A stretch of DNA of 21,605 nucleotides from a virus (Duplodnaviria; Heunggongvirae; Uroviricota; Caudoviricetes), in the IMG/VR virus record IMGVR_UViG_2681813318_000014; one strand, written 5' to 3'. How positions within the stretch are numbered: the first letter of the stretch is position 1; the number at the start of each line of letters is the position of its first letter. Positions 1 to 21,605 of the stretch are shown piece after piece. Below the pieces are notes generated by a model. The model was not told the origin of the DNA and ran no database searches. It saw only the letters and a list, made by a program, of their open reading frames with translations. The translations under genes were made by a program, and so were the position numbers.

Positions 1-186
1 TTAGTTTGTTTTACCATCATCAATCGTAATTGTGATTTCATATTTGAAAAGCTTAATGCTGAAATTGAAGCGTGTACTTTTGGCGATAATCATTTTTAAA
101 AGCTGATACACCAGAAGCACCAGAAACACAAAGCAACCTAAGCTTGCGAATCTGTGAGATTCAGCAATTGTTTCAAGAAAGCCCAT
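1..186 (-). CDS. small predicted membrane protein (61 aa), divergent from the RHH regulator gene
   Basis: ATG at 186 with AAGGGG RBS about 6 nt upstream; hydrophobic stretch LGCFVFLVLLVYQLL; stop at 1-3; own consensus-like promoter (237-265, minus strand). Confidence 0.35.
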   Translation of the reverse strand: MGFLETIAESHRFASLGCFVFLVLLVYQLLKMIIAKSTRFNFSIKLFKYEITITIDDGKTN

Positions 187-236
187 TAATTCCCCTTATT
201 TATCAAAGGGAATGACCTGTATCAGCCCCTGTAACC

Positions 237-287
237 ATAATATCATGTAAATGAGATGTTGACAATATGTTAAATAAATGTTAAGAT
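237..287. promoter_or_regulatory. divergent face-to-face sigma70 promoters with overlapping -35 boxes
   Basis: Plus strand: TTGACA 259-264, 17-bp spacer, TG-n-TAAGAT 279-287 (extended -10), driving the 323 gene. Minus strand: TTGTCA (complement of 260-265), 17-bp spacer, TATTAT (complement of 237-242), driving the 1..186 gene. Confidence 0.45.
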
Positions 288-322
288 TGTAGTATGAGTA
301 AGAGATTTAAGGAGATTTTACA

Positions 323-613
323 ATGACTCACACAGTTACGCGCCTTTTGCCAGAGGCATTTGAACGACTGGCAGCAATCAAAGCCAAATATCCCGATATG
401 AAGCACACAGCGCTTGTTGGGGAGATTTTAAAAGAGTCGGTAAACCTTAGCCCTTTCGATAACGTTAAGGGCGTTGCAGAGGGTTCTAAGGCCATCAGAA
501 TCACAACAGGCCAACTGGAACTACTCAAAGCACAGTCCGCAGTAGCAGGCTGCTCAATGATTCAGGTCTTGAGCGATAAGGTTTGCAAGCTTGCTGATAA
601 ATTGGAGGTTTAA
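323..613 (+). CDS. putative DNA-binding regulator with two ribbon-helix-helix-like repeats (CopG/Arc/Mnt type), 96 aa
   Basis: ATG 323 with AAGGAG 8 nt upstream; two segments with beta-strand-then-two-helices pattern (TRLLPEAFERLAAIKAKY... and IRITTGQLELLKAQSAVAGCSMIQVL); stop TAA overlaps next ATG (TAATG). Confidence 0.55.
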   Translation: MTHTVTRLLPEAFERLAAIKAKYPDMKHTALVGEILKESVNLSPFDNVKGVAEGSKAIRITTGQLELLKAQSAVAGCSMIQVLSDKVCKLADKLEV

Positions 614-999
614 TGTATGACTTTTATAAACATCGTGACCATTTGGTAAGATTTGACGGTAGAGTCTGGAAAGACATAACAGAAACCAATAAACCCAAGT
701 TTACCCACCAGCAATTAGCCTCAAGATTTGATATCTGGACTGAAGCACAAAAAGATAATGGTGATTTCGAGTTTATCAGGGGTTTTGATTATGCTTACGA
801 AGACGACCTTAAAGACGCCATTAAATTAATTGAAAATTTTAATGGAAATAATTCTGGTGACAAACACAAAGCCAATGGTAATCGGTATGACAGGGAGTTA
901 ATTCTTGATGCCATTTCCAGAGGTCAATCACAAAGTTATATTTCTGAGAAATACGGTTTATCACGCAGTCAATACTACAAGATTAAAGCGTCTGTGTAA
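613..999 (+). CDS. hypothetical protein with C-terminal helix-turn-helix (128 aa)
   Basis: ATG 613 overlapping upstream stop, GGAGG RBS at 604-608; C-terminal DRELILDAISRGQSQSYISEKYGLSRSQYYKIK resembles recombinase/terminase-small-subunit type HTH. Confidence 0.5.
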   Translation: MYDFYKHRDHLVRFDGRVWKDITETNKPKFTHQQLASRFDIWTEAQKDNGDFEFIRGFDYAYEDDLKDAIKLIENFNGNNSGDKHKANGNRYDRELILDAISRGQSQSYISEKYGLSRSQYYKIKASV

Positions 1000-1136
1000 G
1001 CCTGTGAGAATGAGTGAGACTCAAAGATGAGCTACCCTATTACTAAGGTGTCTCACTCCCTCTGTAACCCGCATGGTTACTGGCCTCAGAATGGCTATTT
1101 TGGCAGATTTAAGATGTGTTTTAGAGGAATTTAAAA

Positions 1137-1460
1137 ATGAATAATCACCCAATGCAAATTTTCGTTGATAACGACACCGCTATGATGATTCAGGCTTTCA
1201 CTGATGTAGGTGTTAGCATTGACTTTGATAAGTTGTTAGAGTTAATGGCTGATAATGCGGAAAGCATCTCTGACTTTATTCACTCGGTGGAGTTTAACGA
1301 GCCTCGAATGATGCTACCAATTAAAGACAGCAACATGAAAAGATTGGTTATCGAGCAAACGAACAAATACAGCGTTAGCCCTGAAAAATATCTCAAGGCA
1401 GCTATAGCAATTTTGTACAGCGATAATATTCTGGTGACGGATTCGAAGGTGGTGCATTAA
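1137..1460 (+). CDS. hypothetical protein (107 aa)
   Basis: ATG 1137 with GAGGAA RBS 7 nt upstream; no recognisable motif. Confidence 0.5.
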   Translation: MNNHPMQIFVDNDTAMMIQAFTDVGVSIDFDKLLELMADNAESISDFIHSVEFNEPRMMLPIKDSNMKRLVIEQTNKYSVSPEKYLKAAIAILYSDNILVTDSKVVH

Positions 1461-1537
1461 TGGGTTTAATAATTGCTTGGACGCTGTTAGGGTTATTTGT
1501 TGGTTGCTGGATGGGTAACACAGTAAATAAGAATTGA
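1460..1537 (+). CDS. possible 25-aa hydrophobic peptide (MGLIIAWTLLGLFVGCWMGNTVNKN)
   Basis: ATG overlaps the upstream TAA (TAATG); AAGGTGG-like RBS 7 nt upstream; single transmembrane-like segment; below the ORF-track size cutoff. Confidence 0.3.
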   Translation: MGLIIAWTLLGLFVGCWMGNTVNKN

Positions 1538-1561
1538 TGTTACCAATCTGTTAAAAAGCTG

Positions 1562-1590
1562 TTGACAAATAACCTTAAACATGACATAAT
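1562..1590 (+). promoter_or_regulatory. near-consensus sigma70 promoter (TTGACA-17-CATAAT with TG extension)
   Basis: TTGACA 1562-1567, 17-bp spacer, TGaCATAAT 1582-1590; followed by AGAGAG/CTCTCT hairpin at 1610-1626 and about 430 nt without an ORF before the 2023 gene. Confidence 0.45.
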
Positions 1591-1760
1591 TTTAATTATA
1601 GAGAGAATTGCTCTCTTATTTCTTTCAACAATTCCATCTACATCTAGGGATAGTTATTCTGAAAGGTGCAATGCTTTTCGCTACATGGCCTATTTAGCCC
1701 ACTAGATAGGCTATATATCAAAAAGTGCTTAATCATTCATTATTGAACCCTTACAGCTTT

Positions 1761-1788
1761 GCCCTAATCATGAGTTAGGGCTTTCTTT
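1761..1788 (+). terminator. intrinsic-terminator-like hairpin
   Basis: GCCCTAA (1761-1767), 7-nt loop, TTAGGGC (1775-1781), then TTTCTTT. Confidence 0.4.
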
Positions 1789-1857
1789 AAGAGTTTTTAA
1801 ACAGAGCTTTTAAAGAAAGTTTTTCCTGAAACTTCGTTAACGTTAAAGCAAACCTTC

Positions 1858-1901
1858 AAAGCCCTTCACAGATAAGGATGAACCTATGTTTAGGGCTTTT
1901 T
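1858..1901 (+). terminator. second terminator-like hairpin in the leader
   Basis: AAGCCCT (1858-1864) pairs with AGGGCTT (1891-1897), followed by a T6 run; the loop is long (about 26 nt), so the structure may be more complex. Confidence 0.3.
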
Positions 1902-2022
1902 TCAGCTTTTAAAAAGCATACTTGGCAAACCGCCTTTTAAGCCTCTTCTAAGTTTAGATAGGCTGTCAGGTGTGCTTTTTAAAAACTGAAACATAAATTA
2001 TCTTAGAAGAGGAAAAATAATA

Positions 2023-2727
2023 ATGTCTATCCGTGATGAACATGAAATGATTATCGAAAACAAACCAAGTGCACTTGATATTCACGAATTAAGTTTGCGT
2101 GAATCTTTTGATAGAGCTTGGCGGGAATCACACGAAGTAAATAAAGGTCCATATATTCCACCAGAACCACTCGAGATTCCAAGAGTTGAAATTGATTTTT
2201 CTATGAACGAACGGTGTGAACTTGATTTGAAGTTGAAGCTACAACGCCGATATTTCCAAGCTATTAAAGACTCTCAAGAAGCAATGAGAAGTGTTTACGA
2301 GAAAATTCAGTCCAAGCTTGAAGACGAAATTGACGAAATGGCTATTTTGATGGAGCTTCAAACCAATTCTTATGCTTATTTCTCTCGACTAGACCGTGAC
2401 GGTTGGGGGTATGACCCTGTAGAGATTGGTAAAGTGATTGCAGATTTACCAGAAGGTCAAAGAGTTGTTCGTACAGAAAGAGCCATTAGAGCGCCACATC
2501 GACTGTCTCTAATTGTTGCTGATAAATCACAAGCTGAGCTTGAAGAAATTGCCAAAGAGAAACTGATGAAAGCAAGAGAAAATGAGATTAATTTGCTGAA
2601 ATCAAGACTGGCTAAGCTGATTAGTGACCATCAAGCGCTGGCTAAGGAGTACCGTCAAGAGTTGGCACAGATTATCAGCTTCAATGATTTTCTGAGTGTT
2701 CCACGAGAATTTAGCAAGGCTGTTTAA
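2023..2727 (+). CDS. hypothetical protein, charged/helical (234 aa)
   Basis: ATG 2023 with GAGGA RBS; composition rich in E/K/R/L suggests coiled coil; no recognised motif. Confidence 0.55.
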   Translation: MSIRDEHEMIIENKPSALDIHELSLRESFDRAWRESHEVNKGPYIPPEPLEIPRVEIDFSMNERCELDLKLKLQRRYFQAIKDSQEAMRSVYEKIQSKLEDEIDEMAILMELQTNSYAYFSRLDRDGWGYDPVEIGKVIADLPEGQRVVRTERAIRAPHRLSLIVADKSQAELEEIAKEKLMKARENEINLLKSRLAKLISDHQALAKEYRQELAQIISFNDFLSVPREFSKAV

Positions 2728-2749
2728 TTATGCATATGTGAGGTGATGA

Positions 2750-2965
2750 ATGATTGATTTAACAGAACGCTATGAAACTATTCGGTCTGTTTGTGAAAAC
2801 TTAAAGTTACAAACTAAACCAGCCTTAAGAATTAAAAGCAAACATCAAATTATCACCTCACGCAAACCAAAAACACGCAAGATTCCAAAGTGGTGTATCG
2901 ACCGTATCCCTTCCGATGCTCAAATTATAGGTGAAACGGAACTACATTATCTTGTCAGGCATTAA
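2750..2965 (+). CDS. small basic hypothetical protein (71 aa)
   Basis: ATG 2750 with GAGGTG RBS; K/R-rich. Confidence 0.45.
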   Translation: MIDLTERYETIRSVCENLKLQTKPALRIKSKHQIITSRKPKTRKIPKWCIDRIPSDAQIIGETELHYLVRH

Positions 2966-3062
2966 AAAAGAATGGTTGGGTGTATGAGATAGGTTCTATC
3001 GAATCTATAACACGGGGAGAGATTATCGAGTGATATCGGTAGTTTCTCCCTTTTTTGTATGT

Positions 3063-3129
3063 GTGCTACGTGAAATCTTCTGAACAGATATACCCACCAA
3101 AAATTATTTTTTACGTAGCTCACGCTTAA
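3063..3129. repeat. about 65-bp conserved element, copy A, immediately upstream of the tape-measure-like gene
   Basis: CTACGTGAA...ATACCCAC-CAAAAATTATTTTTTACGTAGCTCACGCTTAA; a 32-bp core is identical to copy B at 5326-5392; contains the internal inverted repeat GCTACGT...ACGTAGC about 41 bp apart. Confidence 0.6.
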
Positions 3130-3147
3130 AGAGGTGAAAAAATATGA

Positions 3148-5316
3148 ATGGCACAATTTAAAGTTGATGATTTTCTGATTGAGTTAAGTTTTAACTCTCA
3201 GAAAGTTTTAAAAGGCTTGGAAAAAGCCGAGAAACAAACGATGCAGGTAGCATCACGAATTGAGAAGCGATTGAATAAAGCTTTTAAAGTTAACCCTACG
3301 CCTTTAAATGATTCTCTCAAGGTCATGGAAAGAAATGTCGATAAAACTGTTTCCAAGATTGAGCAGCGTCTTAAAAACACTAGAGTGTTTAAGATTAAAA
3401 CGGAAATTGAGGATACTTTAAAGCCACTTAGACAACCAAGACAGCCACGAATTAGCGGCAACAGAGCAATCACAGCAGCTTACTCAGCGAATATGAGCAA
3501 GCTAAAAGGCTTTGACCCTATTTTGCAGAAATACATCAAATCTCAGTTTTACGGGCTATCTGCTAAAGCCGGGTCAATGGATAATTCAAAATTCAATGAG
3601 AAGCTGGCTCAGCTAAATGCTTCAGTCAGAGAAGCAATTGCTAAAGCTAAAGGTCATACATCCACCAGCATTAATAATACAAGCGACGCATTTAATAATC
3701 TTGCAAGCAATGCAATTAAGTTATCTGGTGCATTTTACTCTGTGATGGGTGCTCTTAACGCTTACAAGGCCATTATGAATGCAGGTCTTAAACGAGATTC
3801 CGCACAGAGAGCCGCTAAGTTTGTACTTGGTGATAAAGCATCTGAGGCTGAAACATTTATCAGGGGACTGGCTGACAAGACAGGTCTTAATATCTCTGAA
3901 GGGCTATCAAGCTACGCTAAGTTTGCAGCAGGTGCTCAGGGTTCTATGTCACAGGAACAGACACAGGAGCTATTTGGTAATGCAACGGCTATGAGTCGCT
4001 TAATGGGGCTTAGTAATGATGAGCTAAACGGCATTTTGAAAGCTTTTGAGCAGATGGCTTCTAAGGGCAAGATTCAGGCTGAAGAATTACGTGGGCAGTT
4101 AGGTGACCGTATGGCTGGTGCATTTAAGCTATTCGCTGAAGCACTGGGTATGACTGCTACAGAGCTTGATAAAGCGATGAAAGACGGGAAGATTTTAAGT
4201 AGTGATACTCTCCCTAAAGTCGCTAAACAGATGGGCTTGATGATTGATAAAGCGGGTGGCTGGGCTGAAGTCGCTAAGAGCACCCAGACAGCTTTAGGTA
4301 AGTTAGCAAACAACTGGGATGATACGATGGTGAAAATCTTCTCAGGTTCACAGGATGAGCTAAACGGCTTCTTATCCAGCCTGAGTAACCTGCTTAGTGA
4401 AATGGGGATGAGTTCTTCTATCGCTGGTGATGCTATCGGTGGGCTTATCGACATGCTTAAAGCTGGTGTAGATGATATTCGCGTATTCAATAACACCATT
4501 GAAGGCTGGATTTTACAGGTTAAAAAGTTCTATTACAGCCTTGATGACACTAAACGAAAACTACTTGATGAAGTCGGTGATGGTTTTATCAATTTTGTCA
4601 AAGGTCTTGCTATAGCGTTATCTGCAAAGACGCTATTCAGTGCCACTACAGGGGTTATGAACCTGACAAGAGCAATCACAACGTTAGGTACAAGAGCTAA
4701 TCAGGTGGCTGGTCAGGTAGCTACTGGTAAAGGTGGTGAAAAACTGAAAGGTGTAGCTGGTGGTGTAGGTAGTGCTCTTGCAATTGGTTATGCTGATGAC
4801 GGTTATGAAACAGCGTTAGCATTAGCTTCAATGATTCCACAAATCAGAGGTGTCACCCTTGGTTTATATGCATTGAAGAAAGCACTGGATTTTATGAATC
4901 AGGAAGTAGTCAAAAACGCTAACATGCATCCATCTGGGGTAGGTGTGGGTAGTGACTTTAATCCTGTGTATTCTGGTGACCCTAATAAACCGAATATGAT
5001 TAATGAAGGGTGGATTAAAATTTTTAGTTCAATGGGTGAATTGTTTAACAATGCCACAATGAATATTGCAAGATTCAATCATCCAGAATTAAACAACATT
5101 AAGCAAGAAGCATCACTAACCAGCGCAGATATTCAAAGTCTGAGGGATGAAATCTCTGCTTTAAGTAAGCGTATTCAGGAGCCTGTGAAAGTTTCACTTG
5201 GTGGTGAAGTTGCCATTAAACCAGATGAAACATCGTTTATGACCTTTAGCGGTAATATTTACGACCAATACGCAGAAGCTACGCTATTAAGTTCATCATT
5301 TCCAGAAGATGATTGA
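3148..5316 (+). CDS. tape-measure-domain protein (phage tail length tape measure-like), 722 aa
   Basis: Segment LKAFEQMASKGKIQAEELRGQLGDRMAGAFKLFAEALGMTATELDKAMKDGKILSSDTLP matches the conserved tape-measure motif as recalled from memory; central Gly/Ala-rich hydrophobic segments; GAGGTG RBS upstream. Confidence 0.7.
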   Translation: MAQFKVDDFLIELSFNSQKVLKGLEKAEKQTMQVASRIEKRLNKAFKVNPTPLNDSLKVMERNVDKTVSKIEQRLKNTRVFKIKTEIEDTLKPLRQPRQPRISGNRAITAAYSANMSKLKGFDPILQKYIKSQFYGLSAKAGSMDNSKFNEKLAQLNASVREAIAKAKGHTSTSINNTSDAFNNLASNAIKLSGAFYSVMGALNAYKAIMNAGLKRDSAQRAAKFVLGDKASEAETFIRGLADKTGLNISEGLSSYAKFAAGAQGSMSQEQTQELFGNATAMSRLMGLSNDELNGILKAFEQMASKGKIQAEELRGQLGDRMAGAFKLFAEALGMTATELDKAMKDGKILSSDTLPKVAKQMGLMIDKAGGWAEVAKSTQTALGKLANNWDDTMVKIFSGSQDELNGFLSSLSNLLSEMGMSSSIAGDAIGGLIDMLKAGVDDIRVFNNTIEGWILQVKKFYYSLDDTKRKLLDEVGDGFINFVKGLAIALSAKTLFSATTGVMNLTRAITTLGTRANQVAGQVATGKGGEKLKGVAGGVGSALAIGYADDGYETALALASMIPQIRGVTLGLYALKKALDFMNQEVVKNANMHPSGVGVGSDFNPVYSGDPNKPNMINEGWIKIFSSMGELFNNATMNIARFNHPELNNIKQEASLTSADIQSLRDEISALSKRIQEPVKVSLGGEVAIKPDETSFMTFSGNIYDQYAEATLLSSSFPEDD

Positions 5317-5325
5317 TTTAACGGT

Positions 5326-5392
5326 GTTCTACGTGAATAAAGCAAAGTTAATACCCACACCAAAAATTATTTTTTACGTAGCTCACGCTTAA
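5326..5392. repeat. about 65-bp conserved element, copy B, immediately upstream of the 5473 gene
   Basis: CTACGTGAA...ATACCCACACCAAAAATTATTTTTTACGTAGCTCACGCTTAA; same core and same internal inverted repeat as copy A. Confidence 0.6.
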
Positions 5393-5472
5393 CAGAGAAA
5401 ACACTTATATATCAAAGGCTTGGTTAAAAATGATTAAAATACACTAAGCCTTTGAAATCAAAGGAGAATTTA

Positions 5473-6261
5473 ATGATTTTTAGCAATCAAATCCGCTACA
5501 GTGGCAAAGATGGCATCTATTTCCACTTAAGAGATAATGTAGATGCCTTCTTAACTTTATCAGCTACTGAAAACATGGAATTTGACAGCCCTATGCAGGT
5601 CACTACACAAAACATGCAATCAGGGCAAACCGTCACAGATAATGTGCAAAGAGCACCCAGAACAATCACTATTAGTGGTGTCGTTGTAGTTGGCTATGAA
5701 GGGAGCTTATTATTAACTCGTCAGGGCCAGTTAGTAGAAAACTTCATCGACACTCTTGAAAGCTGGAGAGACCAGAAACAAATTATTTCAGTGATTTGTA
5801 AAGATGGTATCAAGATTGATGACTCAATTATTACCAACTTTAAAGCCTCTAAAGATGTTACTATCTCTAACGGTCTTCGTATCCAGCTAACTTTTCAGGA
5901 AATTAACTTCAAAGCCGTTGTGGGTCAAACTGATATTTCAGCAGCAACTGGAAAGACCGCTACTACAAATGATGGTGGTGTGACCAGTAAGAAGAATGCA
6001 GGTAACGTGACCACTGAACGCAATAACGCGCCTATGCTATCGTGCAAAGAGTTAATGAGTATTAACGATGTATCCGGTTACGCTCCAGCTATCAGAAATG
6101 ATATTCTCGATGCTCAGATTAAATGTAATAAGGCTTGGAAGCTGGATTATTCAGACTTAACAGAAGCTGAAAAAACCAACGTCACCAATGCTAACAGTAA
6201 CGCTGGTCGAGTAGCTTCAAAGCTTAAAAAGTACTCAGTGAACCCTCACAAAAAATACTAA
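5473..6261 (+). CDS. hypothetical beta-rich protein (262 aa), possibly a distal tail component
   Basis: ATG 5473 with AAGGAG 6 nt upstream (the track start at 5452 is a TTG with no RBS); position directly after a tape-measure gene; functional call is by position only. Confidence 0.5.
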
Positions 6262-6303
6262 ATCTCTACTACATCAACATCTATTAAACCCCTCTCAGTG
6301 ACT

Positions 6304-7782
6304 TCAGAAAGCGACTGTATAGCCTCTGTAACGTTGTCTGAGGGGTTTTCTGTTATTGGTAGGGTGGATTGACTTACTATTGTGAAAAGTTACTTTACAG
6401 CGACGTTTAGCAGTATTTAAAACGACCTCTTTAACAGCACTTTTGATTATCAGTTGTGCTTCAATCCTTCCCGCCTTTGTAGTCAAGTCACAATCAGACA
6501 AACACCCCACATCAATAGATTTAAGGCGTTGTGTCTCCTTCTCGATATCCGCATCAACCTGTGATAGCTCACCTTTTAACTGTTTTAGTTTGCTGGTAAT
6601 AGCGGACAAGTCTTCAATTTCAAGTGATAGCTGTACCAGCTTTTCAATATTGCTTGAGATGTGTTCACGGTGTAGCCTCAACATATCTATGGTATTCGTC
6701 ATATCGCTATCAAATCGGTCAAGACGAGATAGCAGGGTAAGTAATGTACCATCGGTTTGCTTACGTGACAGCCCTTTAGCACTACAACGGTTTTCATTAC
6801 GAAGAGGACAACGATAAATCCCGCTTCTTGTATCGCTAAAGCCTGTGATAATCAAAGCATGACCACATTCAGAACAACGGATAACACCTTTAAAGAGATT
6901 CACACTCAATGGTTTATCTGAAACAGGTTTTCTTCCATAACGAGAATATGATAGTTGCTGGACTTTGTAGAAATCAGTCTCAGGGATGATAGAGGGGAAA
7001 TAACCAGTTATCTCCTCACAGCCTTTAGGTGTGAAGTAACCAATTACAGAGCGATTCTTCAGAAGGTCTTGCACTGAGGTTTGACCAAACTTACCCGCTT
7101 TATATTGGTTAAGTGTCTGGTGACCTTCATCATTAAGAGTCCTGACAATCTCCCAGATAGACTTACCCTCTAACCGTAGCTGAAAGCACCTCTTCACAGT
7201 CTCCACTTTCTCAGGTATCACAGAGAAGCTTTTACGGTCATCATTCAGCCTTAACCATGCAGGACAACGCTTAGAAATCTTGATACCTTCAGAGATGAGT
7301 TCTTTTTTACGGTTCCATGCAGCTTGTATACGCTCAGACTTCCTCAAACTCTCCTCATGCGACCGCTGCATTATCAGAATGCTTTTAATCAGAGCTAACG
7401 GGTCTTTAAGAGATTCCCTTGTGTAATGTTCACCATCGGACAAGGTGACTACATCTACACCAGAGCGAAGAATGTTTCGTAATAGCTCACTTGCTCGGTC
7501 TACGTTCTGGCGTGACAAACGGTCAAGAGATTCTATCAAGAGCGTATCACCAGCTTTAACAAGCCCTTTCTCGATAGCGGTTAAAAAGTCACCTAAGCCA
7601 CCTTTCAAGTGCTTACCAGTAAACCCGCTAACGCCTAAATCACGGAAGGATAAATCTTGGTCAAGGTAGTACTCAGGATGAGCCTTAAGCCAGTCATTAA
7701 CCATCTTAGACTGTCTGCGTAGTGAATCACCTCGGGATTGCTTCTCAGATGAAAACCTGATGTAAGAAATGGCACGTTTCAT
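6304..7782 (-). CDS. large serine recombinase (integrase/resolvase family), 492 aa
   Basis: N-terminal resolvase-type catalytic region with Ser in AISYIRFSSEKQ; long recombinase domain; Cys-rich zinc-ribbon-like segment CSECGH...CP; C-terminal coiled coil; GGTGAGGTG RBS; at the edge of the AT-rich block next to chromosomal DNA. Confidence 0.85.
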   Translation of the reverse strand: MKRAISYIRFSSEKQSRGDSLRRQSKMVNDWLKAHPEYYLDQDLSFRDLGVSGFTGKHLKGGLGDFLTAIEKGLVKAGDTLLIESLDRLSRQNVDRASELLRNILRSGVDVVTLSDGEHYTRESLKDPLALIKSILIMQRSHEESLRKSERIQAAWNRKKELISEGIKISKRCPAWLRLNDDRKSFSVIPEKVETVKRCFQLRLEGKSIWEIVRTLNDEGHQTLNQYKAGKFGQTSVQDLLKNRSVIGYFTPKGCEEITGYFPSIIPETDFYKVQQLSYSRYGRKPVSDKPLSVNLFKGVIRCSECGHALIITGFSDTRSGIYRCPLRNENRCSAKGLSRKQTDGTLLTLLSRLDRFDSDMTNTIDMLRLHREHISSNIEKLVQLSLEIEDLSAITSKLKQLKGELSQVDADIEKETQRLKSIDVGCLSDCDLTTKAGRIEAQLIIKSAVKEVVLNTAKRRCKVTFHNSKSIHPTNNRKPLRQRYRGYTVAF

Positions 7783-7832
7783 TGTTCACCTCACCTAATA
7801 ACCCCTAGATTGTATCGCTTTAGGTGGTGTAT

Positions 7833-8234
7833 TTAAACGTGTCTAATAAAAATCACCCGATTAACGCCGCGCTGATGTAAACCGCGATTAAGCGTTTGTT
7901 CCTCTTCCCCTTTGGCGAAAAACTGTGGATGGCGGACTTCCACACCATAATTAAATTCGCCAGGGAGAGAATCGAGAAAATGCCAAAGCGCAGGCAGCTC
8001 CCGTGGGCCGAATGTGGCAGGCAGTTGCAGCCAGTATTGCCCAATGCGCGGAGCCAACGGTGACATGCGGGTCAAAAATTCAGTCACTAAATCATCGCAA
8101 TGTCGTAATGCTGCCTGATGCGAAATGGTCGCCGGAAACTTAAAACAGAAGCGGAAGTCATCTGTGGTCTGTTCACGCCAGCGCAGGACAACCTCGGGTT
8201 TCGGCAGGGCGTAAAGCGTGGTGTTGCCCTCCAC
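7833..8234 (-). pseudogene. yecE: fragment of a chromosomal DUF72-family gene (consistent with yecE), missing both ends
   Basis: GC-richer composition than both flanks; sequence CVEGNTTLYALPKPEVVLRWREQTTDDFRFCFKFPATISH fits the conserved DUF72 N-proximal pattern as recalled; no native start (frame open into the integrase 3' end); only about 133 codons versus roughly 270 expected. Confidence 0.5.
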
Positions 8235-8260
8235 GCAGTTAACATGACGGGTATTAAGGA

Positions 8261-9574
8261 TTAACTTACTGATTTTAATAAGCCTCTGGTGTCACTTTGG
8301 TGACTATGGGGCATCATTGGGACATAATCTGTCAGCTTCTGATTCAGCATTGCGATCTGTTCTGCATTGCTGTCAGTCATCCATGCTCCGTATACATTGA
8401 ATACCATCTGGGCACTTGCATGGCCCATCTGGCTGGCAATGAAGCTTGGGTTTGCTCCGGCAGATAATGACCAGCACGCATAAGTGTGTCGTGACTGGTA
8501 TGCCTTTCGATGCCTGATCCCTGCACGCTTAATGGCTGTTTCCCATGAGTCACCTACAGAATCGACTTTGTAGACAAAACCTACCTGTTCGCTTTTTCTA
8601 ACCACTTGAGGGTTAAACACGAAAGTACATTCATGGTTCACTGAACGTCCATATTCACGTAGTTGCACCTTGATGTTGTACTGCTTACCCAGTCTTGTCA
8701 TTTCAGCCTGATTTTTCAGGACACTGATAGCGGGCTGGATAAGGTGCACAACCCTGTTTGTGCTTGCTTCAGTTTTCGGTAGAGTGAACTCACCAAGTTT
8801 CGTATAATTGCGCCTGATGGTAATTGTTCCTGCCTTCAGATCGATATCTTCCCAGGCCAGGGAGACCAGTTCACCGTGACGCATTCCTGTGTACACAGCC
8901 AATGACCACAGGTTTTTCGTCTGCTGATGTCGGCAAGCATCTATCAGGCGAATAAATTCGTCACGAGTTAGCGGATCTGGCTCTGCCCTGGCTCTTTTAA
9001 GAGGCTTAATTCCCTGGAAGGGATTTGCTTCTAAGTAACCGTGATCTGCAGCAAACTGAAACATTCCAGCGATTGTCGTCATGTAATAATTTACAGTAAC
9101 GACGCTCCGTCCTTTTGCTGCTGCTTTGTTTTTCGTTGAATTCTGATACCCGGTAAGCAAATCTTTCCTGATATACAGCAATTCCTCTTTGGTTACCGAT
9201 GACACCAGTCTACTGCCTCCAATTTTCGGAACCATCGTTCTTGCAACGGATTCATAGCGATTGAATGCATTTGCAGAGATTTCCATTCGTTTCAGATCCA
9301 GCCACTTTTCTTCAAGTTCCTTCACCGTAATTTCTTTTTTACTTACCCCAAAAGCCTGAAGGTTGGGGGAGTCAGGGAACTGTGCAGCATAATCAAAGCT
9401 TCCTGTGCGGATGGCAAAACATACTGATGTCCGCAGTTCCCCGGCGATCTTCCTGTTCTTGGCAGTGTCAGGGACACCAAGATTTTCCCTGACACGTTTA
9501 CCGTTAAAATTAAACCAGATGCGTAATGTGCCGCCGTGGTTTTCGACGCCTGTTGGATATTTGACTTTATCCAT
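8261..9574 (-). CDS. int: phage tyrosine integrase (437 aa)
   Basis: C-terminal catalytic-region residues consistent with a tyrosine recombinase (AYQSRHTYA..., ...VYGAWM); N-terminal arm-type domain; GGAGGT RBS; immediately downstream of an excisionase-like gene on the same strand. Confidence 0.85.
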   Translation of the reverse strand: MDKVKYPTGVENHGGTLRIWFNFNGKRVRENLGVPDTAKNRKIAGELRTSVCFAIRTGSFDYAAQFPDSPNLQAFGVSKKEITVKELEEKWLDLKRMEISANAFNRYESVARTMVPKIGGSRLVSSVTKEELLYIRKDLLTGYQNSTKNKAAAKGRSVVTVNYYMTTIAGMFQFAADHGYLEANPFQGIKPLKRARAEPDPLTRDEFIRLIDACRHQQTKNLWSLAVYTGMRHGELVSLAWEDIDLKAGTITIRRNYTKLGEFTLPKTEASTNRVVHLIQPAISVLKNQAEMTRLGKQYNIKVQLREYGRSVNHECTFVFNPQVVRKSEQVGFVYKVDSVGDSWETAIKRAGIRHRKAYQSRHTYACWSLSAGANPSFIASQMGHASAQMVFNVYGAWMTDSNAEQIAMLNQKLTDYVPMMPHSHQSDTRGLLKSVS

Positions 9575-9629
9575 CGATACCTCCAGACGCCCAAGAGCGA
9601 TACGAGCTTACATATTTCATGATATTAAA

Positions 9630-9866
9630 TCACCTGGGTTGTTTGTTTTTCATTGAGGCGACCCAGGCATCTATTGCTTTTCTGTTATACATACATTCAC
9701 TGGAAGGCTTTGGATTACCGTCTGGTGATACGTGAATATACTCTCTTCCAACCATCCAGCATTCTTTCCGGGCCCGAAGAATTGTGCCTGGTTTGAGCCC
9801 GGTAATTGCGATAAGAACGCTTTCACAAACCCATTCATTGGGAGCCAGTTGAATCACATTGCCCAT
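9630..9866 (-). CDS. xis: excisionase-like protein (78 aa)
   Basis: Small basic protein directly upstream of int on the same strand; TGAGG RBS; resembles the lambdoid-prophage excisionase-like family from memory. Confidence 0.55.
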   Translation of the reverse strand: MGNVIQLAPNEWVCESVLIAITGLKPGTILRARKECWMVGREYIHVSPDGNPKPSSECMYNRKAIDAWVASMKNKQPR

Positions 9867-9874
9867 GTATTACC

Positions 9875-10021
9875 TCACACAACACTCAGCCCACGGCAGT
9901 GGCACCACACTTCAAACATTCGCTTCACAACTTCACGACAGTAGAAGCCGTCAACATCTCGCGTCAGGTCATAGCGATTGCCGTAACGCTGGTGGACCCA
10001 TCGTTCAAATGCTTTATTCAT
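9875..10021 (-). CDS. possible small protein (48 aa), below ORF-track cutoff
   Basis: ATG at 10021 with AGGAAG RBS 7 nt upstream; begins 4 nt after the upstream gene's stop; its stop lies 8 nt before the xis ATG. Confidence 0.3.
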   Translation of the reverse strand: MNKAFERWVHQRYGNRYDLTRDVDGFYCREVVKRMFEVWCHCRGLSVV

Positions 10022-10024
10022 TCT

Positions 10025-10267
10025 TTACTTCCTTTTTATGGCTCGTAATTTTTTCAGGTGCTTTTCCTGCTCAGTGTCCGCGAGAATTTTGCGGTACTCC
10101 TGGTGGTCAATATGTTCGAACAGGCAGTTTAACTCACCAATGCGTACCCGCCCGGATCGTCCGTCCATCCGTCGAAAGAACACTGAGTGCTCAGTGATGC
10201 GAGTAATCACCACGGGGTATCCGGCTCTGTCCGTGTATATCTGACCGCGTTGAATCAAAGCGAACAT
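10025..10267 (-). CDS. hypothetical phage protein (80 aa)
   Basis: ATG 10267; sits in the tightly packed early-left operon. Confidence 0.5.
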   Translation of the reverse strand: MFALIQRGQIYTDRAGYPVVITRITEHSVFFRRMDGRSGRVRIGELNCLFEHIDHQEYRKILADTEQEKHLKKLRAIKRK

Positions 10268-10271
10268 GTGG

Positions 10272-10355
10272 TTATCCCCAGCGGCAAATCGAATACACCA
10301 TCAGCGTCACCGCCATCGCAATTCCTACCGTTGTTAATGCTTCAGGCCAGGTCAT
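10272..10355 (-). CDS. possible 27-aa hydrophobic peptide ([27 protein letters not shown])
   Basis: ATG overlaps upstream stop (ATGA at 10352-10355); GGAGG RBS 10 nt upstream; single transmembrane-like segment. Confidence 0.3.
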
Positions 10356-10696
10356 CGTAAAATATCCTCCACGCTTATCAGTCCGTTCCGCTCCAGATAA
10401 CTCATCGCCTTATCCGGTAATTTGCAGTCTGGCTTCGCTTTCCTCAGTTGCCAGGTTAACTGCTTTACCAGCATGGTTAACTCATCGACCAGACGCTGAT
10501 ATCCCACTGGTTTGTATTCATGCAATTTACCGGCTGGCTCTGCTGCCAGCGATACCAGTGCGATTTCCAGAACAGCAATATCCATCTTATATGTGCGGAT
10601 GATGTCATGGTCGATTGTACCCGGTATGCACAGTCTCTGTGCTTCAATAGTCTCCTCTGCGTGAGCTATTAACTGCTCTCTGGTAAAAGTCGTCAT
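10352..10696 (-). CDS. hypothetical phage protein (114 aa), paralog of the next gene
   Basis: ATG 10696 in ATGA overlap with upstream stop; AAGGGG RBS; shares the [10 protein letters not shown] motif and a 29-bp DNA repeat with 10693..10878. Confidence 0.55.
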
Positions 10697-10878
10697 GCCG
10701 TAGCCCCTTCTTGATATTTTTCAAACCAGAACACAACCGGCTCTGCTTCCAGCGATACCAGTGCAATTCGTGCCAGTTCTTCCGCTTCTTCTGCTGGCAG
10801 TACAACGTTGCTACCCGGTCCGTATGTTTCGCGCCACTGCTTGATTGTCAGCAGTCGCCCTTTGGTAATAGTGATCAT
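10693..10878 (-). CDS. hypothetical phage protein (61 aa), paralog of 10352..10696
   Basis: ATG 10878 in ATGA overlap; AAGGAA RBS; motif [10 protein letters not shown]. Confidence 0.5.
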
Positions 10879-11390
10879 GCCGCGTTTCCTTCTTTCTTAT
10901 TAACAATCACACCGTCATATATTTCATTAAGGTGCCCTCTCAACTCCATGCGCCTTAATGCAGATAACATGTAATCGCATTCAACCTGCTTATTCCCAGT
11001 AAATGGCTTATCGTCAGGATTACCCCAACAGCAATTACCCCTGGGCCATCCATGTACTTTCCGTACTCTTCCGTTAACAACGTGAAGTAATCCCCAGCCG
11101 GGAGGTAAATCCTCAACTGAAATAATTTCCGGCTCACTAATAAAGAATCGCCAGTCGCCCATGCCAAGTGAGGGATTTTTACGGAAACGCTTTTTTCTAT
11201 CTGCCAACAAGTCAGCACGAGAACACTTCGCCTCTATCAGGCATGATGCTGAATTTCTGAATCCCATAGCATCTGGCTGTTCTCCGGTACTGGTTACAGC
11301 AACAAAGCGGTCATGAAAGCAAACCTTGAACCCGTTGCGCTTAAGGAACTTGTACGCAATCTGACAGAGTTCGTGGTGTGTTAACGCCAT
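10875..11390 (-). CDS. putative PD-(D/E)XK nuclease, MmcB-like (171 aa)
   Basis: Start moved to ATG 11390 (AAGGAG 6 nt upstream; track start 11423 is TTG); motif DAMGF...CLIEAKCSRADLLAD...DWRFFISEP fits the D...E-x-K nuclease core of the MmcB-like family as recalled. Confidence 0.55.
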   Translation of the reverse strand: MALTHHELCQIAYKFLKRNGFKVCFHDRFVAVTSTGEQPDAMGFRNSASCLIEAKCSRADLLADRKKRFRKNPSLGMGDWRFFISEPEIISVEDLPPGWGLLHVVNGRVRKVHGWPRGNCCWGNPDDKPFTGNKQVECDYMLSALRRMELRGHLNEIYDGVIVNKKEGNAA

Positions 11391-11391
11391 A

Positions 11392-11877
11392 TCACTCTCC
11401 TTTGATGCGAATGCCTGTTGCAATGCTGTTTATGATGCTGTCAGTGCATGGGGTAGAAAGCTGGGCATCTCCAGCAATTTTCATGACCTCAACATCTGCA
11501 TATCGAATACCGAGGTGTATCAGACCGGCTATGCCTGACTTAAGCCGAGCATTTTCCATAAATAGAACTTTTGCCCGCTGTTTTTCTGCTTCAAGCTCAA
11601 CGCGCAGCTTCCCTACCGTTAGCGCAATATCCTCGTTCTCCTGATCGCGGCTTTTGATGTATTGCAGGTTTCTTTCCCGTTCATCCAGCAGTGCCAGCAC
11701 GGTTTCTGGTCCGGTCAGAAATTTGAAGGCGTTGAGCGCATCAATATCCACACCGTAATCTTTAAGTTCCTGTTCACTTAACAAGTCATCATCAGCTGGC
11801 AACATTAACAGGCGTTCCATTGCTGGAATTGCACGTTCCGCCACCTCACGCAGTGCCTGGTAATTAATTTCGCTCAC
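11392..11877 (-). CDS. Ea22-like early protein (161 aa)
   Basis: GTG start at 11877 with AAGGAGG RBS 6 nt upstream; N-terminus MSEINYQALREVAE is characteristic of the Ea22-like family in lambdoid phages; GTGA overlap with upstream stop. Confidence 0.55.
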   Translation of the reverse strand: MSEINYQALREVAERAIPAMERLLMLPADDDLLSEQELKDYGVDIDALNAFKFLTGPETVLALLDERERNLQYIKSRDQENEDIALTVGKLRVELEAEKQRAKVLFMENARLKSGIAGLIHLGIRYADVEVMKIAGDAQLSTPCTDSIINSIATGIRIKGE

Positions 11878-12380
11878 TGGTTGCCTCCTTTGCGAAGCTG
11901 GGCAGCAAAGTCAACTAACCACTCAGTCATTTCAACCTTCCCTACCAGGTCTGAACCAGGGTACATACAGCAATCACTCTGCGCCGCTTTGAAATCCTTA
12001 TACTCATATTCTTGGGCCACCAGATTTTTTGCAGCTTCTATAGCAGCGTCCACCCCCTGCGCCCGGACTTCAGCCAGGAAAGCATCAGTGGTTGGCGTTT
12101 CAGGTATCTGTCTCCTCATCCGTTCTATTGCATGATTGAACCCGAAGTCTTCCGCGAGAGATACGTCATCCATATTGTCATTGTCATCCTCAATATCCCG
12201 TGATTCTGGAATTGCAGACTTTATTCCCGCATTCTCCGCTGCCAGCGCCGCGCACTTGGCCTCAAGAGCGGCAACCACTTCCTGATGGTCTTTGTACTTA
12301 ACGTATGAGCCGGAGATGTCATCACCTTCGGTGTTTAGCCATGCGTCATTGCAATTCACTGCGTAGGTTCTGATGCTCAT
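11874..12380 (-). CDS. acidic hypothetical phage protein with coiled-coil segment (168 aa from the internal ATG)
   Basis: ATG 12380 with GGGAGAG RBS, in ATGA overlap with the stop of 12377..12559; the track's longer 208-aa version begins at an upstream ATG without an RBS. Confidence 0.5.
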   Translation of the reverse strand: MSIRTYAVNCNDAWLNTEGDDISGSYVKYKDHQEVVAALEAKCAALAAENAGIKSAIPESRDIEDDNDNMDDVSLAEDFGFNHAIERMRRQIPETPTTDAFLAEVRAQGVDAAIEAAKNLVAQEYEYKDFKAAQSDCCMYPGSDLVGKVEMTEWLVDFAAQLRKGGNQ

Positions 12381-12559
12381 GTTGATGCTCTCCCGCCCCT
12401 GACAGACGCCAGGCCAGTCAATAAAGTATCCGCAATGCCTACCCTCAGACGTGCGCGCAGGATAAATGCCGTTATGACCCGGCAAATATATGCTACCCAT
12501 TCATCTTGCGTTGCCTGTTCCGCCGCCTCGCGCAGTGCCTGATAGTCAATCTTGCTCAC
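12377..12559 (-). CDS. short Ea22-like N-terminal-module protein (60 aa), possibly a recombination remnant
   Basis: GTG 12559 with AAGGAGG RBS; the first about 22 residues (MSKIDYQALREAAEQATQDEWVA) match the Ea22-like N-terminus, the rest is low-complexity; its 5' region is a DNA paralog of the 11877 gene start. Confidence 0.35.
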   Translation of the reverse strand: MSKIDYQALREAAEQATQDEWVAYICRVITAFILRARLRVGIADTLLTGLASVRGGRAST

Positions 12560-12860
12560 TGGCAGCCTCCTTTGCCGGGATTTCTAACTTTTGAGTGGTT
12601 GTATCAAATTCAAACAACTTAACCACGTCATCAAACAGGACATAATCACCATCAGGATCTTCAGTCATATCTGCGCCACAATCCTGACCGCACGAGTCGC
12701 AACCATCCATATCAAGCTCGTATCGCTTCAGGTTTGCGATATTTGATAAATTCAGCGCCAGTACAGCCAGGTCATAAACCTCTTCGGCAGTGACATCGCT
12801 GTTCAGTCCCATTTCATGGCGATATATGATTTTTTCTACTCGTTGTTTTGTGATCGTCAT
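12546..12860 (-). CDS. hypothetical phage protein (104 aa)
   Basis: Start moved to ATG 12860 (GGAGTG RBS 9 nt upstream); acidic C-terminus. Confidence 0.5.
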   Translation of the reverse strand: MTITKQRVEKIIYRHEMGLNSDVTAEEVYDLAVLALNLSNIANLKRYELDMDGCDSCGQDCGADMTEDPDGDYVLFDDVVKLFEFDTTTQKLEIPAKEAASEQD

Positions 12861-13131
12861 TTTTCTCTTCACTCCGATATACAAGGATTACTACACCCCC
12901 TCTGCTGATTGCGCGAGCTGGATCCCCTGGTTCCATGCCGTCAATTCCGAAGGCTTCGGAAAACGCATTCATTGCCTTCTGGCGTTCATCCTGCTTACGG
13001 CGTTTATTCCATTTTTTCAGGAACAACAGCGACAGCCACCGTCCGCTGCAGAACACGATGTAAAAATAACCAAGGAGCGCCAGGCCGACATTCAGGGCCG
13101 TTTCTATGGTTAGTTGTGAGTCAGTTGCCAT
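12814..13131 (-). CDS. small predicted membrane protein (105 aa)
   Basis: ATG 13131; N-terminal transmembrane-like segment LNVGLALLGYFYIVFCSG followed by a basic stretch KKWNKRRKQDERQK. Confidence 0.4.
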   Translation of the reverse strand: MATDSQLTIETALNVGLALLGYFYIVFCSGRWLSLLFLKKWNKRRKQDERQKAMNAFSEAFGIDGMEPGDPARAISRGGVVILVYRSEEKNDDHKTTSRKNHISP

Positions 13132-13369
13132 TTCTTACCTGTTTAAGTAACTGGTTGAACATAACACTTAGGGGATTGCTGTATCCAAACGGCAGATTGT
13201 TTACGCAGTACAGAATCATTTTGTTTTTTTCTCCAGTTCGTACTATTAACCCATTCCACAATAACCGTGATAATTCATTACTGATAGAAGTTGCGCTTCT
13301 TCCAAGTGCGAGGGATATATCTTCTCTACTGCAATCTGGATTTTCCTGGATATACTCGATAACGGTCAT
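13121..13369 (-). CDS. small winged-helix/HTH-like protein (82 aa)
   Basis: Start moved to ATG 13369 (AAGGGA RBS right after the upstream stop); segment CSREDISLALGRSATSISNELSRLLWNGLIV looks like an HTH. Confidence 0.45.
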   Translation of the reverse strand: MTVIEYIQENPDCSREDISLALGRSATSISNELSRLLWNGLIVRTGEKNKMILYCVNNLPFGYSNPLSVMFNQLLKQVRNGN

Positions 13370-13379
13370 GTGGTCCCTT

Positions 13380-13961
13380 TTACTTAATATCTGTTTCGGA
13401 TTGCATGCCATGAGTATTCATTTCGTTAATAATTTCATCCAGAAGGATTTCAAGCCCTTCTCGACCCATATCTGAAAGAATGAAACCTTTATCAGGGGAA
13501 GTAGTGAGCATTTTCTGATAAAGAAACAGCGCTCTTCCCATTCCTTCAGCTTCGCCGTATTTTTGAATTAAATTCCATTCAATATACTGTTGTAAGGCAA
13601 ATCGAATGGGGCCGGGATATATCGTCATAAACCCATACATCCCGTTATATACCACGGCGTGTTCAGTTGTTCCGTGTTCATTCAGGATATCAATTGTGCC
13701 GTTCTTGTCTTCTTCTTCGTTGATGAATGTCGTCACATACAACCATCGCCACTGAGCAACCTTCATCTCAACCGGAAGTTTACCCAGTAATCCTGCTTCG
13801 TCGGCTTGCGCCAGACACTGAAGGATACGTAAACCTCGCACATTAGGAGTATCGAATTCTCCGGCATCCAGACGACGTATGGCGTCGTGATAATCAATCG
13901 TCATACTGCCAGTTCGTATACCATTGGCTGTTGCTTCAGCCTGGAATTCATCGTATTGCAT
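13380..13961 (-). CDS. hypothetical protein (193 aa)
   Basis: ATG 13961 with GAGGAA RBS 8 nt upstream; no recognised motif. Confidence 0.55.
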   Translation of the reverse strand: MQYDEFQAEATANGIRTGSMTIDYHDAIRRLDAGEFDTPNVRGLRILQCLAQADEAGLLGKLPVEMKVAQWRWLYVTTFINEEEDKNGTIDILNEHGTTEHAVVYNGMYGFMTIYPGPIRFALQQYIEWNLIQKYGEAEGMGRALFLYQKMLTTSPDKGFILSDMGREGLEILLDEIINEMNTHGMQSETDIK

Positions 13962-13966
13962 GATAT

Positions 13967-14155
13967 TTATTCCTCATCTTCATCTTCATCTGCTGGTGCA
14001 ATAACGTCATATCCTGCCCTTTCTGCAATAAACAGGAATGTTGAAAGAGTTCCTACAAGTTCATCGTCATGAACATGGCGAATGAATATTACTTTCCCGT
14101 TTTTGATGGTCAGCAATATTCTGGTTTGTTCGTGTTCTGCTGTTTTCTGATGCAT
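13967..14155 (-). CDS. small acidic hypothetical protein (62 aa)
   Basis: ATG 14155 with GGGAGA RBS; C-terminal DEDEDEE tail. Confidence 0.45.
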   Translation of the reverse strand: MHQKTAEHEQTRILLTIKNGKVIFIRHVHDDELVGTLSTFLFIAERAGYDVIAPADEDEDEE

Positions 14156-14157
14156 TA

Positions 14158-14271
14158 TTATCTCCCGTATGCTTTACGCAGAAATAAGCAGGCAATATGC
14201 ATGTAATTTTCACCGTATTGTGCAATAAGGCAGGCGGTCTTGTGTGATGCCATATTCTTTATAAAAGTCAC
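14158..14271 (-). CDS. possible 37-aa ORF in the 195-bp intergenic region
   Basis: GTG start with AGGAGG RBS 7 nt upstream; stop overlaps the RBS of the next gene; weak. Confidence 0.2.
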   Translation of the reverse strand: MTFIKNMASHKTACLIAQYGENYMHIACLFLRKAYGR

Positions 14272-14304
14272 AATAAAGCCTCCTGTGGATTAAGGTTGTA
14301 ACAA

Positions 14305-14346
14305 TCCCCGGCGATAAAACCGCAATAAACGTTCAGGGCATATTTG
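14305..14346 (-). terminator. terminator-like hairpin after the 121-aa gene
   Basis: Minus-strand reading: GCAATAAC...GTTTATTGC stem starting 4 nt after the stop, followed by GGTTTTAT. Confidence 0.35.
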
Positions 14347-14349
14347 TTG

Positions 14350-14715
14350 TTATTGCGCTAATTCTTTTTCGGCAGCAGCTTTTGTATACTCACATGCAAA
14401 ACTCAGAATTTCGCTGCCGAGTGTTTTCGTTTCGTGATTACTGGACATATGTAATACCTGTGTTGCATGCAATAAATGATAAACATTTACCGCAAATGAA
14501 TCAGGCTCCAGACAAATGCCTTCGTAATTATCTTGCTGTGAGGTTGTTTCTGTCATTGCTCCTGAAGTGCATGCGAGCCTGTTTTTGACAATTCTCTTTT
14601 CTCTAATCACTATATCGGCAACATCTATTGCCTTTACAACCTCCGGGAGAAGTTCCGGGTTTGTATAATCAAAGTCATCAACATGGAGAACAGTTATGTT
14701 TTCGAACTTTTTCAT
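14350..14715 (-). CDS. hypothetical protein (121 aa), second gene of the cI-adjacent module
   Basis: ATG 14715 with GAGGAAG RBS 4 nt upstream; no recognised motif. Confidence 0.55.
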   Translation of the reverse strand: MKKFENITVLHVDDFDYTNPELLPEVVKAIDVADIVIREKRIVKNRLACTSGAMTETTSQQDNYEGICLEPDSFAVNVYHLLHATQVLHMSSNHETKTLGSEILSFACEYTKAAAEKELAQ

Positions 14716-14846
14716 GGCTTCCTCAGCTGACTTATATGTTCTGCTATATAGCGAGTCTCAGAAGTGTTTTCATATTGAGACTGTTTCCGCAATGATTGAT
14801 AAAAATGTTCGCATGTACCTTGAAGGGCGAAGCGGCGATTATGTCA

Positions 14847-15392
14847 CTATTGGTATTGGTTCTTCCGCAGAAGAGCTTCGCGAGATAAGGGGCAAACTTG
14901 TTGAGATGCGTCATGGTGTTGCTGCTCCTCACTTTTTGGTTGCTCCGGAGGAGTAACCTCACCAGTTAACAGCCACATCGGATCGCAGCCAAGAATATTT
15001 GCCAGTGGGATAAGCATACTGATAGTTGGTTCATACTCTCCGCTCTCCCACTGGATGATAATTTCTTCATCGAGATCGAGCAGCCTGGCGAGTTCGGCGG
15101 TTGTTAAGCCGCAGGCTTCGCGTTGGGTGCGAAGGTTAACCAGCCAGCTTTCAGGGAAGGATTGTTTTTGTTGTGCAGGAGAAGCAGCAGATAGAGCATA
15201 TTCATGGATAAATTCCATTACCTCAATGCCCAGTTCCTTTGAGCGAGCACAATCCAGAAGATGGAATGTGCGTACAGCACTTAGCAAATTTGCAATATTT
15301 AATGCAAAGGAATCAAGTTCTAAGCCCTTAAGCGTAACACAGCCGCAGTTGATAAAATTAGTTGTTTCTGGAGTTGCTTTTAGTGTCTTCAT
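14847..15392 (-). CDS. two-domain protein with C-terminal XRE-type helix-turn-helix (181 aa from ATG 15392)
   Basis: HTH segment LTTAELARLLDLDEEIIIQWESGEYEPTISMLIPLANILGCDPMWLL; the track start at 15422 is a TTG, the first ATG is at 15392; the N-terminal 90 residues are unassigned. Confidence 0.55.
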   Translation of the reverse strand: MKTLKATPETTNFINCGCVTLKGLELDSFALNIANLLSAVRTFHLLDCARSKELGIEVMEFIHEYALSAASPAQQKQSFPESWLVNLRTQREACGLTTAELARLLDLDEEIIIQWESGEYEPTISMLIPLANILGCDPMWLLTGEVTPPEQPKSEEQQHHDASQQVCPLSREALLRKNQYQ

Positions 15393-15444
15393 ATATCCGC
15401 CAACAATTTTAAATTGAATCAAATCAAGTTATAATTGATGGTGC

Positions 15445-15473
15445 GATATTATGTTTTGGGAAACAGGCTGTCA
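15445..15473 (-). promoter_or_regulatory. PL-like early-left promoter
   Basis: Minus strand TTGACA (complement of 15468-15473), 17-bp spacer, TAATAT (complement of 15445-15450); near-palindrome ATCAAGTTATAATTGAT at 15423-15439 just downstream, operator-like. Confidence 0.45.
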
Positions 15474-15503
15474 AGAAAAAATTGATATCGTATATTTCAG
15501 GCA

Positions 15504-15525
15504 GAAAAAAACGGGCAAAGCCCGT
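15504..15525 (-). terminator. intrinsic terminator after the cI gene
   Basis: Minus-strand hairpin ACGGGC-TTT-GCCCGT followed by a T7 run, 13 nt after the cI stop. Confidence 0.5.
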
Positions 15526-15537
15526 TAAAATCAAAGA

Positions 15538-16227
15538 CTAACCAAATCTGTTTATGTTGAATGGTACTGATGAGATCACTTTAGACTGGATATAAAGCAG
15601 AGCTAACCCCTCTTTTTCGATGCTCCATGGTTGATAATTGGGGTTATCAGATAACACCATGATTTTGCTTCCAATTTTTTGAAGCCTTTTCACGTAGCAT
15701 TCTCCATCAAAACAAAATGCATAAATACCATCGCCATCAAAATAAGTTACTGTCTTATCAAGAAAAAGAAGGTCGCCAGGTGAGATTGTGGGAGCCATAC
15801 TGTCTCCTCTGGCGTTACCTATTTCTATATTTTTGAATGCCCGATTTCCAACAAGACGTCGGGCATATTCAGGATCAAGTTCTATTGAGCGCACTACATC
15901 TATCAAGTCACCACGGACATGAGTTCCATCACCGCAACTAAACTCAACATCAAGGACATTAAATACGACGCTATCTGTTCTTGTCTGGTGTTTCTCTTGC
16001 GAGGAAAAGGTTGGTGAGGAGTCTTCACCTAAGAACCAGGATTGTGGATAACCGCTAATCTCTGATAAATGCGCGAGCTTATCACTCCGTGGAAATGTTT
16101 TTCCTGTTGTCCAGTACTGCACTGATTGCGCACTCACACCTAACTTGCGGGCCAGTTGAGCCTGAGTCCATCCTTTTGCTTTCAGCATCGCGGCTATTCG
16201 ATTTTCCGTGTTTTTGACGTTCTTCAT
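15538..16227 (-). CDS. cI: prophage repressor, cI-like (HTH plus LexA-type S24 peptidase domain), 229 aa
   Basis: N-terminal HTH (WTQAQLARKLGVSAQSVQYW); C-terminal autocleavage domain with Ser in GDSMAPT and Lys in VKRL; divergent from a cro-like gene; start moved to ATG 16227 (track start is TTG). Confidence 0.85.
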   Translation of the reverse strand: MKNVKNTENRIAAMLKAKGWTQAQLARKLGVSAQSVQYWTTGKTFPRSDKLAHLSEISGYPQSWFLGEDSSPTFSSQEKHQTRTDSVVFNVLDVEFSCGDGTHVRGDLIDVVRSIELDPEYARRLVGNRAFKNIEIGNARGDSMAPTISPGDLLFLDKTVTYFDGDGIYAFCFDGECYVKRLQKIGSKIMVLSDNPNYQPWSIEKEGLALLYIQSKVISSVPFNINRFG

Positions 16228-16233
16228 GACCAA

Positions 16234-16360
16234 ATCCTGTGGGTTTCTTTACAAGGATAAATCTTTACTTGATTTTAGTGTATTCGATCCTTTTGTAACT
16301 TGCATGTTAATTTAAACTTGATGTATTCTTGATTTATAAAGTTAATATTGGTGCTTTGTT
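16234..16360. promoter_or_regulatory. immunity-region operator/promoter zone between cI and cro
   Basis: Three imperfect 17-bp sites ending in ACTTGAT/CTTGAT (16257-16273, 16306-16322, 16317-16333) related to the palindrome next to the PL-like promoter; TAATAT -10-like hexamer at 16343-16348. Confidence 0.45.
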
Positions 16361-16633
16361 ATGGAAGGAAATGATTACGACAAACTTCGTGCATTAATTG
16401 CGCAAAATGCCATAGCGCGAAATCTTGGTGTGACGCCGCAAGCGGTGAATCAGTGGTTTTCAAAAAACACAATTCCTGCTCGTTTCGTTTTACGCGTATG
16501 TGAAGTAGTTGCATGGAAGGTCACGCCACATGGCTTAAGGCCAGATCTTTATCCTCACCCTGAAGATGGAATTCCTGATTCGTTACGCAAAATTTCAAAT
16601 CCAAGCTTAGCGCACACAGAGGACGAGAAGTGA
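16361..16633 (+). CDS. cro: Cro-like repressor, YdaS-type HTH (90 aa)
   Basis: Divergent from cI; segment NLGVTPQAVNQWFSKNTIPARFVLRVCEVVAWKVTPHGLRPDLYP fits the YdaS/Cro-type HTH family as recalled. Confidence 0.7.
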   Translation: MEGNDYDKLRALIAQNAIARNLGVTPQAVNQWFSKNTIPARFVLRVCEVVAWKVTPHGLRPDLYPHPEDGIPDSLRKISNPSLAHTEDEK

Positions 16634-16673
16634 TGGTGGTGATATGAGCGAAAAAATAACTATTAAATACGAT

Positions 16674-16696
16674 GGGGCAACCATTTCGATTGCCCC
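16674..16696 (-). terminator. hairpin downstream of the antisense moron gene
   Basis: GGGGCAA-9 nt-TTGCCCC stem; on the minus strand a U-rich stretch follows but is not immediately adjacent; weak. Confidence 0.25.
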
Positions 16697-16703
16697 AATC
16701 ACA

Positions 16704-16997
16704 TTAGCGTTCGCTGAGAAGTTGTTGGTAAGCCTTAAAGGATGCGAACTGCATTCTACCTTCGGCATTGATTCCAATGCCTTCGCTTGTACACCAGGTG
16801 ATGAACTCGGCTGTATCCGCTTCAACTTTAATAACTCGTTGCCCGCTTCTTTCGACACGCTTAATCAATTTTTCAGCGTCGTGTTTCCACTCGGTGTAAC
16901 TGTCGGAGAGCACATCAGCATCAGTAAAAATATTTTTGAGCTCATGATACTGAATCGCATCGCGAAACCAGAATAAACCAACGGCCTGAACTTTCAT
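16704..16997 (-). CDS. hypothetical protein (97 aa) encoded antisense within the early-right operon (moron-like)
   Basis: ATG 16997 with AAGGAGG RBS 7 nt upstream; opposite strand to cro and the rha genes; no recognised motif. Confidence 0.5.
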   Translation of the reverse strand: MKVQAVGLFWFRDAIQYHELKNIFTDADVLSDSYTEWKHDAEKLIKRVERSGQRVIKVEADTAEFITWCTSEGIGINAEGRMQFASFKAYQQLLSER

Positions 16998-17116
16998 GTC
17001 GAACCTCCTTTGGTTCTTTTGTTTATAGGGATCAAAAGGATAACTGAAGGAAGGTTCGGCACCAATAAGTACGAATGTGCGGAATCTTAAAAGAATTTAT
17101 CCGTAAGGAGATGGCA

Positions 17117-17824
17117 GTGAACACCGCAATTTTTAACGACAAAGCATCCATGACCAGCGTTGAGATCGCAGAGCTGGTGGGTAAACGTCATGACAATGTG
17201 AAACGCACTATTGAAACATTAGCCAAAGGTGGCGTTGTCCGGTCTCCTCAAATTGAGGTTTCCGAAAGAATCAATAACTTAGGTTTTAAAGTTCAATATG
17301 AGCATTACCTGTTTGAAGGAGAACAAGGTAAGCGCGACAGCATCATTGTCGTCGCACAGCTCTGTCCTGAATTCACTGCTCGCCTGGTAGATCGCTGGCG
17401 CGAACTGGAAGAACAGATCCGTAAGCCAATGAGCGAAATCGAAATGGTTGCCGCGATGGCTCTTGAAGCCGTTCGCCAACAGAAACGGATCACTCAGGTG
17501 GAAGAAAAAGTCAGCCACGTTGCTGAAACAGTCGAGCAAATTAAAAAGGGCACTATTCGTGAGGGCTATGCCGGATATCGCCAACTGAAAGCAAAAACCG
17601 GTTTGTCAGATGATAAATGCCGCAATCTGGTGAACGCCTATCAGATTCCTACAGACACCCATGAGTTCATGACGCCGGACGGATTGTTGTCACGTCGCGC
17701 AATTGTTGCTGTGGAACCGTTTATGGCTGCTTTTTATCGGGTTATGGAGGAAGCAGAACCGCGAGGGACTCGCTGGTATCACCCGAAAATGGGGTTATTT
17801 CAGGTTATTGGTTGGCAGCGGTGA
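17117..17824 (+). CDS. phage regulatory protein, Rha family (about 235 aa)
   Basis: Motif SVEIAELVGKRHDNVKRTIETL matches the Rha-family N-terminal signature as recalled; the track ATG at 17075 has no RBS; ATG 17111 abuts AAGGAG with no spacer, so GTG 17117 (6-nt spacer) is favoured; the start is uncertain by a few codons. Confidence 0.65.
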   Translation: MNTAIFNDKASMTSVEIAELVGKRHDNVKRTIETLAKGGVVRSPQIEVSERINNLGFKVQYEHYLFEGEQGKRDSIIVVAQLCPEFTARLVDRWRELEEQIRKPMSEIEMVAAMALEAVRQQKRITQVEEKVSHVAETVEQIKKGTIREGYAGYRQLKAKTGLSDDKCRNLVNAYQIPTDTHEFMTPDGLLSRRAIVAVEPFMAAFYRVMEEAEPRGTRWYHPKMGLFQVIGWQR

Positions 17825-17847
17825 AAAAAAGCCGGGAGTAACCCGGC
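17824..17847 (-). terminator. strong intrinsic-terminator hairpin oriented for the minus strand
   Basis: GCCGGG-AGTAA-CCCGGC (17831-17847) with the run 17824-17830 giving U7 on the minus strand; begins at the Rha stop codon. Confidence 0.45.
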
Positions 17848-18232
17848 TCACTCAACATCAATAACGGGGAGCTGTTTCGCATAAAACGGCTCCGAAACAT
17901 CCAAGAACAGTTCTAAAGATATCAGCAGCTATATGATCATTTCAAGACCAAATATTGATTCTGCAATTTCGGGACGTTACACTGTCTCTGCACCTTATAA
18001 AGCGGGTGCCGGGGGTCGCAGCCCGGAATTGTCAACGGCGATATATGACGCGCCAGCGTCTTTTTTATCGTCCGCGCTCACGCACGCCAGAATTATGGTG
18101 GGCTGGGCAGGGGAGCCGAAAGGCTCGCCGGTCTCCGTTGACGCCGGTACTGCGAACCCTGTTCAGTCTGCCACCAGTGAGTTTCGCAGCTCCGGTGGTG
18201 GAAGTTTTCCACAGTCAACGGAGGCTGCCATC

Positions 18233-18784
18233 ATGGCTACGATCCCAACCCTCACTCAACCTGAAATTGCCATCGTTGATGGTCAGGCTGTTACTTCATC
18301 CCTGGCTGTTGCCAACTTCTTCTCCAAGCGTCATGACGATGTACTGAAAAAGATCCGCACGCTTGAATGCTCCGCATCATTCACTGCCCGCAATTTTTCG
18401 GTGAGTGATTACACCGATTGCACAGGCCGCAAACTACCTTGCTATCAAATCACCCGTGATGGCTTCGCGTTCCTTGCTATGGGCTTTACTGGCAAACGTG
18501 CAGCCCGGTTCAAAGAGGCATACATCAACGCCTTTAACCTGATGGAGAAGAGTTTATCAGGTGCCGATGCGTCTGATATGTCAGCTGTCGCACGAAACGC
18601 CAGAGGCGTATACCTGCATTTGCGTGAAATCCATCAAATCTGGACAAGCCAGCTTTATCCAATGCTTAAGGCCGTTGAATCTCCGCTGGCTAGCAAACTG
18701 TACGACCGTGTTGGTGATGCTGTTTTTGGCGCTGCACTTGTTGATTCCAGGCTGAATGGTTCTGACAAGGAGGTTCGCCCATGA
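18233..18784 (+). CDS. second Rha-family-like regulatory protein (183 aa)
   Basis: ATG 18233 with GGAGG 9 nt upstream; motif AVTSSLAVANFFSKRHDDVLKKIRTLE; the track's longer version (from 17933) adds a GC-rich low-complexity extension with no RBS. Confidence 0.65.
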   Translation: MATIPTLTQPEIAIVDGQAVTSSLAVANFFSKRHDDVLKKIRTLECSASFTARNFSVSDYTDCTGRKLPCYQITRDGFAFLAMGFTGKRAARFKEAYINAFNLMEKSLSGADASDMSAVARNARGVYLHLREIHQIWTSQLYPMLKAVESPLASKLYDRVGDAVFGAALVDSRLNGSDKEVRP

Positions 18785-18975
18785 TTAGTTACGAAATCAT
18801 CATCTCCACTACGGAATACAGAAACGATGTATCAGTTCGCACGGATGTATCTGTCTGGCACCGTCGCTATAAATCCAGAAAAACAGCGGAACTGAAAGCG
18901 GCAGAGATGTGTGAAACCATCTCAATGAAAGGTAGCCCGGTTAAATACGTAACTACGGTGGAGGTGCGTCCATGA
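18781..18975 (+). CDS. small hypothetical phage protein (64 aa)
   Basis: ATG in ATGA overlap with upstream stop; AAGGAGG RBS. Confidence 0.5.
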   Translation: MISYEIIISTTEYRNDVSVRTDVSVWHRRYKSRKTAELKAAEMCETISMKGSPVKYVTTVEVRP

Positions 18976-19196
18976 TCCGCCACATCGTTAATTCCCTGTA
19001 TCACCGATACAACCGTTGCCCCCGTGTGGGGCAGTGGTTCGCCACCAGCAACGGTCACGTTCTGCGGGTTTGCCTAGTCAACGCTGAAAGCCAGAAAGTC
19101 GTGTGCGAACTACAGGGGCGTAGCTACACCATCAGTTACCCTCTGGCGGTATTTCTGTCTGGAAAAATGTTTAAGCGTCTGGGAGGTGTGGCGTGA
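18972..19196 (+). CDS. small hypothetical phage protein (74 aa), Cys/His-containing
   Basis: ATG in ATGA overlap; GAGGTG RBS. Confidence 0.5.
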   Translation: MIRHIVNSLYHRYNRCPRVGQWFATSNGHVLRVCLVNAESQKVVCELQGRSYTISYPLAVFLSGKMFKRLGGVA

Positions 19197-19492
19197 ACTG
19201 TTTTCAGTTTGTGTGCGGATGTGCTTTCGATAACCCGATTCAGCGCCTAATTATGTTGCGTGTTTTGATGTCGGGTTCTTCAGACGGTGAAGGCGAGAGA
19301 GTTATTGATCATCAGGTGCTTGCTGATTTCTGCTGTTGTTCTAAGCAAGCGATATTCAGGGAAACCCTGGCACTGGAAAGAGCTGGTTATCTTCATATCC
19401 GAAAAATTGCAACGCTTACTATTGATGCAAAAGCCCGACTACAACCTGCGCGTGGCTACACAATTCTCATGCCGCGGAAGGAGGTTGTATGA
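19193..19492 (+). CDS. hypothetical protein, possible winged-helix DNA-binding (99 aa)
   Basis: GTG start in GTGA overlap with GGGAGGTG RBS. Confidence 0.45.
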   Translation: MNCFQFVCGCAFDNPIQRLIMLRVLMSGSSDGEGERVIDHQVLADFCCCSKQAIFRETLALERAGYLHIRKIATLTIDAKARLQPARGYTILMPRKEVV

Positions 19493-20514
19493 GCCGTTAC
19501 GCCCCCACACCGGAAGTTATGGCTATTGGTCAAATTAATATTTCCGGCAATGTTACACCTGCGAACTGGTGGAAATATATTCGACTACCCAGTGGGCGTC
19601 CGGATGCGACGGCTATCGCTCTGCTTTCAGAGATCGTTTACTGGTACCGCCCGACAGAGGTCAGGGATGAGCACACCGGAGCGTTGCTGGGATATCGCAA
19701 GCGTTTTCAGGGCGACAAACTGCAAAGAAGCTACCAGGCGTTTGCTGAGCAGTTTGGTTTCGGGAAAAGGGAAACCGCAGATGCGCTGAAGCGTCTGCGC
19801 GATGCAGGGTTTATTACTCTGGATTTACGCACGGTGGAAATGCTCGATGGGGTGAAATGCAGCAATATTTTGTTTGTCGGGATCAACCCACAGGCAATTG
19901 CGGCCATCACCACACCTTCTTCTGTTTCGCCAGAAAGTAACAGCAATAATGCAATCAGCGATACAGCTATTACGTTAAAACGGAACACCCCCCGACGTCA
20001 TAACGGAACAGGGGATACGCCGAATGTTGATACAAATACAGAGATTACTACAGAGATTACAACGGAGACTAAAAACACTATTGATGCATCCGCTGACGCG
20101 TCTGCGCGTTCTGCCCGACAGGAATATTCACCGGAATTTGAACAGGCCTGGCAGGAATATCCCAAACGTGCTGGTGGCAATTCCAAGTCAGCGGCCTTCA
20201 AAGCCTGGAAAGCCCGTATCAGGGAGGGAATAAAACCGGAGACCATGCTTGATGGCGTGAAGCGGTATGCCGCCTGGGTACGTGCTACAGGAAATACCGG
20301 CACACAGTTCGTGAAGCAGGCTGCGACGTTCTTTGGACCCGATCGTCACTTCGAAGATTACTGGCAACAGCCAGCCGCTCACGGAGGTGGGCGACAGCGA
20401 CAGGTCGATGTCCTGGCTGGCCTGGGAGCCATGTCTGACAAATTCGGTAAATCCAGTAACGAGGGAGCCACTTATATGTTGGGGAGGCAAAGCCTCCCGC
20501 AACATATCTTTTAG
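19489..20514 (+). CDS. phage replication-initiator/replisome-organiser-like protein (341 aa)
   Basis: ATG in ATGA overlap with AAGGAGG RBS; two domains joined by a Thr/Glu-rich linker that is encoded by tandem 12-bp repeats; overall resemblance to lambdoid O-type proteins is from memory. Confidence 0.55.
   Translation: MSRYAPTPEVMAIGQINISGNVTPANWWKYIRLPSGRPDATAIALLSEIVYWYRPTEVRDEHTGALLGYRKRFQGDKLQRSYQAFAEQFGFGKRETADALKRLRDAGFITLDLRTVEMLDGVKCSNILFVGINPQAIAAITTPSSVSPESNSNNAISDTAITLKRNTPRRHNGTGDTPNVDTNTEITTEITTETKNTIDASADASARSARQEYSPEFEQAWQEYPKRAGGNSKSAAFKAWKARIREGIKPETMLDGVKRYAAWVRATGNTGTQFVKQAATFFGPDRHFEDYWQQPAAHGGGRQRQVDVLAGLGAMSDKFGKSSNEGATYMLGRQSLPQHIF
20037..20072. repeat. three tandem 12-bp repeats inside the replication gene (possible origin iterons)
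   Basis: ACAGAGATTACT / ACAGAGATTACA / ACGGAGACTAAA, in frame (TEITTEITTETK). Confidence 0.3.
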
Positions 20515-20522
20515 TAATCAAA

Positions 20523-21605
20523 TTAGAACTGGTAAACCATACCTACAGCAACGATATCATCGGTAGCAACGCCAGATGCTTTCGTGAAATCGCTCTTATC
20601 AATCAGGTTGATTTTGTAATCAACAAAAGTGGACATATTTTTGTTGAAGTAATAGGTTGCACCTACATCAATATATTCAACCAGGTCCTGATCACCCCAC
20701 GCACCCAAGTCTTTTCCTTTAGATTGCAGGTAAGCAACGGACGGACGCAGACCGAAGTCGAACTGATATTGTGCAACTACTTCGAAGTTTTGTGCTTTGT
20801 TGGCAATATGGTTATTACCAAAAACAGTCATGTTCTGGGTTTCAGAATAGGTGGTAGCCAGATAGATGTTGTTCGCATCATATTTCAGACCAGCTGCCCA
20901 TACTTCAGCATTTTGACCAGATGCATTCAGGCTGTTGTTACCGTAGATAACCTGATTATTAGTGCGGTCAGATTTAGCATAGGTTGCACCTACACCGAAT
21001 CCTTCATACTCATAAGTAGTGGAGAAACCGAAACCATCACCATTAGCTTCAGTTACGTCAGTGCGGTCATTTTTACCCTGATACTGAGCAGCAAAGTTCA
21101 GACCATCAACCAGACCAAAGAAGTCGTTGTTACGATAAGTTGCAACACCAGTGGTGCGACCAGTCATGAACACATCTGTTTGGGTCCAGGTATCGCCACC
21201 GAATTCTGGCAGAACGTCAGTCCACGCACCGATGTCGTATGCTACACCGTAGTTACGGCCGTAATCGATTGAGCCGTAGTCACCGAATTTCAGGCCAGCG
21301 AAGGCAAGACGGGTTTTATCTTTGGAGGAACCTTGAGATTCAGCGCGGTTGCCTTTGAATTCATATTCCCACTGACCGAAACCAGTCAGTTGATCGTTGA
21401 TTTGGGTTTCACCTTTGAAGCCAAGACGGGCATAAGTAGTATCACCATCATCTGCATCATTAGAGGAGAAATAGTGCTTAGCATTAACTTTCCCGTACAG
21501 ATCCAGCTTGTTACTGTCTTTATTATAAATTTCAGCTGCCTGAGCAGACATCGCCATCAGTACTGATGCAGCTACAGCAGAAATTGCCACTGTTAATTTT
21601 TTCAT
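20523..21605 (-). CDS. nmpC: outer-membrane general porin, OmpC/OmpF/PhoE family (NmpC/Lc-like, prophage-associated), 360 aa
   Basis: Signal peptide [23 protein letters not shown] followed by AEIYNKD; porin-type YG/aromatic-rich beta-barrel composition; C-terminal ...VGMVYQF ending in Phe; the symbol is assigned from the prophage context and is not verified. Confidence 0.85.

What the first reader, a model, noticed from the sequence alone, without database searches (positions are those of the whole stretch)
1538..2022. Consensus promoter followed by a long structured leader with two terminator-like hairpins
TTGACA-17-TGnCATAAT at 1562-1590 is followed by about 430 nt without an ORF. The region contains a hairpin at the predicted 5' end (AGAGAG...CTCTCT), a terminator-like hairpin about 190 nt downstream (1761-1788), a second one at 1858-1901, and a 10-nt motif TAGATAGGCT present twice (1703-1712, 1955-1964). 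The layout resembles a late-promoter/short-terminated-RNA/antitermination unit (as in lambda PR'-tR', stated from general knowledge) or a stand-alone small RNA.
Basis: partly seen in the sequence, partly recalled or inferred. Interest (0 to 1): 0.5.

Follow-up and report, generated by a model that had tools for sequence, protein, structure and literature searches.

The report
Structured leader RNA gating satellite-like tail genes
The region is a real, conserved, highly folded untranslated leader RNA, made from a strong promoter, that carries transcription stop signals and hides the ribosome-binding site of the next gene; it sits in a small, apparently undescribed E. coli island that carries tail genes of Felix O1-like phages, and it probably keeps those genes off until needed.

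Summary
The promoter at 1562-1590 is unique in the window. The 5' hairpin, both terminator-like hairpins and the ORF-free stretch are all there. The repeated 10-mer exists but is not conserved.

The region is the 330-490-nt leader of a conserved operon (234-aa ORF, 71-aa ORF, tape measure, Dit-like protein). That operon lies in an 11-12-kb AT-rich island with a serine recombinase, found in 478 of 5426 complete E. coli genomes and in E. albertii and Citrobacter. Its tail genes are homologous to Felixounavirus genes.

Thirty homologues keep the architecture with compensatory changes: 94% of cells paired against 40-62% in slid controls, and G.U far outnumbering A.C, which points to a plus-strand RNA.

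- An 11-nt anti-Shine-Dalgarno sequence (1942-1952) in the loop of a 27-bp hairpin pairs perfectly with the ribosome-binding site (2002-2012), and the two covary across five leader types.
- A third strong terminator (3014-3051) precedes the tape measure gene.
- Phased TGTTRM repeats lie at both island promoters.
- The upstream 107-aa protein has a tandem ribbon-helix-helix fold and is not a Q homologue.

Best reading: a multi-level cis-acting gate, combining termination with a translational lock, that also yields a short RNA. The opening signal is unknown. There is no Rfam match.

The parts
1137..1460 (+). 107-aa ORF immediately upstream of the leader. Predicted tandem ribbon-helix-helix (RHH) DNA-binding protein and candidate regulator of the TGTTRM repeats.
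1460..1537 (+). 25-codon hydrophobic ORF (MGLIIAWTLLGLFVGCWMGNTVNKN) whose start overlaps the stop of the 107-aa ORF. It ends 25 nt before the -35 hexamer.
   Evidence: Read from the sequence. A small ORF is kept at this position in the homologues, with divergent sequence.
1538..1565 (+). Three TGTTRM hexamers at exact 11-bp spacing (1538, 1549, 1560); the last overlaps the -35. Probable protein-binding or phage-type promoter signature.
   Evidence: The pattern occurs only twice in the window, at the two island promoters (257-284 and 1538-1565), against 0.00 expected. The TGTT positions are conserved in the homologues while the spacers vary.
1562..1590 (+). Sigma-70 promoter P2: TTGACA, 17-nt spacer, extended -10 TGaCATAAT. 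Predicted start of transcription about 1597-1598.
   Evidence: TTGACAAA is invariant in 30 homologues. The upstream AAAAAGcTGTTGACAA resembles promoters of Felixounavirus HMD-P10.
1600..1616 (+). H1: hairpin 2-3 nt from the predicted 5' end, a likely 5'-end stabiliser.
   Evidence: Recovered independently by RNAalifold with 3 pairs changed on both sides. 97% of cells paired.
1661..1679 (+). Core hairpin: 7-bp stem with an invariant loop and closing sequence (GTGCAATGC). The most conserved sequence of the leader.
   Evidence: GTGCAATGC is invariant in 30 of 30. The stem changes compensatorily in L008, L049-L053 (98% paired, 2 pairs changed on both sides). G.U 60 against A.C 1.
1685..1714 (+). 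H2: 13-bp hairpin whose 3' arm contains the first TAGATAGGCT.
   Evidence: All 26 homologues fold into a 10-13-bp hairpin here. Among 18 distinct versions, positions 1-10 are always paired and position 11 has one exception; both sides change at positions 4, 8, 11 and 12.
1715..1760 (+). Conserved, mostly unpaired stretch E (CATCTCAAAAAGT...TTCATTCATTATTGAATCCTTTACAG) that always abuts the first terminator-type hairpin.
   Evidence: Alignments.
1761..1788 (+). T1: intrinsic terminator (8-bp stem, TTTCTTT tail). Termination here gives an RNA of about 190 nt.
   Evidence: Present in 22 of 30 homologues. A-U changes to C-G compensatorily in the Citrobacter-type leaders.
1782..1818 (+). H4: 16-bp A/U-rich hairpin whose 5' arm is the T1 U-tract. 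It is present or absent together with T1.
   Evidence: 96.7% paired, with U-A changed to C-G in 5 sequences. G.U 49 against A.C 3.
1858..1902 (+). T2: hairpin with invariant GCCCT (1861-1865) and AGGGC (1892-1896), an inner 3-bp stem and a T6 run (1897-1902). Termination here gives an RNA of about 300 nt.
   Evidence: Present in 30 of 30 homologues; the inner stem changes C-G to U-A in 8. In the L009, L010, L021 and L027 type the T run is interrupted (TATTCAGTTTTT).
1900..1991 (+). H7: long hairpin (27 bp with one bulge) directly after T2. Possible RNase III substrate.
   Evidence: I1. 97% paired, 9 pairs changed on both sides. G.U 75 against A.C 12, so a plus-strand RNA.
1942..1952 (+). Anti-Shine-Dalgarno sequence CCTCTTCTAAG in the apical loop of H7.
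   Evidence: 11 of 11 complementary to 2002-2012 (I9). It covaries with the ribosome-binding site across five leader types.
2002..2025 (+). Ribosome-binding region CTTAGAAGAGG (2002-2012) and ATG (2023-2025) of the 234-aa ORF.
   Evidence: RefSeq annotates the same start in the homologues.
2023..2965 (+). First two genes behind the leader: a 234-aa mostly coiled-coil protein and a 71-aa protein, both orphans.
   Evidence: The AlphaFold2 model of the 234-aa protein has low confidence (pLDDT 56) and is all-helical.
3014..3057 (+). T3: strong intrinsic terminator (16-bp stem, T6) between the 71-aa ORF and the tape-measure gene.
   Evidence: Found in 22 of the 24 homologues that could be examined, with a covarying upper stem. 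In several, the ribosome-binding site of the tape-measure gene follows within about 10 nt.
3148..6261 (+). Tape-measure (3148-5316) and Dit-like/baseplate (5452-6261) genes, the distal cargo of the operon.
   Evidence: PHROG and Pfam hits. The Dit-like protein is 73% identical in protein and 90% in DNA over 518 nt to Felixounavirus HMD-P10.

Best explanation
The region is the cis-acting 5' leader of the island's tail-gene operon, and it acts as a plus-strand RNA gate at several levels.

(1) A near-consensus sigma-70 promoter fires. It is flanked by phased TGTTRM repeats that the adjacent tandem ribbon-helix-helix protein may bind.

(2) The nascent RNA forms a 5'-terminal hairpin, an invariant-loop hairpin, a covarying 13-bp hairpin and a conserved unpaired stretch. 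Transcription then mostly stops at T1 and/or T2. The default product is therefore a stable short RNA of about 190 or 300 nt.

(3) Transcripts that read through fold the 27-bp hairpin H7. Its apical loop pairs with the Shine-Dalgarno region of the 234-aa gene, so translation is blocked too.

(4) A third strong terminator, T3, has no recognisable promoter behind it, so the tape-measure and Dit-like genes need further read-through.

Opening of the gate most likely needs a terminator-resistant (processive) transcription mode, together with removal of the anti-Shine-Dalgarno pairing, for example by RNase III cutting H7. The likely trigger is infection by a Felix O1-like phage.

Shown: the elements, their conservation, the covariation and the strand. 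Inferred: termination efficiency, the translational block, the trigger and the antitermination step.
For: Promoter: unique in the window.

Folding: z = -7.8 against shuffles.

Distribution: 478 of 5426 E. coli genomes carry a homologue, always between the same two ORFs. More distant copies occur in E. albertii, Escherichia sp., Citrobacter and metagenomes.

Structure:
- On 30 sequences, 94.4% of cells are paired against 40-62% when partners are slid.
- 22 pairs have changes on both sides.
- 0 of 500 shuffles reach the observed covariation score.
- RNAalifold independently recovers H1, the core hairpin, T2 and H7.
- All 18 distinct H2 versions are paired over stem positions 1-10.

Strand: G.U outnumbers A.C by 75:12 in H7, 60:1 in the core hairpin and 49:3 in H4.

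Anti-SD and SD: 11 of 11 complementary. Duplex energy is -13 to -22 kcal/mol in all 26 sequences, z -1.6 to -5.8. Both sides change together across five ribosome-binding-site types.

T3: present in 22 of the 24 homologues examined and abuts the tape-measure ribosome-binding site in several. No promoter-like site on the plus strand lies between 1608 and 3671.

Upstream protein: tandem RHH fold. TGTTRM triplets occur only at the two island promoters.
Against: - There are no expression data. Termination, read-through and the translational block are all inferred from sequence.
- No antiterminator has been identified in the island or in the phage.
- T1 is absent from 8 of 30 homologues. Four of these (L009, L010, L021, L027) also have an interrupted T run after T2, so leader termination may not be universal.
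- The anti-SD to SD pairing would be a pseudoknot with H7. Minimum-free-energy folding cannot evaluate it and leaves the Shine-Dalgarno sequence unpaired.
- The strict conservation of the core loop and of stretch E is not explained by a plain attenuator. It may point to a trans-acting function or to a factor-binding site.
- Leaky terminators behind a very strong promoter could by themselves set a fixed expression gradient.
Confidence: 0.5

Rival explanations
1. The short RNA ending at T1 or T2 is itself the product: a trans-acting regulatory small RNA, in the way StxS is generated from the terminated PR' transcript of Stx phages. It would use the invariant loop GUGCAAUGC or the conserved unpaired stretch E as a seed against host, island or helper-phage mRNAs. 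This does not exclude the cis-acting gate.
For: - A strong promoter, a 5'-terminal protective hairpin and an intrinsic terminator with a U tail are the anatomy of a stable small RNA.
- The core loop is invariant in 30 of 30 homologues and stretch E is conserved, more than an attenuator needs.
- The first conserved terminator-type hairpin lies about 180-190 nt from the start in both leader architectures, with or without T1.
- One 14-nt perfect complement exists between the core (1666-1679) and an mRNA of Felixounavirus HMD-P10 (record 25498-25511, minus-strand gene).
Against: - Complementarity to the phage genome is no more than shuffles give: 10- to 13-mers observed 56, 19, 5 and 2 against means of 49, 13, 3.9 and 1.4.
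- The 14-mer is not kept in divergent Ounavirinae (Mordin has 2 mismatches, FIfi106 has diverged). It also does not follow the Citrobacter-type core, so it is probably chance.
- No Rfam family matches.
- The RNA never occurs apart from the operon.
Confidence: 0.25
2. Static attenuation. T1, T2 and T3 are constitutively leaky terminators that only set a fixed expression gradient (much short RNA, less 234-aa and 71-aa protein, little tape measure and Dit). No signal-dependent antitermination is involved.
For: - The promoter is very strong.
- T1 and T2 are moderate hairpins (-11 and -14 kcal/mol; T2 has a large loop).
- T1 is dispensable in 8 of 30 homologues and some T2 versions have poor U tracts.
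- No antiterminator gene was found.
Against: - T3 is a very strong terminator (16-bp stem, -25.6 kcal/mol, U6) and is conserved.
- A constitutively expressed phage tape measure and Dit in an uninfected cell has no obvious use.
- The additional lock on the Shine-Dalgarno sequence argues for conditional expression.
Confidence: 0.15
3. A DNA-level element rather than an RNA: a packaging (cos or pac) site, a replication origin or a recombination site made of inverted repeats. The idea comes from the HNH endonuclease or HTH genes just upstream in many islands.
For: - The region has many inverted repeats and A/T-rich palindromes.
- HNH endonuclease genes sit two genes upstream in several homologues.
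- The region is long and non-coding.
Against: - The stems hold many G.T pairs on the plus strand and few A.C (75:12, 60:1, 49:3). This fits an RNA read from the plus strand and not a cruciform or a double-stranded DNA site.
- The arms change compensatorily while their sequence is free, as expected for RNA.
- The elements lie in register with a promoter, U tracts and a ribosome-binding site.
- There is no iteron array.
Confidence: 0.05
4. A type III toxin-antitoxin-like unit (promoter, RNA antitoxin, terminator, toxin) with the 234-aa protein as the toxin, or else a leader-peptide attenuator using the tiny ORF that starts at the core (AAAGGTGCAATG CTT TTC...).
For: - The order promoter, non-coding RNA, terminator, ORF is the ToxIN layout.
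- The invariant core contains an SD-like AAGGTG followed by ATG.
Against: - The 5' RNA has no tandem repeats. The only array found is 13 nt x 2.5 copies inside H4.
- The island proteins give no significant PADLOC or Pfam toxin hit.
- The 234-aa protein is predicted to be helical coiled coil.
- The tiny ORF is 5 to 22 codons long with different stops and sequences.
- The SD-like sequence and the ATG lie inside the covarying core hairpin.
Confidence: 0.04

Closest known systems
Lambda-type late unit PR' - 6S RNA - tR' with Q antitermination, including the StxS small RNA derived from the terminated PR' transcript of Stx phages (from general knowledge)
   Same: A strong, apparently constitutive promoter. 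An RNA of about 190 nt ending at an intrinsic terminator. Structural genes behind it, and further terminators downstream that would need processive read-through.
   Different: There is no Q gene; the upstream gene is a tandem ribbon-helix-helix protein. No conserved -10-like pause element lies in the early transcribed region. The leader is much longer and carries extra conserved hairpins and a lock on the Shine-Dalgarno sequence. The element is a small island related to a virulent myovirus, not a lambdoid prophage.
Satellite phage P4 immunity: the CI RNA is made from the leader of the operon it controls and causes premature termination (Rfam C4 family RF01695)
   Same: A satellite-like element, a constitutive promoter, premature termination in a long leader, and a stable RNA made from that leader.
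   Different: Rfam finds C4 only at 18091-18178, in the neighbouring prophage, and nothing in this leader. I found no conserved seqA/seqB/seqC-type complementarity between the short RNA and the downstream leader.
HK022 put RNA: two adjacent stem-loops in the nascent transcript make RNA polymerase terminator-resistant without a protein (from general knowledge)
   Same: Two adjacent conserved stem-loops (the core hairpin and H2), 4-6 nt apart, lie upstream of several intrinsic terminators in one operon.
   Different: The pair lies about 60 nt from the 5' end. No put sequence or model was compared. A constitutive self-acting antiterminator would make the conserved terminators pointless unless the promoter is repressed.
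Leaders that sequester the Shine-Dalgarno sequence: rpoS leader, IS10 fold-back inhibition, early transcripts of T4 lysozyme gene e, the RNase III site in the lambda N leader (from general knowledge)
   Same: An upstream leader segment pairs with the ribosome-binding site. A long, nearly perfect stem next to it could be cut by RNase III to free the site.
   Different: Here the anti-SD lies in the apical loop of a 27-bp hairpin, giving pseudoknot geometry. No internal late promoter is conserved between the anti-SD and the SD. No activating RNA or protein is known.
Type III toxin-antitoxin loci (ToxIN)
   Same: The order promoter, structured non-coding RNA, terminator, protein gene, in an element connected with phages.
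   Different: No tandem RNA repeats and no ToxN-like protein.

Membership tests
Intrinsic (Rho-independent) terminator | G+C-rich stem-loop immediately followed by a U tract | tested here: met
   T1 is 1761-1781 followed by TTTCTTT, and T3 is 3014-3051 followed by TTTTTT. T2 has stem GCCCT/AGGGC followed by T6. T2 is present in 30 of 30 homologues, but the U tract is interrupted in the L009, L010, L021 and L027 type.
Lambda Q-type late antitermination unit | Q antiterminator gene directly upstream of the promoter | tested here: not met
Lambda Q-type late antitermination unit | Sigma-70-dependent promoter-proximal pause element (-10-like hexamer in the first 25 nt or so) | tested here: inconclusive
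   GAGAAT at 1603-1608 is scored as a -10-like hexamer. In most homologues the position reads GAGCAA.
Lambda Q-type late antitermination unit | Short terminated transcript followed by late structural genes that need read-through | tested here: met
   T1 and T2 lie about 190 and 300 nt from the predicted start. T3 lies in front of the tape-measure gene with no promoter-like site between. This is sequence evidence only.
C4 / P4 CI antisense RNA (Rfam RF01695) | Match to the covariance model | tested here: not met
   The only hit is at 18091-18178 in the adjacent prophage. In the permissive search of 1500-2100 every hit fell far below its family's gathering score and C4 was not among them.
Any Rfam 15 family (riboswitches, leaders, small RNAs) | Match at the gathering score | tested here: not met
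   The best hits are generic long-hairpin matches to microRNA precursor models, at 27 bits against a gathering score of 90.
HK022 put-type RNA antiterminator | Two adjacent stem-loops in the nascent RNA that act on RNA polymerase in cis | not testable with these tools
   Two adjacent conserved hairpins exist (1661-1679 and 1685-1714). No put model was compared, and the activity needs transcription assays.
Shine-Dalgarno-sequestering translational leader | Leader segment complementary to the ribosome-binding site, kept by compensatory change | tested here: met
   11 of 11 complementary (I9). Both sides change in 4-6 pairs. A duplex forms in 26 of 26 sequences. A fifth SD/anti-SD type occurs in L052 and L053.
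Type III toxin-antitoxin (ToxIN-like) | Tandem direct repeats of about 36 nt encoding the antitoxin RNA, and a ToxN-type endoribonuclease | tested here: not met
   Tandem Repeats Finder reports only 13 nt x 2.5 copies inside H4. PADLOC gives no significant hit.
Hfq-type trans-acting small RNA | Stable terminated RNA with a conserved seed and identifiable targets | tested here: inconclusive
   The terminator, U tail and conserved unpaired stretches are present. Complementarity to the Felixounavirus genome does not exceed chance. Host targets and Hfq binding were not tested.

The most novel reading that the evidence does not exclude
The conserved 5' domain (invariant-loop hairpin, H2 and stretch E) is a new kind of antitermination loading site. 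It would convert RNA polymerase to a terminator-resistant form only when a Felix O1-like virulent phage infects, using either a phage factor or the RNA alone. Polymerase would then pass T1, T2 and T3, and the satellite-like island would express its own tape measure and Dit proteins to take over or sabotage the helper's tails. This would be a previously undescribed satellite family of a virulent coliphage with an RNA-based induction switch.
Probability: 0.2. Interest if true: 0.8.

Novelty: new variant of a known kind. Interest (0 to 1): 0.55.

Why it matters
If the reading is right, about 9% of complete E. coli genomes carry a small island whose phage-derived tail genes sit behind an unusually elaborate RNA gate: up to three terminators plus a covarying lock on the ribosome-binding site. 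The leader is a new RNA family absent from Rfam, with enough covariation to be modelled.

It also offers a direct experimental handle, through reporter fusions and Northern blots with and without Felix O1-like phage. That handle could show how an element related to a virulent myovirus senses its phage, a question studied so far mainly in PLE-ICP1 and PICMI systems.

The island may itself be an undescribed satellite or defence element. Full-text searches for Felixounavirus or Felix O1 together with satellite terms found no description of it.

Tried and rejected
- Rfam at gathering scores and in a permissive search of 1500-2100: nothing relevant.
- DNA similarity to phage and plasmid collections: no match for the leader or for the first 6 kb.
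- The repeated 10-mer as a functional pair, in the manner of P4 seqA/seqC: rejected, because the second copy is not conserved.
- Tandem repeats or iterons: none.
- A late promoter between the anti-SD and the SD, following the logic of T4 gene e: CATAAATTA in the window looks like one, but it is not conserved.
- boxA-like TGCTCTCTTA in H1: not conserved.
- Pairing of the promoter-upstream 1548-1561 with the 5' arm of H7 (I4): not kept in the other H7 types.
- Leader peptide at the core ATG: its length and sequence are not conserved.
- Small-RNA targets in Felixounavirus HMD-P10: no excess over shuffles. The 14-nt core match is not conserved in Mordin or FIfi106.
- A copy of the leader in the phage itself: none.
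- Function of the 234-aa protein: no family or solved-structure match. The AlphaFold2 model was too poor for a fold search.
- The 107-aa protein as an antiterminator: rejected in favour of a tandem ribbon-helix-helix DNA binder.
- A conserved alternative pairing that would act as an antiterminator for T1 or T2: only the trivial cross-pairing between the duplicated T1 and T2 arms was found (I3).
- Literature search for a described Felix O1 satellite or an island carrying a tape measure gene: nothing found.
Full report
**Observation**

- The promoter TTGACA-17-(TG)aCATAAT at 1562-1590 matches 11 of 12 consensus positions, has an extended -10, and is the best site in the first 6 kb.
- A pattern written for it occurs once in the window against 0.04 expected.
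- Nothing of 40 codons or more is open between 1591 and 2022 except a mechanical TTG frame that begins in the -35 hexamer. Indels in the homologues destroy that frame.
- The 5' hairpin (1600-1616), T1 (1761-1781 followed by TTTCTTT) and T2 (1858-1899 followed by T6) are found by the scan or by folding.
- The leader as a whole folds much better than shuffles, z = -7.8.
- TAGATAGGCT does occur twice. Its first copy is just the 3' arm of a hairpin. Its second lies in a variable loop and is not conserved.

**Context**

Window positions 1 to about 7800 are an AT-rich segment (about 38% G+C) of a small chromosomal island. In complete E. coli genomes the island is 11-12 kb. It is inserted in yecE (DUF72) or between yciI and tonB, and it ends in a large serine recombinase.

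The gene order around the finding is constant: a 107-aa ORF with a tiny hydrophobic ORF, the leader, a roughly 235-aa ORF, a roughly 70-aa ORF, a tape-measure protein, a Dit-like 'baseplate' protein, and then the recombinase on the other strand.

A homologue of the leader is present in 478 of 5426 complete E. coli genomes. It is also found in E. albertii, another Escherichia species, Citrobacter and metagenomic contigs.

The tape-measure and Dit-like proteins are homologues of Felixounavirus (Felix O1-like virulent myovirus) tail proteins. The Dit-like protein is 73% identical in protein, and 90% in DNA over 518 nt, to phage HMD-P10. The other island ORFs have no counterpart in that phage. I found no paper describing a satellite or island of Felix O1-like phages.

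**Anatomy of the leader**

Thirty distinct homologues, 328-486 nt from the -35 hexamer to the ATG, were aligned. The following elements are present in all of them:
- the promoter (TTGACAAA invariant);
- a hairpin 2-3 nt from the predicted 5' end (H1);
- a 7-bp hairpin whose loop and closing sequence GTGCAATGC never change;
- a 10-13-bp hairpin (H2);
- a conserved unpaired stretch (E);
- the GCCCT...AGGGC hairpin of T2;
- a long hairpin (H7);
- the ribosome-binding site.

T1 and the hairpin H4, which uses the T1 U tract, form a module present in 22 of 30. Four of the T1-less leaders also have an interrupted T run after T2.

**Evidence that it works as an RNA**

With the structure mapped on the 30-sequence alignment, 94.4% of cells are standard pairs, against 40-62% when the 3' partners are slid by 1-3 columns. 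Twenty-two pairs show changes on both sides, and none of 500 shuffles reaches the observed covariation score or number of double changes (the 26-sequence version is). These sequences are related, so the shuffle control overstates significance; the slid control is the fairer one.

RNAalifold, given no structure, recovers H1, the core hairpin, T2 (including an inner stem that switches C-G to U-A in eight sequences) and H7. H2 was misaligned by MAFFT, so I checked it directly. All 26 sequences form the hairpin. Across 18 distinct versions, stem positions 1-10 are always paired and position 11 has one exception, with changes on both sides at four positions.

The stems contain many G.T pairs on the plus strand and few A.C pairs: H7 75 against 12, core 60 against 1, H4 49 against 3, H1 43 against 10. 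This is what selection on a plus-strand RNA produces. It is not what a DNA cruciform, a double-stranded binding site or a minus-strand RNA would show.

(a) The apical loop of H7 contains CCTCTTCTAAG (1942-1952), perfectly complementary to CTTAGAAGAGG (2002-2012), the Shine-Dalgarno region of the 234-aa gene (I9). The ribosome-binding site differs between leader types (AGAAGAGG, AGAGGTGAA, CTTAGAGGA, GAGGTGAAT, TTAGAGGA). Each time, the loop carries the matching complement.

(b) A strong terminator, T3 (3014-3051, 16-bp stem, T6), lies between the 71-aa ORF and the tape-measure gene. It is present in 22 of the 24 homologues examined, with a covarying upper stem. In several, it is followed within about 10 nt by the tape-measure ribosome-binding site, which leaves no room for a promoter.

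(c) Three TGTTRM hexamers at exact 11-bp spacing occur only twice in the window, at the two island promoters (257-284 and 1538-1565), with 0.00 expected. The TGTT positions are kept while the spacers vary. Felixounavirus HMD-P10 has promoters with the same AAAAAG-TGTTGACA signature, one promoter built like the island's first promoter, and a 1.6-kb non-coding region packed with TGTTAAG repeats at about 11-bp spacing.

(d) The 107-aa protein encoded just upstream is predicted with moderate confidence (pLDDT 76.8) to be a tandem ribbon-helix-helix protein. Its best structural matches are TraY, DndE, single-chain Arc and AvtR. That fold class typically binds phased repeats, which is general knowledge. 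The link between this protein and the TGTTRM repeats is my inference.

**Most likely mechanism**

The leader is a cis-acting gate on the island's tail-gene operon.

The promoter is strong and may be modulated through the TGTTRM repeats. H1, lying within 2-3 nt of the 5' end, should protect the RNA; protection by 5' stem-loops is established for ompA-type leaders. Most transcripts should end at T1 or T2, giving RNAs of about 190 or 300 nt.

Read-through transcripts fold H7, and the ribosome-binding site is paired with its loop, so the first gene is not translated. T3 blocks the tape-measure and Dit-like genes.

Expression therefore needs read-through of up to three terminators, which suggests a processive, polymerase-modifying mechanism, and it also needs release of the ribosome-binding site. 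Cleavage of the 27-bp H7 stem by RNase III would detach the loop that carries the anti-SD. This is the kind of activation known for the lambda N leader and T7 early mRNAs (general knowledge).

The natural trigger would be infection by a Felix O1-like phage. All of these steps are inferred; none has been tested.

**Rival explanations**

- The short RNA may also act in trans. The invariant loop and stretch E are more conserved than an attenuator requires. However, complementarity to the phage genome does not exceed chance, and the one 14-nt match to a phage mRNA is not conserved.
- Leaky terminators may simply set fixed expression ratios. The strength and conservation of T3 and the extra translational lock argue against this.
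- A DNA-level role (packaging site or origin) is made unlikely by the wobble asymmetry.
- A type III toxin-antitoxin layout fails for lack of repeats and of a ToxN-like protein.
- A leader peptide at the core ATG is not conserved in length or sequence.

**Comparison with known systems**

In function the closest are the lambda PR'-6S-tR' late unit and the P4 leader-encoded CI RNA system. The element is a member of neither. There is no Q gene, no conserved pause element and no match to the C4/CI model.

The two adjacent conserved hairpins recall HK022 put RNA, but that could not be tested here.

The sequestration of the Shine-Dalgarno sequence belongs to a well-known class (rpoS leader, IS10 fold-back inhibition, early transcripts of T4 gene e). 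Its geometry is unusual, because the anti-SD lies in the loop of a long hairpin.

**Verdict**

The finding is real and is a conserved RNA element with no Rfam family. I rate it a new variant of a known kind (a leader that combines attenuation or antitermination with a translational lock), set in a possibly undescribed island family related to Felix O1-like phages.

Interest is 0.55. The covariation is solid. The context is unusual. The mechanism is experimentally accessible but still unknown.

Noticed in passing
window 1-7800; L001 16156-27650; L002; L003; L049; L052; L053: The finding lies in an 11-12-kb AT-rich island. It carries a large serine recombinase, a small recombinase, a Dam methylase, an HTH_36 protein, small orphan ORFs, and a tape measure plus a Dit-like protein. 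It is inserted in yecE or between yciI and tonB in 478 of 5426 complete E. coli genomes. Only the two tail proteins have phage homologues, in Felixounavirus (Dit 73% aa, 90% nt). No capsid or terminase genes are present. It looks like an undescribed satellite or defence island of Felix O1-like virulent phages.
   Followed up: partly
window 257-284 and 1538-1565; L048 6000-7700; L047 1199-1226: Triple TGTTRM repeats at exact 11-bp spacing mark both island promoters (2 hits, 0.00 expected). Felixounavirus HMD-P10 has a promoter of the same build (TGTTGAC-N4-TGTTAAG-N4-TGTTAATAT). It also has a 1.6-kb non-coding region with up to 13 TGTTAAG-type repeats per 200 bp at about 11-bp spacing. One DNA-binding protein, from the island or the phage, may recognise both.
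   Followed up: partly
window 1137-1460: The 107-aa ORF upstream of the leader is an orphan with only 16 representative relatives. Its predicted fold is a tandem ribbon-helix-helix (TraY, Arc and AvtR-like).
   Followed up: yes
window 1460-1537: A 25-codon hydrophobic ORF (MGLIIAWTLLGLFVGCWMGNTVNKN) is coupled to the stop of the 107-aa ORF (TAATG overlap). A small ORF is kept at this position across homologues with divergent sequence, and is 74 aa in the Citrobacter-type islands. RefSeq does not annotate it.
   Followed up: no
window 3014-3057: A very strong, conserved intrinsic terminator (T3) lies inside the operon, between the 71-aa ORF and the tape-measure gene. Its lower stem, GGGAGAG/CTCTCCC, resembles the 5' hairpin H1 of the leader.
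   Followed up: partly
window 1-186 (minus strand): An unannotated 61-codon hydrophobic ORF is transcribed divergently from the first island promoter region. Promoter-like sites on both strands lie at 237-287.
   Followed up: no
window 17990-18178: Rfam finds IsrK (17990-18066, 58.7 bits) and a C4 antisense RNA (18091-18178, 78.8 bits) side by side. They lie in a second prophage that begins with a tyrosine integrase at 8261-9574.
   Followed up: no
window 7833-8234 and 8261-9574: A DUF72 (yecE) fragment follows the island's recombinase. It is followed in turn by the integrase of a second, more G+C-rich prophage. Two mobile elements therefore sit in tandem at this locus in the source genome.
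   Followed up: no
window 1666-1679 versus phage HMD-P10 record 25498-25511 (L047 about 9499-9512): The invariant core GTGCAATGCTTTTC is identical to the plus strand of the phage inside a minus-strand early gene, so the island RNA would be antisense to that mRNA. The 14-mer is not kept in Mordin (2 mismatches) or FIfi106, so this is probably chance.
   Followed up: yes
L004, L007, L045 (27-nt insert after the promoter); L003, L009, L015, L021, L027, L038 (34-nt insert before the core): Some leaders carry extra self-contained hairpins: GGATAG-TCTT-CTATCC at the very 5' end, and GGTGAGGTATGTTCTATACCGAAC before the core. The leader tolerates modular hairpin insertions.
   Followed up: no

What the first reader, a model, noticed from the sequence alone, without database searches (positions are those of the whole stretch)
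3063..5392. Same ~65-bp element with internal inverted repeat precedes two consecutive genes
Copies at 3063-3129 and 5326-5392 share a 32-bp identical core (CAAAAATTATTTTTTACGTAGCTCACGCTTAA) and a 6-7-bp inverted repeat (GCTACGT...ACGTAGC) with arms about 41 bp apart. Each copy ends about 20-80 bp before the start codon of the tape-measure-like gene and of the next gene. This looks like a shared activator-dependent promoter/operator or an RNA-level regulatory structure; a cassette-boundary recombination site is a less likely alternative.
Basis: seen in the sequence. Interest (0 to 1): 0.5.

Follow-up and report, generated by a model that had tools for sequence, protein, structure and literature searches.

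The report
Repeated promoter driving stolen phage-tail genes
The repeated ~70-bp element is most likely a promoter-plus-operator module that a small, apparently undescribed E. coli chromosomal island places in front of each of two tail genes it shares with virulent Felix O1-like phages, so it may be the switch through which the island interferes with or exploits those phages.

Summary
In detail: two copies (3063-3129, 5326-5392) share a 32-bp identical core, with 0 of 100 shuffles matching.

They lie in an AT-rich ~11-12 kb island inserted in yecE and bounded by a large serine recombinase. A lambdoid prophage sits next to it. The element precedes only two genes, both homologous to Felix O1-like lytic phage genes: a tape-measure gene and a Dit-like baseplate gene. 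In the phage these genes abut with no spacer.

Across 67 unique copies from related islands, the columns left free by the search show an invariant T-A-n-n-n-T (five hexamer variants) and an A-tract, but no -35 match. Fixed 47-nt spacing separates two inverted boxes, GCTACGTGAAA and TTTYACGTAGC. The arms show no compensatory changes, the RNA hairpin is weak, and Rfam has no match.

Copy 1 sits exactly between a strong intrinsic terminator and the RBS. It is cleanly absent in a Citrobacter island and partly deleted in another E. coli island.

The element is absent from the phage genome and from 50,697 phage records. It occurs in 434 of 5,426 complete E. coli genomes, always intergenic.

Best reading: an island-specific, -35-less, factor-dependent promoter flanked by operator boxes. 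The regulator is unidentified. I found no published description of the island family.

The parts
3014..3057 (+). Strong intrinsic terminator (16-bp stem plus T-run) ending the upstream orf234-orf71 operon, immediately 5' of copy 1
   Evidence: terminator scan; fold -25.8 kcal/mol, z = -4.7, 0 of 200 shuffles as stable
3061..3133 (+).
   Evidence: Empty site in Citrobacter locus L012. Internal-deletion remnant in E. coli L001.
3065..3075 (+). Upstream box O1, GCTACGTGAAA (about -52 to -42 from the predicted start; ACGT centre at -47.5)
   Evidence: CTACGTGA is present in all copies. It was a search anchor in the metagenome set, but it is also conserved in the loci found independently.
3088..3103 (+). 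Conserved spacer features: ATA (3088-3090), CAC (3095-3097) and an A-tract (3100-3103)
   Evidence: these columns were left free by the search pattern and are conserved in 75-100% of the 67 unique copies
3105..3110 (+). Candidate -10 hexamer TATTTT
   Evidence: T-A-n-n-n-T in all 67 unique forward copies, as TATTTT, TAGAAT, TAGATT, TAATTT or TAGTTT
3109..3119 (+). Downstream box O2, TTTTACGTAGC, the inverted copy of O1. It overlaps the 3' end of the -10 and the predicted start site (A3117).
   Evidence: The start site is inferred from -10 geometry and has not been mapped.
3117..3129 (+). Conserved predicted initial transcribed sequence AGCTCACGCTTAA
   Evidence: It is partly a search anchor; C+8 and C+10 were free and are about 97% conserved.
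3148..5316 (+). Tape-measure protein gene (722 aa; RBS GAGGTG at 3132-3137)
   Evidence: TMP_3; phrog_4036; 39% identity to the phage tootiki tape-measure protein over 307 aa, 58% over the first 50 aa
5324..5398 (+).
   Evidence: This is the commoner position: 99 of 146 classified copies precede the Dit-like gene.
5404..5463 (+). Stable hairpin in the long 5' leader of the Dit-like gene. Its 3' arm CCTTTG could pair either with CAAAGG at 5412-5417 or with the CAAAGG of the Shine-Dalgarno region. It is absent from short-leader variants in other islands.
   Evidence: I13; z = -3.3, 0 of 200 shuffles; two leader-length classes
5473..6261 (+). Dit-like 'baseplate' gene. Residues 13-190 are nearly identical to the gene that follows the tape-measure gene in Felixounavirus; the C-terminus has diverged.
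   Evidence: Dit_like, E = 6e-20; 74% identity overall; 90% nucleotide identity over 519 bp
2750..2965 (+). orf71, a small basic orphan protein encoded just upstream. It is the only non-tail gene found in essentially all islands that carry the element, which makes it a candidate cognate factor by inference only.
   Evidence: 47 of 48; family restricted to Escherichia, Citrobacter and Shigella, all annotated hypothetical; no fold match
6304..7782 (-). Large serine recombinase at the island's right end, followed by the yecE (DUF72) fragment at 7833-8234
   Evidence: Resolvase + Recombinase + Zn_ribbon_recom; DUF72; yecE is split in L001

Best explanation
Each copy is a self-contained transcription-initiation module belonging to the island. 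It has a sigma-70-type -10 hexamer (TATTTT at 3105-3110 and 5368-5373) preceded by an A-tract, and no usable -35. Two inverted copies of an 11-bp box bracket it: GCTACGTGAAA centred near -47, and TTTYACGTAGC overlapping the -10 and start site. RNA polymerase is predicted to start near A3117 and A5380. This gives the tape-measure mRNA a leader of about 30 nt, and the Dit-like mRNA a leader of about 30 or about 90 nt.

Because there is no -35, firing should require a factor, or relief of one, acting through the two boxes. The same protein could activate from the upstream box, repress at the downstream box, or both. The module lets the island express its two phage-derived tail genes together and independently of the upstream operon, which ends in a strong terminator.

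Shown: the repeat, its conservation pattern, its exclusive position before these two genes, its modular presence or absence, and its absence from the phage genome.

Inferred: promoter activity, the start site, dependence on a factor, and the identity of that factor. The candidates are orf71, the only gene that always co-occurs; the HTH protein at 613-999; or a protein of the infecting phage.
For: 1. Repeat significance: 0 of 100 shuffles.

2. Conservation: among 67 unique forward copies gathered from IMG/VR, a GTDB genome and metagenomes, the region left free by the search anchors shows T and A invariant, three variable positions, then T. Five different hexamers occur. An invariant A-tract lies upstream, and O1-to-O2 spacing is 47 nt in 102 of 103 sequences.

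3. The generic sigma-70 scan finds two canonical promoters elsewhere in the island (259-287 and 1562-1590) but does not call the element, because it has no -35.

4. Copy 1 lies between an intrinsic terminator (z = -4.7) and the RBS.

5. All 146 classified copies precede either the tape-measure gene (47) or the Dit-like gene (99), and never another gene.

6. In the phage the two genes abut with no spacer, so the module is an island addition.

7. The module is gained or lost as a unit: a clean empty site in Citrobacter L012 and a deletion remnant in L001.

8. The arms show no compensatory substitutions, and ten haplotypes each break a pair at +5 or at -39. This fits protein sites rather than a stem.

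9. The element is in 434 of 5,426 complete E. coli genomes, with a median of 2 copies, always in unannotated DNA and never on plasmids. This tracks the roughly 480 genomes that carry the island.
Against: No transcript 5' end, reporter or binding data exist, so promoter activity is inferred from sequence alone.

The last T of the proposed -10 overlaps the downstream box. Only the T-A dinucleotide and the A-tract are therefore independent of the inverted repeat.

The most strongly conserved stretch (ACGTAGCTCACGCTTAA) would be transcribed, and a promoter model alone does not explain that.

An upstream box centred at -47.5 does not match the classic activator positions (-41.5, -61.5, or Mu's -43.5).

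The 45-bp centre-to-centre spacing of the boxes is about 4.3 helical turns, which is not ideal for looping.

No island protein could be tied to the boxes. orf96 and orf128 are missing from about half of the islands, and orf71 has no recognisable DNA-binding fold.

The metagenome set was fetched using parts of the element as anchors, so conservation of those anchor positions is circular.
Confidence: 0.6

Rival explanations
1. Helper-phage-responsive promoter. The module is a promoter, but the factor that fires it is made by the infecting Felix O1-like phage rather than by the island. The island's tail genes would then switch on only during infection, as happens in PLE and SaPI-type satellites.
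For: Both driven genes are homologues of Felixounavirus tail genes. The Dit N-terminal 519 bp is 90% identical at the DNA level. The island's left arm also carries two short stretches of phage non-coding DNA. No island regulator is universally present apart from orf71, whose function is unknown. PLE activation is known to depend on the helper's transcriptional programme (PMC13595925, abstract).
Against: None of the element's boxes is enriched in the tootiki genome. The 18-mer with up to 3 mismatches gives 0 hits. CTACGTGAA occurs only 3 times, all inside genes, and TACGTAGC not at all. The regions upstream of the phage's structural operons show no similar architecture. BLAST of the element against 50,697 phage records finds nothing. 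A phage activator would therefore have no matching sites in its own genome. Only one Felixounavirus genome was scanned in detail.
Confidence: 0.2
2. RNA-level element. The inverted repeat folds in the mRNA into a stem with a loop of about 35 nt. This would apply above all to copy 2, which is read through from the tape-measure gene. The stem would act as a processing, stability or translational signal.
For: The arms can pair over 9-11 bp, and the predicted minimum-energy structure is that hairpin. There is no terminator between the tape-measure stop codon and copy 2, so both arms of copy 2 would be present in a read-through transcript.
Against: The stability is marginal: z = -2.3 and -1.3, with 4 and 19 of 200 shuffles folding as well. 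No compensatory change appears in any of 14 tested pairs across 59 haplotypes, and substitutions at +5, +6 and -39 break pairs. Rfam gives no match even at E <= 1. Copy 1 follows a terminator, so its upstream arm would rarely be transcribed. Complementarity to a possible island sRNA is no better than chance (z about 0).
Confidence: 0.08
3. DNA recombination site. The directly repeated modules flank the tape-measure gene and would allow its excision, exchange or capture as a cassette. This could happen through a site-specific recombinase acting on the inverted boxes, or through homologous recombination in the manner of T4-type PeSL cassettes.
For: The island encodes a large serine recombinase. 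The element has terminal inverted boxes about 57 bp apart, comparable in size to serine-integrase att sites. Sub-modules of the element reassort freely between the two positions and between islands. Copy 1 shows presence/absence polymorphism. Identities of orf71, the tape-measure gene and the Dit-like gene are uncoupled between islands.
Against: The island's own junctions with yecE share nothing with the element. The conserved module extends beyond the inverted boxes on the 3' side (TCACGCTTAA), and no target-site duplication flanks the filled site relative to the empty site. Boundaries of blocks with at least 96% identity between this window and 90-odd related loci are not enriched at the element: 4 of 144 at copy 1 and none at copy 2. 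Two identical sites in direct repeat are not substrates for a serine integrase, by established knowledge of that family.
Confidence: 0.07
4. Constitutive weak promoter with no dedicated regulator. The conserved boxes would be hitch-hiking sequence from a recent duplication rather than functional sites.
For: Many copies are closely related, and gene conversion between the copies could by itself keep them alike.
Against: Between O1 and the conserved ATA...CAC block, the spacer differs at most positions among the three spacer types. The boxes and the 47-nt spacing stay fixed throughout, including in a Citrobacter island whose Dit protein is only 65% identical. Selective conservation of this kind is not what a neutral duplicate would show.
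Confidence: 0.05

Closest known systems
Activator-dependent late promoters of temperate phages and their satellites (Mu Plys/PI/PP/Pmom with C and Mor; P2/P4 late promoters with Ogr/Delta)
   Same: They have a recognisable -10 and no functional -35. A conserved symmetric site lies upstream of where the -35 would be. The same promoter type is repeated in front of several morphogenetic operons. For P4, a satellite uses the promoter type to control tail and head genes.
   Different: The box sequence (GCTACGTGAAA) and its position (centre about -47.5) differ from Mu (dyad at -43.5; PMC4461284 for C) and from P2 (TGT-N12-ACA at -55, from my own knowledge). A second, inverted box overlaps the start site, which those promoters lack. 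No Mor/C or Ogr homologue was detected in the island.
PeSL cassettes of T4-type phages (composite promoter plus stem-loop motifs flanking shuffled genes; PMC2839356, PMC4122927)
   Same: Both are short composite regulatory motifs containing a promoter and an inverted repeat. Both are repeated at gene boundaries and are present or absent as a unit between close relatives.
   Different: PeSLs are early sigma-70 promoters coupled to terminator-like stem-loops, and they occur many times per genome in hyperplastic regions. This module has no -35, its inverted repeat brackets the promoter rather than following it, there are only one or two copies per island, and breakpoints were not enriched at it.
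[quoted passage not shown]
   Same: Both are small chromosomal islands with a large serine recombinase. Both are linked to a virulent myovirus rather than a temperate phage, and PLE transcription is tied to the helper's programme (PMC6002521, PMC13595925).
   Different: There is no sequence homology to PLE. This island carries its own tape-measure and Dit-like genes, which to my knowledge is not a described PLE feature. Excision, replication and packaging were not tested here.
Tail-assembly interference defences (Tab, PMC10884400; Tai, PMC11364771)
   Same: The idea is the same: a chromosomal or mobile-element gene product targets phage tail assembly.
   Different: Those proteins are not homologues of tail structural proteins. 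Here the candidate effectors are near-copies of the phage's own tape-measure and baseplate-hub proteins. PADLOC models detect nothing in the island except an orphan methyltransferase.

Membership tests
Canonical sigma-70 promoter | -10 hexamer with T-12, A-11 and T-7 | tested here: met
   TAnnnT in 67 of 67 unique forward copies, as five hexamer variants
Canonical sigma-70 promoter | -35 hexamer resembling TTGACA, 16-18 bp upstream of the -10 | tested here: not met
   The consensus scan does not call the element. Copy 1 has TGAACA at 18 bp, copy 2 has AAAGTT, and the region is variable among copies.
Canonical sigma-70 promoter | Mapped primary transcript 5' end 6-8 nt downstream of the -10 | not testable with these tools
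   No transcript data are available. A3117 and A5380 are predictions.
Mu C/Mor-type or P2 Ogr-type late promoter | -10 present, -35 absent, conserved upstream symmetric site | tested here: met
Mu C/Mor-type or P2 Ogr-type late promoter | Family-specific activator site (Mu: dyad centred at -43.5; P2: TGT-N12-ACA centred at -55) | tested here: not met
   The box is GCTACGTGAAA, centred at about -47.5. No TGT-N12-ACA lies at the right place (sequence read directly).
Mu C/Mor-type or P2 Ogr-type late promoter | Cognate activator gene (Mor/C family, or an Ogr/Delta zinc-finger protein) in the element | tested here: not met
   Pfam, NCBIfam and PHROGs give no such hit for any island ORF. orf71 has two Cys, not four.
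PeSL-type mobile regulatory cassette | Composite promoter plus inverted-repeat motif repeated at gene boundaries, polymorphic between relatives | tested here: met
PeSL-type mobile regulatory cassette | Recombination breakpoints concentrated at the motif | tested here: inconclusive
   4 of 144 block boundaries at copy 1 and none at copy 2. Few loci are at least 96% identical to the window in this region. Sub-modules of the element do reassort.
Structured cis-regulatory RNA | Base pairs maintained by compensatory substitutions, or a match to a curated family | tested here: not met
   No compensatory change, and pairs are broken in 10 haplotypes each at two positions. No Rfam match at E <= 1. z = -2.3 and -1.3.
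Serine-recombinase att/res site | Similarity to the sites the island's recombinase demonstrably used (the island-yecE junctions) | tested here: not met
   The junction sequences in L001 and in the window share no CTACGT or ACGTAG box with the element
Host-wide intergenic repeats (REP/BIME, ERIC) or MITEs | Many copies dispersed around the chromosome; MITEs also have target-site duplications | tested here: not met
   1-5 copies in 434 of 5,426 genomes, tracking the island. No duplication at the filled site compared with the empty site.
Phage satellite of PLE/PICI type (context) | Integrative island with its own recombinase that carries genes or sites derived from a specific helper phage | tested here: met
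   Serine recombinase and split yecE. Tape-measure and Dit homologues plus two non-coding stretches shared with Felixounavirus. Other island genes have no phage homologue.
Phage satellite of PLE/PICI type (context) | Helper-dependent excision, replication and packaging, or interference with the helper | not testable with these tools
   Requires infection experiments

The most novel reading that the evidence does not exclude
The module is the infection-responsive switch of a previously undescribed family of E. coli, Citrobacter and Shigella islands, present in about 8-9% of complete E. coli genomes. These islands would parasitise or block virulent Felix O1-like phages by producing their own tape-measure and baseplate-hub (Dit-like) proteins. 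The Dit-like protein has a phage-identical N-terminal domain and a divergent C-terminus. It could therefore enter the helper's tail-assembly pathway and either poison it, which would be defence, or re-purpose it for the island's own spread. That would be a satellite or defence strategy based on counterfeit tail-core proteins under a dedicated promoter.
Probability: 0.3. Interest if true: 0.8.

Novelty: new variant of a known kind. Interest (0 to 1): 0.5.

Why it matters
Taken alone, a repeated promoter is ordinary. Its interest comes from what it drives and where it sits.

A compact integrative island is found in roughly one in eleven complete E. coli genomes. It has equipped near-copies of two tail-core genes of a virulent phage with its own -35-less promoter, a promoter that does not occur in the phage. 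How Felix O1-like phages time their transcription is unknown (PMC3185647). Satellites of virulent coliphages are barely documented.

If the module responds to infection, it offers three things. It is a compact, testable handle on how an island senses these phages. It is a possible new interference mechanism based on decoy tape-measure and Dit proteins. It is also relevant to phage therapy and Salmonella/E. coli biocontrol, where Felixounaviruses are in use.

If the module turns out to be constitutive or silent, the result is simply a well-delimited island promoter.

Tried and rejected
1. Borrowed phage promoter. The element was BLASTed against 50,697 phage records with no real hit. The 18-mer with up to 3 mismatches, and every box, were scanned in the complete tootiki genome with no enrichment. 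The phage's late-operon upstream regions were read directly and show no similar architecture.

2. Known RNA family. Rfam at E <= 1 gave no match in 1-7900 apart from an unrelated weak hit inside the recombinase gene.

3. RNA stem. Folding z-scores are weak and there is no covariation.

4. Target of an island sRNA from the 1590-2022 non-coding region. Duplex energies equal those of shuffles.

5. Recombinase site or crossover hotspot. There is no similarity to the att junctions and no breakpoint enrichment.

6. Host-wide repeat or MITE. The distribution tracks the island, and there is no target duplication.

7. orf71 as a tape-measure chaperone homologue. It shows no similarity to either phage chaperone.

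8. Identifying the regulator. For orf128, single-sequence AlphaFold2 gave low confidence except for a C-terminal three-helix HTH, and PDB sequence search gave only a marginal resolvase-HTH hit. For orf96 there were no hits; its apparent tandem ribbon-helix-helix pattern is my reading of the sequence only. For orf71 the model has pLDDT 77 but Foldseek against PDB finds nothing below E = 0.4.

9. Defence-system models. PADLOC detects only an orphan methyltransferase.

10. Motif resemblances I considered and dropped as weak or inconsistent across variants: sigma-54, sigma-32, MotA box, CRP, LexA, DnaA box, NarL heptamer, IHF, and T7-like promoters. These were judged by eye and not scored.

11. 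Literature. No paper in the searchable library describes this island or a Felix O1 satellite.

Self-correction: my Dit query was one base out of frame. It still matched through DNA similarity. One search repeats the co-occurrence analysis in frame, and only its numbers are used here. The gene classification was in frame.
Full report
**1. The observation**

The window holds two + strand copies of a roughly 70-bp element. The 32-bp core CAAAAATTATTTTTTACGTAGCTCACGCTTAA lies at 3098-3129 and 5361-5392. With up to three mismatches allowed there are exactly two matches, and none in 100 dinucleotide-preserving shuffles. The repeat finder lists it as the second-largest direct repeat in the window.

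Each copy has an inverted repeat. In copy 1, GCTACGTGAAA (3065-3075) faces TTTTACGTAGC (3109-3119). In copy 2 the first base of the upstream arm is T.

Copy 1 ends 18 nt before the tape-measure start codon (ATG 3148, giving MAQFKV..., the same N-terminus as the phage protein). Copy 2 ends 80 nt before ATG 5473 of the next gene.

**2. Where it sits**

The window is a composite.

- Positions about 8230-20460 are the integrase-to-replication arm of a lambdoid prophage, 97% identical to phage PhiR49_2 and related to Stx phages that integrate in yecE.
- Positions 1 to about 7800 are a different element at about 38% G+C.

In E. coli 2011C-4315 the whole of this second element can be seen (locus L001). 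It is an island of about 11-12 kb that splits yecE (DUF72). From left to right it contains:

- a non-coding arm
- an orphan adenine methyltransferase
- an HTH protein
- several small ORFs
- the tape-measure gene
- a 'phage baseplate protein' gene
- a convergent large serine recombinase

Only two island genes have phage relatives.

- The tape-measure protein is 39% identical over 307 aa, and 58% over the first 50 aa, to that of the Felix O1-like lytic myovirus tootiki.
- The Dit-like protein is almost identical to the phage protein over residues 13-190 and then diverges. At the DNA level it is 90% identical over 519 bp.

The other island proteins have no family. orf234 has no homologue in any of 50,697 phage records. 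The island is therefore not a decayed Felix O1-type prophage.

In tootiki the tape-measure gene and the next gene abut (coordinates 7221/7221 in L002), and the tape-measure gene directly follows its chaperone genes. The spacers that hold the element are island additions.

The island's left arm lies outside the window. It also contains 58 bp (88%) and 49 bp (82%) that match two non-coding regions of the phage genome.

Related islands occur in about 480 of 5,426 complete E. coli genomes. They are very mosaic and always chromosomal.

**3. Comparative anatomy of the element**

An exact search for the 18-mer in IMG/VR returned seven contigs. A protein-guided scan of GTDB genomes added a Citrobacter and a Shigella island. 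A degenerate pattern scan of metagenomes returned 111 stretches. That pattern was anchored on CTACGTGA, ACGTA and GCTTAA and left everything between the anchors free.

In total 146 copies could be classified by the gene that follows. Of these, 47 precede a tape-measure gene and 99 precede a Dit-like gene. None precedes anything else.

The 67 unique forward copies give this consensus:

tgCTACGTGAa-(8 variable)-A....ATA....CAc..AAAA.TAnnnTT.ACGTAgctCACGCTTAA

The distance from the first box to the second is 47 nt in 102 of 103 sequences.

In the free region, the hexamer at window 3105-3110 / 5368-5373 is TATTTT, TAGAAT, TAGATT, TAATTT or TAGTTT. T, A and the last T never change, while the three interior positions do. 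This is the signature of a sigma-70 -10 element. It is preceded by an invariant A-tract.

Nothing resembling a -35 is conserved 16-18 bp upstream. The consensus scan finds two good promoters elsewhere in the island (259-287 and 1562-1590) but does not call the element.

Sub-modules reassort between the two positions and between islands. These are three spacer types, five hexamers and two variants of the downstream box.

**4. Modularity**

Copy 1 lies exactly between a strong intrinsic terminator and the tape-measure RBS. The terminator is at 3014-3057 (-25.8 kcal/mol, z = -4.7).

- In the Citrobacter island the same terminator is followed directly by the RBS (...ctcccttttttgtat|GAGGTGAAAAAATATG), which is a clean empty site.
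- In E. coli 2011C-4315 only ...TGAA|CAC-TTAAGAGGTG remains, which looks like an internal deletion of the module.
- In a Shigella island an IS3-family element has inserted within the -10 region.

Among 48 islands with enough sequence, 30 have one copy and 17 have two. Those loci were selected through the element itself.

For an unbiased count I searched complete E. coli genomes with the element alone. It is in 434 genomes at 667 places, with a median of two per genome, never on plasmids and always in unannotated DNA. The copy before the Dit-like gene is the commoner one. The copy before the tape-measure gene, present in this window, looks like a secondary duplication. It frees that gene from dependence on read-through of the terminator.

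**5. Stem or two sites?**

As RNA the inverted repeat folds only marginally better than shuffles: z = -2.3 and -1.3.

I tested 14 candidate pairs across 59 unique haplotypes and found no compensatory change. Ten haplotypes carry G to C at +5, ten carry A to T at -39, and several carry C to A at +6. Each of these breaks a pair with no matching change in the partner. Only the YACGTR core is invariant, which is uninformative.

Rfam has no match. A possible sRNA from the 560-bp non-coding region at 1460-2022 is no more complementary to the shared leader than chance.

The arms therefore behave as two independently conserved, oppositely oriented copies of one 10-11-bp site. That is what protein-binding sites look like.

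**6. Whose promoter?**

None of the boxes is enriched in the tootiki genome, and the regions upstream of its structural operons look different. The whole element is absent from the phage collection. The 2010 Felix O1 genome paper states that the phage encodes no RNA polymerase or known specificity factor, and that its temporal control is unknown (PMC3185647). So the module is not a copy of a helper promoter.

These are 323-613, which I read as a possible tandem ribbon-helix-helix, and 613-999, which has a C-terminal HTH.

orf71 (2750-2965), the gene just upstream of the terminator, is present in 47 of 48 islands. It is a small basic protein of an orphan family restricted to these islands. The model has an N-terminal helix, a basic linker and a small beta-alpha-beta-beta domain (pLDDT 77). 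It has no significant structural neighbour and no similarity to the phage's tape-measure chaperones. Its candidacy as the cognate factor rests on co-occurrence alone.

**7. Most likely mechanism**

The module is an island-specific promoter that host RNA polymerase recognises through its -10 and A-tract. It lacks a -35 and so depends on a factor acting at the upstream box (centre about -47.5). The downstream box overlaps the -10 and the start site, where the same or another protein could repress. Transcription should begin near A3117 and A5380.

I put about 0.6 on 'promoter/operator module'. Within that, I am roughly evenly uncertain whether control is by an island protein or by a product of the infecting phage.

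Weak points of this reading:

- The last T of the hexamer is shared with the downstream box.
- The best-conserved stretch would be transcribed.
- The box position fits no classic activator geometry.
- There are no transcript data.

**8. Comparison with known systems**

In function the module resembles the -35-less, activator-dependent late promoters of Mu (C/Mor) and P2/P4 (Ogr/Delta). It fails their membership tests: the box sequence and position differ, and no cognate activator gene is present.

In form it resembles T4-type PeSL cassettes (PMC2839356, PMC4122927). It lacks their -35 and their terminator arrangement, and recombination breakpoints are not enriched at it.

The island as a whole most resembles the Vibrio PLEs in organisation: a large serine recombinase and a link to a virulent myovirus (PMC6002521, PMC13595925). 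There is no homology, and mobility is untested.

Tail-assembly interference defences (Tab, Tai; PMC10884400, PMC11364771) are a conceptual neighbour for what the two gene products might do.

I found no description of this island family in the searchable literature. That library is incomplete.

**9. Verdict**

The promoter/operator interpretation is the best supported. The RNA-structure and recombination-site alternatives are disfavoured.

The element is a new variant of a familiar kind of regulatory module. Its interest lies in the undescribed island that uses it to express counterfeit tail-core genes of Felix O1-like phages.

Noticed in passing
L001 9567-9614 and 9650-9707 (island left arm, outside the window; the window starts at about L001 12001): Two short stretches of the island's non-coding left arm match non-coding regions of the Felixounavirus tootiki genome: 49 bp at 82% to 53936-53984, and 58 bp at 88% to 46276-46331, next to the divergent gene 57/58 region. 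The second includes a small palindrome (GATATCC..GGATATC). These may be mimicked phage cis-acting sites such as an origin, a packaging signal or a regulatory site.
   Followed up: partly
window 1460-2022: A 560-bp non-coding stretch with the best sigma-70 promoter match in the island (TTGACA-17-CATAAT, 1562-1590). It also has terminator-like hairpins at 1600-1616 and 1761-1781, and a 28-nt inverted repeat at 1900-1991, all upstream of orf234. It could be a long regulated leader or one or more small RNAs. I tested only its complementarity to the element's leader, which was negative.
   Followed up: partly
window 5404-5463: The long leader of the Dit-like gene forms a stable hairpin (z = -3.3). 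Its 3' arm CCTTTG could pair alternatively with the CAAAGG of the Shine-Dalgarno region, which suggests a translational switch. Other islands have a short leader of about 20 nt with no hairpin.
   Followed up: partly
window 7833-9574: Tandem occupancy of one gene. The island's right junction leaves a yecE (DUF72) fragment at 7833-8234. A lambdoid prophage integrase gene (8261-9574, minus strand) starts about 25 bp later. So two unrelated integrative elements, with a serine and a tyrosine recombinase respectively, sit back to back in yecE.
   Followed up: partly
L013 8331-8337 and 13359 (Shigella flexneri SFBU1023); L007: An IS3-family element with terminal sequence TGAACCGCCCCGGG... is inserted within the element's -10 region (AAAAATAG|...|TAGAATTTACG). 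This should inactivate the promoter. The two halves lie about 5 kb apart, so a further rearrangement is likely.
   Followed up: no
L012 7045-8846 (Citrobacter sp. ANG330): The island's tape-measure gene is split by two minus-strand ORFs of 340 and 259 aa, which look like an IS21-type pair. Several E. coli islands also have IS2/IS3/IS66 insertions in or near the tape-measure gene (annotations). Inactivation of this gene appears to recur.
   Followed up: no
window 11829-11893 and 12511-12575: A 65-nt direct repeat at 83% identity, 682 bp apart, in the lambdoid prophage on the minus-strand early-gene side. Each copy ends in ...CCTCCTTTGC and spans what look like gene starts read on the minus strand. 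It is unrelated to the finding.
   Followed up: no
window 323-613: The 96-aa product appears to contain two consecutive ribbon-helix-helix-like motifs (TVTRLLPEAFERLAAIKAKY... and IRITTGQLELLKAQSAVAG...), so it may be a single-chain pseudo-dimer. This is my reading of the sequence. Pfam, NCBIfam and PDB sequence searches gave no support.
   Followed up: partly

Follow-up and report, generated by a model that had tools for sequence, protein, structure and literature searches.

The tape measure protein (TMP) gene and its downstream partner at positions 3148–6261 belong to a chromosomal island of 11–12 kb found in E. coli and related bacteria. We consider it somewhat better than an even bet that the TMP and the partner, a tail-tube initiator (TI), form the tail-core module of a satellite that exploits virulent Felix O1-type myoviruses (Felixounavirus) and would propagate in chimeric tails; this reading is drawn partly by analogy with the PLEs of Vibrio cholerae. 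In the window, by which we mean the whole stretch of 21,605 nucleotides that was analysed, the module stands at the right end of the island, next to its recombinase:

3148–5316, plus strand: island tape measure protein (TMP), 722 aa, matching Pfam TMP_3, phrog_4036 and PDB 9ndy_F
5329–5392, plus strand: non-coding motif in the TMP–TI spacer, CTACGTGA, 36–44 nt, [CT]ACGTAGC.CAC
5473–6261 (ATG start, 262 aa) or 5452–6261 (TTG start, 269 aa), plus strand: island tail-tube initiator (TI, Dit-like), matching PDB 9ndy_A and Pfam Dit_like
6304–7782, minus strand: large serine recombinase, 492 aa, with Pfam Resolvase, Recombinase and Zn_ribbon_recom
7783–7855: island right end with the 7-nt core AAAATCA (7849–7855), which is attR in yecE

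By its profile matches, the product of 3148–5316 is a genuine tail tape measure protein of the Felixounavirus gp17 type, in agreement with the original prediction. It matches Pfam TMP_3 (PF20155; E-value 1.8e-22, 80.4 bits, gathering cut-off 41), TIGR02675 of NCBIfam (55.6 bits, cut-off 21.35) and, among PHROGs, phrog_4036 (4.7e-90), and it is collinear end to end with the solved TMP of Felixounavirus Bas63 (gp017, 9ndy_F, 1e-69). The Gly/Ala-rich hydrophobic core noted earlier is also present, with a Gly/Ala content of 24–28% across residues 186–600 and a hydrophobic peak near residues 488–495. Identity to Felixounavirus TMPs is 27–33%, and phage-like segments are limited to residues 1–50, residues 281–360 and the C-terminal LLSSSFPEDD tail; the body outside these segments is island-specific. 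In every island variant the protein is 682–725 aa long, 17–67 aa shorter than phage TMPs, and its dN/dS among islands is 0.12–0.41.

The partner had been described as a beta-rich protein of 262 aa followed by a serine recombinase. The order stands, and the protein itself can now be named: its PDB match is the solved Bas63 tube initiator gp018 (9ndy_A, 1.6e-113), over the tube-like N-terminal domain, with further matches to Pfam Dit_like (PF21821; 6.4e-20, 72 bits, cut-off 24.2) and phrog_3721 (1.5e-129). Profile searches, the check originally suggested for both proteins, thus returned Pfam, PHROGs and PDB matches for TMP and TI alike. On sequence grounds, the partner is a baseplate-hub component, and the module is TMP plus tube initiator rather than TMP plus an unknown protein. 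A predicted structure of the 262-aa protein (pLDDT 38.9) was too poor for a fold search and was dispensable because the PDB sequence match had been found. Residues 13–185 of TI (269-aa numbering) share ~98% protein identity and 90% DNA identity with phage REP10. In the C-terminal extension, which is similar in length to the phage type, the next ~70 residues are ~30% identical to REP10 and the last ~10 (SVNPxKK) are kept. The 120 closest TI proteins show two main C-terminal types, neither of which resembles the phage type (identity ≤47%). For TI and TMP together, dN/dS is 0.04–0.41, with purifying selection on both genes plus modular recombination.

The window contains two elements in one gene, yecE. 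Comparison with yecE of K-12 and with six other copies located the junctions: the island ends at 7848, a yecE fragment spans 7849–8254 and a lambdoid prophage begins at 8255, and the regulator genes to the right of 8255 are part of that separate prophage. A single prophage made of recombinase, regulator genes and TMP was rejected on these junctions. In this island copy, a 1-nt insertion near 6364 turns the last 35 residues of the recombinase (as in 507-aa relatives) into 20 different ones, and the left arm lies outside the window.

Complete relatives are islands of 11.2–11.8 kb whose right end is always TMP–TI–recombinase; they lie in yecE, in wrbA or at a Citrobacter site. This unit occupies at least three attachment sites, served by different recombinases, with its architecture unchanged. 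On their left side, yecE leads straight into non-structural genes with no tail cluster, which excludes the complete tail cluster that had been envisaged to the left of the window. Throughout whole islands, TMP and TI are the only structural genes, with no capsid, sheath, tube, wedge or fibre genes. The absence of the usual tail neighbours was correctly perceived: complete relatives lack them, and searches of Pfam, PHROGs and NCBIfam with the five ORFs upstream of TMP found no match to a family of tail, chaperone or capsid proteins.

This absence could be taken as a sign of decay, with TMP and TI as the remnant of a prophage tail module lying beside the recombinase by chance, as could an IS element inside the TMP of one Citrobacter copy and the terminal frameshift in the recombinase of this copy. 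We reject such decay, one of the readings originally offered, as highly improbable, however, given that nearly every copy examined has both ORFs intact, that the two genes are under purifying selection (dN/dS as above), that the 11–12 kb unit keeps an identical architecture at three attachment sites whose recombinases differ, that free circles exist, and that the homologous phages are virulent viruses of 86–89 kb that do not integrate and have no reason to leave such remnants.

Free forms were found in two independent metagenome assemblies as circularly permuted island contigs with the exact predicted attP. In one of them (L018), at a coverage of 64, the two ends overlap by 55 nt, and the other (L030) was located by a search for the predicted attP junction. 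The island thus excises to a free circular or permuted molecule in nature; the metagenome circles are evidence for excision, not for encapsidation. In lacking genes for a virion of its own, integrating site-specifically and excising to a free form, the island is like phage satellites in general. Other candidate free forms among island-sized Logan contigs were rejected, namely L020, in which the island is flanked at either end by 30 nt of yecE and is an assembly bubble rather than a circle, and L016 and L017, which are ordinary chromosomal fragments.

Islands of this type are common, with matches in 466 of 5,426 complete E. coli genomes (up to ~9%), several copies in some, and 1,119 TI clusters in Escherichia, Shigella, Citrobacter and Salmonella. 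A scan of species-representative genomes gave two loci only, and the species spread was for that reason taken from another search. Matches to the island in IMG/VR are prophage-type predictions from isolate genomes, and the attP pattern is absent from that collection; searches for island-specific DNA in phage records and for island DNA in virome contigs found none. Our literature search returned no description of this island family and no paper linking satellites with Felixounavirus.

Upstream of TMP, the window holds the following island features:

323–613, plus strand: o96, an island gene preceded by a divergent promoter-like pair at 237–287
613–999, plus strand: o128, part of the conserved island core, with a weak HTH at the C-terminus of its product
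1137–1460, plus strand: o107, a conserved island core gene, 71–93% identical in other islands
1562–1616, plus strand: sigma-70-type promoter (TTGACA, 17 nt, CATAAT, with TG), followed immediately by a hairpin
2023–2727, plus strand: o234, an island-specific helical protein whose family variants are 23–96% identical
2750–2965, plus strand: o71, a small basic protein encoded immediately 5′ of TMP and conserved in all islands
2982–3005, plus strand: 24 nt identical (24/24) to the non-coding region adjoining the Felixounavirus terminal repeat (REP10 85,214–85,237, minus strand)
3014–3051, plus strand: strong terminator-like hairpin (16-bp stem and T run) between o71 and TMP, kept in four aligned variants
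3066–3129, plus strand: second copy of the spacer motif, just 5′ of the TMP gene, in this island variant only

The promoter and hairpin at 1562–1616 are identical in four aligned variants, in a gap that is otherwise variable. The TMP–TI spacer is conserved as non-coding DNA of ~90–240 nt (157 nt here), and its motif is present in 12 of 12 island variants examined, the Citrobacter type included; as RNA, it would form a long-range stem (z = -3.5). A search of phage REP10 for the motif, on the idea that it might be a phage promoter, found no copy, and a comparison of the island with Rfam gave nothing useful. An AlphaFold2 model of o234 has long helices (pLDDT 57.6) and is too poor for fold search. 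A chaperone pair upstream of TMP was not recognised, as the profiles of o234 and o71 matched neither phage chaperones (hhalign probability <1%) nor PDB entries, though a structural analogue might be present; only its position makes o71 a candidate for a chaperone or an Rta-like factor. The sole hint of a replication module is a 306-aa protein with a weak HTH_36 or DnaD_N-like match, encoded by some island variants.

Several molecular features appear to tie the island specifically to one helper lineage, Felixounavirus. The order TMP (gp17) then TI (gp18) is the same in island and phage, and the only island genes with homologues in an 86-kb Felixounavirus genome are TMP, TI and, in one variant, an HNH endonuclease (41% identity). 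The TI tube domain reaches 90–96% DNA identity to virulent Felixounaviruses, many island alleles being 71–82% identical to E. coli Felixounaviruses, and phage alleles nest among island alleles (96.1% between L017 and phage SP3, 93–95% between phages); tube-domain DNA has evidently been exchanged repeatedly between islands and phages. In the Bas63 structure, the C-terminal tail of TMP touches the hub and the puncture protein, and the tube-like domain of TI rests on the hub, where it starts the tube, with the extension spanning the baseplate (PMC12609058). The parts of the island proteins that match the phage are the TMP N-terminus, this hub-contacting C-terminal tail and the TI tube domain, and the parts that are island-specific are the TMP body and the TI extension.

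A further tie lies in non-coding DNA. Short island matches to the 2.2-kb stretch that contains the phage's non-coding region number 17, against ~0.6 per control chunk, and island left arms carry look-alike patches of 20–92 nt from in and around the 581-bp phage terminal repeat, all but one of them outside the window. The repeat is shown from record PP886228; ‘repeat_region’ features in Felixounavirus records were rejected as terminal repeats, being short automatic repeats. We regard the look-alikes as candidate packaging signals, which could instead be shared promoters or terminators. In REP10, the one Felixounavirus genome read whole, no integrase is annotated.

The helper might also be a phage outside Felixounavirus, unsampled and possibly temperate, with a closer TMP, in which case the TI likeness would reflect gene flow among Ounavirinae-like tails. 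We think this quite unlikely. It would account for an island TMP that is merely 27–33% identical to every sequenced Felixounavirus TMP, and for the many TI alleles at just 71–82%. Yet none of 50,697 phage records holds a TMP more than 60% identical, and the best full-length matches, the synteny, the TMP termini and the patches from the terminal-repeat region all point to the Ounavirinae. Low identity is moreover what the PLE precedent shows, where the TMP is also only 20% identical to that of the proven helper (PMC12987554).

The main rival to the satellite reading, possible in our view though unlikely, is defence by structural mimicry without satellite transfer, a form of the interference proposed in the original prediction. 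Here the two proteins would be poison subunits that block or derail Felixounavirus tail assembly; infected cells would release non-infective particles, and the island would be passed on vertically or by some other route. Conservation of the segments that dock onto hub, puncture protein and tube, next to otherwise island-specific sequence, would suit such a role, as would a TI tube domain that follows current phage alleles, the pattern expected of an arms race, and the lack of recognisable packaging, replication or capsid genes in the island. Blocking of tail assembly is also an established strategy, used by Tai (PMC11364771), Rta (PMC12987554) and, from the part of its report available to us, Tab (PMC10884400). 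The known blockers, however, are small, unrelated proteins and not full-length structural homologues, and PADLOC found no defence system among the island proteins, its only match being one to LmuB in the recombinase at chance level. A full-length TMP with conserved ends, held at 682–725 aa in all variants, looks built for assembly into a tail, and the free circles, the symmetry of attP, the several attachment sites and the terminal-repeat look-alikes suggest an element that leaves the chromosome; the PLE, for its part, puts the same gene set into transducing particles (PMC12987554). Mimicry defence and the satellite reading are mutually compatible. A version indifferent to transfer, in which TMP and TI are full-length look-alikes with retained docking surfaces and altered bodies, refreshed by recombination with infecting phages, and poison tail assembly whether or not the island moves, seems to us rather doubtful; were it true, captured virion proteins would here form a class of defence in place of sensors and effectors.

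Under the satellite reading that we prefer, and following the PLE analogy, Felixounavirus infection would lead to excision and amplification of the island, and island TMP and TI would take the place of the phage proteins on phage-made hubs. The resulting chimeric tails would have an island core inside phage tube, sheath, wedges and fibres, would fall short of phage tails by approximately one or two tube discs, and would carry island DNA into new cells, with phage output suffering. The minimal satellite-like element that had been suggested earlier is in this sense the best-supported reading, and its other half, that the element supplies its own tail-length determinant, is weak, the TMPs being so little shorter. 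Several observations count against a satellite. An 11.5-kb genome fits an 86–89 kb capsid, filled between terminal repeats, poorly unless multimers or small capsids are formed; searches of Pfam, PHROGs, NCBIfam and PDB profiles recognised no replication initiator, small terminase, capsid-size factor or tail chaperone in the island, and no phage record holds island-specific DNA; and the look-alike patches are short and the recombinase C-terminus of this copy is frameshifted.

Felix O1-type phages are widely used in typing, biocontrol and therapy. If the satellite reading is right, a common and so far undescribed satellite-like family in E. coli and its relatives is aimed at these phages and would help to explain strain-level resistance to them. 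Chimeric tails, for which V. cholerae PLEs are so far the only known example, would then also occur in a host amenable to genetics, and the choice of TMP and tube initiator at tail initiation could be studied in a natural system. The solved helper baseplate, that of Bas63, already shows where both island proteins would sit.

Among known satellites, the island does not resemble the PICI, cf-PICI or P4-like groups, since none of their hallmarks (tyrosine integrase with alpA, primase-replicase, terS or capsid genes, P4 sid, psu or delta) was found in it with Pfam, PHROGs or NCBIfam. PICMIs are minimalist satellites of virulent vibriophages in marine Vibrionaceae whose DNA is packaged as concatemers in full-size capsids (PMC10803314). 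As far as the available part of that report goes, they share with the island a small size, a reduced gene set, the lack of capsid-remodelling genes and the link to a virulent phage; the same part describes no tail genes, unlike in the island, and the two are likened by description alone. If the island proteins interfere with phages, they would target the same process, tail assembly, as Tai, Rta and, within the accessible portion of its source, Tab, although Tai and the 80-aa Rta are not described as homologues of tail proteins as island TMP and TI are. In Ccm of SaPIbov5 (PMC8569155), as potentially here, a satellite homologue of a helper structural protein co-assembles and redirects morphogenesis, but it does so in the capsid and not the tail, in a Gram-positive host and with a temperate helper.

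The direct homologues of TMP and TI are gp17 and gp18 of Bas63 (PDB 9NDY, PMC12609058), which stand in the same order. The island genes lack the ten or more other baseplate, tube and sheath genes that accompany them there, and they are spaced by non-coding DNA where the phage genes overlap.

The closest parallel in organisation is with the PLEs, parasites of a virulent myovirus that carry a large serine recombinase and their own TMP, chaperone and hub (PMC12987554). Their proteins are 20–41% identical to the phage counterparts, and chimeric tails ~10 nm shorter were shown in 2026 (PMC12987554); a TMP has also been noted in EPIP elements (PMC12822802). The original claim that either a satellite with its own tape measure or an interfering one would be new was accordingly overstated: satellite TMPs and chimeric tails are known from PLEs, and it is the island family that is apparently undescribed. 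The island differs from the PLEs in its Enterobacteriaceae host, its presumed Felixounavirus helper, its size (~11.5 kb against ~18 kb), its second protein (a Dit-like tube initiator in place of the hub BhuB) and the lack of a recognisable tail chaperone; the PLE1 chaperone structure (PDB 5IR0) matched neither the o234 and o71 profiles nor o128 and o185 as queries. The likeness is one of architecture and presumed mechanism only: both are small chromosomal islands with a large serine recombinase and a tie to a virulent contractile-tailed phage, and both encode their own diverged TMP and baseplate-core protein (20% and 41% identity in the PLE, ~30% and 73–75% in the island).

Database searches confirmed that the 722-aa ORF at 3148–5316 encodes a tape measure protein (TMP). 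Pfam TMP_3 hits it with a score exceeding the gathering threshold, and there are further matches to PHROG 4036 (annotated "tail length tape measure protein"; 4.7e-90), TIGR02675, and 9ndy_F, the TMP gp017 in the solved baseplate of the Felixounavirus Bas63 (1e-69). Its Gly/Ala-rich middle and hydrophobic peak near aa 490 bear out the core described in the original prediction. The predicted beta-rich 262-aa partner is also present, but it is not an unknown protein: the Pfam Dit_like domain and a match across its entire length to 9ndy_A, the Bas63 tube initiator gp018 (1.6e-113), identify it as a baseplate-hub component itself, here called the tube initiator (TI). Likewise, the usual tail neighbours are indeed missing upstream, where five ORFs match no tail, chaperone or capsid family in Pfam, PHROGs or NCBIfam. 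The order TMP, TI, serine recombinase held up, but the assumption of one element did not; the window holds two mobile elements, and the regulator-like genes mentioned in the original prediction belong to the second, a lambdoid prophage.

Main features of the window
3148–5316, plus strand: TMP gene, 722 aa
5473–6261, plus strand: TI gene, 262 aa if started at ATG, 269 aa if started at a TTG further upstream
6304–7782, minus strand: large serine recombinase gene (Pfam domains)
7848: island right end (junction mapping)
7849–7855: 7-nt core next to the island right end
7849–8254: fragment of the E. coli gene yecE, after the island right end
8255–21605: lambdoid prophage with tyrosine integrase, DUF1233 excisionase, Ea22, CI-type repressor, Cro/YdaS-like gene and two Rha genes
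8261–9574: tyrosine integrase gene of the lambdoid prophage
15538–16233: S24 CI repressor gene of the lambdoid prophage

The island is inserted at nt 472–478 of yecE. The gene has been hit twice in tandem, by the island and, ~400 nt further along, by the lambdoid prophage; STEC strain 2011C-4315 (L001) has the same tandem order. Because the window begins within the island, the left arm of this copy lies outside it, and we inferred the missing part from related E. coli chromosomes, in which yecE is interrupted by an 11.2–11.7 kb insert of constant gene plan. A variable left arm (Dam methylase and long non-coding stretches, plus in some copies a small resolvase or an endonuclease of the HNH or HNH-AP2 type) is followed by small conserved genes (relatives of the ORFs o96, o128 and o107), then o234, o71, TMP and TI, and last, on the opposite strand, the recombinase. 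A second island type with the same plan adjoins wrbA, its recombinase only 35% identical, and a third adjoins the yciA/yciB region in Citrobacter. Capsid, sheath, tube, wedge and fibre genes are absent from every island copy examined. A tail cluster just left of the window, which would make this a routine prophage module, is excluded, as the left part in the relatives contains no such genes.

Matches to TMP–TI DNA were found by megablast in 466 of 5,426 complete E. coli genomes, at 648 places, all chromosomal and at most five per genome; in 75 genomes a match spans ≥80% of the query. Most of the weaker matches sampled are partial and fall in genes that likewise carry tape measure and baseplate protein annotations, as would fit diverged alleles. 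A protein search with TI returned 1,119 clusters at E ≤ 1e-10, and the named members of the 120 clusters listed are from E. coli, E. albertii, E. fergusonii, Shigella, Citrobacter and Salmonella.

Both integrated and excised forms of the island were observed. An ENA metagenome contig, L018 (11,871 nt, coverage 64, 55-nt exact terminal overlap), is a whole Citrobacter-type island whose right end joins its left end via the same 13-nt core that flanks an integrated copy (L021). For the yecE type, seven integrated copies predict an attP of right end, AAAATCA and left end, with 10-bp inverted repeats on either side; an exact search of metagenome contigs found it in one, L030 (11,473 nt), a full circular permutation of the island that lacks yecE sequence and in which the genes for TMP, TI and recombinase are all intact. 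These two free copies are the most direct sign of a live element. In the window copy, a 1-nt insertion at ~6364 relative to three relatives shifts the recombinase frame, giving a 492-aa product in which 20 unrelated residues stand in place of the 35 C-terminal residues of the 507-aa form; the insertion may reflect an error in sequencing, or it may inactivate the enzyme and leave this copy immobile. Some island copies have been inactivated, since in Citrobacter sp. ANG330 (locus L007, 5868–9908) the TMP gene is split by a ~1.8 kb insertion, probably an IS element, that has two ORFs of its own (259 and 340 aa). Simple decay of a tail module, one option of the original prediction, is nevertheless very improbable: dN/dS among island copies is 0.12–0.41 for TMP and 0.04–0.2 for TI, so both genes are under purifying selection, and the free circles also speak against it.

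Among phages, close relatives of TI occur only in Felix O1-type virulent myoviruses (Ounavirinae, 86–90 kb), where the homologue lies directly 3′ of the TMP gene; the other window ORFs have no homologue in a complete Felixounavirus genome. Relative to these counterparts, both island proteins align as mosaics. TI residues 13–185 (269-aa numbering) share ~98% protein identity and 90% DNA identity with phage REP10; identity falls to ~30% over the next ~70 residues, and the final ten (SVNPxKK) are again kept. In TMP only residues 1–50, 281–360 and the C-terminal LLSSS[FY]PE tail are kept, the remainder being <25% identical; the ten island alleles compared (682–725 aa) share 27–33% identity with phage TMPs (742–749 aa).

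TMP and TI segments differ in history between island copies, which indicates recombination between islands. Exchange with phage is equally apparent: in an unbootstrapped neighbour-joining tree of TI tube-domain DNA, four Felixounavirus alleles nest among island alleles (identity of L017 vs phage SP3, 96.1%; L006 vs LF82P2, 94%; phages vs one another, 93–95%; other islands vs phages, 71–82%). Such interleaving means that island and phage DNA met and recombined repeatedly. Two C-terminal types occur among 120 island TI proteins, neither of them the phage type (≤47% identity). That the true helper is a phage outside current sampling seems to us rather unlikely. HNH or HNH-AP2 genes were noted in four variants (L002, 11399–11923; L006, 9342–9614; L014, 7157–7444; L020, 4107–4394). 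One variant's HNH-AP2 enzyme shares 41% identity with the REP10 HNH endonuclease, and such endonucleases might drive island–phage gene exchange.

When matched to a 2.2-kb phage stretch holding a 1.8-kb gene-free region, island DNA yields 17 short shared patches (19–92 nt, 74–100% identical), against ~0.6 for each control chunk of the phage genome. Left-arm patches, outside the window, occur in L001, L002, L006 and L007; the sole window patch, 2982–3005, matches phage at 24/24 positions. An exact 581-bp direct terminal repeat in Felixounavirus record PP886228 maps to this region; patches fall within the repeat, over its right boundary (which one patch straddles) and closely beyond it on either side. 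The patches are candidate packaging signals, or packaging-signal mimicry; alternatively, they could be shared promoters or terminators.

Cis elements in the window
1562–1616, plus strand: near-consensus sigma-70-type promoter with extended −10, then an immediate hairpin; identical in four variants aligned
1761–1781: terminator-like hairpin
3014–3051, plus strand: strong terminator-like hairpin between o71 and TMP; kept in four variants aligned
3066–3129, plus strand: second copy of the CTACGTGA motif, upstream of TMP
5329–5392, plus strand: inverted-repeat motif in the TMP–TI spacer: CTACGTGA, then 36–44 nt, then [CT]ACGTAGC.CAC (the CTACGTGA motif)

The promoter–hairpin layout suggests antitermination control of an o234–o71–TMP–TI transcript. 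TMP and TI overlap in phage and are separated by 157 nt in the window island, a spacer far better kept than flanking coding DNA in four E. coli islands aligned. Its CTACGTGA motif is found in 12/12 island variants examined, the most distant included, and is absent from the Felixounavirus genome searched. Folded as RNA, the spacer forms a long-range stem (z = −3.5), but the stem arms are invariant across variants, which fits an RNA structure and a DNA-binding site equally; candidate roles for the motif are promoter/operator, RNA stem and processing site. Further upstream, a 25-aa hydrophobic ORF, MGLIIAWTLLGLFVGCWMGNTVNKN (1460–1537, plus strand), overlaps the o107 stop codon (TAATG), and the other three islands aligned have a hydrophobic mini-ORF there of differing sequence; it could encode a membrane peptide or small toxin. 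Back-to-back promoter-like sites at 237–287, which are consensus matches only, separate a leftward 61-aa membrane-protein ORF (1–186, minus strand) from rightward o96 in a layout resembling a small genetic switch.

We lean towards reading the island as a Felixounavirus satellite that supplies a private tail core. In Bas63, the gp18 hexamer bridges the symmetry change from trimeric hub to six-fold tube, combining a tube-like fold with a ~100-aa C-terminal extension that crosses the baseplate next to the spacer protein, and the last 25 TMP residues touch the puncture protein and hub (PMC12609058). Island TMP and TI would dock on phage-made hub and puncture proteins via their conserved segments and seed a tube and sheath of phage origin, and chimeric tails built in this way would deliver island DNA; this route would comprise induction by phage, incorporation of both proteins in tails, packaging and transfer. 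As Bas63 has 26 tube discs with a 742-aa TMP (PMC12609058), island TMPs would predict tails one to two discs shorter. The main rival, that TMP and TI are poison subunits in a defence with no need of transfer, is less probable, though a serious contender; it is compatible with the satellite reading, because the PLE satellites of Vibrio cholerae do both.

PICI, cf-PICI and P4-like identities were rejected by Pfam, PHROGs and NCBIfam searches, and the island matches nothing in PADLOC. Full-text searches, subscription-only literature aside, found no paper on satellites or islands tied to Felixounaviruses. A TMP has been reported in mycobacterial EPIP elements (PMC12822802), and the authors of a 2026 PLE paper point to tmp genes predicted in further Vibrio elements and in some cf-PICIs (PMC12987554). 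The closest known system is PLE. PLEs integrate by means of a large serine recombinase, parasitize the virulent myovirus ICP1, and bring a TMP and tail chaperone of their own plus, in some cases including PLE11, a baseplate hub protein (identities to the phage counterparts 20%, 20% and 41%), which substitute for the phage proteins in satellite particles with tails ~10 nm shorter; PLE11 also encodes Rta, an 80-aa inhibitor directed at the phage TMP (PMC12987554). The E. coli island is not a PLE: it has another host and helper, is ~11.5 kb rather than 18 kb, and carries a tube initiator where PLE has a hub protein, with no recognisable chaperone (the PDB structure of the PLE chaperone shows no similarity to the island proteins queried). 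Nevertheless, the island and PLE are alike in architecture and presumed mechanism.

Follow-up and report, generated by a model that had tools for sequence, protein, structure and literature searches.

The middle of chromosomal yecE stranded between a serine-recombinase island and a phiP27-type lambdoid prophage

The window analysed here, the whole 21,605-nt stretch of IMG/VR record IMGVR_UViG_2681813318_000014, carries the middle of the chromosomal gene yecE between two integrative elements, and we are confident that two unrelated recombinases each inserted their own element into this gene, at positions separated by 377 bp. A large serine recombinase (LSR) would have placed an island of ~10.8 kb at a 7-bp core, AAAATCA (yecE nt 473-479), and a phiP27-type tyrosine integrase would have placed a lambdoid prophage of ~50 kb at an 11-bp core, CACGCAGTTAA (yecE nt 86-96). 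The resulting chromosome order would be yecN, the 3′ part of yecE, the LSR island, yecE nt 86-479, the lambdoid prophage, the 5′ 96 nt of yecE, and yecD. The order of the two insertions is unreadable from the structure, and the yecE sandwich itself is an ordinary, textbook outcome of two integrases with different targets. A sequence-only reading of the window had proposed two independent elements at different positions of yecE, and this was borne out by the separate cores, each of which recurs at the distal end of the element it belongs to, and by genomes in which only one of the elements is present. The three ORFs lay exactly where that reading had placed them. The left element is a non-prophage island.

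The yecE stretch occupies positions 7849-8242 (minus strand) with its reading frame intact, and these 394 nt correspond to nt 86-479 of the 819-nt K-12 gene, with 389 of 394 bases identical (98.7%); in some uninterrupted genomes the identity reaches 100%. The earlier description of this segment as a GC-richer fragment of a DUF72-type gene held, as the ORF at 7833-8234 (minus strand) matched positions 22-138 of the 217-position DUF72 profile, and the fragment has a GC content of 52.8%, compared to 39.5% in the DNA to its left and 46.2% to its right. Its attribution to yecE was likewise correct, although the limits proposed for it, 7833-8260, were slightly too wide, and the suggested alignment of the fragment and both junctions to an uninterrupted yecE defined the two cores given above. 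The segment belongs to yecE by its nucleotide sequence and by its collinear position in the native yecD-yecE-yecN locus; of 5426 complete E. coli genomes, 5419 have a chromosomal yecE that it matches. yecE is intact and uninterrupted in K-12. The att duplications come from a related genome, JKHS016 (95% identical), where all three parts of yecE follow one another in order at the native locus, with yecN and yecD on either side; the far ends of both elements lie beyond the window. The 394-bp piece is normal chromosomal sequence, with the attR of the island on one side and the attL of the prophage on the other. yecE would be inactivated, and its product would be truncated at a stop codon within the island DNA (7833-7835).

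To the right of the fragment, the tyrosine-integrase core lies at 8232-8242. Its sequence is the one annotated as attL/attR in phiP27; K-12 yecE has a single copy, and the 51,661-bp prophage of JKHS016 has one at each end. Phage-side DNA from the core to the int stop codon spans 8243-8260, of which positions 8243-8254 imperfectly mimic yecE (8/12 bases). The integrase gene (8261-9574, minus strand, 437 aa) encodes Arm-DNA-bind_2 (PF12167, 1.9e-23) and Phage_integrase (PF00589, 3.1e-18) domains and shares 95% amino acid identity with phiP27 L01. The adjacent excisionase gene (9630-9866, minus strand), assigned from an excisionase-family annotation at the homologous position, agrees with phiP27 L02 in size and position, so that the arm-binding N-terminal domain, catalytic domain and neighbouring excisionase of a lambda-type tyrosine integrase are all present. 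Likeness to phiP27 (Stx2e phage, NC_003356) extends to gene order and orientation, and the att-int-xis DNA (window 8232-10267, phiP27 1-2036) is 91.7% identical over 2036 nt; past the integration module, however, only early-region patches of 79-98% identity are in common. The window holds the integrase-proximal 13.4 kb of the lambdoid prophage (8243-21605), and no stx gene was found within it; the remainder lies beyond the window, and the related JKHS016 prophage is 51.7 kb. Rfam matches to C4 and isrK were located far to the right in the window.

That yecE is a recurrent prophage site, as stated in the sequence-only reading, is documented: lambdoid prophages integrate there repeatedly, disrupting the gene (PMC8112680, PMC3603311), and Stx1/Stx2 and other lambdoid prophages have been assigned to it with an att of 21 bp, as the authors define it (Nakamura et al. 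2021, PMC8112680; Bobay et al. 2013, PMC3603311). The present case differs in that these reports concern single prophages at yecE, or a copy of a yecE-like attB carried within a different prophage, and do not describe a second, LSR-dependent site 377 bp downstream in the gene. The statement that one yecE phage has a resolvase-type integrase did not hold up. We rejected phiP27, the classical yecE phage, as a candidate since its integrase is of the tyrosine type, as in the window, and no paper linking yecE to a resolvase was found in the literature searched.

To the left of the fragment, the LSR gene (6304-7782, minus strand, 492 aa) encodes Resolvase (PF00239, 3.7e-21), Recombinase (PF07508, 4.3e-14) and Zn_ribbon_recom (PF13408, 4.4e-07) domains, which is the domain set of an integrase-type LSR, and its N-terminal R-x-S motif, YIRFSSEKQ, is invariant in four copies. 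These domains and this motif, together with a short core and dyad-symmetric attP arms, are shared with the phiC31/Bxb1 type, YbcK, CcrA and XisF. However, the nearest phage homologue, of the YbcK type carried by lambdoid phages, is only 36% identical, and the window LSR fell far below the NCBIfam cut-offs for CcrA and XisF. The crossover core lies at 7849-7855 and is duplicated at the other end of the element; in JKHS016 it was found at both island ends, and it is present once in K-12. The element-side arm of attR (7804-7848) contains the inverted-repeat arm GTGTATTTAAAC at 7827-7838, and a sigma70-like promoter for the LSR was predicted inside it (7837-7809, minus strand). In the reconstructed attP, the inverted arms match at 13 of 14 positions (TAGTGTATTTA[A/G]AC), and the dyad centre falls between the first two A's of AAAATCA, within the core, as expected for an LSR site. 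The junction expected in the circular form of the JKHS016 island reads GTGTCTAATAAAAATCATCAAGGTC.

Because each element retains both of its own att sites, each should excise alone, rejoining its half of yecE; the attB sequences predicted to be restored by excision are GGCTGTCTAAAATCACCCGATT and CTCCACGCAGTTAAAGTGGCGG. In the window copy of the LSR, a +1 G insertion near 6367, which may be a sequencing error, replaces the last ~35 aa of the 507-aa consensus, and given this C-terminal frameshift the island in this window may no longer be excisable. No directionality factor was found.

Positions 1-7848 constitute the right-hand 7.85 kb of the island; the remaining ~3 kb on the left, which holds the genes for the Dam-HTH protein and the replication initiator, falls beyond the window. 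In JKHS016 the island measures 10,834 bp between the two cores. Besides the LSR, its recognised genes encode an O-like replication initiator and a Dam-HTH protein as well as two tail proteins, a tape measure protein and a tube initiator. The tape measure protein (3148-5316, plus strand, 722 aa) matched Pfam TMP_3, phrog_4036 (E 4.7e-90) and PDB 9ndy gp017 (E 1e-69), and the Dit-like tail tube initiator (5452-6261, plus strand, 269 aa) matched PDB 9ndy gp018, the 'Tube initiator protein' (E 1.6e-113). Just upstream of these two genes stand the two copies of a 42-nt direct repeat (3088-3129, plus strand, and 5351-5392), the core of which, ACGTAGCTCACGCTTAA, is conserved in other island copies; the repeat is probably a shared promoter or operator. 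We also considered it as a Felix O1 promoter motif and rejected this, as it is absent from Felix O1. A 234-aa island protein had no informative Pfam, PHROG or PDB match, and homologues of it occur only in E. coli, Shigella and Citrobacter. The PADLOC search for defence systems gave only an orphan methyltransferase and noise, NCBIfam gave nothing useful, and Rfam gave no match in 1-9600.

This content raises the question of whether the left element could be the decayed remnant of a complete prophage, its LSR a fossil and the sandwich fixed. The island has only two tail genes, Pfam and PHROGs found no capsid, portal, terminase or lysis genes, and the window LSR is frameshifted, all of which would suit such a remnant. 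We nevertheless regard it as unlikely. Related DNA is present in 518 of the 5426 genomes, ~10% of finished E. coli genomes, and copies that have both yecE flanks and no IS are of similar length (10.9-11.7 kb, 80-95% identity). Nine tape measure alleles, down to 43% identity, matched the query over essentially full length, mostly in a single alignment, and the same core gene order recurs in E. coli and Citrobacter at further loci, there accompanied by different recombinases. No larger version of the island was seen, and the attP retains LSR-type dyad symmetry.

Two separate insertions are further supported by the distribution of the junctions. Of the 5426 complete genomes, 270 have the LSR junction and 471 the tyrosine junction, at least 12 of them having both, and single occupancy can be read directly in CP095526 (only the tyrosine-integrase phage at yecE) and CM149554 (only the LSR element). 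One might instead suppose a single composite element, with the LSR island as a lambdoid module, or an assembly chimera, since prophage calling in IMG/VR reports the two elements together as one 'viral' contig and some lambdoid phages carry accessory YbcK-type LSRs. We consider this very improbable, because the majority of the 270 yecE loci with the island lack the phage and the majority of the 471 with the phage junction lack the island, the att cores are separate, and the low identity of the LSR to the YbcK type sets it apart from those accessory recombinases. The recurrence of the three-part arrangement in at least 12 complete genomes, which are finished, and in six IMG/VR contigs excludes an assembly artefact. 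Equally hard to credit is that the yecE-like piece belongs to an element, as an attB copy in a prophage into which the second element integrated: ompW prophages are reported with a 100-bp yecE-like segment including the 21-bp attB (PMC8112680), but that segment is 87% identical to yecE over 100 bp, as opposed to 98.7% over 394 bp in the window, in single-occupancy genomes the piece runs on into the rest of yecE where no element is inserted, and in JKHS016 the remaining yecE parts flank both elements at the native yecN-yecD locus. At doubly occupied loci, island alleles (tape measures 43-96% identical) were paired with various integrase alleles (76-99.5%), and these varied pairings indicate repeated independent co-occurrence of the two insertions. 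On the other hand, a co-occupancy of 12, itself a lower bound, falls short of the 23.4 expected under independence (hypergeometric P = 0.005), although clonal genome sampling makes the test unreliable.

The island has specific sequence ties to Felix O1-like phages. No full phage matched it, and the only match was one of 519 bp to phages of this type. Within the tube-initiator gene, positions 5488-6006 share ~91% nucleotide identity with virulent Felix O1-like phages, the closest phage homologues of the tape measure protein are all Felix O1-like (27-32% amino acid identity, full length), and the order of tape measure and initiator genes is that of Felix O1 ORF67-ORF68. A non-coding block of the island is homologous only to Felix O1-like phages (Ounavirinae); in phage vB_EcoM_D4 the homologous stretch straddles the boundary of the 581-bp terminal repeat. 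Besides the tape measure and initiator genes and two non-coding blocks, tblastx gave no significant Felix O1 homology in the island. When the tape measure profile was scanned by species, matches outside Escherichia/Shigella were almost only to unrelated prophage tape measure proteins.

The island combines an integrase and replication functions of its own with an incomplete virion gene set and specific sequence ties to a candidate helper, the Felix O1-like phages, as would be expected of a phage satellite. We tentatively suggest, as a possibility that we would put at somewhat short of even, that the widespread island family (~11 kb; Escherichia/Shigella/Citrobacter) consists of satellites, dedicated parasites or defences against virulent Felix O1-like myoviruses (Ounavirinae), and would be an E. 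coli counterpart of PLE-ICP1 in Vibrio. Such a satellite would use its own replication initiator and a matched pair of tape measure and tube initiator taken from the helper lineage, and its non-coding copy of the helper terminal-repeat boundary would be a possible packaging or early-promoter mimic; the island block GGGTACTTAG/CAGGTATA is where reads of virion-packaged island would be expected to end. PLE of V. cholerae, a satellite of the virulent myovirus ICP1, and PICMI of Vibrionaceae resemble the island by analogy only, as small chromosomal LSR islands with their own replication initiator, no virion gene set and sequence ties to a virulent myovirus lineage. PLE is ~18 kb whereas the island, set beside PLE and PICMI by description, is ~11 kb, and a tape measure protein and tube initiator are not known from these satellites. 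PHROGs, Pfam and PADLOC gave no match in the island diagnostic of PLE, PICI, P4 or cfPICI, and nothing relevant on satellites of Felix O1-like phages or Ounavirinae was found in the literature searched.

The double insertion bears on how this locus is read, as IMG/VR prophage calls merge both elements into one 'virus' and PCR typing of yecE occupancy could misread a double insertion. It also defines a second, LSR-type attB in yecE (AAAATCA) beside the well-known attB of phiP27 and Stx phages. If the island is a true satellite of virulent Felix O1-like phages, it would allow satellites of lytic phages to be studied in a genetically tractable system in E. coli, and it would be relevant to phage therapy and typing, where phages of this group are applied to both Salmonella and E. 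coli.

Three ORFs on the minus strand were recovered at the same coordinates as in the sequence-only reading: a 492-aa ORF with Resolvase, Recombinase and zinc-ribbon domains (6304-7782), an ORF covering positions 22-138 of the 217 in the DUF72 profile, its middle part (7833-8234), and a 437-aa ORF in which an arm-binding domain accompanies a tyrosine-recombinase domain (8261-9574). The chromosomal stretch in the window occupies exactly 7849-8242, and these 394 nt correspond to nt 86-479 of K-12 yecE, with 389 of 394 bases identical and stop codons absent. The GC content of the fragment is 52.8%, compared to 39.5% on its left and 46.2% on its right, and the GC-richer DUF72 piece of about 400 bp noticed from sequence is thereby identified as yecE. 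Of 5426 complete E. coli genomes, 5419 had a yecE match to a 701-nt query spanning the region, so the possibility that the fragment matches no yecE was not borne out. The sequence-only observation is confirmed, and its interpretation is supported with two corrections.

The fragment and both junctions were aligned, as had been suggested, to the uninterrupted yecE of K-12, together with genomes in which the tyrosine-integrase phage (CP095526) or the serine-recombinase element (CM149554) sits alone or in which both are present (AP045169 and JKHS016, CP147059). The left junction reads GGCTGTCT-AAAATCA-CCCGATT in K-12 and GTGTCTAATA-AAAATCA-CCCGATT in the window, and the far end of the left-hand element, hereafter the island, reads GGCTGTCT-AAAATCA-TCAAGGTC in JKHS016; the 7-bp core AAAATCA (window 7849-7855, yecE nt 473-479) is therefore duplicated. 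The right junction reads CCTC-CACGCAGTTAA-AGTGGCGGGCAT in K-12 and CCTC-CACGCAGTTAA-CATGACGGGTAT in the window, and the far end of the prophage in JKHS016 reads CGTAT-CACGCAGTTAA-AGTGGCGGGCAT, so that the 11-bp core CACGCAGTTAA (window 8232-8242, yecE nt 86-96) is duplicated as well. In the reconstructed attP of the island, the inverted arms TAGTGTATTTAAAC and GTCTAAATACACTA agree at 13 of 14 positions and their dyad centre lies between the first and the second A of the core; by its sequence this attP looks like a large serine recombinase site. The order in JKHS016 is yecN, the 3′ part of yecE, the 10,834-bp island, the middle of yecE, a 51,661-bp lambdoid prophage, the 5′ end of yecE and yecD, with one orientation for all yecE pieces.

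Since each element is flanked by two copies of an att core of its own, different from that of the other, and either site is independently occupied in other genomes, the proposal of two independent elements at different positions of yecE is supported. Each recombinase would have used its own attB without need of the other, each element should in principle be excisable alone, and yecE would be inactivated by the insertions. Among the 5426 complete genomes, the island-yecE junction was present in 270 and the integrase-yecE junction in 471, while both were found in at least 12, against 23.4 expected under independence, a nominally significant shortfall for which clonal sampling makes the test unreliable and in which the observed count is a minimum. 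Island and integrase alleles were paired variously at doubly occupied loci (tape measure identity 43-96%, integrase identity 76-99.5%), which indicates that the combination arose repeatedly. The same sandwich was seen in 6 of the 11 IMG/VR contigs recovered with the tape measure protein of the island, likely because prophage callers catch the small island only beside a real prophage. In three IMG/VR loci (L014, L015 and L017), a second type of tyrosine integrase, 76% identical, adjoins this yecE fragment across a spacer that is slightly longer, so at least two integrase lineages use that end of yecE. Events in which one gene is occupied at two att sites are already known, and as an arrangement the sandwich is ordinary.

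On the tyrosine side, the integration module at yecE is of the phiP27 type. The Stx2e phage phiP27 shares 91.7% identity over its positions 1-2036 with window 8232-10267, and its annotated 11-bp attL/attR is exactly the right-hand core. As the integrases are also 95% identical, this well-known yecE phage uses the same tyrosine integrase, and the resolvase-type yecE phage mentioned in the sequence-only reading is unsupported; yecE as a recurrent site of lambdoid and Stx phages is, as that reading held, documented (PMC3603311; PMC8112680). Phage-side DNA adjoining the core (window 8243-8279) imperfectly mimics yecE coding sequence (NTRHVNCVEG versus YARHFNCVEG), and in a genome with only this phage (L003, 2661-3431) NCBI annotates a 256-aa yecE whose N-terminus comes from the phage and whose start codon is not ATG. 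The lambdoid early region contains Rfam matches to isrK (17990-18066, plus strand, 58.7 bits) and C4 antisense RNA (18091-18178, plus strand, 78.8 bits), adjoining Rha/antirepressor-type genes. A porin ORF on the minus strand (20523-21605) is cut by the window end; corresponding prophage regions elsewhere are annotated with an ompC-type porin.

The serine side has the defining features of large serine integrases, and its recombinase is only 36% identical to the nearest phage relative. The recombinase in the window carries a +1 G insertion near 6367 relative to four other copies, giving a frameshifted C-terminus in which the last ~35 aa are replaced (492 aa instead of 507 aa), and the island copy here may thus be unable to leave. 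The integrase gene, the yecE fragment and the serine recombinase gene all run in one direction, with no terminator-like site on their strand between them (7783-8260), so read-through coupling is possible, although the idea that transcription from an induced prophage reaches the recombinase gene is speculative. A sigma70-like promoter predicted for the recombinase gene (7809-7837, minus strand) overlaps an attP inverted-repeat arm.

The left element was rejected as a prophage. In JKHS016 it measures 10.8 kb and encodes a Dam-HTH protein, an O-like replication initiator, several small proteins, a 234-aa protein without informative matches, a 722-aa tape measure protein (window 3148-5316), a 269-aa Dit-like protein, or tube initiator (window 5452-6261), and the serine recombinase. 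Island-related DNA occurred in 518 of 5426 genomes; copies that have yecE on either side and carry no IS insertion are 10.9-11.7 kb long with 80-95% identity, and other copies lie at other loci with a different recombinase end. Citrobacter freundii contigs (L105-L107) share the core order of replication initiator, small ORFs, 235-aa protein, tape measure and Dit-like protein, with a 514-aa serine recombinase and a 191-aa resolvase at the opposite end and a different chromosomal site. A 42-nt direct repeat with 93% identical copies (window 3088-3129 and 5351-5392) lies immediately upstream of both tail genes; the island alleles keep its core, ACGTAGCTCACGCTTAA, which Felix O1 lacks. Neither the second yecE site nor the island family was described in the literature that we searched, whose coverage was incomplete.

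No sequenced phage resembled the island except at window 5488-6006, a stretch of the tube initiator gene that is ~91% identical in nucleotides to strictly virulent phages of the Felix O1 type. Both tail proteins have counterparts in PDB 9ndy: the tube initiator gp018 for the Dit-like protein (E 1.6e-113) and gp017 for the tape measure protein. The gene order agrees with gp017-gp018 and with Felix O1, in which the homologues ORF67 and ORF68 follow each other directly. The tape measure gene is diverged, and its best full-length phage homologues are all Felix O1-like (Ounavirinae); the island allele at another locus, L019, is closest to the genus Mooglevirus instead. The GC content is also alike, 39.2% in the island and 39.0% in Felix O1. 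At the non-coding left end of the island, outside the window, two blocks are homologous only to ORF-free Ounavirinae regions, in 249 phage records. The first (L005 34290-34480, at the JKHS016 left end) runs across the inner edge of the direct terminal repeat (581 bp) of phage vB_EcoM_D4, with GGGCTACC and AAGCAGATATACATC on its two sides, and is kept among island variants whose neighbouring genes differ; the second, of 58 nt, matches the Felix O1 ORF40/ORF41 intergenic region. From the shared tail genes, GC content and non-coding blocks, we infer that the island, as a satellite or an interference element, may have a specific interaction with lytic phages of the Felix O1 type, and it is this small island that is the part of the locus deserving follow-up.

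Follow-up and report, generated by a model that had tools for sequence, protein, structure and literature searches.

The stretch of DNA analysed here (21,605 nucleotides, hereafter the window) represents a lambdoid prophage of E. coli, and over the stretch that concerns us here several chromosomes and phage PhiR49_2 match it at 100% identity. Pfam matches outline its control region, with a gene for a CI-type repressor (S24 peptidase and HTH; 15538-16233, minus strand) and a Cro-like gene at 16361 on the plus strand, while leftwards, all on the minus strand, are found Ead/Ea22-like genes (11392-12500), the excisionase gene xis (9630-9866) and the tyrosine integrase gene int (8261-9574). The short open reading frame (sORF) under study falls in the interval from the Ead/Ea22 genes to xis-int and shares its strand with the leftward transcript of the CI side, which agrees with the early-left operon position assigned to it in an earlier note on this DNA. 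By its predicted gene content, the region is in λ terms the variable part of the exo–xis region. Within it, the interval 10744-11423 (minus strand) holds a 182-aa ORF (10875-11423) that has no Pfam match and a 61-aa ORF (10693-10878), and RefSeq gives there nothing but pseudogenes, frameshifted or partial (a fragment resembling the N-terminus of EaA/DUF551); this stretch of the operon seems to be in part decayed or wrongly annotated. To the left of the integrase, a fragment of a DUF72 (yecE-like) gene is found at 7833-8234 and, beyond it, a large serine recombinase (6304-7782, minus strand), a Dit-like gene (5452-6261) and a tape measure gene (3148-5316); this segment (3148-8234) seems to stem from another prophage, which would share the chromosomal site but use an integrase of a different type.

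The sORF occupies positions 10272..10355 on the minus strand, being read from 10355 to 10272, and consists of 27 codons, the first of them an ATG, and a TAA stop; the 27-aa product has a predicted single-pass transmembrane helix at residues ~6-24, flanked by W3/P4 and Y21/R25/W26. The gene upstream (10352..10696, minus strand; 114 aa, no Pfam domain, PHROG 660, annotated as hypothetical protein WP_000206826.1) is a member of the mosaic Ea/EaA-type exo-xis gene set and provides both the Shine-Dalgarno sequence of the sORF and its coupling stop. Indeed, the ATG of the sORF and the TGA of this gene overlap in an ATGA (10352..10355, minus strand; tcat on the plus strand), a signature of termination-reinitiation coupling that had already been pointed out and is plainly seen in the sequence. 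A GGAGG (10366..10370, minus strand) is located inside the last codons of the same gene, 10 nt before the ATG: the ribosome-binding site is therefore present as the earlier note had claimed, but its spacing, which had been described as good, is only acceptable and not ideal, many relatives having a spacer of 7 nt. On the other side, the ATG of a DUF4222 gene (RgdR family; 10025..10267, minus strand; 80 aa, PF13973 with E=8e-14) follows 4 nt past the sORF stop, and the 3' end of the sORF (..TGGGGATAA) likely carries the ribosome-binding purines of this gene. RgdR, a member of the DUF4222 family, is encoded by a prophage of EHEC O157:H7, where it activates type III secretion (PMC10877973); the copy in the window has RGQ at residues 7-9, not the RGD tripeptide.

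Open frames of this size are common in the region: 76 ORFs of at least 20 aa overlap the 4 kb around the sORF, and for this reason the sORF alone is not beyond chance. It is the comparative evidence, and not the ORF itself, that strongly argues for lifting it above this background. We have collected loci from annotated phages, one-genome-per-species contigs and IMG/VR, a sample whose sORF diversity is confined to Enterobacteriaceae phages, and obtained 99 copies that correspond to 34 distinct DNA alleles and to 15–16 peptide variants, all of 27–28 aa. All 34 alleles keep the sORF frame free of internal stops, whereas both of the remaining sense frames are interrupted in 34/34, with dN/dS of about 1.5-1.6. 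The minimum numbers of substitution events at codon positions 1, 2 and 3 are 15, 12 and 35, respectively. Along a minimum-spanning tree of the alleles, the 69.5 synonymous and 46.5 non-synonymous changes, set against 19.7 synonymous and 58.3 non-synonymous sites, yield dN/dS≈0.23, the synonymous excess being highly significant (binomial p=1.3e-15). In fact, one identical peptide, that of the window, is encoded by at least 16 different DNA alleles, and the replacements that do occur are conservative (A/V, I/V, F/L, A/T), with a mean BLOSUM62 score of +0.41 and 89% of them scoring 0 or higher.

The translation signals are kept to a comparable extent. Among 119 non-redundant loci the start is always ATG and the stop always falls at the same codon (114 TAA and 5 TGA), and GGAGG precedes the start in 113, with spacers of 7 nt (66 loci), 10 nt (46) or 5 nt (1), so that a 7- or 10-nt spacer is found in 112/119. 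The stop of the upstream gene overlaps the sORF start by 4 nt, as ATGA, in ~90 of the 99 loci. The earlier note had proposed conservation of the frame in related prophages as the test of its suggestion, and frame, start and stop are kept across diverged alleles and in differing contexts. Clearly, these results make it very probable that the sORF is a real protein-coding gene under purifying selection on its amino-acid sequence.

The same alleles allow two other accounts of the site to be weighed. One would place the real gene on the opposite (plus) strand, in an antisense open frame such as the one at 10187-10360 in the window (57 aa). One antisense frame is indeed free of stops in 34/34 alleles, with an apparent dN/dS of 0.22, and two records annotate ORFs across the site on that strand, gp73 of POCJ13 (L100, 1506-1634) and ORF C38 of Stx2-II (L262, 201-950). 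However, this frame shares its wobble positions with the sense frame, and its low dN/dS is for that reason a by-product; its replacements are non-conservative (mean BLOSUM62 of -0.45), neither a start nor a stop is conserved in it, and the sequences on both sides differ with each neighbouring module. Moreover, the 57-aa ORF of the window is cut by stops in BP-4795-type alleles, and such a gene would be transcribed against the pL operon, from a promoter of which no trace was found. On these secondary grounds we consider the chances of an antisense gene to be negligible, gp73 and C38 being probably mis-calls, given the sense-strand evidence. The second account denies that there is a gene at all and regards the 84 bp as a linker that is kept as a hot spot of homologous recombination between phage modules, with an incidental ORF. 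Shared junction sequences are known in lambdoid phages, and the breakpoints of the mosaic do match the sORF ends, the segment retaining 75-100% nucleotide identity between otherwise unrelated flanks. Yet a linker predicts uniform nucleotide constraint and not codon periodicity, and what is observed are mostly third-position substitutions, synonymous far above expectation, conserved start, stop and Shine-Dalgarno sequences, and rare indels, one of which is an in-frame two-codon duplication. A mere linker is thus highly improbable, even if the two roles are not mutually exclusive: a gene and a recombination junction can coexist in the sORF.

A less biased view of conservation is obtained when the loci are fetched through the neighbouring genes rather than through the sORF. 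In loci anchored on DUF4222, the sORF is intact and ends exactly 4 nt before the DUF4222 ATG in 79/80, the exception being due to an extra G in a G-run. In loci anchored on the 114-aa gene it is intact in 72/78, counting the in-frame two-codon duplication and one stop-loss extension; the six disrupted copies, which stand beside an intact 114-aa gene, represent 4 independent alleles (frameshifts and one nonsense). The sense copy of Shigella phage POCJ13 carries W3→stop. In the reciprocal sample the neighbour genes are intact in 38/38 and 9/9 loci, a difference from the sORF that is not statistically compelling. The occasional loss suggests that the gene is dispensable in resident prophages. In one locus (L028, 2740-3084) the upstream 114-aa gene has suffered a deletion by which its N-terminal ~80 residues are joined in frame to the sORF, resulting in a natural chimera, a 114-aa fusion with a C-terminal transmembrane segment.

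The surroundings of the sORF vary from one phage to another. When aligned with the window, BP-4795, JLK-2012 and phi467 become similar to it at ~10356, and ArgO145 ceases to be so at 10272, these positions corresponding to the two ends of the sORF. At least five unrelated types of upstream partner are found, nearly all with the ATGA overlap, including the gene of the window (ending in ..SVEDILR*), DUF551 proteins (..PEPPQEVNQ*), p77 of 933W (..IEQKVNQ*), a phi467 protein, an Av-05 protein and others. The main allele class of the sORF is found behind three of these types (..SVEDILR*, DUF551 and 933W-p77), with or without DUF4222, and DUF4222 in turn is paired with three sORF allele classes. Downstream, the sORF is followed by DUF4222, by hok/sok, by a toxin–antitoxin pair (ArgO145) or, in 61/99 loci, by no same-strand ORF of at least 35 aa starting within 150 nt. 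When loci L102-L181 are compared with the window, the DUF4222 proteins are 99-100% identical, yet the sORF peptides (MSWPDAIVTLG.. versus the window type) are only ~56% identical, which implies that a recombination junction is located no more than a few bases from the sORF stop. These comparisons show the sORF to be a module of 84 bp that re-assorts on its own, and they speak against an obligatory link to the gene on either side.

With respect to what is found past the sORF, hok/sok (Rfam RF01794, sok scoring 107–118 bits) is located at ~40-210 nt in 8/10 sampled relatives that lack DUF4222 (L008, 1626-1800; L028, L038, L059 and L066, ~3126-3301; L011, L045 and L072, ~3290-3464), two sok copies being present in L045. 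In ArgO145 (L005) a convergent toxin/antitoxin pair takes its place, together with matches to the C4 and IsrK RNAs.

The variety of neighbours also bears on whether the peptide matters at all, as translation of the sORF could simply pass ribosomes on to DUF4222 or prevent Rho-dependent polarity, with a functionless product. The tight coupling on both sides, by the ATGA upstream and by the 4 nt and the purine-rich likely Shine-Dalgarno sequence before the DUF4222 ATG, is what would be expected from such a relay, and this geometry recurs in the 79 of 80 DUF4222 loci. Nevertheless, the sORF is kept in the 61 of 99 loci that have no such same-strand ORF (at least 35 aa, within 150 nt) downstream, and its length is fixed at 27-28 codons. 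Its amino-acid sequence and hydrophobicity are conserved, as seen from the low dN/dS and the conservative replacements, and a pure relay would not need this conservation. We consider it quite improbable that the sORF serves as a relay only.

The properties of the peptide are in agreement with a location in the membrane. The best 19-residue Kyte-Doolittle mean of the window peptide is 1.91, over residues 6-24, above the usual transmembrane threshold of ~1.6, and four variants from different classes score 1.9-2.4 over the same residues; the single transmembrane-like segment that the earlier note had recognised is thus well founded. Seven residues are invariant (W3, P4, A6, G11, A15, S22 and R25), and the hydrophobic core is bordered on its N-terminal side by W3-P4 together with an acidic E/D5, and on its C-terminal side by Y21, R25 and W26. 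G11, A15 and S22 are spaced i, i+4, i+11, like small-residue packing motifs; however, the helical moment of this small-residue face is not significant, as 6560 of 10000 shuffles reach it, and the idea of helix packing is for that reason to be taken as a hint. Altogether, the sORF product is probably a membrane peptide.

Searches for relatives of the peptide returned little. No match was obtained in Pfam (two alleles, E<=0.1), NCBIfam or PADLOC, nor at E≤10 in a profile search of PDB sequences. A weak partial match to PHROG 4612, a phage protein family with a 57-position profile, membership of which would tell nothing as to function, aligns residues 1-23 to positions 33-54 with E=0.0011 for the window allele and E=0.019 for the commonest sORF allele, and four other alleles have no match. 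No description of the sORF was found in the literature, searched with the peptide string in full text and with DUF4222, DUF551 and exo–xis plus transmembrane. The peptide is also absent from the supplements of a ribosome-profiling study of EHEC Sakai and of a catalogue of Enterobacteriaceae microproteins, lists that may omit sequences; in uninduced lysogens the pL genes are silent, which may explain its absence from the profiling supplements. The membrane microprotein candidates predicted in Enterobacteriaceae amount to tens of thousands (PMC11188072). The sORF peptide is an uncharacterised new family within the phage and bacterial membrane microproteins.

In all annotated records inspected, namely RefSeq/PGAP E. 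coli chromosomes, phages and IncY plasmids, the sORF interval (84–87 nt) is empty. The phages concerned are PhiR49_2, with a 100% identical copy, BP-4795, 933W, Stx2-II, ArgO145, JLK-2012, phi467, Av-05 and vB_EcoS-666R9. A few GenBank genomes do call the peptide or close variants (ETI78407.1, ASL58468.1 and AOM45384.1), under the names "hypothetical protein" or "bacteriophage protein". The description of the frame as unannotated is therefore correct for the inspected RefSeq/PGAP, phage and plasmid records but does not hold in an absolute sense, and the sORF is neglected by annotation rather than strictly unknown. The default minimum gene length of common callers such as Prodigal is 90 nt, and the sORF measures 84–87 nt including its stop. 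A fusion of the sORF to 121-aa Shigella "DUF551" proteins, which protein clustering had suggested, was rejected: those proteins do not contain the peptide, the link being an artefact that arose through partial read-through entries.

The sORF is nonetheless widespread. It is present in 1,632 of 5,426 complete E. coli genomes (about 30%), at 3,108 places, with up to 7 per genome and 163 on plasmids, as well as in 93 phage records, which include 933W, VT1/VT2-Sakai, Stx2-I/II, Min27, BP-4795, YYZ-2008 and Av-05, in 181 plasmid records and in at least 498 IMG/VR contigs. The plasmids are mostly non-mobilizable replicons of ~92–110 kb from Escherichia, Salmonella and Klebsiella, and the two that were inspected are IncY, i.e. 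P1-type phage-plasmids. Besides Av-05, which belongs to the Vequintavirinae, three further phage records of 77–134 kb contain it; the Vequintavirinae are a virulent group, and the Av-05 copy suggests a role during lytic growth. A one-genome-per-species scan with a strict N-terminal pattern, which distant relatives may escape, retrieved Escherichia, Shigella and two tiny contigs only. The latter (369 and 431 nt; L013 and L014) come from assemblies of Acinetobacter idrijaensis and Xanthomonas pisi, and a 96%-identical copy of the E. coli type is found in Actinobacillus phage vB_Apl-pPE4 (PP818812.1, 13011-13189); the copies in these three genera are probably due to contamination or host mis-assignment. 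A search with a peptide HMM found no sORF in phage λ (19–36 kb) or in the five lambdoid cryptic prophages Qin, Rac, CPS-53, DLP12 and e14 of K-12 MG1655, the best E value being 0.12, compared to 3e-21 for the window as positive control.

No promoter- or terminator-like site adjoins the sORF in a promoter/terminator scan, and no sigma-70-like promoter is found nearby on either strand. Likewise, on the minus strand between 9500 and 11500 there is no promoter-like site upstream of the sORF, as judged from a consensus scan only, which weak promoters could escape. No Rfam match was obtained in the window between 8000 and 13000 at E<=1, and the RNA fold at the sORF is ordinary (z=+1.37).

These results are relevant to the function put forward in the earlier note, that of a host-killing or exclusion peptide, which would depolarise or permeabilise the inner membrane in the manner of a type I toxin or block a superinfecting phage. 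With 27 aa and a single hydrophobic helix, the peptide does resemble the toxins of the Ibs, ShoB, DinQ and TisB type; its gene lies among accessory genes, at a place where hok/sok and further toxin–antitoxin modules are found directly downstream in relatives, and the occasional disrupted copies could mean counter-selection of a harmful product. However, the defining features of type I systems, i.e. an own promoter, an antisense RNA, an Rfam match and a special mRNA fold, are not seen at the sORF, and neither HOK_GEF nor another Pfam toxin family nor PADLOC returns a match. The true host-killing locus of the relatives, hok/sok, is often the next gene downstream, a separate module. Many type I toxins have a charged tail, which the peptide does not have, and up to 7 copies per genome are tolerated; a copy is also present in Av-05, a member of the virulent Vequintavirinae. 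Finally, since lysogens repress the long operon within which the sORF is translationally coupled, exclusion expressed from the lysogen would need an unrecognised promoter. We therefore consider host killing or exclusion unlikely.

The comparison with known systems leads in the same direction. Hok/Gef, Ibs, ShoB, DinQ, TisB and Ldr are, like the sORF peptide, very small and hydrophobic, and hok genes share its accessory region in related phages. Unlike Hok/Gef, however, the peptide does not match the HOK_GEF profile (~50 aa with a conserved Cys pattern; two alleles, E<=0.1), and the sORF has no overlapping antisense Sok or structured leader, although the same Rfam model detects sok in the relatives. 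Similarly, and unlike Ldr, TisB, Ibs, ShoB and DinQ, it has no toxin-family match, dedicated promoter, antisense RNA or regulatory mRNA fold, and it differs from type I toxins in general in that it would be co-translated with an upstream gene and is tolerated in multiple copies per genome. SieB, Cor and the gp15-type exclusion proteins are expressed from the lysogen, in contrast with the sORF, for which the consensus scan found no promoter-like site.

A closer analogy is offered by KdpF, AcrZ, MgtS, MgtR, CydX and PmrR, small single-pass regulators of the enterobacterial inner membrane that act by binding a larger membrane protein. Like them, the sORF peptide does not exceed 50 aa and has a single hydrophobic helix, very short tails, and aromatic and basic residues at the membrane interface, and standard annotation has missed it. 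It differs from them in having no sequence similarity (no Pfam or NCBIfam match), and the sORF is phage-borne, absent from K-12 and ATGA-coupled in a phage early operon. Such binding of a larger membrane protein is also what we favour as the mode of action of the peptide.

In respect to its genetic compartment, the sORF belongs with the exo-xis genes of λ and Stx phages (orf60a, orf61, orf63, orf73, ea22 and ea8.5): it is found in the same pL-driven segment, where it directly follows Ea22/DUF551-type genes. It is, however, not among the exo-xis genes described so far and is absent from λ, and by the Kyte-Doolittle criterion its product would be membrane-embedded; the word "transmembrane" is absent from the NMR paper on Ea22. 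The exo-xis genes are small and dispensable for growth, and they modulate the lysis-lysogeny decision and induction (PMC3824215, PMC10834534).

Taken together, these observations are best accounted for by a membrane microprotein that is translated in coupling with the gene before it and has an early, accessory function, a reading to which we assign a probability of roughly 60%. Its message would be the long leftward early (pL, exo–xis) transcript, and since the sORF is coupled within this transcript and has no promoter of its own, the peptide would appear minutes after infection or induction, and its gene would stay silent in the repressed lysogen. Ribosomes ending the preceding Ea-type gene would reinitiate at the ATGA, aided by the embedded GGAGG. 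The peptide would then insert into the inner membrane, its short acidic N-terminal end (MTWPE) facing outwards and the basic C-terminal end (RWG) facing inwards, the topology that follows from the positive-inside rule, and would act inside the bilayer by helix-helix contact, either with itself or with a host membrane protein. That its action depends on a specific helix-helix partner, and not on general damage to the membrane, is a tentative proposal, to which we give less than even odds. Its role would be that of an accessory host-modulating factor and not of an autonomous toxin; early, lysogen-silent expression fits an accessory role like that of other exo–xis genes, and is harder to reconcile with exclusion expressed from the lysogen or with a toxin–antitoxin system working on its own.

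It is conceivable, albeit speculative, that the sORF family binds a specific host inner-membrane protein early and in this way contributes to the exo-xis effects on lysis-lysogeny, on induction and on Shiga-toxin output. If this were true, the plasmids and deletions used earlier to study the exo-xis region of Stx phages could have carried, or eliminated, a gene that went unnoticed. The proposal is easily tested, as both a natural knock-out (W3→stop) and intact alleles exist. The sORF also provides a clean example of a gene-sized mosaic module of only 84 bp. The existence of such a gene is in itself unsurprising; its prevalence, its presence in the medically important Stx phages and its exo–xis location make annotation and a knock-out worthwhile. 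Indeed, the sORF ranks with the commoner accessory phage genes of E. coli and is found in the main Shiga-toxin phages, and its absence from λ and K-12 would explain why classical genetics and the small-protein screens in K-12 have missed it.

What the first reader, a model, noticed from the sequence alone, without database searches (positions are those of the whole stretch)
10875..11390. MmcB-like PD-(D/E)XK nuclease in the early-left operon
The motif arrangement (acidic residue, then E-A-K, then a Cys/Trp-rich C-terminal region) suggests a small DNA nuclease. Encoded among early genes, it could act in recombination, host DNA processing or counter-defence.
Basis: partly seen in the sequence, partly recalled or inferred. 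Interest (0 to 1): 0.4.

Follow-up and report, generated by a model that had tools for sequence, protein, structure and literature searches.

The report
Phage MmcB-like PD-(D/E)XK nuclease gene
The flagged stretch is a real, strongly conserved 171-codon prophage early gene whose product is predicted to be a small DNA-cutting enzyme related to the bacterial DNA-repair protein MmcB; this is a sound but fairly ordinary annotation of a gene that databases leave unnamed or mislabel as broken.

Summary
Window 10875-11390 is exactly one minus-strand ORF (ATG 11390, TGA 10875, 171 aa). It has a strong Shine-Dalgarno and is packed between an Ea22-like gene and the next gene in the leftward early operon of a lambdoid E. 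coli prophage.

Pfam, NCBIfam and PADLOC give no hit, and all 308 close homologues are named "hypothetical".
- The AlphaFold model (pLDDT 85, pTM 0.80) has the alpha-beta-beta-beta-alpha-beta nuclease core.
- Profile-profile alignment to an MmcB alignment gives 98% probability (E 5e-14) and is colinear over 154 columns.
- D/E27, D40, E53 and K55 are kept in 44-46 of 46 diverse relatives.

The Cys/Trp-rich tail is lineage-specific, not a metal site.

The family is large (3332 clusters at 50% identity). It occurs in temperate and virulent phages, P1/P7 plasmids and conjugative elements, has no fixed partner gene, and sits among replication and recombination genes. dN is about 0.07 with dS saturated.

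The likely function is a stand-alone metal-dependent DNA endonuclease acting on damaged or branched DNA. The exact substrate is unknown.

The parts
10875..11390 (-). Coding sequence of the 171-aa MmcB-like PD-(D/E)XK protein (ATG 11390-11388, TGA 10877-10875)
   Evidence: ORF list and translation. The exact protein is on >=1000 contigs. Purifying selection is strong. AF2 model has pLDDT 85.
11397..11402 (-). Shine-Dalgarno AAGGAG, 6 nt upstream of the ATG. The spacer contains the TGA stop of the upstream Ea22-like ORF.
   Evidence: Read directly from the sequence.
11310..11312 (-). Codon for D27, the first acidic residue at the end of strand beta1. It aligns with the invariant E28/E29 of MmcB.
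   Evidence: D in 30/30 close relatives and E or D in 44/46 distant relatives. Position in the hhalign alignment.
11271..11282 (-). E37-Q-P-D40: the 'PD' motif at the start of strand beta2
   Evidence: D40 in 46/46, E37 in 45/46, P39 in 45/46. Strand 41-45 in the model. D40 aligns with the invariant D39 of MmcB.
11226..11234 (-). E53-A-K55: the '(D/E)xK' motif at the end of strand beta3
   Evidence: E53 in 45/46 and K55 in 45/46. Strand 48-54 in the model. The motif aligns with E53-C-K55 of MmcB/3dnx.
11181..11222 (-). S57-R-x-D60-(F/L)-x-x-D64-x-K-K67-x-F-R70: a conserved charged helix after the catalytic lysine, shared with MmcB (SRADFQxDxK). It probably contacts DNA or phosphate.
   Evidence: D60 in 46/46; D64, K67 and R70 each in 45/46. 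Helices 58-65 and 68-71 in the model. Alignment to 3dnx.
11148..11165 (-). G76-M-G78-D-W-R81 leading into strand beta4. R81 aligns with the invariant R76 of MmcB.
   Evidence: G78 in 46/46 and R81 in 46/46. hhalign.
11085..11105 (-). P96-x-G-W99-G-L-L102 motif entering strand beta5. It aligns with the P-x-E-(S/T)-G-L-(L/I) motif of MmcB.
   Evidence: W99 in 45/46, G100 in 44/46, L101 in 45/46. hhalign.
10950..10982 (-). C-terminal helix E137...S-A-L-R146-R147. It aligns with the A-A-R-R-L helix of MmcB.
   Evidence: E137 in 46/46 and R146 in 43/46. Helix 134-150 in the model. Global hhalign.
11392..11877 (-). Upstream, translationally adjacent Ead/Ea22-like gene (context). The same Ea22-target pair is present in phage P7 (upf88.3/upf89.0).
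   Evidence: PHROG hits. RefSeq annotation of near-identical prophages. P7 map.
15538..16233 (-). HTH + peptidase S24 (CI/LexA-type) repressor (context). It makes the leftward early operon damage-inducible.
   Evidence: Pfam PF01381 and PF00717.
15446..15474 (-). Candidate leftward early promoter (TTGACA-17-TAATAT, 10/12 matches), just downstream of a terminator-like hairpin at 15526-15510
   Evidence: Consensus scan only. The number of promoter-like sites does not exceed shuffled controls, so this is tentative.

Best explanation
The ORF encodes a small, single-domain nuclease of the PD-(D/E)XK (restriction-endonuclease-like) fold. It belongs to a large mobile-element-borne sister group of the MmcB-like family (PF06319, COG5321).

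**Shown by computation:**
- The fold.
- Full-length colinear homology to MmcB.
- Near-universal conservation of the metal-binding and catalytic set D/E27, D40, E53, K55.
- Conservation of a charged helix (S57-R70), R81 and E137.
- Strong purifying selection.

**Inferred.** The acidic residues bind one or two Mg2+ ions and K55 positions the attacking water, so that the protein hydrolyses a DNA phosphodiester bond.

The gene sits in the repressor-controlled leftward early operon of an SOS-inducible lambdoid prophage, so it would be made immediately after induction. Elsewhere the family sits among replication and recombination genes of temperate and virulent phages. It has no obligatory partner and often coexists with RusA or NinG.

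The role I consider most likely is a stand-alone lesion- or structure-specific DNA endonuclease. It would process damaged or blocked phage DNA, for example crosslinked or stalled replication intermediates, as is proposed for SOS-regulated MmcB in Caulobacter. It would act in support of phage replication and recombination, not as the phage's main junction resolvase.

**Sub-confidences:** real expressed gene 0.95; PD-(D/E)XK fold and MmcB-like homology 0.9; active nuclease 0.75; damage/blocked-DNA processing role 0.3.
For: **Gene reality.**
- Exact ORF with a Shine-Dalgarno and operon packing.
- 928 of 5426 E. coli genomes carry it.
- The exact protein is on >=1000 contigs.
- dN 0.07 versus dS >2.

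**Fold.**
- AF2 pLDDT 85.4 and pTM 0.80, with elements H5-18, E22-25, E41-45, E48-54, H58-65, E80-85.
- Foldseek PDB hits are weak, but nearly all are PD-(D/E)XK nucleases.

**MmcB link.**
- The 3dnx fragment scores E 3e-32 on PF06319.
- The family profile hits 3dnx at E 2.8e-4.
- hhalign against the MmcB alignment gives 97.9% (E 6e-13) in local mode and 98.4% (E 5e-14, 154 columns) in global mode.
- BFVD hits include phage 'MmcB family DNA repair protein' entries at E 5e-7 to 1e-4.
- Weak hit to PHROG 5429 'DNA repair protein'.

**Catalytic residues.** Conservation counts are.

**Context.**
- S24 repressor.
- C1-controlled operon in P7.
- Next to the primase in Kuttervirus.
- Among exonucleases, RusA, SSB and Dam in Vibrio phage X29.
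- Neighbours across 29 loci include Ea22, DUF551, methylases, NinG, RusA and RdgC.

**MmcB biology.** MmcB is SOS-regulated, is a PD-(D/E)XK endonuclease, and protects against mitomycin C and cisplatin (PMC9578287; bioRxiv 10.1101/2022.06.10.495655).
Against: - No biochemical data exist for this family. To my knowledge MmcB's own substrate is also only hypothesised.
- The family also occurs in strictly virulent phages and next to F-type transfer genes. This does not fit a role tied specifically to SOS induction.
- No conserved partner or regulatory signal points to a substrate.
Confidence: 0.55

Rival explanations
1. It is a Holliday-junction or branched-DNA resolvase of the Hjc type. It would cut recombination or replication intermediates before packaging, as RusA or Rap/NinG do in other lambdoid phages.
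For: - 30 of 46 diverse relatives give sub-threshold hits to PF01870 Hjc (best E 1.3e-4), more than hit PF06319.
- The family profile hits Hjc chains at E 0.09-0.3.
- In many loci the gene lies in the nin-like region after the replication genes.
Against: - No family member reaches the Hjc gathering score (16.9 and 17.7 bits against 21.1).
- The gene coexists with dedicated resolvases in the same elements: RusA in the RM8385 prophage, a RusA-like gene in Vibrio phage X29, and NinG and RusA as near neighbours.
Confidence: 0.17
2. It is a conflict nuclease. It would be either a restriction-like or superinfection-exclusion enzyme, or a counter-defence or host-takeover enzyme that degrades host or competitor DNA (or a defence signal) early in infection.
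For: - It lies in accessory (moron-rich) regions of phages, P1/P7 plasmids and conjugative elements, and moves as a mosaic unit.
- DNA methyltransferases are immediate neighbours in several unrelated elements: L027, Vibrio phage D273, Pseudomonas phage Jeremy, and 4 of 29 loci within two genes.
Against: - No PADLOC defence model matches the protein or its neighbours in a meaningful way.
- No methylase is adjacent in the window or in most loci, and phage orphan methylases are common in these regions anyway.
- The protein has no extra sensor or specificity domain (171 aa, single domain).
- The repressed early-operon position argues against a lysogen-expressed defence role.
Confidence: 0.15
3. 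It is not a functional gene: a frameshifted pseudogene remnant, as RefSeq/PGAP annotates identical copies, or a catalytically dead DNA-binding relic.
For: PGAP annotates only a 179-nt 'frameshifted' hypothetical pseudogene at this position in four complete genomes with near-identical (three of them identical) sequence. One distant relative (P0147) has lost E53 and K55.
Against: - The 171-codon frame is uninterrupted.
- It has a strong Shine-Dalgarno.
- It is conserved at full length from Enterobacterales to Flavobacterium.
- It is under strong purifying selection.
- It keeps all catalytic residues.
Confidence: 0.03

Closest known systems
MmcB-like DNA repair protein family (Pfam PF06319, formerly DUF1052; COG5321; structure 3dnx, SPO1766 of Ruegeria pomeroyi; Caulobacter crescentus MmcB)
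   Same: - Similar size (MmcB-like proteins about 130-165 aa; this protein 171 aa) and a single domain.
- Same PD-(D/E)XK core.
- Colinear over 154 profile columns (98% hhalign probability).
- Shared signature D...E-x-K-x-S-R-x-D-F-x-x-D-x-K, then R before beta4, G-L-L, and a C-terminal A-x-R-R helix.
- Both are expressed after DNA damage: MmcB through LexA, this gene through an S24 prophage repressor (inferred).
   Different: - It does not score on the PF06319 HMM.
- Identity to 3dnx is only about 23%.
- It carries two insertions: K67-F-R-x-x-P-x-x-G-M-G, and the N119...K-P-F loop.
- It has an extra conserved E37 and an invariant E137.
- It is carried by phages, P1/P7 plasmids and conjugative elements of Gammaproteobacteria, Bacteroidota and others. 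Classical MmcB is chromosomal and mostly alphaproteobacterial.
- Its function is untested.
Archaeal Holliday junction resolvase Hjc (Pfam PF01870) and related AHJR-like / YraN (UPF0102) minimal nucleases
   Same: A minimal PD-(D/E)XK domain with an N-terminal helix, a PD motif and an ExK motif. Relatives give sub-threshold HMM hits.
   Different: - Hjc lacks the SRxDFxxDxK helix and the C-terminal RR helix.
- The family coexists with RusA or NinG resolvases.
PHROG families 9263 and 631 (phage proteins of unknown function)
   Same: The window protein is a clear member (E 1e-120 and 1.5e-93). This is the only library that already groups these proteins.
   Different: PHROGs assigns them no function. 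The link to MmcB-like nucleases is not recorded there, apart from a weak hit to phrog_5429 'DNA repair protein'.

Membership tests
PD-(D/E)XK (restriction-endonuclease-like) superfamily | Alpha-beta-beta-beta-alpha-beta core fold | tested here: met
   [not shown]
PD-(D/E)XK (restriction-endonuclease-like) superfamily | Acidic residue at the start of beta2 and (D/E)-x-K in beta3, conserved across the family | tested here: met
   D40 in 46/46, E53 in 45/46, K55 in 45/46, plus D/E27 in 44/46. Positions fall on the predicted strands.
PD-(D/E)XK (restriction-endonuclease-like) superfamily | Metal-dependent phosphodiesterase activity | not testable with these tools
   Needs purified protein and nuclease assays.
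MmcB-like (Pfam PF06319 / COG5321) | Scores at or above the curated gathering threshold (22 bits) of the PF06319 HMM | tested here: not met
   No hit even at E<=1 for the window protein. 13 of 46 relatives give weak hits (best E 2.9e-4). No NCBIfam model hits.
MmcB-like (Pfam PF06319 / COG5321) | Profile-level homology over the whole domain to bona fide members | tested here: met
   hhalign of A2 against A3 (PF06319 proteins): 97.9% in local mode; 98.4%, E 5e-14, 154 columns in global mode. The family profile hits 3dnx at E 2.8e-4.
MmcB-like (Pfam PF06319 / COG5321) | Structure closest to the family's solved representative 3dnx | tested here: met
   [not shown]
MmcB-like (Pfam PF06319 / COG5321) | Signature E-C-K-S-S-R-A-D-F-x-x-D-x-K after the catalytic strand | tested here: met
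   The window protein has E53-A-K-C-S-R-A-D-L-L-A-D-R-K66. The family consensus is ECKxSRxDFLADxKK.
MmcB-like (Pfam PF06319 / COG5321) | Confers tolerance to mitomycin C or cisplatin damage; SOS-regulated | not testable with these tools
   Only indirect evidence: the operon is controlled by an S24-type cleavable repressor.
Hjc Holliday junction resolvase (Pfam PF01870) | Scores at or above the PF01870 gathering threshold (21.1 bits) | tested here: not met
   No hit for the window protein. The relatives with listed bit scores (P0228, P0136) reach 16.9 and 17.7 bits. 30 of 46 relatives have weak hits.
Hjc Holliday junction resolvase (Pfam PF01870) | Serves as the element's junction resolvase, with no other resolvase present | tested here: not met
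   RusA is in the same prophage type. A RusA-like gene is in Vibrio phage X29. NinG and RusA are near neighbours.
Type II restriction-modification endonuclease | Adjacent cognate DNA methyltransferase | tested here: not met
   None is adjacent in the window or its near-identical prophages. A methylase lies within two genes in only 4 of 29 loci and in two phages.

The most novel reading that the evidence does not exclude
This is the founding example of a very large (over 3000 clusters), uncurated family of mobile-element nucleases. They would give phages and conjugative elements their own MmcB-type lesion-processing step, for example incision at interstrand crosslinks or blocked forks. A prophage induced by DNA damage could then repair and replicate its own damaged template independently of host repair. 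Alternatively, the same nuclease would be used against host or rival DNA.
Probability: 0.15. Interest if true: 0.55.

Novelty: new member of a known kind. Interest (0 to 1): 0.3.

Why it matters
- **Annotation gap.** The gene is in about one in six complete E. coli genomes, including Stx-converting phages and P1/P7-type plasmids. It has no Pfam or NCBIfam model, and PGAP writes it off as a 179-nt frameshifted pseudogene. Recognising it as an intact MmcB-like nuclease corrects that and defines a family worth a curated model.
- **Biology.** It adds a candidate DNA-processing enzyme to the poorly understood ea/b-region genes of lambdoid phages. It also offers a tractable E. coli system for studying the MmcB-like clade, whose biochemistry, as far as I know, is itself unknown.
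- **Limit.** A small PD-(D/E)XK nuclease in a phage accessory region is not in itself surprising.

Tried and rejected
- **Direct library scans.** Pfam, NCBIfam and PADLOC scans of the protein found nothing.
- **Narrow profile against PDB.** The close-homologue profile (A1) gave only E 0.3 to 3dnx. It needed the broader alignment A2.
- **AlphaFold database fold search.** The library was unavailable.
- **Foldseek against PDB.** It gave only weak hits and missed 3dnx.
- **Domain fusions as functional clues.** Longer relatives carried Ea22, DUF551, dATP/dGTP pyrophosphohydrolase or TniB segments. These look mostly like read-through or merged gene calls with neighbours, so they were not informative.
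- **Conserved partner gene.** Clustering ORFs from 32 loci found no neighbour shared beyond close relatives.
- **Locus search with the broad alignment.** This failed because no conserved peptide stretch was available. The closer alignment A1 worked.
- **Zinc- or metal-binding cluster in the Cys/Trp-rich tail.** Rejected, because the cysteines are not conserved.
- **Structured RNA or repeat in the interval.** There are no Rfam hits in the interval. The only repeats are one 30-nt direct repeat in the downstream ORFs and a weak 18-nt pair, probably by chance, with one copy inside the target ORF.
- **Lopes-Kulishev 2015 MmcB paper.** It is not in the library.
- **My own notebook error.** I first recorded the stop codon as TAA. 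It is TGA.

Full report
**1. The observation**

Window 10875-11390 is exactly one open reading frame on the minus strand: ATG at 11390-11388, TGA at 10877-10875, 171 codons.

- A longer TTG-started version (182 aa, from 11423) exists mechanically. However, homologues begin at M-(A/S/P)-L-T-H.
- A strong AAGGAG lies 6 nt upstream of the ATG (11402-11397).
- The upstream Ea22-like ORF (11392-11877) ends in TGA 1 nt before this ATG. The next ORF downstream starts with an ATG that overlaps the stop (ATGA). This is typical operon packing.

**2. It is a real gene, not a chance ORF**

- The DNA is found at 95-100% identity in 928 of 5426 complete E. coli genomes, with 248 of the places on plasmids, and in 349 phage records.
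- The exact protein is on at least 1000 contigs.
- 308 close homologues exist across Enterobacterales, all named "hypothetical protein".
- A profile search of 1.84 billion representatives finds 3332 clusters at E<=1e-3 and 2438 at E<=1e-10.
- Against homologues 91% identical at the protein level, dN is 0.07 while dS is above 2 or saturated. Selection on the protein is therefore strong.
- RefSeq/PGAP nevertheless annotates near-identical (three of them identical) copies in four complete genomes only as a 179-nt "frameshifted" pseudogene. The frame is uninterrupted, so this is an annotation artefact.

**3. The setting**

The window is an E. coli chromosome segment. The minus-strand map of the lambdoid prophage runs as follows:

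| Coordinates | Feature |
|---|---|
| 7833-8234 | truncated yecE |
| 8261-9574 | tyrosine integrase |
| 9630-9866 | excisionase |
| 10025-10267 | DUF4222 gene |
| 10352-10878 | two short ORFs |
| 10875-11390 | the target |
| 11392-12500 | two Ead/Ea22-like genes |
| 12546-14715 | several small genes of unknown function |
| 14847-15422 | HTH protein |
| 15538-16233 | HTH + peptidase S24 repressor |

- Rightward genes follow: a Cro/YdaS-like gene, Rha and Ash-Rha.
- A terminator-like hairpin (15526-15510) and a 10/12 promoter-like site (15474-15446) lie just downstream of the repressor gene.
- "Early-left operon" is thus the natural reading, although no transcript data were available.
- In phage P7 the 97%-identical gene (upf89.0) follows an Ead-like gene in an operon preceded by an annotated C1 operator. 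This supports repressor-controlled early expression.

**4. What the protein is**

Direct scans fail: there is no Pfam, NCBIfam or PADLOC hit. Only PHROG families of unknown function match (phrog_9263 at E 1e-120, phrog_631 at 1.5e-93), plus a weak hit to phrog_5429 "DNA repair protein".

*Structure.* An AlphaFold2 model built on 30 homologues is confident (pLDDT 85.4, pTM 0.80). It shows helix 5-18, strands 22-25, 41-45 and 48-54, helix 58-65, strand 80-85, further strands, and a long C-terminal helix 134-150. This is the PD-(D/E)XK core.

- I confirmed that 3dnx belongs to PF06319 "MmcB-like" (E 3e-32). The 2012 superfamily survey lists it as DUF1052/COG5321 (PMC3424549).

*Sequence profiles.*

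- A profile of 46 diverse relatives hits 3dnx at E 2.8e-4.
- hhalign against an alignment of bona fide MmcB-family proteins gives 97.9% probability (E 6e-13) in local mode. In global mode it gives 98.4% (E 5e-14) over 154 columns.
- The aligned features are D40 with D39, E53-x-K55 with E53-C-K55, the SRxDFxxDxK helix, R81 with R76, G-L-L, and the C-terminal A-L-R-R with A-A-R-R.
- BFVD returns phage proteins named "MmcB family DNA repair protein" at E 5e-7 to 1e-4.

*One discordant result.* Foldseek against the PDB gave only weak hits (none at E<=1e-3) and did not list 3dnx. Nearly all its top hits are nevertheless PD-(D/E)XK nucleases.

**5. Conserved residues**

Counts are from 46 relatives sharing 33-56% identity with the window protein.

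| Residue | Conservation |
|---|---|
| D/E27 | 44/46 |
| E37 | 45/46 |
| D40 | 46/46 |
| E53 | 45/46 |
| K55 | 45/46 |
| D60 | 46/46 |
| D64 | 45/46 |
| K67 | 45/46 |
| R70 | 45/46 |
| G78 | 46/46 |
| R81 | 46/46 |
| W99 | 45/46 |
| E137 | 46/46 |
| R146 | 43/46 |

The cysteines are not conserved (C9 in 7/46, C120 in 3/46, C138 in 3/46), and W122 is kept in only 14/46. The "Cys/Trp-rich C-terminal region" is a lineage peculiarity, not a metal-binding motif. The catalytic set is intact, so an active enzyme is expected. This is an inference.

**6. Distribution and neighbours**

- The family occurs in prophages of Enterobacterales, Shewanella, Alteromonas, Microbulbifer, Halomonadaceae, Oleiphilus, Solimonas, an alphaproteobacterium and a Flavobacterium.
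- It is in 642 phage records, including virulent Ackermannviridae and many Vibrio phages.
- Clustering ORFs around 32 loci found no neighbour shared beyond close relatives.
- Pfam scans of the two genes on each side in 29 loci gave Ead/Ea22 (5), DNA methylases (4), DUF551 (3), NinG (2), TraC/TraG (2), and single cases of RusA, RdgC, DUF968, dATP/dGTP pyrophosphohydrolase and NA37.
- In many loci the gene lies after the replication genes in a nin-like region.
- In Kuttervirus it immediately precedes the primase.
- In Vibrio phage X29 it sits among two exonucleases, DUF551, a RusA-like gene, Dam and SSB.
- In two genomes it abuts F-type transfer genes.

The theme is DNA metabolism on mobile elements, with no obligate partner.

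**7. Mechanism**

*Best-supported reading.* It is a stand-alone, metal-dependent PD-(D/E)XK endonuclease made early after induction or infection.

- By analogy with MmcB, I favour processing of damaged or blocked DNA in support of phage replication and recombination. MmcB is an SOS-regulated PD-(D/E)XK endonuclease that protects Caulobacter from mitomycin C and cisplatin. It is hypothesised to act with translesion polymerases on interstrand crosslinks (PMC9578287).
- The parallel is suggestive. This prophage's repressor carries an S24 self-cleavage domain, so the gene is switched on by the same DNA damage that the phage genome must survive.
- The step is inferred, and the family's presence in virulent phages and conjugative elements weakens it.

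*Rivals.*

- **Hjc-like junction resolvase.** More relatives touch the Hjc HMM than the MmcB HMM. However, the structural match is far weaker, and RusA or NinG coexist with the gene.
- **Conflict nuclease (restriction-like, exclusion or counter-defence).** Methylases are adjacent in a few unrelated elements, but there is no PADLOC match and no consistent pairing.
- **Pseudogene or dead protein.** This is contradicted by sections 1, 2 and 5.

**8. Comparison and novelty**

The protein works like, and is homologous to, the MmcB-like family. It fails the curated PF06319 threshold, has two insertions and extra invariant acidic residues (E37, E137), and is carried by mobile elements rather than alphaproteobacterial chromosomes.

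I file it as a new, diverged member of a known kind. It is correctly called "MmcB-like" but is not a curated member.

Interest is modest. A small PD-(D/E)XK nuclease in a phage accessory region is expected biology. The family's size, its lack of any curated model, and its systematic misannotation as a pseudogene do make it worth curating and testing.

Noticed in passing
window 10875-11390 (and L001 11338-11516, L002 3864-4042, L039 2838-3016, L040 11606-11784): RefSeq/PGAP annotates near-identical copies of this intact 171-codon gene only as a 179-nt 'frameshifted' hypothetical pseudogene in four complete E. coli genomes. This looks like a systematic annotation artefact.
   Followed up: partly
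window 20460/20461: The window shows a clean 4144-bp deletion relative to the 99.5%-identical prophage of E. coli AF39 (L002 13113-17256). It removes the ATP-binding loader, the replicative helicase, DUF968 and the antiterminator QuuD, and joins the LvrA-like gene directly to the ompC-like porin gene. The prophage here is probably defective.
   Followed up: partly
window 1-8260: The left third of the window is the end of a different prophage: tape measure 3148-5316, baseplate 5452-6261, large serine recombinase 6304-7782(-). It abuts a truncated yecE (7833-8234) and then the tyrosine integrase of the lambdoid prophage. Two prophages sit in tandem at the yecE site.
   Followed up: partly
window 17990-18178 (+): Rfam finds an isrK Hfq-binding RNA (17990-18066, 58.7 bits) and a C4 antisense RNA (18091-18178, 78.8 bits) inside or ahead of the Ash-Rha gene (17933-18784). 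This is a P1/P7-type c4-icd-ant-like immunity module in a lambdoid prophage.
   Followed up: no
window 10352-10878 (-): The two ORFs downstream of the target (61 aa and 114 aa) match the N- and C-terminal ends of one PHROG family (phrog_660, 193 aa). In other prophages the corresponding region is a single 252-aa 'phage protein' or a DUF551 gene. They share a 30-nt direct repeat (10536-10565 and 10739-10768). This looks like an internal deletion or a mosaic junction.
   Followed up: partly
window 13121-13411 (-): A 96-aa early-left ORF has a winged-HTH that matches MarR-type phage regulators (phrog_1687). It also weakly matches the DNA-binding ends of CARF/CasR/Csa3 models in PADLOC.
   Followed up: no
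L024 6480-9083, L030 3076-5625: In a Pantoea and an Alteromonas genome the homologue lies directly next to traC (F-type conjugation ATPase), with TraV, TrbI and DsbC nearby. The family is therefore also cargo of conjugative elements, not only of phages.
   Followed up: partly
L043 2254-4133; L042 2891-4082; L027 4384-6522: In three unrelated elements (Pseudomonas phage Jeremy, Vibrio phage D273, a Salinicola prophage) a DNA methyltransferase gene ends immediately before, or within about 110 nt upstream of, the homologue. In several phage records the homologue is mislabelled 'adenylosuccinate synthase'.
   Followed up: partly

Follow-up and report, generated by a model that had tools for sequence, protein, structure and literature searches.

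We describe a locus in a 21,605-nucleotide viral DNA (referred to here as the window, meaning the whole stretch analyzed) at which a 60-codon open reading frame (ORF) of the Ead/Ea22 family runs directly into a 168-codon gene of the same family. The best explanation, to which we give a probability of about 0.68, is that function resides in the 168-codon gene, which has a ribosome binding site (RBS) and an ATG of its own, and that the 60-codon ORF is a remnant. The locus is a well-resolved new example of a known event, namely, a mosaic gene fusion of the lambdoid type whose redundant 5' stub then decayed by frameshift.

Genomic setting of the locus

All of the genes relevant here lie on the minus strand. 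In the direction of reading, a gene for a 104-aa protein (12546-12860; phrog_3126) ends 14 nt inside the 60-codon stub ORF (12377-12559). The stub is followed by the acidic 168-codon gene (11874-12380; MSIRTYAVNC...AAQLRKGGNQ), which corresponds to positions 48-138 of the Pfam family PF13935, and then by a canonical Ead/Ea22-like gene of 161 codons (11392-11877), which matches positions 1-139 of this profile with 108.8 bits. NCBIfam contained no family for any of these four proteins, and an Rfam scan of the whole window returned nothing in the region. None of the complete E. coli genomes contained the whole window in a megablast search, in which only 8.0-15.0 kb was identical to strain SF-088. 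In the annotation of the identical SF-088 DNA, an integrase is located at 8261-9574, an excisionase at 9630-9866, and a LexA-family repressor at approximately 15.5-16.1 kb, with all genes between the integrase/excisionase and the repressor on the minus strand. The prophage is of the lambdoid type, and the locus belongs to its leftward early operon, with the immunity region on one side and xis/int on the other. This is the location by which Ead/Ea22 genes are recognized, that is, the early-left operon running from the recombination/immunity genes to xis-int. The genes of this operon are chained to one another by junction cassettes in which the stop of one gene overlaps the start of the next.

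A duplicated start cassette heads two Ea22-like genes

The only direct repeat reported by a repeat search of the window pairs 11829-11893 with 12511-12575. The two copies are 65 nt long and identical at 54 positions (83%), a result with which pairwise alignment agreed; the binomial tail for at least 54 matches in 65 at p = 0.25 is 1e-22. A degenerate pattern made up of AAGGAGG, 6 nt, GTGAGC, and the first codons matched the window twice and 100 shuffles not once. The upstream copy (12511-12575, minus strand) comprises the final codons of the gene before it, the RBS AAGGAGG (12566-12572), a GTG start (12557-12559), and about 15 codons (MSKIDYQALREAAEQ). The downstream copy (11829-11893, minus strand) is built in the same order from the tail of the 168-codon gene (...AAQLRKGGNQ and its stop codon), AAGGAGG at 11884-11890, GTG at 11875-11877, and then MSEINYQALREVAER. 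Both copies encode MS(K/E)I(D/N)YQALRE(A/V)AE, which by profile match represents PF13935 positions 1-25. In both, the GTG overlaps or abuts the stop of the gene before it, and in the downstream copy, it shares GTGA (11874-11877) with the TGA stop of the 168-codon gene. The first-pass annotation, made from the window's sequence alone, had proposed two homologous 5' modules comprising AAGGAGG, a GTG start, and the first codons, and the identity of the copies and the pattern count bear this out; the edges that it had drawn were about 10 nt off, the rest of its coordinates being correct. Its assignment of both genes to the Ea22-like family is likewise supported by the PF13935 profile and by their position.

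The cassette is widespread. Of 5426 E. coli genomes, 2535 carry the 65-nt sequence on its own, at 4345 sites in total and at as many as 13 in a single genome; nearly always, it forms the 5' end of an "ead/Ea22-like" gene. The genes upstream of these copies varied and included, among others, Lar, TraR/DksA, DUF2737, a methyltransferase, and other Ea22 copies. When a 1.6-kb query around the locus was used, only 28 of 2785 matching records covered at least 80% of it, which points to heavy mosaicism. The tail AAQLRKGGNQ followed by a stop codon also recurs on other TYAVNC proteins, that is, proteins that start like the 168-codon product, whose bodies are unrelated. The repeat is a true common 5' cassette of Ead/Ea22-family genes, and by these distributions, it behaves as a mosaic junction. 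The duplicated cassette would be the translation-initiation region and N-terminal helix of the family, and it would serve only incidentally as a patch of homology for the exchange of Ea22-like genes. An earlier suggestion that the duplication marks a mosaic boundary thus holds insofar as the cassette is a junction with many upstream neighbors, but the informative joint is instead a 7-nt microhomology at 12408-12414, described below.

A single-base deletion separates the stub from the body

The stub ORF comprises 25 native Ea22 codons followed by 35 out-of-frame codons and scores 38.8 bits against PF13935, at profile positions 1-25 only and above the gathering score of 27 bits. The 168-codon ORF starts at an ATG (12378-12380) that overlaps the TGA of the stub (12377-12379). 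The first-pass annotation had described this overlap, ATGA, between a 60-aa ORF and an acidic 168-aa protein, and it was right about both ORFs (12559-12377 and 12380-11874). In an alignment of near-identical loci, the frameshift maps to 12484-12486, where the window reads TTT (AAA on the plus strand) and the in-frame allele reads TTTT; strain BEC1-S17-ESBL-09 has TTTT at this site, and the gene there is annotated as intact, with 228 aa. The addition of one T in silico at 12484-12486 restored a continuous frame of 228 aa that is 100% identical to P0001/WP_033877702.1 and that scores 102.2 bits against positions 1-138 of PF13935.

A single-base difference in a T run could be taken for a sequencing or assembly error in a short homopolymer, with TTTT as the true sequence and one continuous frame. 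This is very improbable given that 8 independent complete E. coli records and 4 IMG/VR contigs (L028, L029, L031, and L034) share the exact T3 haplotype, that a run of 3 to 4 T's is not a typical error site, and that other alleles break the frame elsewhere. We therefore regard the T deletion as real, since the complete genomes and the viral contigs share it. The first-pass annotation had foreseen that correction of a single-base indel might restore one Ea22-like frame. Formally, the added T does exactly this, but the deletion is no assembly artifact, and the restored frame is itself chimeric.

The arrangement of two overlapping frames of one protein family is an anatomy that is also found at recoding sites, and programmed recoding, by either ribosomal frameshifting or transcriptional slippage, would yield the 228-aa protein from the T3 allele beside the 60-aa product. 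We find this scarcely credible. No in-frame X XXY YYZ heptamer is present at GTA GCA TAT ATT TGC CGG, the T run of only 3 nt is far below slippage-prone lengths, and the other alleles are shifted at unrelated positions. A stimulatory RNA structure was not found either, the predicted fold across the joint and the ATG being nothing special (z = 0.7). On these grounds, namely, the lack of the motif in GTAGCATATATTTGCCGGG, a run of T3 only, and the different sites of the shifts, the sequence was rejected as a recoding site.

The 228-aa frame arose at a 7-nt joint

The joint, GCCTGGC (12408-12414, minus strand), is where the Ea22-like 5' part (...FIDWPG) meets the tail of an unrelated upstream gene, here referred to as gene X (...QCLASVRGGRASA and a stop codon). 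In a three-way comparison, canonical Ea22 reads ...GACTGGCCTGGC followed by ATTGATGGG, the locus of the stand-alone gene reads ...CAGTGCCTGGC followed by TTCTGTCAGGGGCGGGAGAGCATCAGCATGA, and the window reads ...GACTGGCCTGGC followed by GTCTGTCAGGGGCGGGAGAGCATCAACATGA. The DNA at the joint, as obtained from a comparison of IMG/VR loci, is ...TTTATTGACTGGCCTGGC and then ATTGATGGGCAAAGG in canonical Ea22 and ...TTCAATCAGTGCCTGGC and then TTCTGTCAGGGGCGGGAGAGCATCAGCATGAGC in the stand-alone locus, and that of the window is ...TTTATTGACTGGCCTGGC and then GTCTGTCAGGGGCGGGAGAGCATCAACATGAGC. The window therefore tracks the Ea22 parent as far as GCCTGGC and the stand-alone parent thereafter, and the fusion consists of codons 1-50 of a canonical Ea22-like gene and the last 33 bases of gene X ahead of the downstream gene. 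Other protein clusters match only residues 1-58 of the restored 228-aa protein and then continue in the canonical Ea22-like manner (...GYFIDWPG-IDGQRNAGANARYIAA...).

Gene X is MarR-like (phrog_1687) and ends ...NPLNNLFNQCLASVRGGRASA followed by its stop codon. At stand-alone loci, the DNA before the ATG is not intergenic but the 3' end of X, whose TGA overlaps that ATG, and the X tail and the ATGA are common to X ORFs with at least 4 different bodies. The window contains a homologue of this gene family at 13121-13411 (minus strand); it too is MarR-like (phrog_1687), with NPLSVMFNQLLKQVRNGN as a related tail before its stop codon. When a stand-alone locus was compared with E. coli genomes by megablast, every alignment began at the G of GCCTGGC and none extended upstream, and the stand-alone arrangement of X and the TYAVNC gene was not found in complete E. 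coli genomes, homology beginning at the joint. In a scan of one genome per species, the X-tail cassette gave a single match, in Leclercia adecarboxylata, where it precedes a different gene.

Viewed against this background, the two frames of the locus can be read as follows. The final 11 codons of the stub ORF (LASVRGGRAST and the stop codon) are in the native frame of the ancestral gene X and run to its original stop, and the ATGA at 12377-12380 is inherited from the ancestral pair formed by X and the TYAVNC gene. Between joint and ATG lies the X-derived leader of the 168-codon gene (12381-12407, minus strand), with an RBS-like GGGAGAG at 12388-12394, 9 nt before the ATG. The in-frame allele reads straight through this leader as VCQGRESIN, and the joint comparison identifies this linker of the 228-aa protein as the X tail in the wrong frame. 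The 228-aa frame is thereby shown to be, as far as can be judged from sequence, a secondary chimera.

The history that accounts for these observations has three steps, which are shown at the level of sequence by the loci compared here. At the outset, a MarR-like gene X ended with a TGA overlapping the ATG of a stand-alone Ea22-family gene starting M(S/K)I(R/N)TYAVNCNDAWL..., an arrangement that can still be seen in other phages. Recombination at GCCTGGC then exchanged the body of X for the 5' part of a canonical Ea22-like gene, comprising its RBS, its GTG, and 50 codons, and this stub was by chance in frame with the downstream gene, giving the 228-aa fusion. Finally, in the window, the change from TTTT to TTT at 12484-12486 returned the stub to the old frame of X, so that it stops at the old TGA of X. 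The first-pass annotation had left open whether the 60-aa ORF was a remnant or part of a genuinely split gene; the evidence favors a remnant, and an ancestral split of one Ea22 gene into two was rejected as an explanation.

The 168-codon gene is a gene type of its own

It had also been proposed that the 168-aa protein corresponds to the C-terminal body of an intact Ea22 protein. This is not the case, as many other phages have genes of this type whose start is this same Met. When the restored protein was used as the query of an exhaustive HMMER search of cluster representatives, stand-alone relatives were recovered in at least 30 clusters at 50% identity. They are 135-232 aa long, the first residue of each being aligned with residue 61/62 of the fusion, and after a common opening, M(S/K)I(R/N/K)TYAVNCNDAWLNTEGDDISGSYVKYKDHQ..., their C-terminal bodies are of many different kinds. 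The 168-aa ORF itself scores 43.3 bits against PF13935, above the 27-bit gathering score, and its product has a predicted pI of 4.36, with 32 D/E and 16 K/R residues. The AlphaFold2 model of the 168-aa protein has a mean pLDDT of 75.7 and shows a coiled-coil helix and a confident helical C-terminal domain (residues 96-165), with low confidence for the N-terminal 28 residues. A Foldseek search with this model returned no fold relative in the PDB below an E value of 2.9, and a sequence search of the PDB with the restored 228-aa protein gave chance matches only (E value of approximately 0.9).

No promoter-like site was found on the minus strand within 11300-13500, and terminator-like matches in this interval were weak and not meaningfully above expectation. 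Given the lack of a promoter-like site and of a special RNA fold nearby, the operon transcript would be the message from which the 168-codon gene is read. Translational coupling is recognized by a stop that overlaps the next start and by an RBS that lies within the upstream ORF, and both are present here as ATGA and GGGAGAG; the ancestral pairs of X and the TYAVNC gene have the identical arrangement. The 168-codon gene, taken as the functional unit, would be translated from its own GGGAGAG and ATG, termination and reinitiation from the stub ORF would probably help its translation, and the 60-aa peptide would be a by-product.

Frameshifts recur in the stub and spare the body

Allele counts were obtained by querying a 90-nt segment in each of its haplotypes for exact matches among the 235 E. 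coli records that hold the segment. The in-frame TTTT haplotype is the commonest in E. coli (145 records), and the 228-aa allele is present on thousands of contigs. A TG insertion (CATTGTGCGG) accounts for about 33 of the 235 records, a GGG-to-GG deletion for about 20, and the T deletion seen in the window for 8, and a fourth allele, another single-G deletion, is carried by viral contig L026. These four independent frameshifts (deletion of T74, G81, or G91 and insertion of TG126) cluster in a 55-nt stretch that falls within the first 130 nt of the gene. Each of them leads into the frame of gene X and ends at the TGA of the ATGA; the probability that four frameshifts fall into one frame class by chance is approximately 0.06-0.12. 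Frameshifts confined to the 180-nt stub occur at a frequency of about 26% among the E. coli records and about 45% among close viral loci. The stub makes up 26% of the gene and contains 4 of approximately 6 distinct first-hit alleles (binomial p = 0.044). Alleles that disrupt the body are rare singletons (a nonsense allele in L047 and those in L059 and L102), and two of the T-deletion genomes, AR_0372 and Nord58, have acquired a second 1-nt deletion, G5 to G4, inside the 168-codon body. The gene is dispensable in some lineages, since such body-disrupting alleles occur.

The state of the stub is associated with the presence of the internal start codon, Met61. Among de-duplicated viral loci that carry the stub, those with Met61 comprised 10 in-frame and 21 frameshifted sequences, and those that had lost Met61 comprised 13 in-frame sequences and 1 frameshifted sequence (L102), in which the body is also broken. 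This association has a p value of 2e-4 by Fisher's exact test, which ignores shared ancestry. In-frame variants without Met61 are common and include proteins of 226 aa (6-nt deletion) and 224 aa (12-nt deletion; P0111). Since such variants are common and the 228-aa allele is in the majority, the fusion is at least tolerated, and in E. coli, it may be the functional form.

The observations on the in-frame alleles are also those that speak for a plain pseudogene, in which the 228-aa protein would be functional, the allele of the window would be a null created by the 1-nt deletion, and the 60- and 168-codon ORFs would be meaningless fragments. This is how PGAP reads identical DNA in several complete E. 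coli genomes, marking 12559-11874 of the T3 allele "ead/Ea22-like family protein, frameshifted." It agrees with the prevalence of the in-frame allele, the lack of conservation of Met61 among in-frame variants, and the second frameshift in the bodies of AR_0372 and Nord58, and it agrees with what defines a frameshifted pseudogene insofar as a single indel, the added T, restores a full-length homologue. A pseudogene is also expected to have a downstream frame that is not maintained by selection, however, and here the body is complete in all 21 of the frameshifted unique sequences that kept Met61, with the caveat that 2 genomes have a second hit inside it. Further evidence against this reading is that four independent frameshifts at high frequency are confined to the 180-nt stub, while alleles that break the body are rare; that diverse stand-alone homologues have the same start Met behind the same leader; and that Met-less variants are almost never frameshifted. 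We consider a plain pseudogene unlikely, although it has to be taken seriously.

For the remnant-and-gene interpretation, the association of Met61 with the frame, the confinement of frameshifts to the stub, the rarity of body-disrupting alleles, and the retention of GGGAGAG favor a requirement for translation of the body, whether this starts at its own ATG or passes through the fusion, and suggest that the stub is dispensable where Met61 is present. A more speculative and rather doubtful extension is that the stub is itself under selection. In this case, the independent (at least 4) -1/+2 frameshifts would have been favored repeatedly for bringing the stub back to the ancestral frame of gene X, which would restore termination at the ATGA, with the stub serving as a leader ORF that brings ribosomes to the 168-codon gene and a harmful N-terminal half-domain being removed, and in other lineages, deletion of Met61 would lock the fusion. 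If true, this would be a natural replicated experiment in the resolution of a new gene fusion.

Consequences for annotation

RefSeq contains four treatments of this locus: a 228-aa coding sequence, a "frameshifted" pseudogene, coding sequences for 61 aa and 168 aa, and coding sequences for 60 aa and 182 aa. The latter two result from PGAP annotation of the TG insertion allele and the G deletion allele, respectively. Our analysis suggests that the 168-codon gene should stay annotated as a gene wherever the stub is frameshifted. The locus reveals no new kind of system, nor does it reveal what Ea22-family proteins do. It does offer an unusually complete view of one mosaic event, with both parental arrangements, a 7-base joint, and two opposite follow-up outcomes. 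It should be of some use for the study of how accessory genes of temperate phages are reshuffled, and its value lies mainly in annotation and as a worked example.

Comparison with known Ea22 proteins and lambdoid junctions

The Ea22 proteins of lambda and Stx phages, whose genes lie in the exo-xis region, favor lysogeny, and this prolysogenic function and a tetrameric assembly have been shown for these other members of the family (PMC7093339, PMC10834534). Mosaicism of Ea22, with a common N terminus and coiled coil, has also been described previously (PMC10834534). The proteins described here resemble them in several respects. They match PF13935, the 161-aa protein across the whole profile and the restored 228-aa protein over positions 1-138; their genes lie in the early-left operon upstream of xis/int; and they are composed of a short N-terminal segment, a coiled coil, and a variable C-terminal domain. 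In contrast to lambda and Stx Ea22, the upstream gene joins 50 canonical N-terminal codons via a foreign leader to a family member that lacks the helix, and its C-terminal domain has no relative in the PDB by sequence or by fold. A C-terminal K/RGE motif has been reported for Ea22 proteins (PMC7093339). The 161-aa protein ends in this manner (...IKGE), and the codons in question, AAAGGAGAG, are simply the RBS of the next gene.

Previous work on lambdoid phages proposed "flanking, short and conserved sequences" as substrates for exchange and cited the activity of RecET on 5-13 bp (PMC2327257). As with the junction sequences of the modular genome hypothesis discussed there, the conserved 65-nt cassette flanks many different neighbors, and the 7-nt joint is consistent with an origin by short-homology or illegitimate recombination (PMC2327257). 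The cassettes differ from lambdoid junction sequences in that they consist of coding sequence and translational signals, namely, the tail of one gene, an RBS, and the start of the next. The joint also differs from others of the lambdoid type in that the parental and recombinant forms are recoverable together with later, secondary frameshifts. Lastly, the overlaps ATGA (12377-12380) and GTGA (11874-11877), each with an RBS inside the upstream coding sequence, resemble those of translationally coupled phage genes; unlike in the usual pairs, the coupling at the ATGA would here link a nonfunctional remnant ORF to a real gene.

Conserved segments of the TYAVNC family and the X-tail cassette

Proteins that begin like the 168-aa product (MSIRTYAVNC..., here the TYAVNC family) have three conserved islands amid hypervariable blocks and bodies that are otherwise unrelated, as seen in alignment A3 and loci L008 to L109. 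These islands are TYAVNC...AALAAEN at the N terminus, TPATDAFLAEVRAQGVD in the center, and AAQLRKGGNQ, followed directly by the stop codon, at the C terminus; such islands could be motifs with a function or anchor points for recombination. In canonical Ea22 N-domains, GTYAVHTPGD aligns with the TYAV segment.

The 3' tail of the MarR-like X genes, ...NPLNNLFNQCLASVRGGRASA followed by a stop codon with an ATGA overlap, was found in L061, L081 to L085, L093, L094, L100, L101, and L190. At least four different bodies occur among the X genes that share this tail, which is a conserved junction in its own right. In Leclercia adecarboxylata, the cassette lies upstream of a different gene (MSKATYLDD...), and the X gene of the strain concerned looks frameshifted. 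It was the 3' tail of this X family that turned into the leader of the 168-codon gene. The window itself encodes a MarR-like relative of the X family (phrog_1687; positions 13121 to 13411, minus strand), which ends in NPLSVMFNQLLKQVRNGN and whose stop codon overlaps the next gene, DUF4752 (12814 to 13131).

Annotation of the chimeric locus and of the genes downstream

The chimeric Ea22-like gene is annotated in four ways in RefSeq, varying by allele (L001 to L005): as a 228-aa coding sequence (CDS), as a frameshifted pseudogene, as 61-aa and 168-aa CDSs, and as overlapping 60-aa and 182-aa CDSs. Likewise, the 161-aa Ea22-like gene is annotated in strain SF-088 with a later start, giving 142 aa. 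Directly after this gene starts an uninterrupted 171-codon open reading frame (ORF) (10875 to 11390, minus strand), with the KGE codons of the preceding gene as its ribosome-binding site. Its match to phrog_9263 is limited to profile positions 62 to 230, and on identical DNA the NCBI pipeline PGAP labels 11212 to 11390 "frameshifted" and 10744 to 10878 "incomplete"; this ORF, too, could be a gene that was truncated or rearranged. A second direct repeat (10536 to 10565 versus 10739 to 10768; 30 nt, 93% identity) has one copy in each of two small adjoining minus-strand ORFs (10352 to 10696 and 10693 to 10878). Both encode ...ALVSL(A/E)AEP..., and here too there seems to be a pair of paralogues or remnants.

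Genomic setting of the window

The whole window is present in no complete E. coli genome. Identity to SF-088 is confined to 8.0 to 15.0 kb, and the parts considered outside it were 1 to 7800 and 15000 to 21605. In SF-088 the integrase adjoins yecE, whereas the left 7.8 kb of the window has its matches in other strains, in regions that carry the annotations tape measure protein and recombinase. In E. coli, about two-thirds of the chimeric gene's copies sit on plasmids of 90 to 120 kb, which look like P1-like phage-plasmids.

At 17990 to 18178, the window diverges from a related strain, whose counterpart consists of Rha-family regulator genes. Rfam matches above the gathering score place isrK (17990 to 18066; 58.7 bits) and C4 antisense RNA (18091 to 18178; 78.8 bits) side by side on the plus strand, which suggests that this prophage has an antirepressor under antisense control of the P1/P7 type.

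What the first reader, a model, noticed from the sequence alone, without database searches (positions are those of the whole stretch)
13121..14155. Coupled block of three unknown genes ending in a small winged-helix protein
The 62-aa acidic protein, the 193-aa protein and the 82-aa HTH-like protein are packed with 5-10-nt gaps and RBSs embedded in the preceding stop region, then a small membrane protein follows. A small acidic protein, an enzyme-sized unknown and a DNA-binding protein could be an anti-defence or host-takeover set; function is not inferable from sequence.
Basis: inference. Interest (0 to 1): 0.4.

Follow-up and report, generated by a model that had tools for sequence, protein, structure and literature searches.

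The report
Mosaic early-operon prophage genes, one Cnr-like
The three tightly packed genes are real early genes of an E. coli lambda-like prophage, but they are a patchwork of separately inherited pieces rather than one system, and the largest protein is a distant relative of Cnr, the protein that limits DNA replication of the satellite phage P4.

Summary
Observation confirmed. On the minus strand lie ORFs of 62 aa (14155-13967), 193 aa (13961-13380) and 82 aa (13369-13121), with 5- and 10-nt gaps and Shine-Dalgarno motifs in the upstream gene ends. DUF4752, a one-helix membrane protein, overlaps the 82-aa gene by 11 nt. All have dN/dS of 0.23-0.41.

The block lies in the early-left operon of a lambdoid prophage, between a cI-like repressor and xis/int. 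It is not one three-gene system. A mosaic joint falls at about 13403. The winged-helix gene and DUF4752 occur only in close relatives, whereas p37, p62 and p193 recur in diverged phages and satellite-like elements.

The 82-aa protein is a minimal winged helix, not a true MarR. The 193-aa protein gives a confident model with no known fold match. Profile comparisons show residues 61-184 are remotely homologous to phage P4 Cnr (DUF5375). In six satellite-like elements, family members occupy the cnr position, at most one gene upstream of the primase-helicase.

Most likely p193 binds a replication initiator; this is inferred, not shown. Anti-defence remains untested. Moderate interest.

The parts
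14158..14271 (-). p37: 37-aa basic peptide (pI 9.5). GTG start preceded by AGGAGG. Its stop lies 2 nt before the p62 ATG. Function unknown.
   Evidence: ORF and sequence. Annotated as a CDS in Stx1_14040. Homologues in phiP27, phi467, Klebsiella KPP5665-2, Aeromonas AsXd-1, Fels-1 and others. dN/dS 0.23. No PHROG or Pfam hit.
13967..14155 (-). p62: 62-aa acidic protein. Core is a small beta-hairpin/strand/helix domain (residues ~11-47), followed by a non-conserved acidic tail.
   Evidence: phrog_340 (E 2e-22). The same domain matches the C-terminal part of two 'anti-repressor' PHROGs (1e-6 and 1e-3). No Pfam, NCBIfam, PADLOC or PDB match. AF2 model has low confidence (pLDDT 65) and its fold search gave nothing. 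In one satellite-like element it is fused to a DnaG-type zinc ribbon. dN/dS 0.41.
13380..13961 (-). p193: 193-aa acidic protein (phrog_1515). Residues 1-60 are an N-terminal extension with the family motif LDxGxYD. Residues 61-184 (window 13781-13410) form the Cnr-like core (WRW helix, three strands, 'YGxxxG' helix pair, hairpin, helix). Residues 185-193 are a variant tail that lacks the family's terminal PxxPVxH.
13121..13369 (-). p82: 82-aa minimal winged-helix-turn-helix protein. Start at 13369, not 13411.
   Evidence: phrog_1687 'MarR family' E 8e-24. Pfam MarR_2, HTH_24 and other families all fall below their gathering scores but all align to residues 2-55. Weak PDB profile hits are mostly winged-helix regulators. 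45% identical homologues sit in the early operon of P2-like phages P88/Xuanwuvirus. Not annotated by PGAP in the >=99% identical genomes listed. dN/dS 0.25.
12814..13131 (-). DUF4752: 105-aa single-pass membrane protein. Its ATG overlaps the end of p82 by 11 nt.
   Evidence: Pfam DUF4752 E 7e-37 and phrog_667. Hydrophobic segment at residues 12-30. Shares its mosaic segment with p82.
13395..13411 (.). Approximate mosaic joint between the p37-p62-p193 segment and the p82-DUF4752 segment.
   Evidence: Stx2a-converting phages align only to query 704-1628, which is window 13403-14327. The p193 C-terminal tail differs between allele groups: SETDIK here, PEG-Q or PEAPVTH elsewhere.
15446..15474 (-). 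Candidate early-left (pL-type) promoter that would drive the whole leftward operon. Consensus match only.
   Evidence: TTGACA-17-TAATAT, 10 of 12 matches. It follows directly after a terminator-like hairpin at 15526-15510 that ends the cI-like gene. No terminator-like site with a good T run was found on the minus strand inside 14349-13121.

Best explanation
The block is a stretch of the leftward early (pL-type) operon of a lambdoid E. coli prophage, related to phage PhiR49_2, to phiP27 and to Stx-converting phages annotated as inserted at yecE. The genes are translationally coupled because that is how such accessory regions are built. They are at least two independently exchanged modules, [p37-p62-p193] and [p82-DUF4752], not one three-component machine.

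p193 is the informative part. Its core (residues 61-184) is a remote homologue of Cnr (ORF106, DUF5375) of satellite phage P4. Cnr is the copy-number regulator encoded immediately upstream of the primase-helicase/initiator alpha. By my recollection of Ziegelin et al. 1997, it acts by binding alpha.

I therefore propose that p193 is a protein-binding regulator of a replication initiator or primase-helicase. Its added N-terminal domain could give a second contact. Its target could be the phage's own replication machinery or that of a co-resident satellite.

p62 is a small protein-interaction domain that travels with p193 in many elements. It can be fused to a primase zinc ribbon or to antirepressors, so it is likely an adaptor in the same or a parallel process.

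p82 is a stand-alone minimal winged-helix DNA binder and DUF4752 is a small membrane protein. Both are unrelated passengers.

Shown: gene structure, operon position, mosaicism, winged-helix core, Cnr-type profile similarity, and the cnr-like position of family members in satellite-like elements. Inferred: binding to a replication protein, the identity of the target, and any role of p62.
For: Context:
- Order on the minus strand is cI-like repressor (S24 peptidase + HTH), terminator, promoter-like site, XRE regulator, p121, p37, p62, p193, p82, DUF4752, Ead/Ea22, DUF4222, xis, int.
- p193 homologues in phiP27, phi467, Klebsiella KPP5665-2, Aeromonas AsXd-1 and another prophage sit in the same leftward operon. 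Repressor and integrase are annotated in four of these five loci. AsXd-1 has only hypothetical annotations.

Mosaicism.

Cnr link:
- An HMM built only from 42 p193-family members hits P4 Cnr and all 56 Cnr orthologues fetched. E-values are 1e-4 to 0.08 in 5,078 ORFs. Nothing unrelated scores below E = 1.
- The reverse Cnr HMM returns mostly p193-family proteins as its top sub-threshold hits, generally at one region (best E 0.003).
- hhalign of the p193 family against Cnr gives probability 66-70% and P 4-6e-5.
- Adding a bridging ~120-aa family raises this to probability 88%, P 3e-6, over 89 columns spanning Cnr 11-101. That bridging family matches p193 residues 61-184 at probability 96%, P 2e-9.
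- 200 column-shuffles of the Cnr alignment give scores of 11.4 +/- 2.1 (maximum 19.3), against a real score of 38.7.
- Cnr ends in APVLH and the p193 family ends in PxxPVxH.

Position: in six distinct satellite-like elements, a p193-family gene lies directly or one small gene upstream of the primase-helicase. Five of the six show an integrase and/or AlpA and/or Ash within the fetched flanks. The helicase is of DUF927, Toprim-DUF927 or Toprim-D5_N-Pox_D5 type. This matches the position of cnr in P4 (epsilon, orf151, cnr, alpha). No DUF5375 gene was found within the fetched flanks of those elements.

Literature: cnr controls P4 plasmid copy number, and the cnr family is present in 90% of P4-like elements between epsilon and alpha (PMC8628076).

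p62: it co-occurs with p193 in 7 of 12 independent contexts and is fused to a DnaG-type zinc ribbon in one.
Against: - Pfam DUF5375 itself does not hit p193 even at E = 10. The homology rests on profile-level evidence with modest bit scores (13-20 bits per sequence).
- No structure of Cnr was available to compare, and no further prediction jobs remained.
- In the window and in the other lambdoid prophages, p193 is not next to a replication gene.
- The replication modules of these phages differ. phiP27 has DnaC + DnaB, as does the SF-088 prophage that is identical to the window over this block. KPP5665-2 and phi467 have an SF2 helicase + primase. There is thus no obvious common partner.
- The window allele has lost the conserved C-terminal PVxH motif shared with Cnr.
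- The co-occurrence of p62 and p193 is confounded by relatedness of the phages.
- No experiment bears on any of these proteins.
Confidence: 0.45

Rival explanations
1. This is the null reading. The genes are functionally unrelated, individually exchangeable accessory genes of the early-left region. The Cnr resemblance reflects only a shared small protein-binding fold and implies no replication role for the lambdoid copies.
For: - The region is mosaic.
- p193 in lambdoid phages is never adjacent to replication genes, and those modules differ between phages.
- The window allele lacks the shared C-terminal motif.
- The bridging ~120-aa paralogues also sit among miscellaneous small early genes.
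Against: - The cnr-like position next to the primase-helicase recurs in six diverged satellite-like elements.
- p62 is fused to a primase zinc ribbon in one element.
- Purifying selection acts on the window allele.
Confidence: 0.3
2. p62, p193 and p82 act together as an anti-defence or host-takeover set: a small acidic inhibitor or mimic, an effector, and a DNA-binding regulator.
For: - Early-left operons of lambdoid phages are where such genes lie (established knowledge: lambda gam, ral, kil).
- p62 and p193 are acidic (pI 4.7 and 4.6).
- None of the proteins has a known function.
- p62 and p193 co-occur in 7 of 12 contexts.
Against: - p82 is not a conserved partner (1 of 12 contexts) and sits across a mosaic joint.
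- The acidic tail of p62 is not conserved.
- There is no enzyme-like conservation or fold in p193.
- Family members occupy the replication-control slot of satellite-like elements, which suggests a housekeeping role for the element rather than counter-defence.
- No match was found in one published accessory-gene screen's supplements.
Confidence: 0.12
3. The block is a prophage-encoded defence or toxin-antitoxin module expressed in the lysogen, with p82 as autoregulator, p193 as effector and p62 as antitoxin.
For: - The layout superficially resembles some TA or abortive-infection systems: a small acidic protein, a larger protein and an HTH protein.
- p82 gives weak hits to the winged-helix domains of CARF/Csa3-type PADLOC models.
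Against: - PADLOC gives no hit for p62 or p193.
- There is no own promoter or terminator signal. The genes lie inside the leftward early operon, which would be repressed in a lysogen if it is controlled as in lambda.
- The parts are not inherited together.
- The PADLOC hits to p82 cover only the generic winged-helix part.
Confidence: 0.03

Closest known systems
Cnr (ORF106, Pfam DUF5375) of satellite phage P4
   Same: - Significant profile-profile similarity covers Cnr residues 11-101 and p193 residues ~61-184.
- Both are acidic helical/hairpin modules with a 'YGxxxG'-type helix pair, and the families share a C-terminal PV.H end.
- In satellite-like elements, p193-family genes occupy the same slot as cnr, just upstream of the primase-helicase.
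   Different: - p193 is nearly twice as long. It has a 60-residue N-terminal extension (LDxGxYD motif) and a three-strand insertion.
- It fails the Pfam DUF5375 model.
- The window copy lies in a lambdoid early-left operon far from any replication gene and has lost the PV.H tail.
- No functional data exist.
MarR-family transcription regulators
   Same: The winged-helix-turn-helix core of p82 aligns to the DNA-binding part of MarR_2, MarR, HTH_24, HTH_27 and TrmB models and to MarR/ArsR/PafC structures. Some databases name it MarR.
   Different: - It is 82 aa rather than ~140-150 aa, so there is no room for the N- and C-terminal dimerisation helices.
- All Pfam scores are below gathering thresholds (MarR_2 22.9 against 27; MarR 14.3 against 24.6).
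- It is better described as a minimal phage winged-helix protein (phrog_1687).
Accessory genes of lambdoid early-left operons (lambda ea/b-region and exo-xis region; Ead/Ea22, DUF4222, DUF4752)
   Same: - Same location between the immunity region and xis/int.
- Same strand as int.
- Same tight packing and mosaic exchange.
- Neighbours include Ead/Ea22-like and DUF4222 proteins.
   Different: None of p37, p62, p193 or p82 is homologous to a characterised lambda, P22 or 933W early-left gene in the libraries searched.
C-terminal module of phage 'anti-repressor' families phrog_4792 and phrog_2379
   Same: p62 residues ~5-53 match the C-terminal 40-50 positions of these profiles (E 1e-6 and 1e-3).
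   Different: p62 is the domain alone, without the N-terminal Bro/KilA/Rha-type parts. The function of that C-terminal module is itself unknown. No Pfam antirepressor domain is hit.

Membership tests
P4 Cnr / DUF5375 | Scores above the Pfam DUF5375 gathering threshold | tested here: not met
   P4 Cnr scores 210.9 bits. p193, P0076 and the ~120-aa paralogues give no DUF5375 hit even at E <= 10.
P4 Cnr / DUF5375 | Detectable homology to Cnr at profile level | tested here: met
   - The A3 HMM hits all 57 Cnr sequences and nothing unrelated.
- hhalign gives probability 66-88% and P 6e-5 to 3e-6.
- 0 of 200 column-shuffles reach the real score.
P4 Cnr / DUF5375 | Gene located immediately upstream of the primase-helicase (alpha) gene | tested here: not met
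   Not met for the window copy or the other lambdoid copies. Met for family members in six satellite-like elements.
P4 Cnr / DUF5375 | Small (~106 aa) single-domain protein ending in PV.H | tested here: not met
   p193 is 193 aa with an extra N-terminal domain. The family ends in PxxPVxH but the window allele ends in SETDIK.
P4 Cnr / DUF5375 | Binds the initiator alpha and limits replication or copy number | not testable with these tools
   This needs interaction and copy-number assays. The function of cnr is taken from PMC8628076 and from my recollection of Terzano et al. 1994 and Ziegelin et al. 1997, which were not held in the library.
MarR family (p82) | Pfam MarR or MarR_2 at or above the gathering score | tested here: not met
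   For the 96-aa form, MarR_2 scores 22.9 against 27 and MarR 14.3 against 24.6. The 82-aa form scores 21.4 and 14.1.
MarR family (p82) | Dimerisation helices flanking the winged helix (about 140-150 aa in total) | tested here: not met
   The protein is 82 aa. The winged-helix alignments already use residues 2-62, leaving about 20 residues.
Winged-helix-turn-helix DNA-binding domain (p82) | Sequence matches to several independent winged-helix models over the same residues | tested here: met
   - phrog_1687 matches at E 8e-24.
- Nine Pfam winged-helix/HTH families and eight NCBIfam families hit, nearly all over the N-terminal ~55-65 residues.
- The weak PDB hits are mostly winged-helix regulators.
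DUF4752 (following membrane protein) | Pfam DUF4752 above the gathering score, and one transmembrane segment | tested here: met
   125.8 bits against a threshold of 27. Hydrophobic maximum at residues 12-30.
Known anti-phage defence systems (PADLOC) | Any component matches a PADLOC model over its characteristic domain | tested here: not met
   There are no hits for p62, p193, DUF4752 or p121. p82 matches only the generic winged-helix ends of CARF/CasR/Csa3 models.
Lambdoid early-left (pL) operon accessory region | Lies between the cI-type repressor and xis/int on the int strand, with no internal terminator | tested here: met
   Gene order is shown. Transcription itself was not measured.

The most novel reading that the evidence does not exclude
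Lambdoid phages are the helpers exploited by enterobacterial PICI-type satellites. They may have captured a Cnr-like replication regulator from satellites and express it early, with p62 as partner. It would bind and restrain, or otherwise tune, the primase-helicase of a co-resident satellite. This would be a phage-encoded anti-satellite countermeasure acting at replication initiation.
Probability: 0.1. Interest if true: 0.7.

Novelty: new variant of a known kind. Interest (0 to 1): 0.35.

Why it matters
The block as a whole is an ordinary piece of a lambdoid early-left accessory region, so the original 'three-gene system' idea does not stand.

The useful results are three:
- A widespread orphan family now has a testable lead. 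This is phrog_1515, with about 100 clusters at 50% identity, present in 203 of 5,426 complete E. coli genomes and in Stx-converting phages. Its core is Cnr-like, and in satellite-like elements it sits where the replication copy-number regulator sits.
- This links lambdoid prophage accessory genes to the replication-control genes of P4-like and PICI-like elements. It suggests experiments on phage-satellite interplay.
- A conserved 82-aa winged-helix gene is left unannotated by PGAP in the near-identical RefSeq E. coli genomes that were listed.

Tried and rejected
- Direct family searches for p62 and p193 (Pfam, NCBIfam, PADLOC, PDB sequences) gave nothing usable.
- The p62 model has low confidence (pLDDT 65), so its PDB fold search is meaningless.
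- P4 ORF151, the other gene between epsilon and alpha, was tested as a possible p193 relative and rejected (hhalign probability 0.1%).
- A DNA-mimic reading of p62 was rejected as a family property, because the acidic tail is absent in phiP27 and other homologues.
- The search for related loci with family alignments failed for lack of a conserved 7-10 residue stretch. One single-protein scan found nothing.
- Sequence strings were searched in the supplements of the Silas et al. accessory-gene screen, with no match.
- A repeat scan of 12400-15600 found no operator-like repeats.
- Rfam found no RNA family inside the block.
- The primary papers on the Cnr mechanism were not in the library.
Full report
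**1. What is there**

All genes of the finding are on the minus strand.

- p62 runs 14155-13967, p193 runs 13961-13380 and p82 runs 13369-13121.
- The gaps are 5 nt and 10 nt.
- GAGGA (13975-13971) lies in the last codons of p62. AAGGGA (13379-13374) directly follows the p193 stop.
- The mechanical ORF list extends p82 to 96 aa from ATG 13411. That start has no ribosome-binding site, and the homologues start at the 82-aa position.
- The next gene, DUF4752 (13131-12814), overlaps p82 by 11 nt. It has one hydrophobic helix.
It is a 37-aa ORF (14271-14158) with a GTG start after AGGAGG, ending 2 nt before the p62 ATG. It is annotated in a Stx1a phage and conserved as far as an Aeromonas phage.
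- Against orthologues in Stx1a phage Stx1_14040 (92.5% DNA identity), dN/dS is 0.23-0.41 for all five genes. They are real coding genes.

**2. Where it is**

- The 1.7-kb region is 100% identical to several E. coli chromosomes, 99.9% identical to phage PhiR49_2, and 92.5% identical to Stx1a phages annotated as inserted at yecE.
- In strain SF-088 the prophage sits beside yecE.
- Gene order on the minus strand is: cI-like repressor (HTH + S24 peptidase, 16233-15538), terminator-like hairpin, promoter-like TTGACA-17-TAATAT (15474-15446), XRE regulator, p121, p37, p62, p193, p82, DUF4752, a 104-aa protein, Ead/Ea22-like proteins, DUF4222, xis, tyrosine integrase.
- This is the early-left (pL-type) operon of a lambdoid prophage. 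Transcription was not measured.

**3. Is it one system?**

No.

- Stx2a-converting phages share only window ~13403-14327, that is p37, p62 and p193. Homology breaks at the 3' end of p193. The C-terminal tail of p193 differs between allele groups accordingly.
- I examined 12 independent genomic contexts of p193-family genes. Six were lambdoid or temperate-phage early operons and six were satellite-like elements. p82 and DUF4752 are present only in the window type. A p62-family gene is present in 7 of the 12, often with other small genes in between. p37 is present in five of the six phage-type contexts.
- By megablast, the p193 gene is in 203 and the p82 gene in 140 of 5,426 complete E. coli genomes.
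- p82 homologues at 45% identity lie in the early operon of P2-like phages (P88, Xuanwuvirus) with other neighbours.
- The block is therefore a mosaic of [p37-p62-p193] and [p82-DUF4752].

**4. The individual proteins**

*p82.*
- It matches phrog_1687 'MarR family' at E 8e-24. It also matches nine Pfam and eight NCBIfam winged-helix families, nearly all over the N-terminal ~55-65 residues, but every one scores below its curated threshold.
- Weak PDB profile hits are mostly winged-helix regulators.
- At 82 aa it cannot hold MarR dimerisation helices. It is a minimal winged-helix protein, not a MarR-family member.

*p62.*
- It belongs to phrog_340. The domain also forms the C-terminal part of two 'anti-repressor' PHROGs.
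- In one satellite-like element it is fused to a DnaG-type zinc ribbon.
- Its acidic tail is not conserved.
- The AF2 model is weak (pLDDT 65) and shows a hairpin, a strand and a helix.

*p193.*
- It belongs to phrog_1515 (E 3e-90) and hits no other library.
- A profile search of 1.84 billion representatives finds only 101 proteins. Most full-length members are stand-alone proteins of ~200 aa, and the rest are mainly fragments. Ten sampled members carry no relevant Pfam domain.
- Across 42 diverged members the near-invariant positions are L31, G34, D37 (LDxGxYD), R72-W73 (WRW), Y105, R120, E128, Y148, G166 and a C-terminal His. This is not an obvious catalytic set.

**5. The lead: p193 is Cnr-like**

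*Position.*
- In six diverged satellite-like elements, the p193-family gene lies directly or one small gene upstream of the primase-helicase. Five of the six show an integrase and/or AlpA and/or Ash within the fetched flanks.
- The helicase is DUF927, Toprim-DUF927, or Toprim-D5_N-Pox_D5 as in P4 alpha.
- In P4 that slot is occupied by cnr: the order is epsilon, orf151, cnr, alpha.

*Sequence evidence.*
- The HMM of the p193 family hits P4 Cnr residues 39-101.
- It hits all 56 Cnr orthologues retrieved from genomes. No unrelated ORF among 5,078 scores below E = 1.
- The reverse Cnr HMM lists mostly p193-family proteins as its best sub-threshold hits, generally at the same region.
- hhalign gives probability 66-70%.
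- A ~120-135-aa paralogue family lies between the p37 and p62 homologues in phi467, KPP5665-2 and AsXd-1. It matches p193 residues 61-184 at probability 96% (P 2e-9).
- With that family added, the match to Cnr rises to probability 88% (P 3e-6) over Cnr residues 11-101.
- In 200 column-shuffles of the Cnr alignment the score never exceeded 19.3 for that profile and 20.6 for the p193-family alignment alone. The real scores are 38.7 and 33.0.
- Cnr ends in APVLH and the p193 family ends in PxxPVxH.
- P4 ORF151 shows no similarity.
- Pfam DUF5375 itself does not reach p193, so this is remote homology, not family membership.

*Known function.* cnr controls the copy number of P4's plasmid stage. Its family is in 90% of P4-like elements between epsilon and alpha (PMC8628076). 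That Cnr acts by binding alpha is my recollection of Ziegelin et al. 1997. That paper was not held in the library.

**6. Mechanism proposed**

- p193 is most likely a protein-binding regulator of a replication initiator or primase-helicase, with an extra N-terminal domain. p62 may be an adaptor in the same process. Both points are inferred.
- Against it: in lambdoid phages p193 is not next to replication genes. Those modules differ between phages, being DnaC + DnaB in phiP27 and the SF-088 prophage, and SF2 helicase + primase in KPP5665-2 and phi467. The window allele also lacks the PVxH end.
- The null rival is that these are unrelated accessory genes and the Cnr fold is merely reused. It remains substantial.
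- The anti-defence reading is untested. It is weakened by the mosaicism and by the housekeeping-like position of family members in satellite-like elements.
- A defence or toxin-antitoxin reading has no support.

**7. Verdict**

- The 'three-gene set' interpretation is not supported.
- The region is an ordinary mosaic early-left accessory region.
- The added value is a testable remote link between an orphan prophage family and P4 Cnr.
- Interest is moderate to low (0.35). I rate it a new variant of a known kind.

Noticed in passing
window 14158-14271 (-): A conserved 37-aa basic micro-ORF (p37) is coupled to p62. It has no PHROG or Pfam family. Homologues lie in early-left regions of phiP27, phi467, Fels-1, and Cronobacter, Klebsiella and Aeromonas phages, often near the repressor gene.
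   Followed up: partly
window 13121-13369 (-): In the near-identical RefSeq E. coli genomes that were listed (121 genomes are >=99% identical), PGAP annotates no gene for the 82-aa winged-helix protein. Only the overlapping DUF4752 CDS appears under the match. GenBank Stx-phage records call the gene MarR.
   Followed up: partly
window 14350-14715 (-) and 14847-15422 (-): The C-terminal half of p121 (residues 69-115) is 43% identical to the N-terminal domain (residues 34-80) of the adjacent XRE/'CII-like' regulator, but p121 lacks the HTH. It could be a decoy or partner of that regulator.
   Followed up: partly
L006 2156-2515; L003 1790-2155; L004 1952-2374; L010 6151-6528; L019 2162-2566: This is a ~120-135-aa protein family with no Pfam hit. 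It is homologous to p193 residues 61-184 and, more weakly, to P4 Cnr. In three phages it sits between the p37 and p62 homologues.
   Followed up: partly
L019 222-626 and L020 216-620: A 134-aa protein fuses a DnaG-type CHC2 zinc ribbon to a p62-family domain. It lies in an element that carries a DUF927 helicase, SSB and a p193-family gene.
   Followed up: partly
window 17990-18178 (+): Rfam isrK (17990-18066) and C4 antisense RNA (18091-18178) both score above gathering. They overlap the 5' part of an Ash + Rha-domain gene (17933-18784). This resembles a P1/P7-type C4-controlled antirepressor arrangement inside this lambdoid prophage.
   Followed up: no
window 20523-21605 (-) and 19489-20514 (+): The prophage appears truncated on the right. 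After a 341-aa replication-region ORF the next gene is an OmpC-type porin on the opposite strand. A related genome has about 4 kb more here, including the helicase and a DUF968 gene. No complete E. coli genome in the collection holds >=80% of the window contiguously.
   Followed up: partly
window 2023-7782: Tail genes (tape-measure protein 3148-5316, Dit-like 5452-6261) and a large serine recombinase (6304-7782, minus strand) lie directly left of the tyrosine integrase (8261-9574). This suggests tandem or composite prophages. The same arrangement occurs at ~95% identity in strain JKHS016.
   Followed up: no
window 13383-13409 (-): The window allele of p193 ends in GMQSETDIK, whereas the family's near-invariant ending is G-x-P-x-x-P-V-x-H. 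The replacement coincides with the mosaic joint to the p82 module. The same variant tail is kept in the Stx1a-phage allele.
   Followed up: partly
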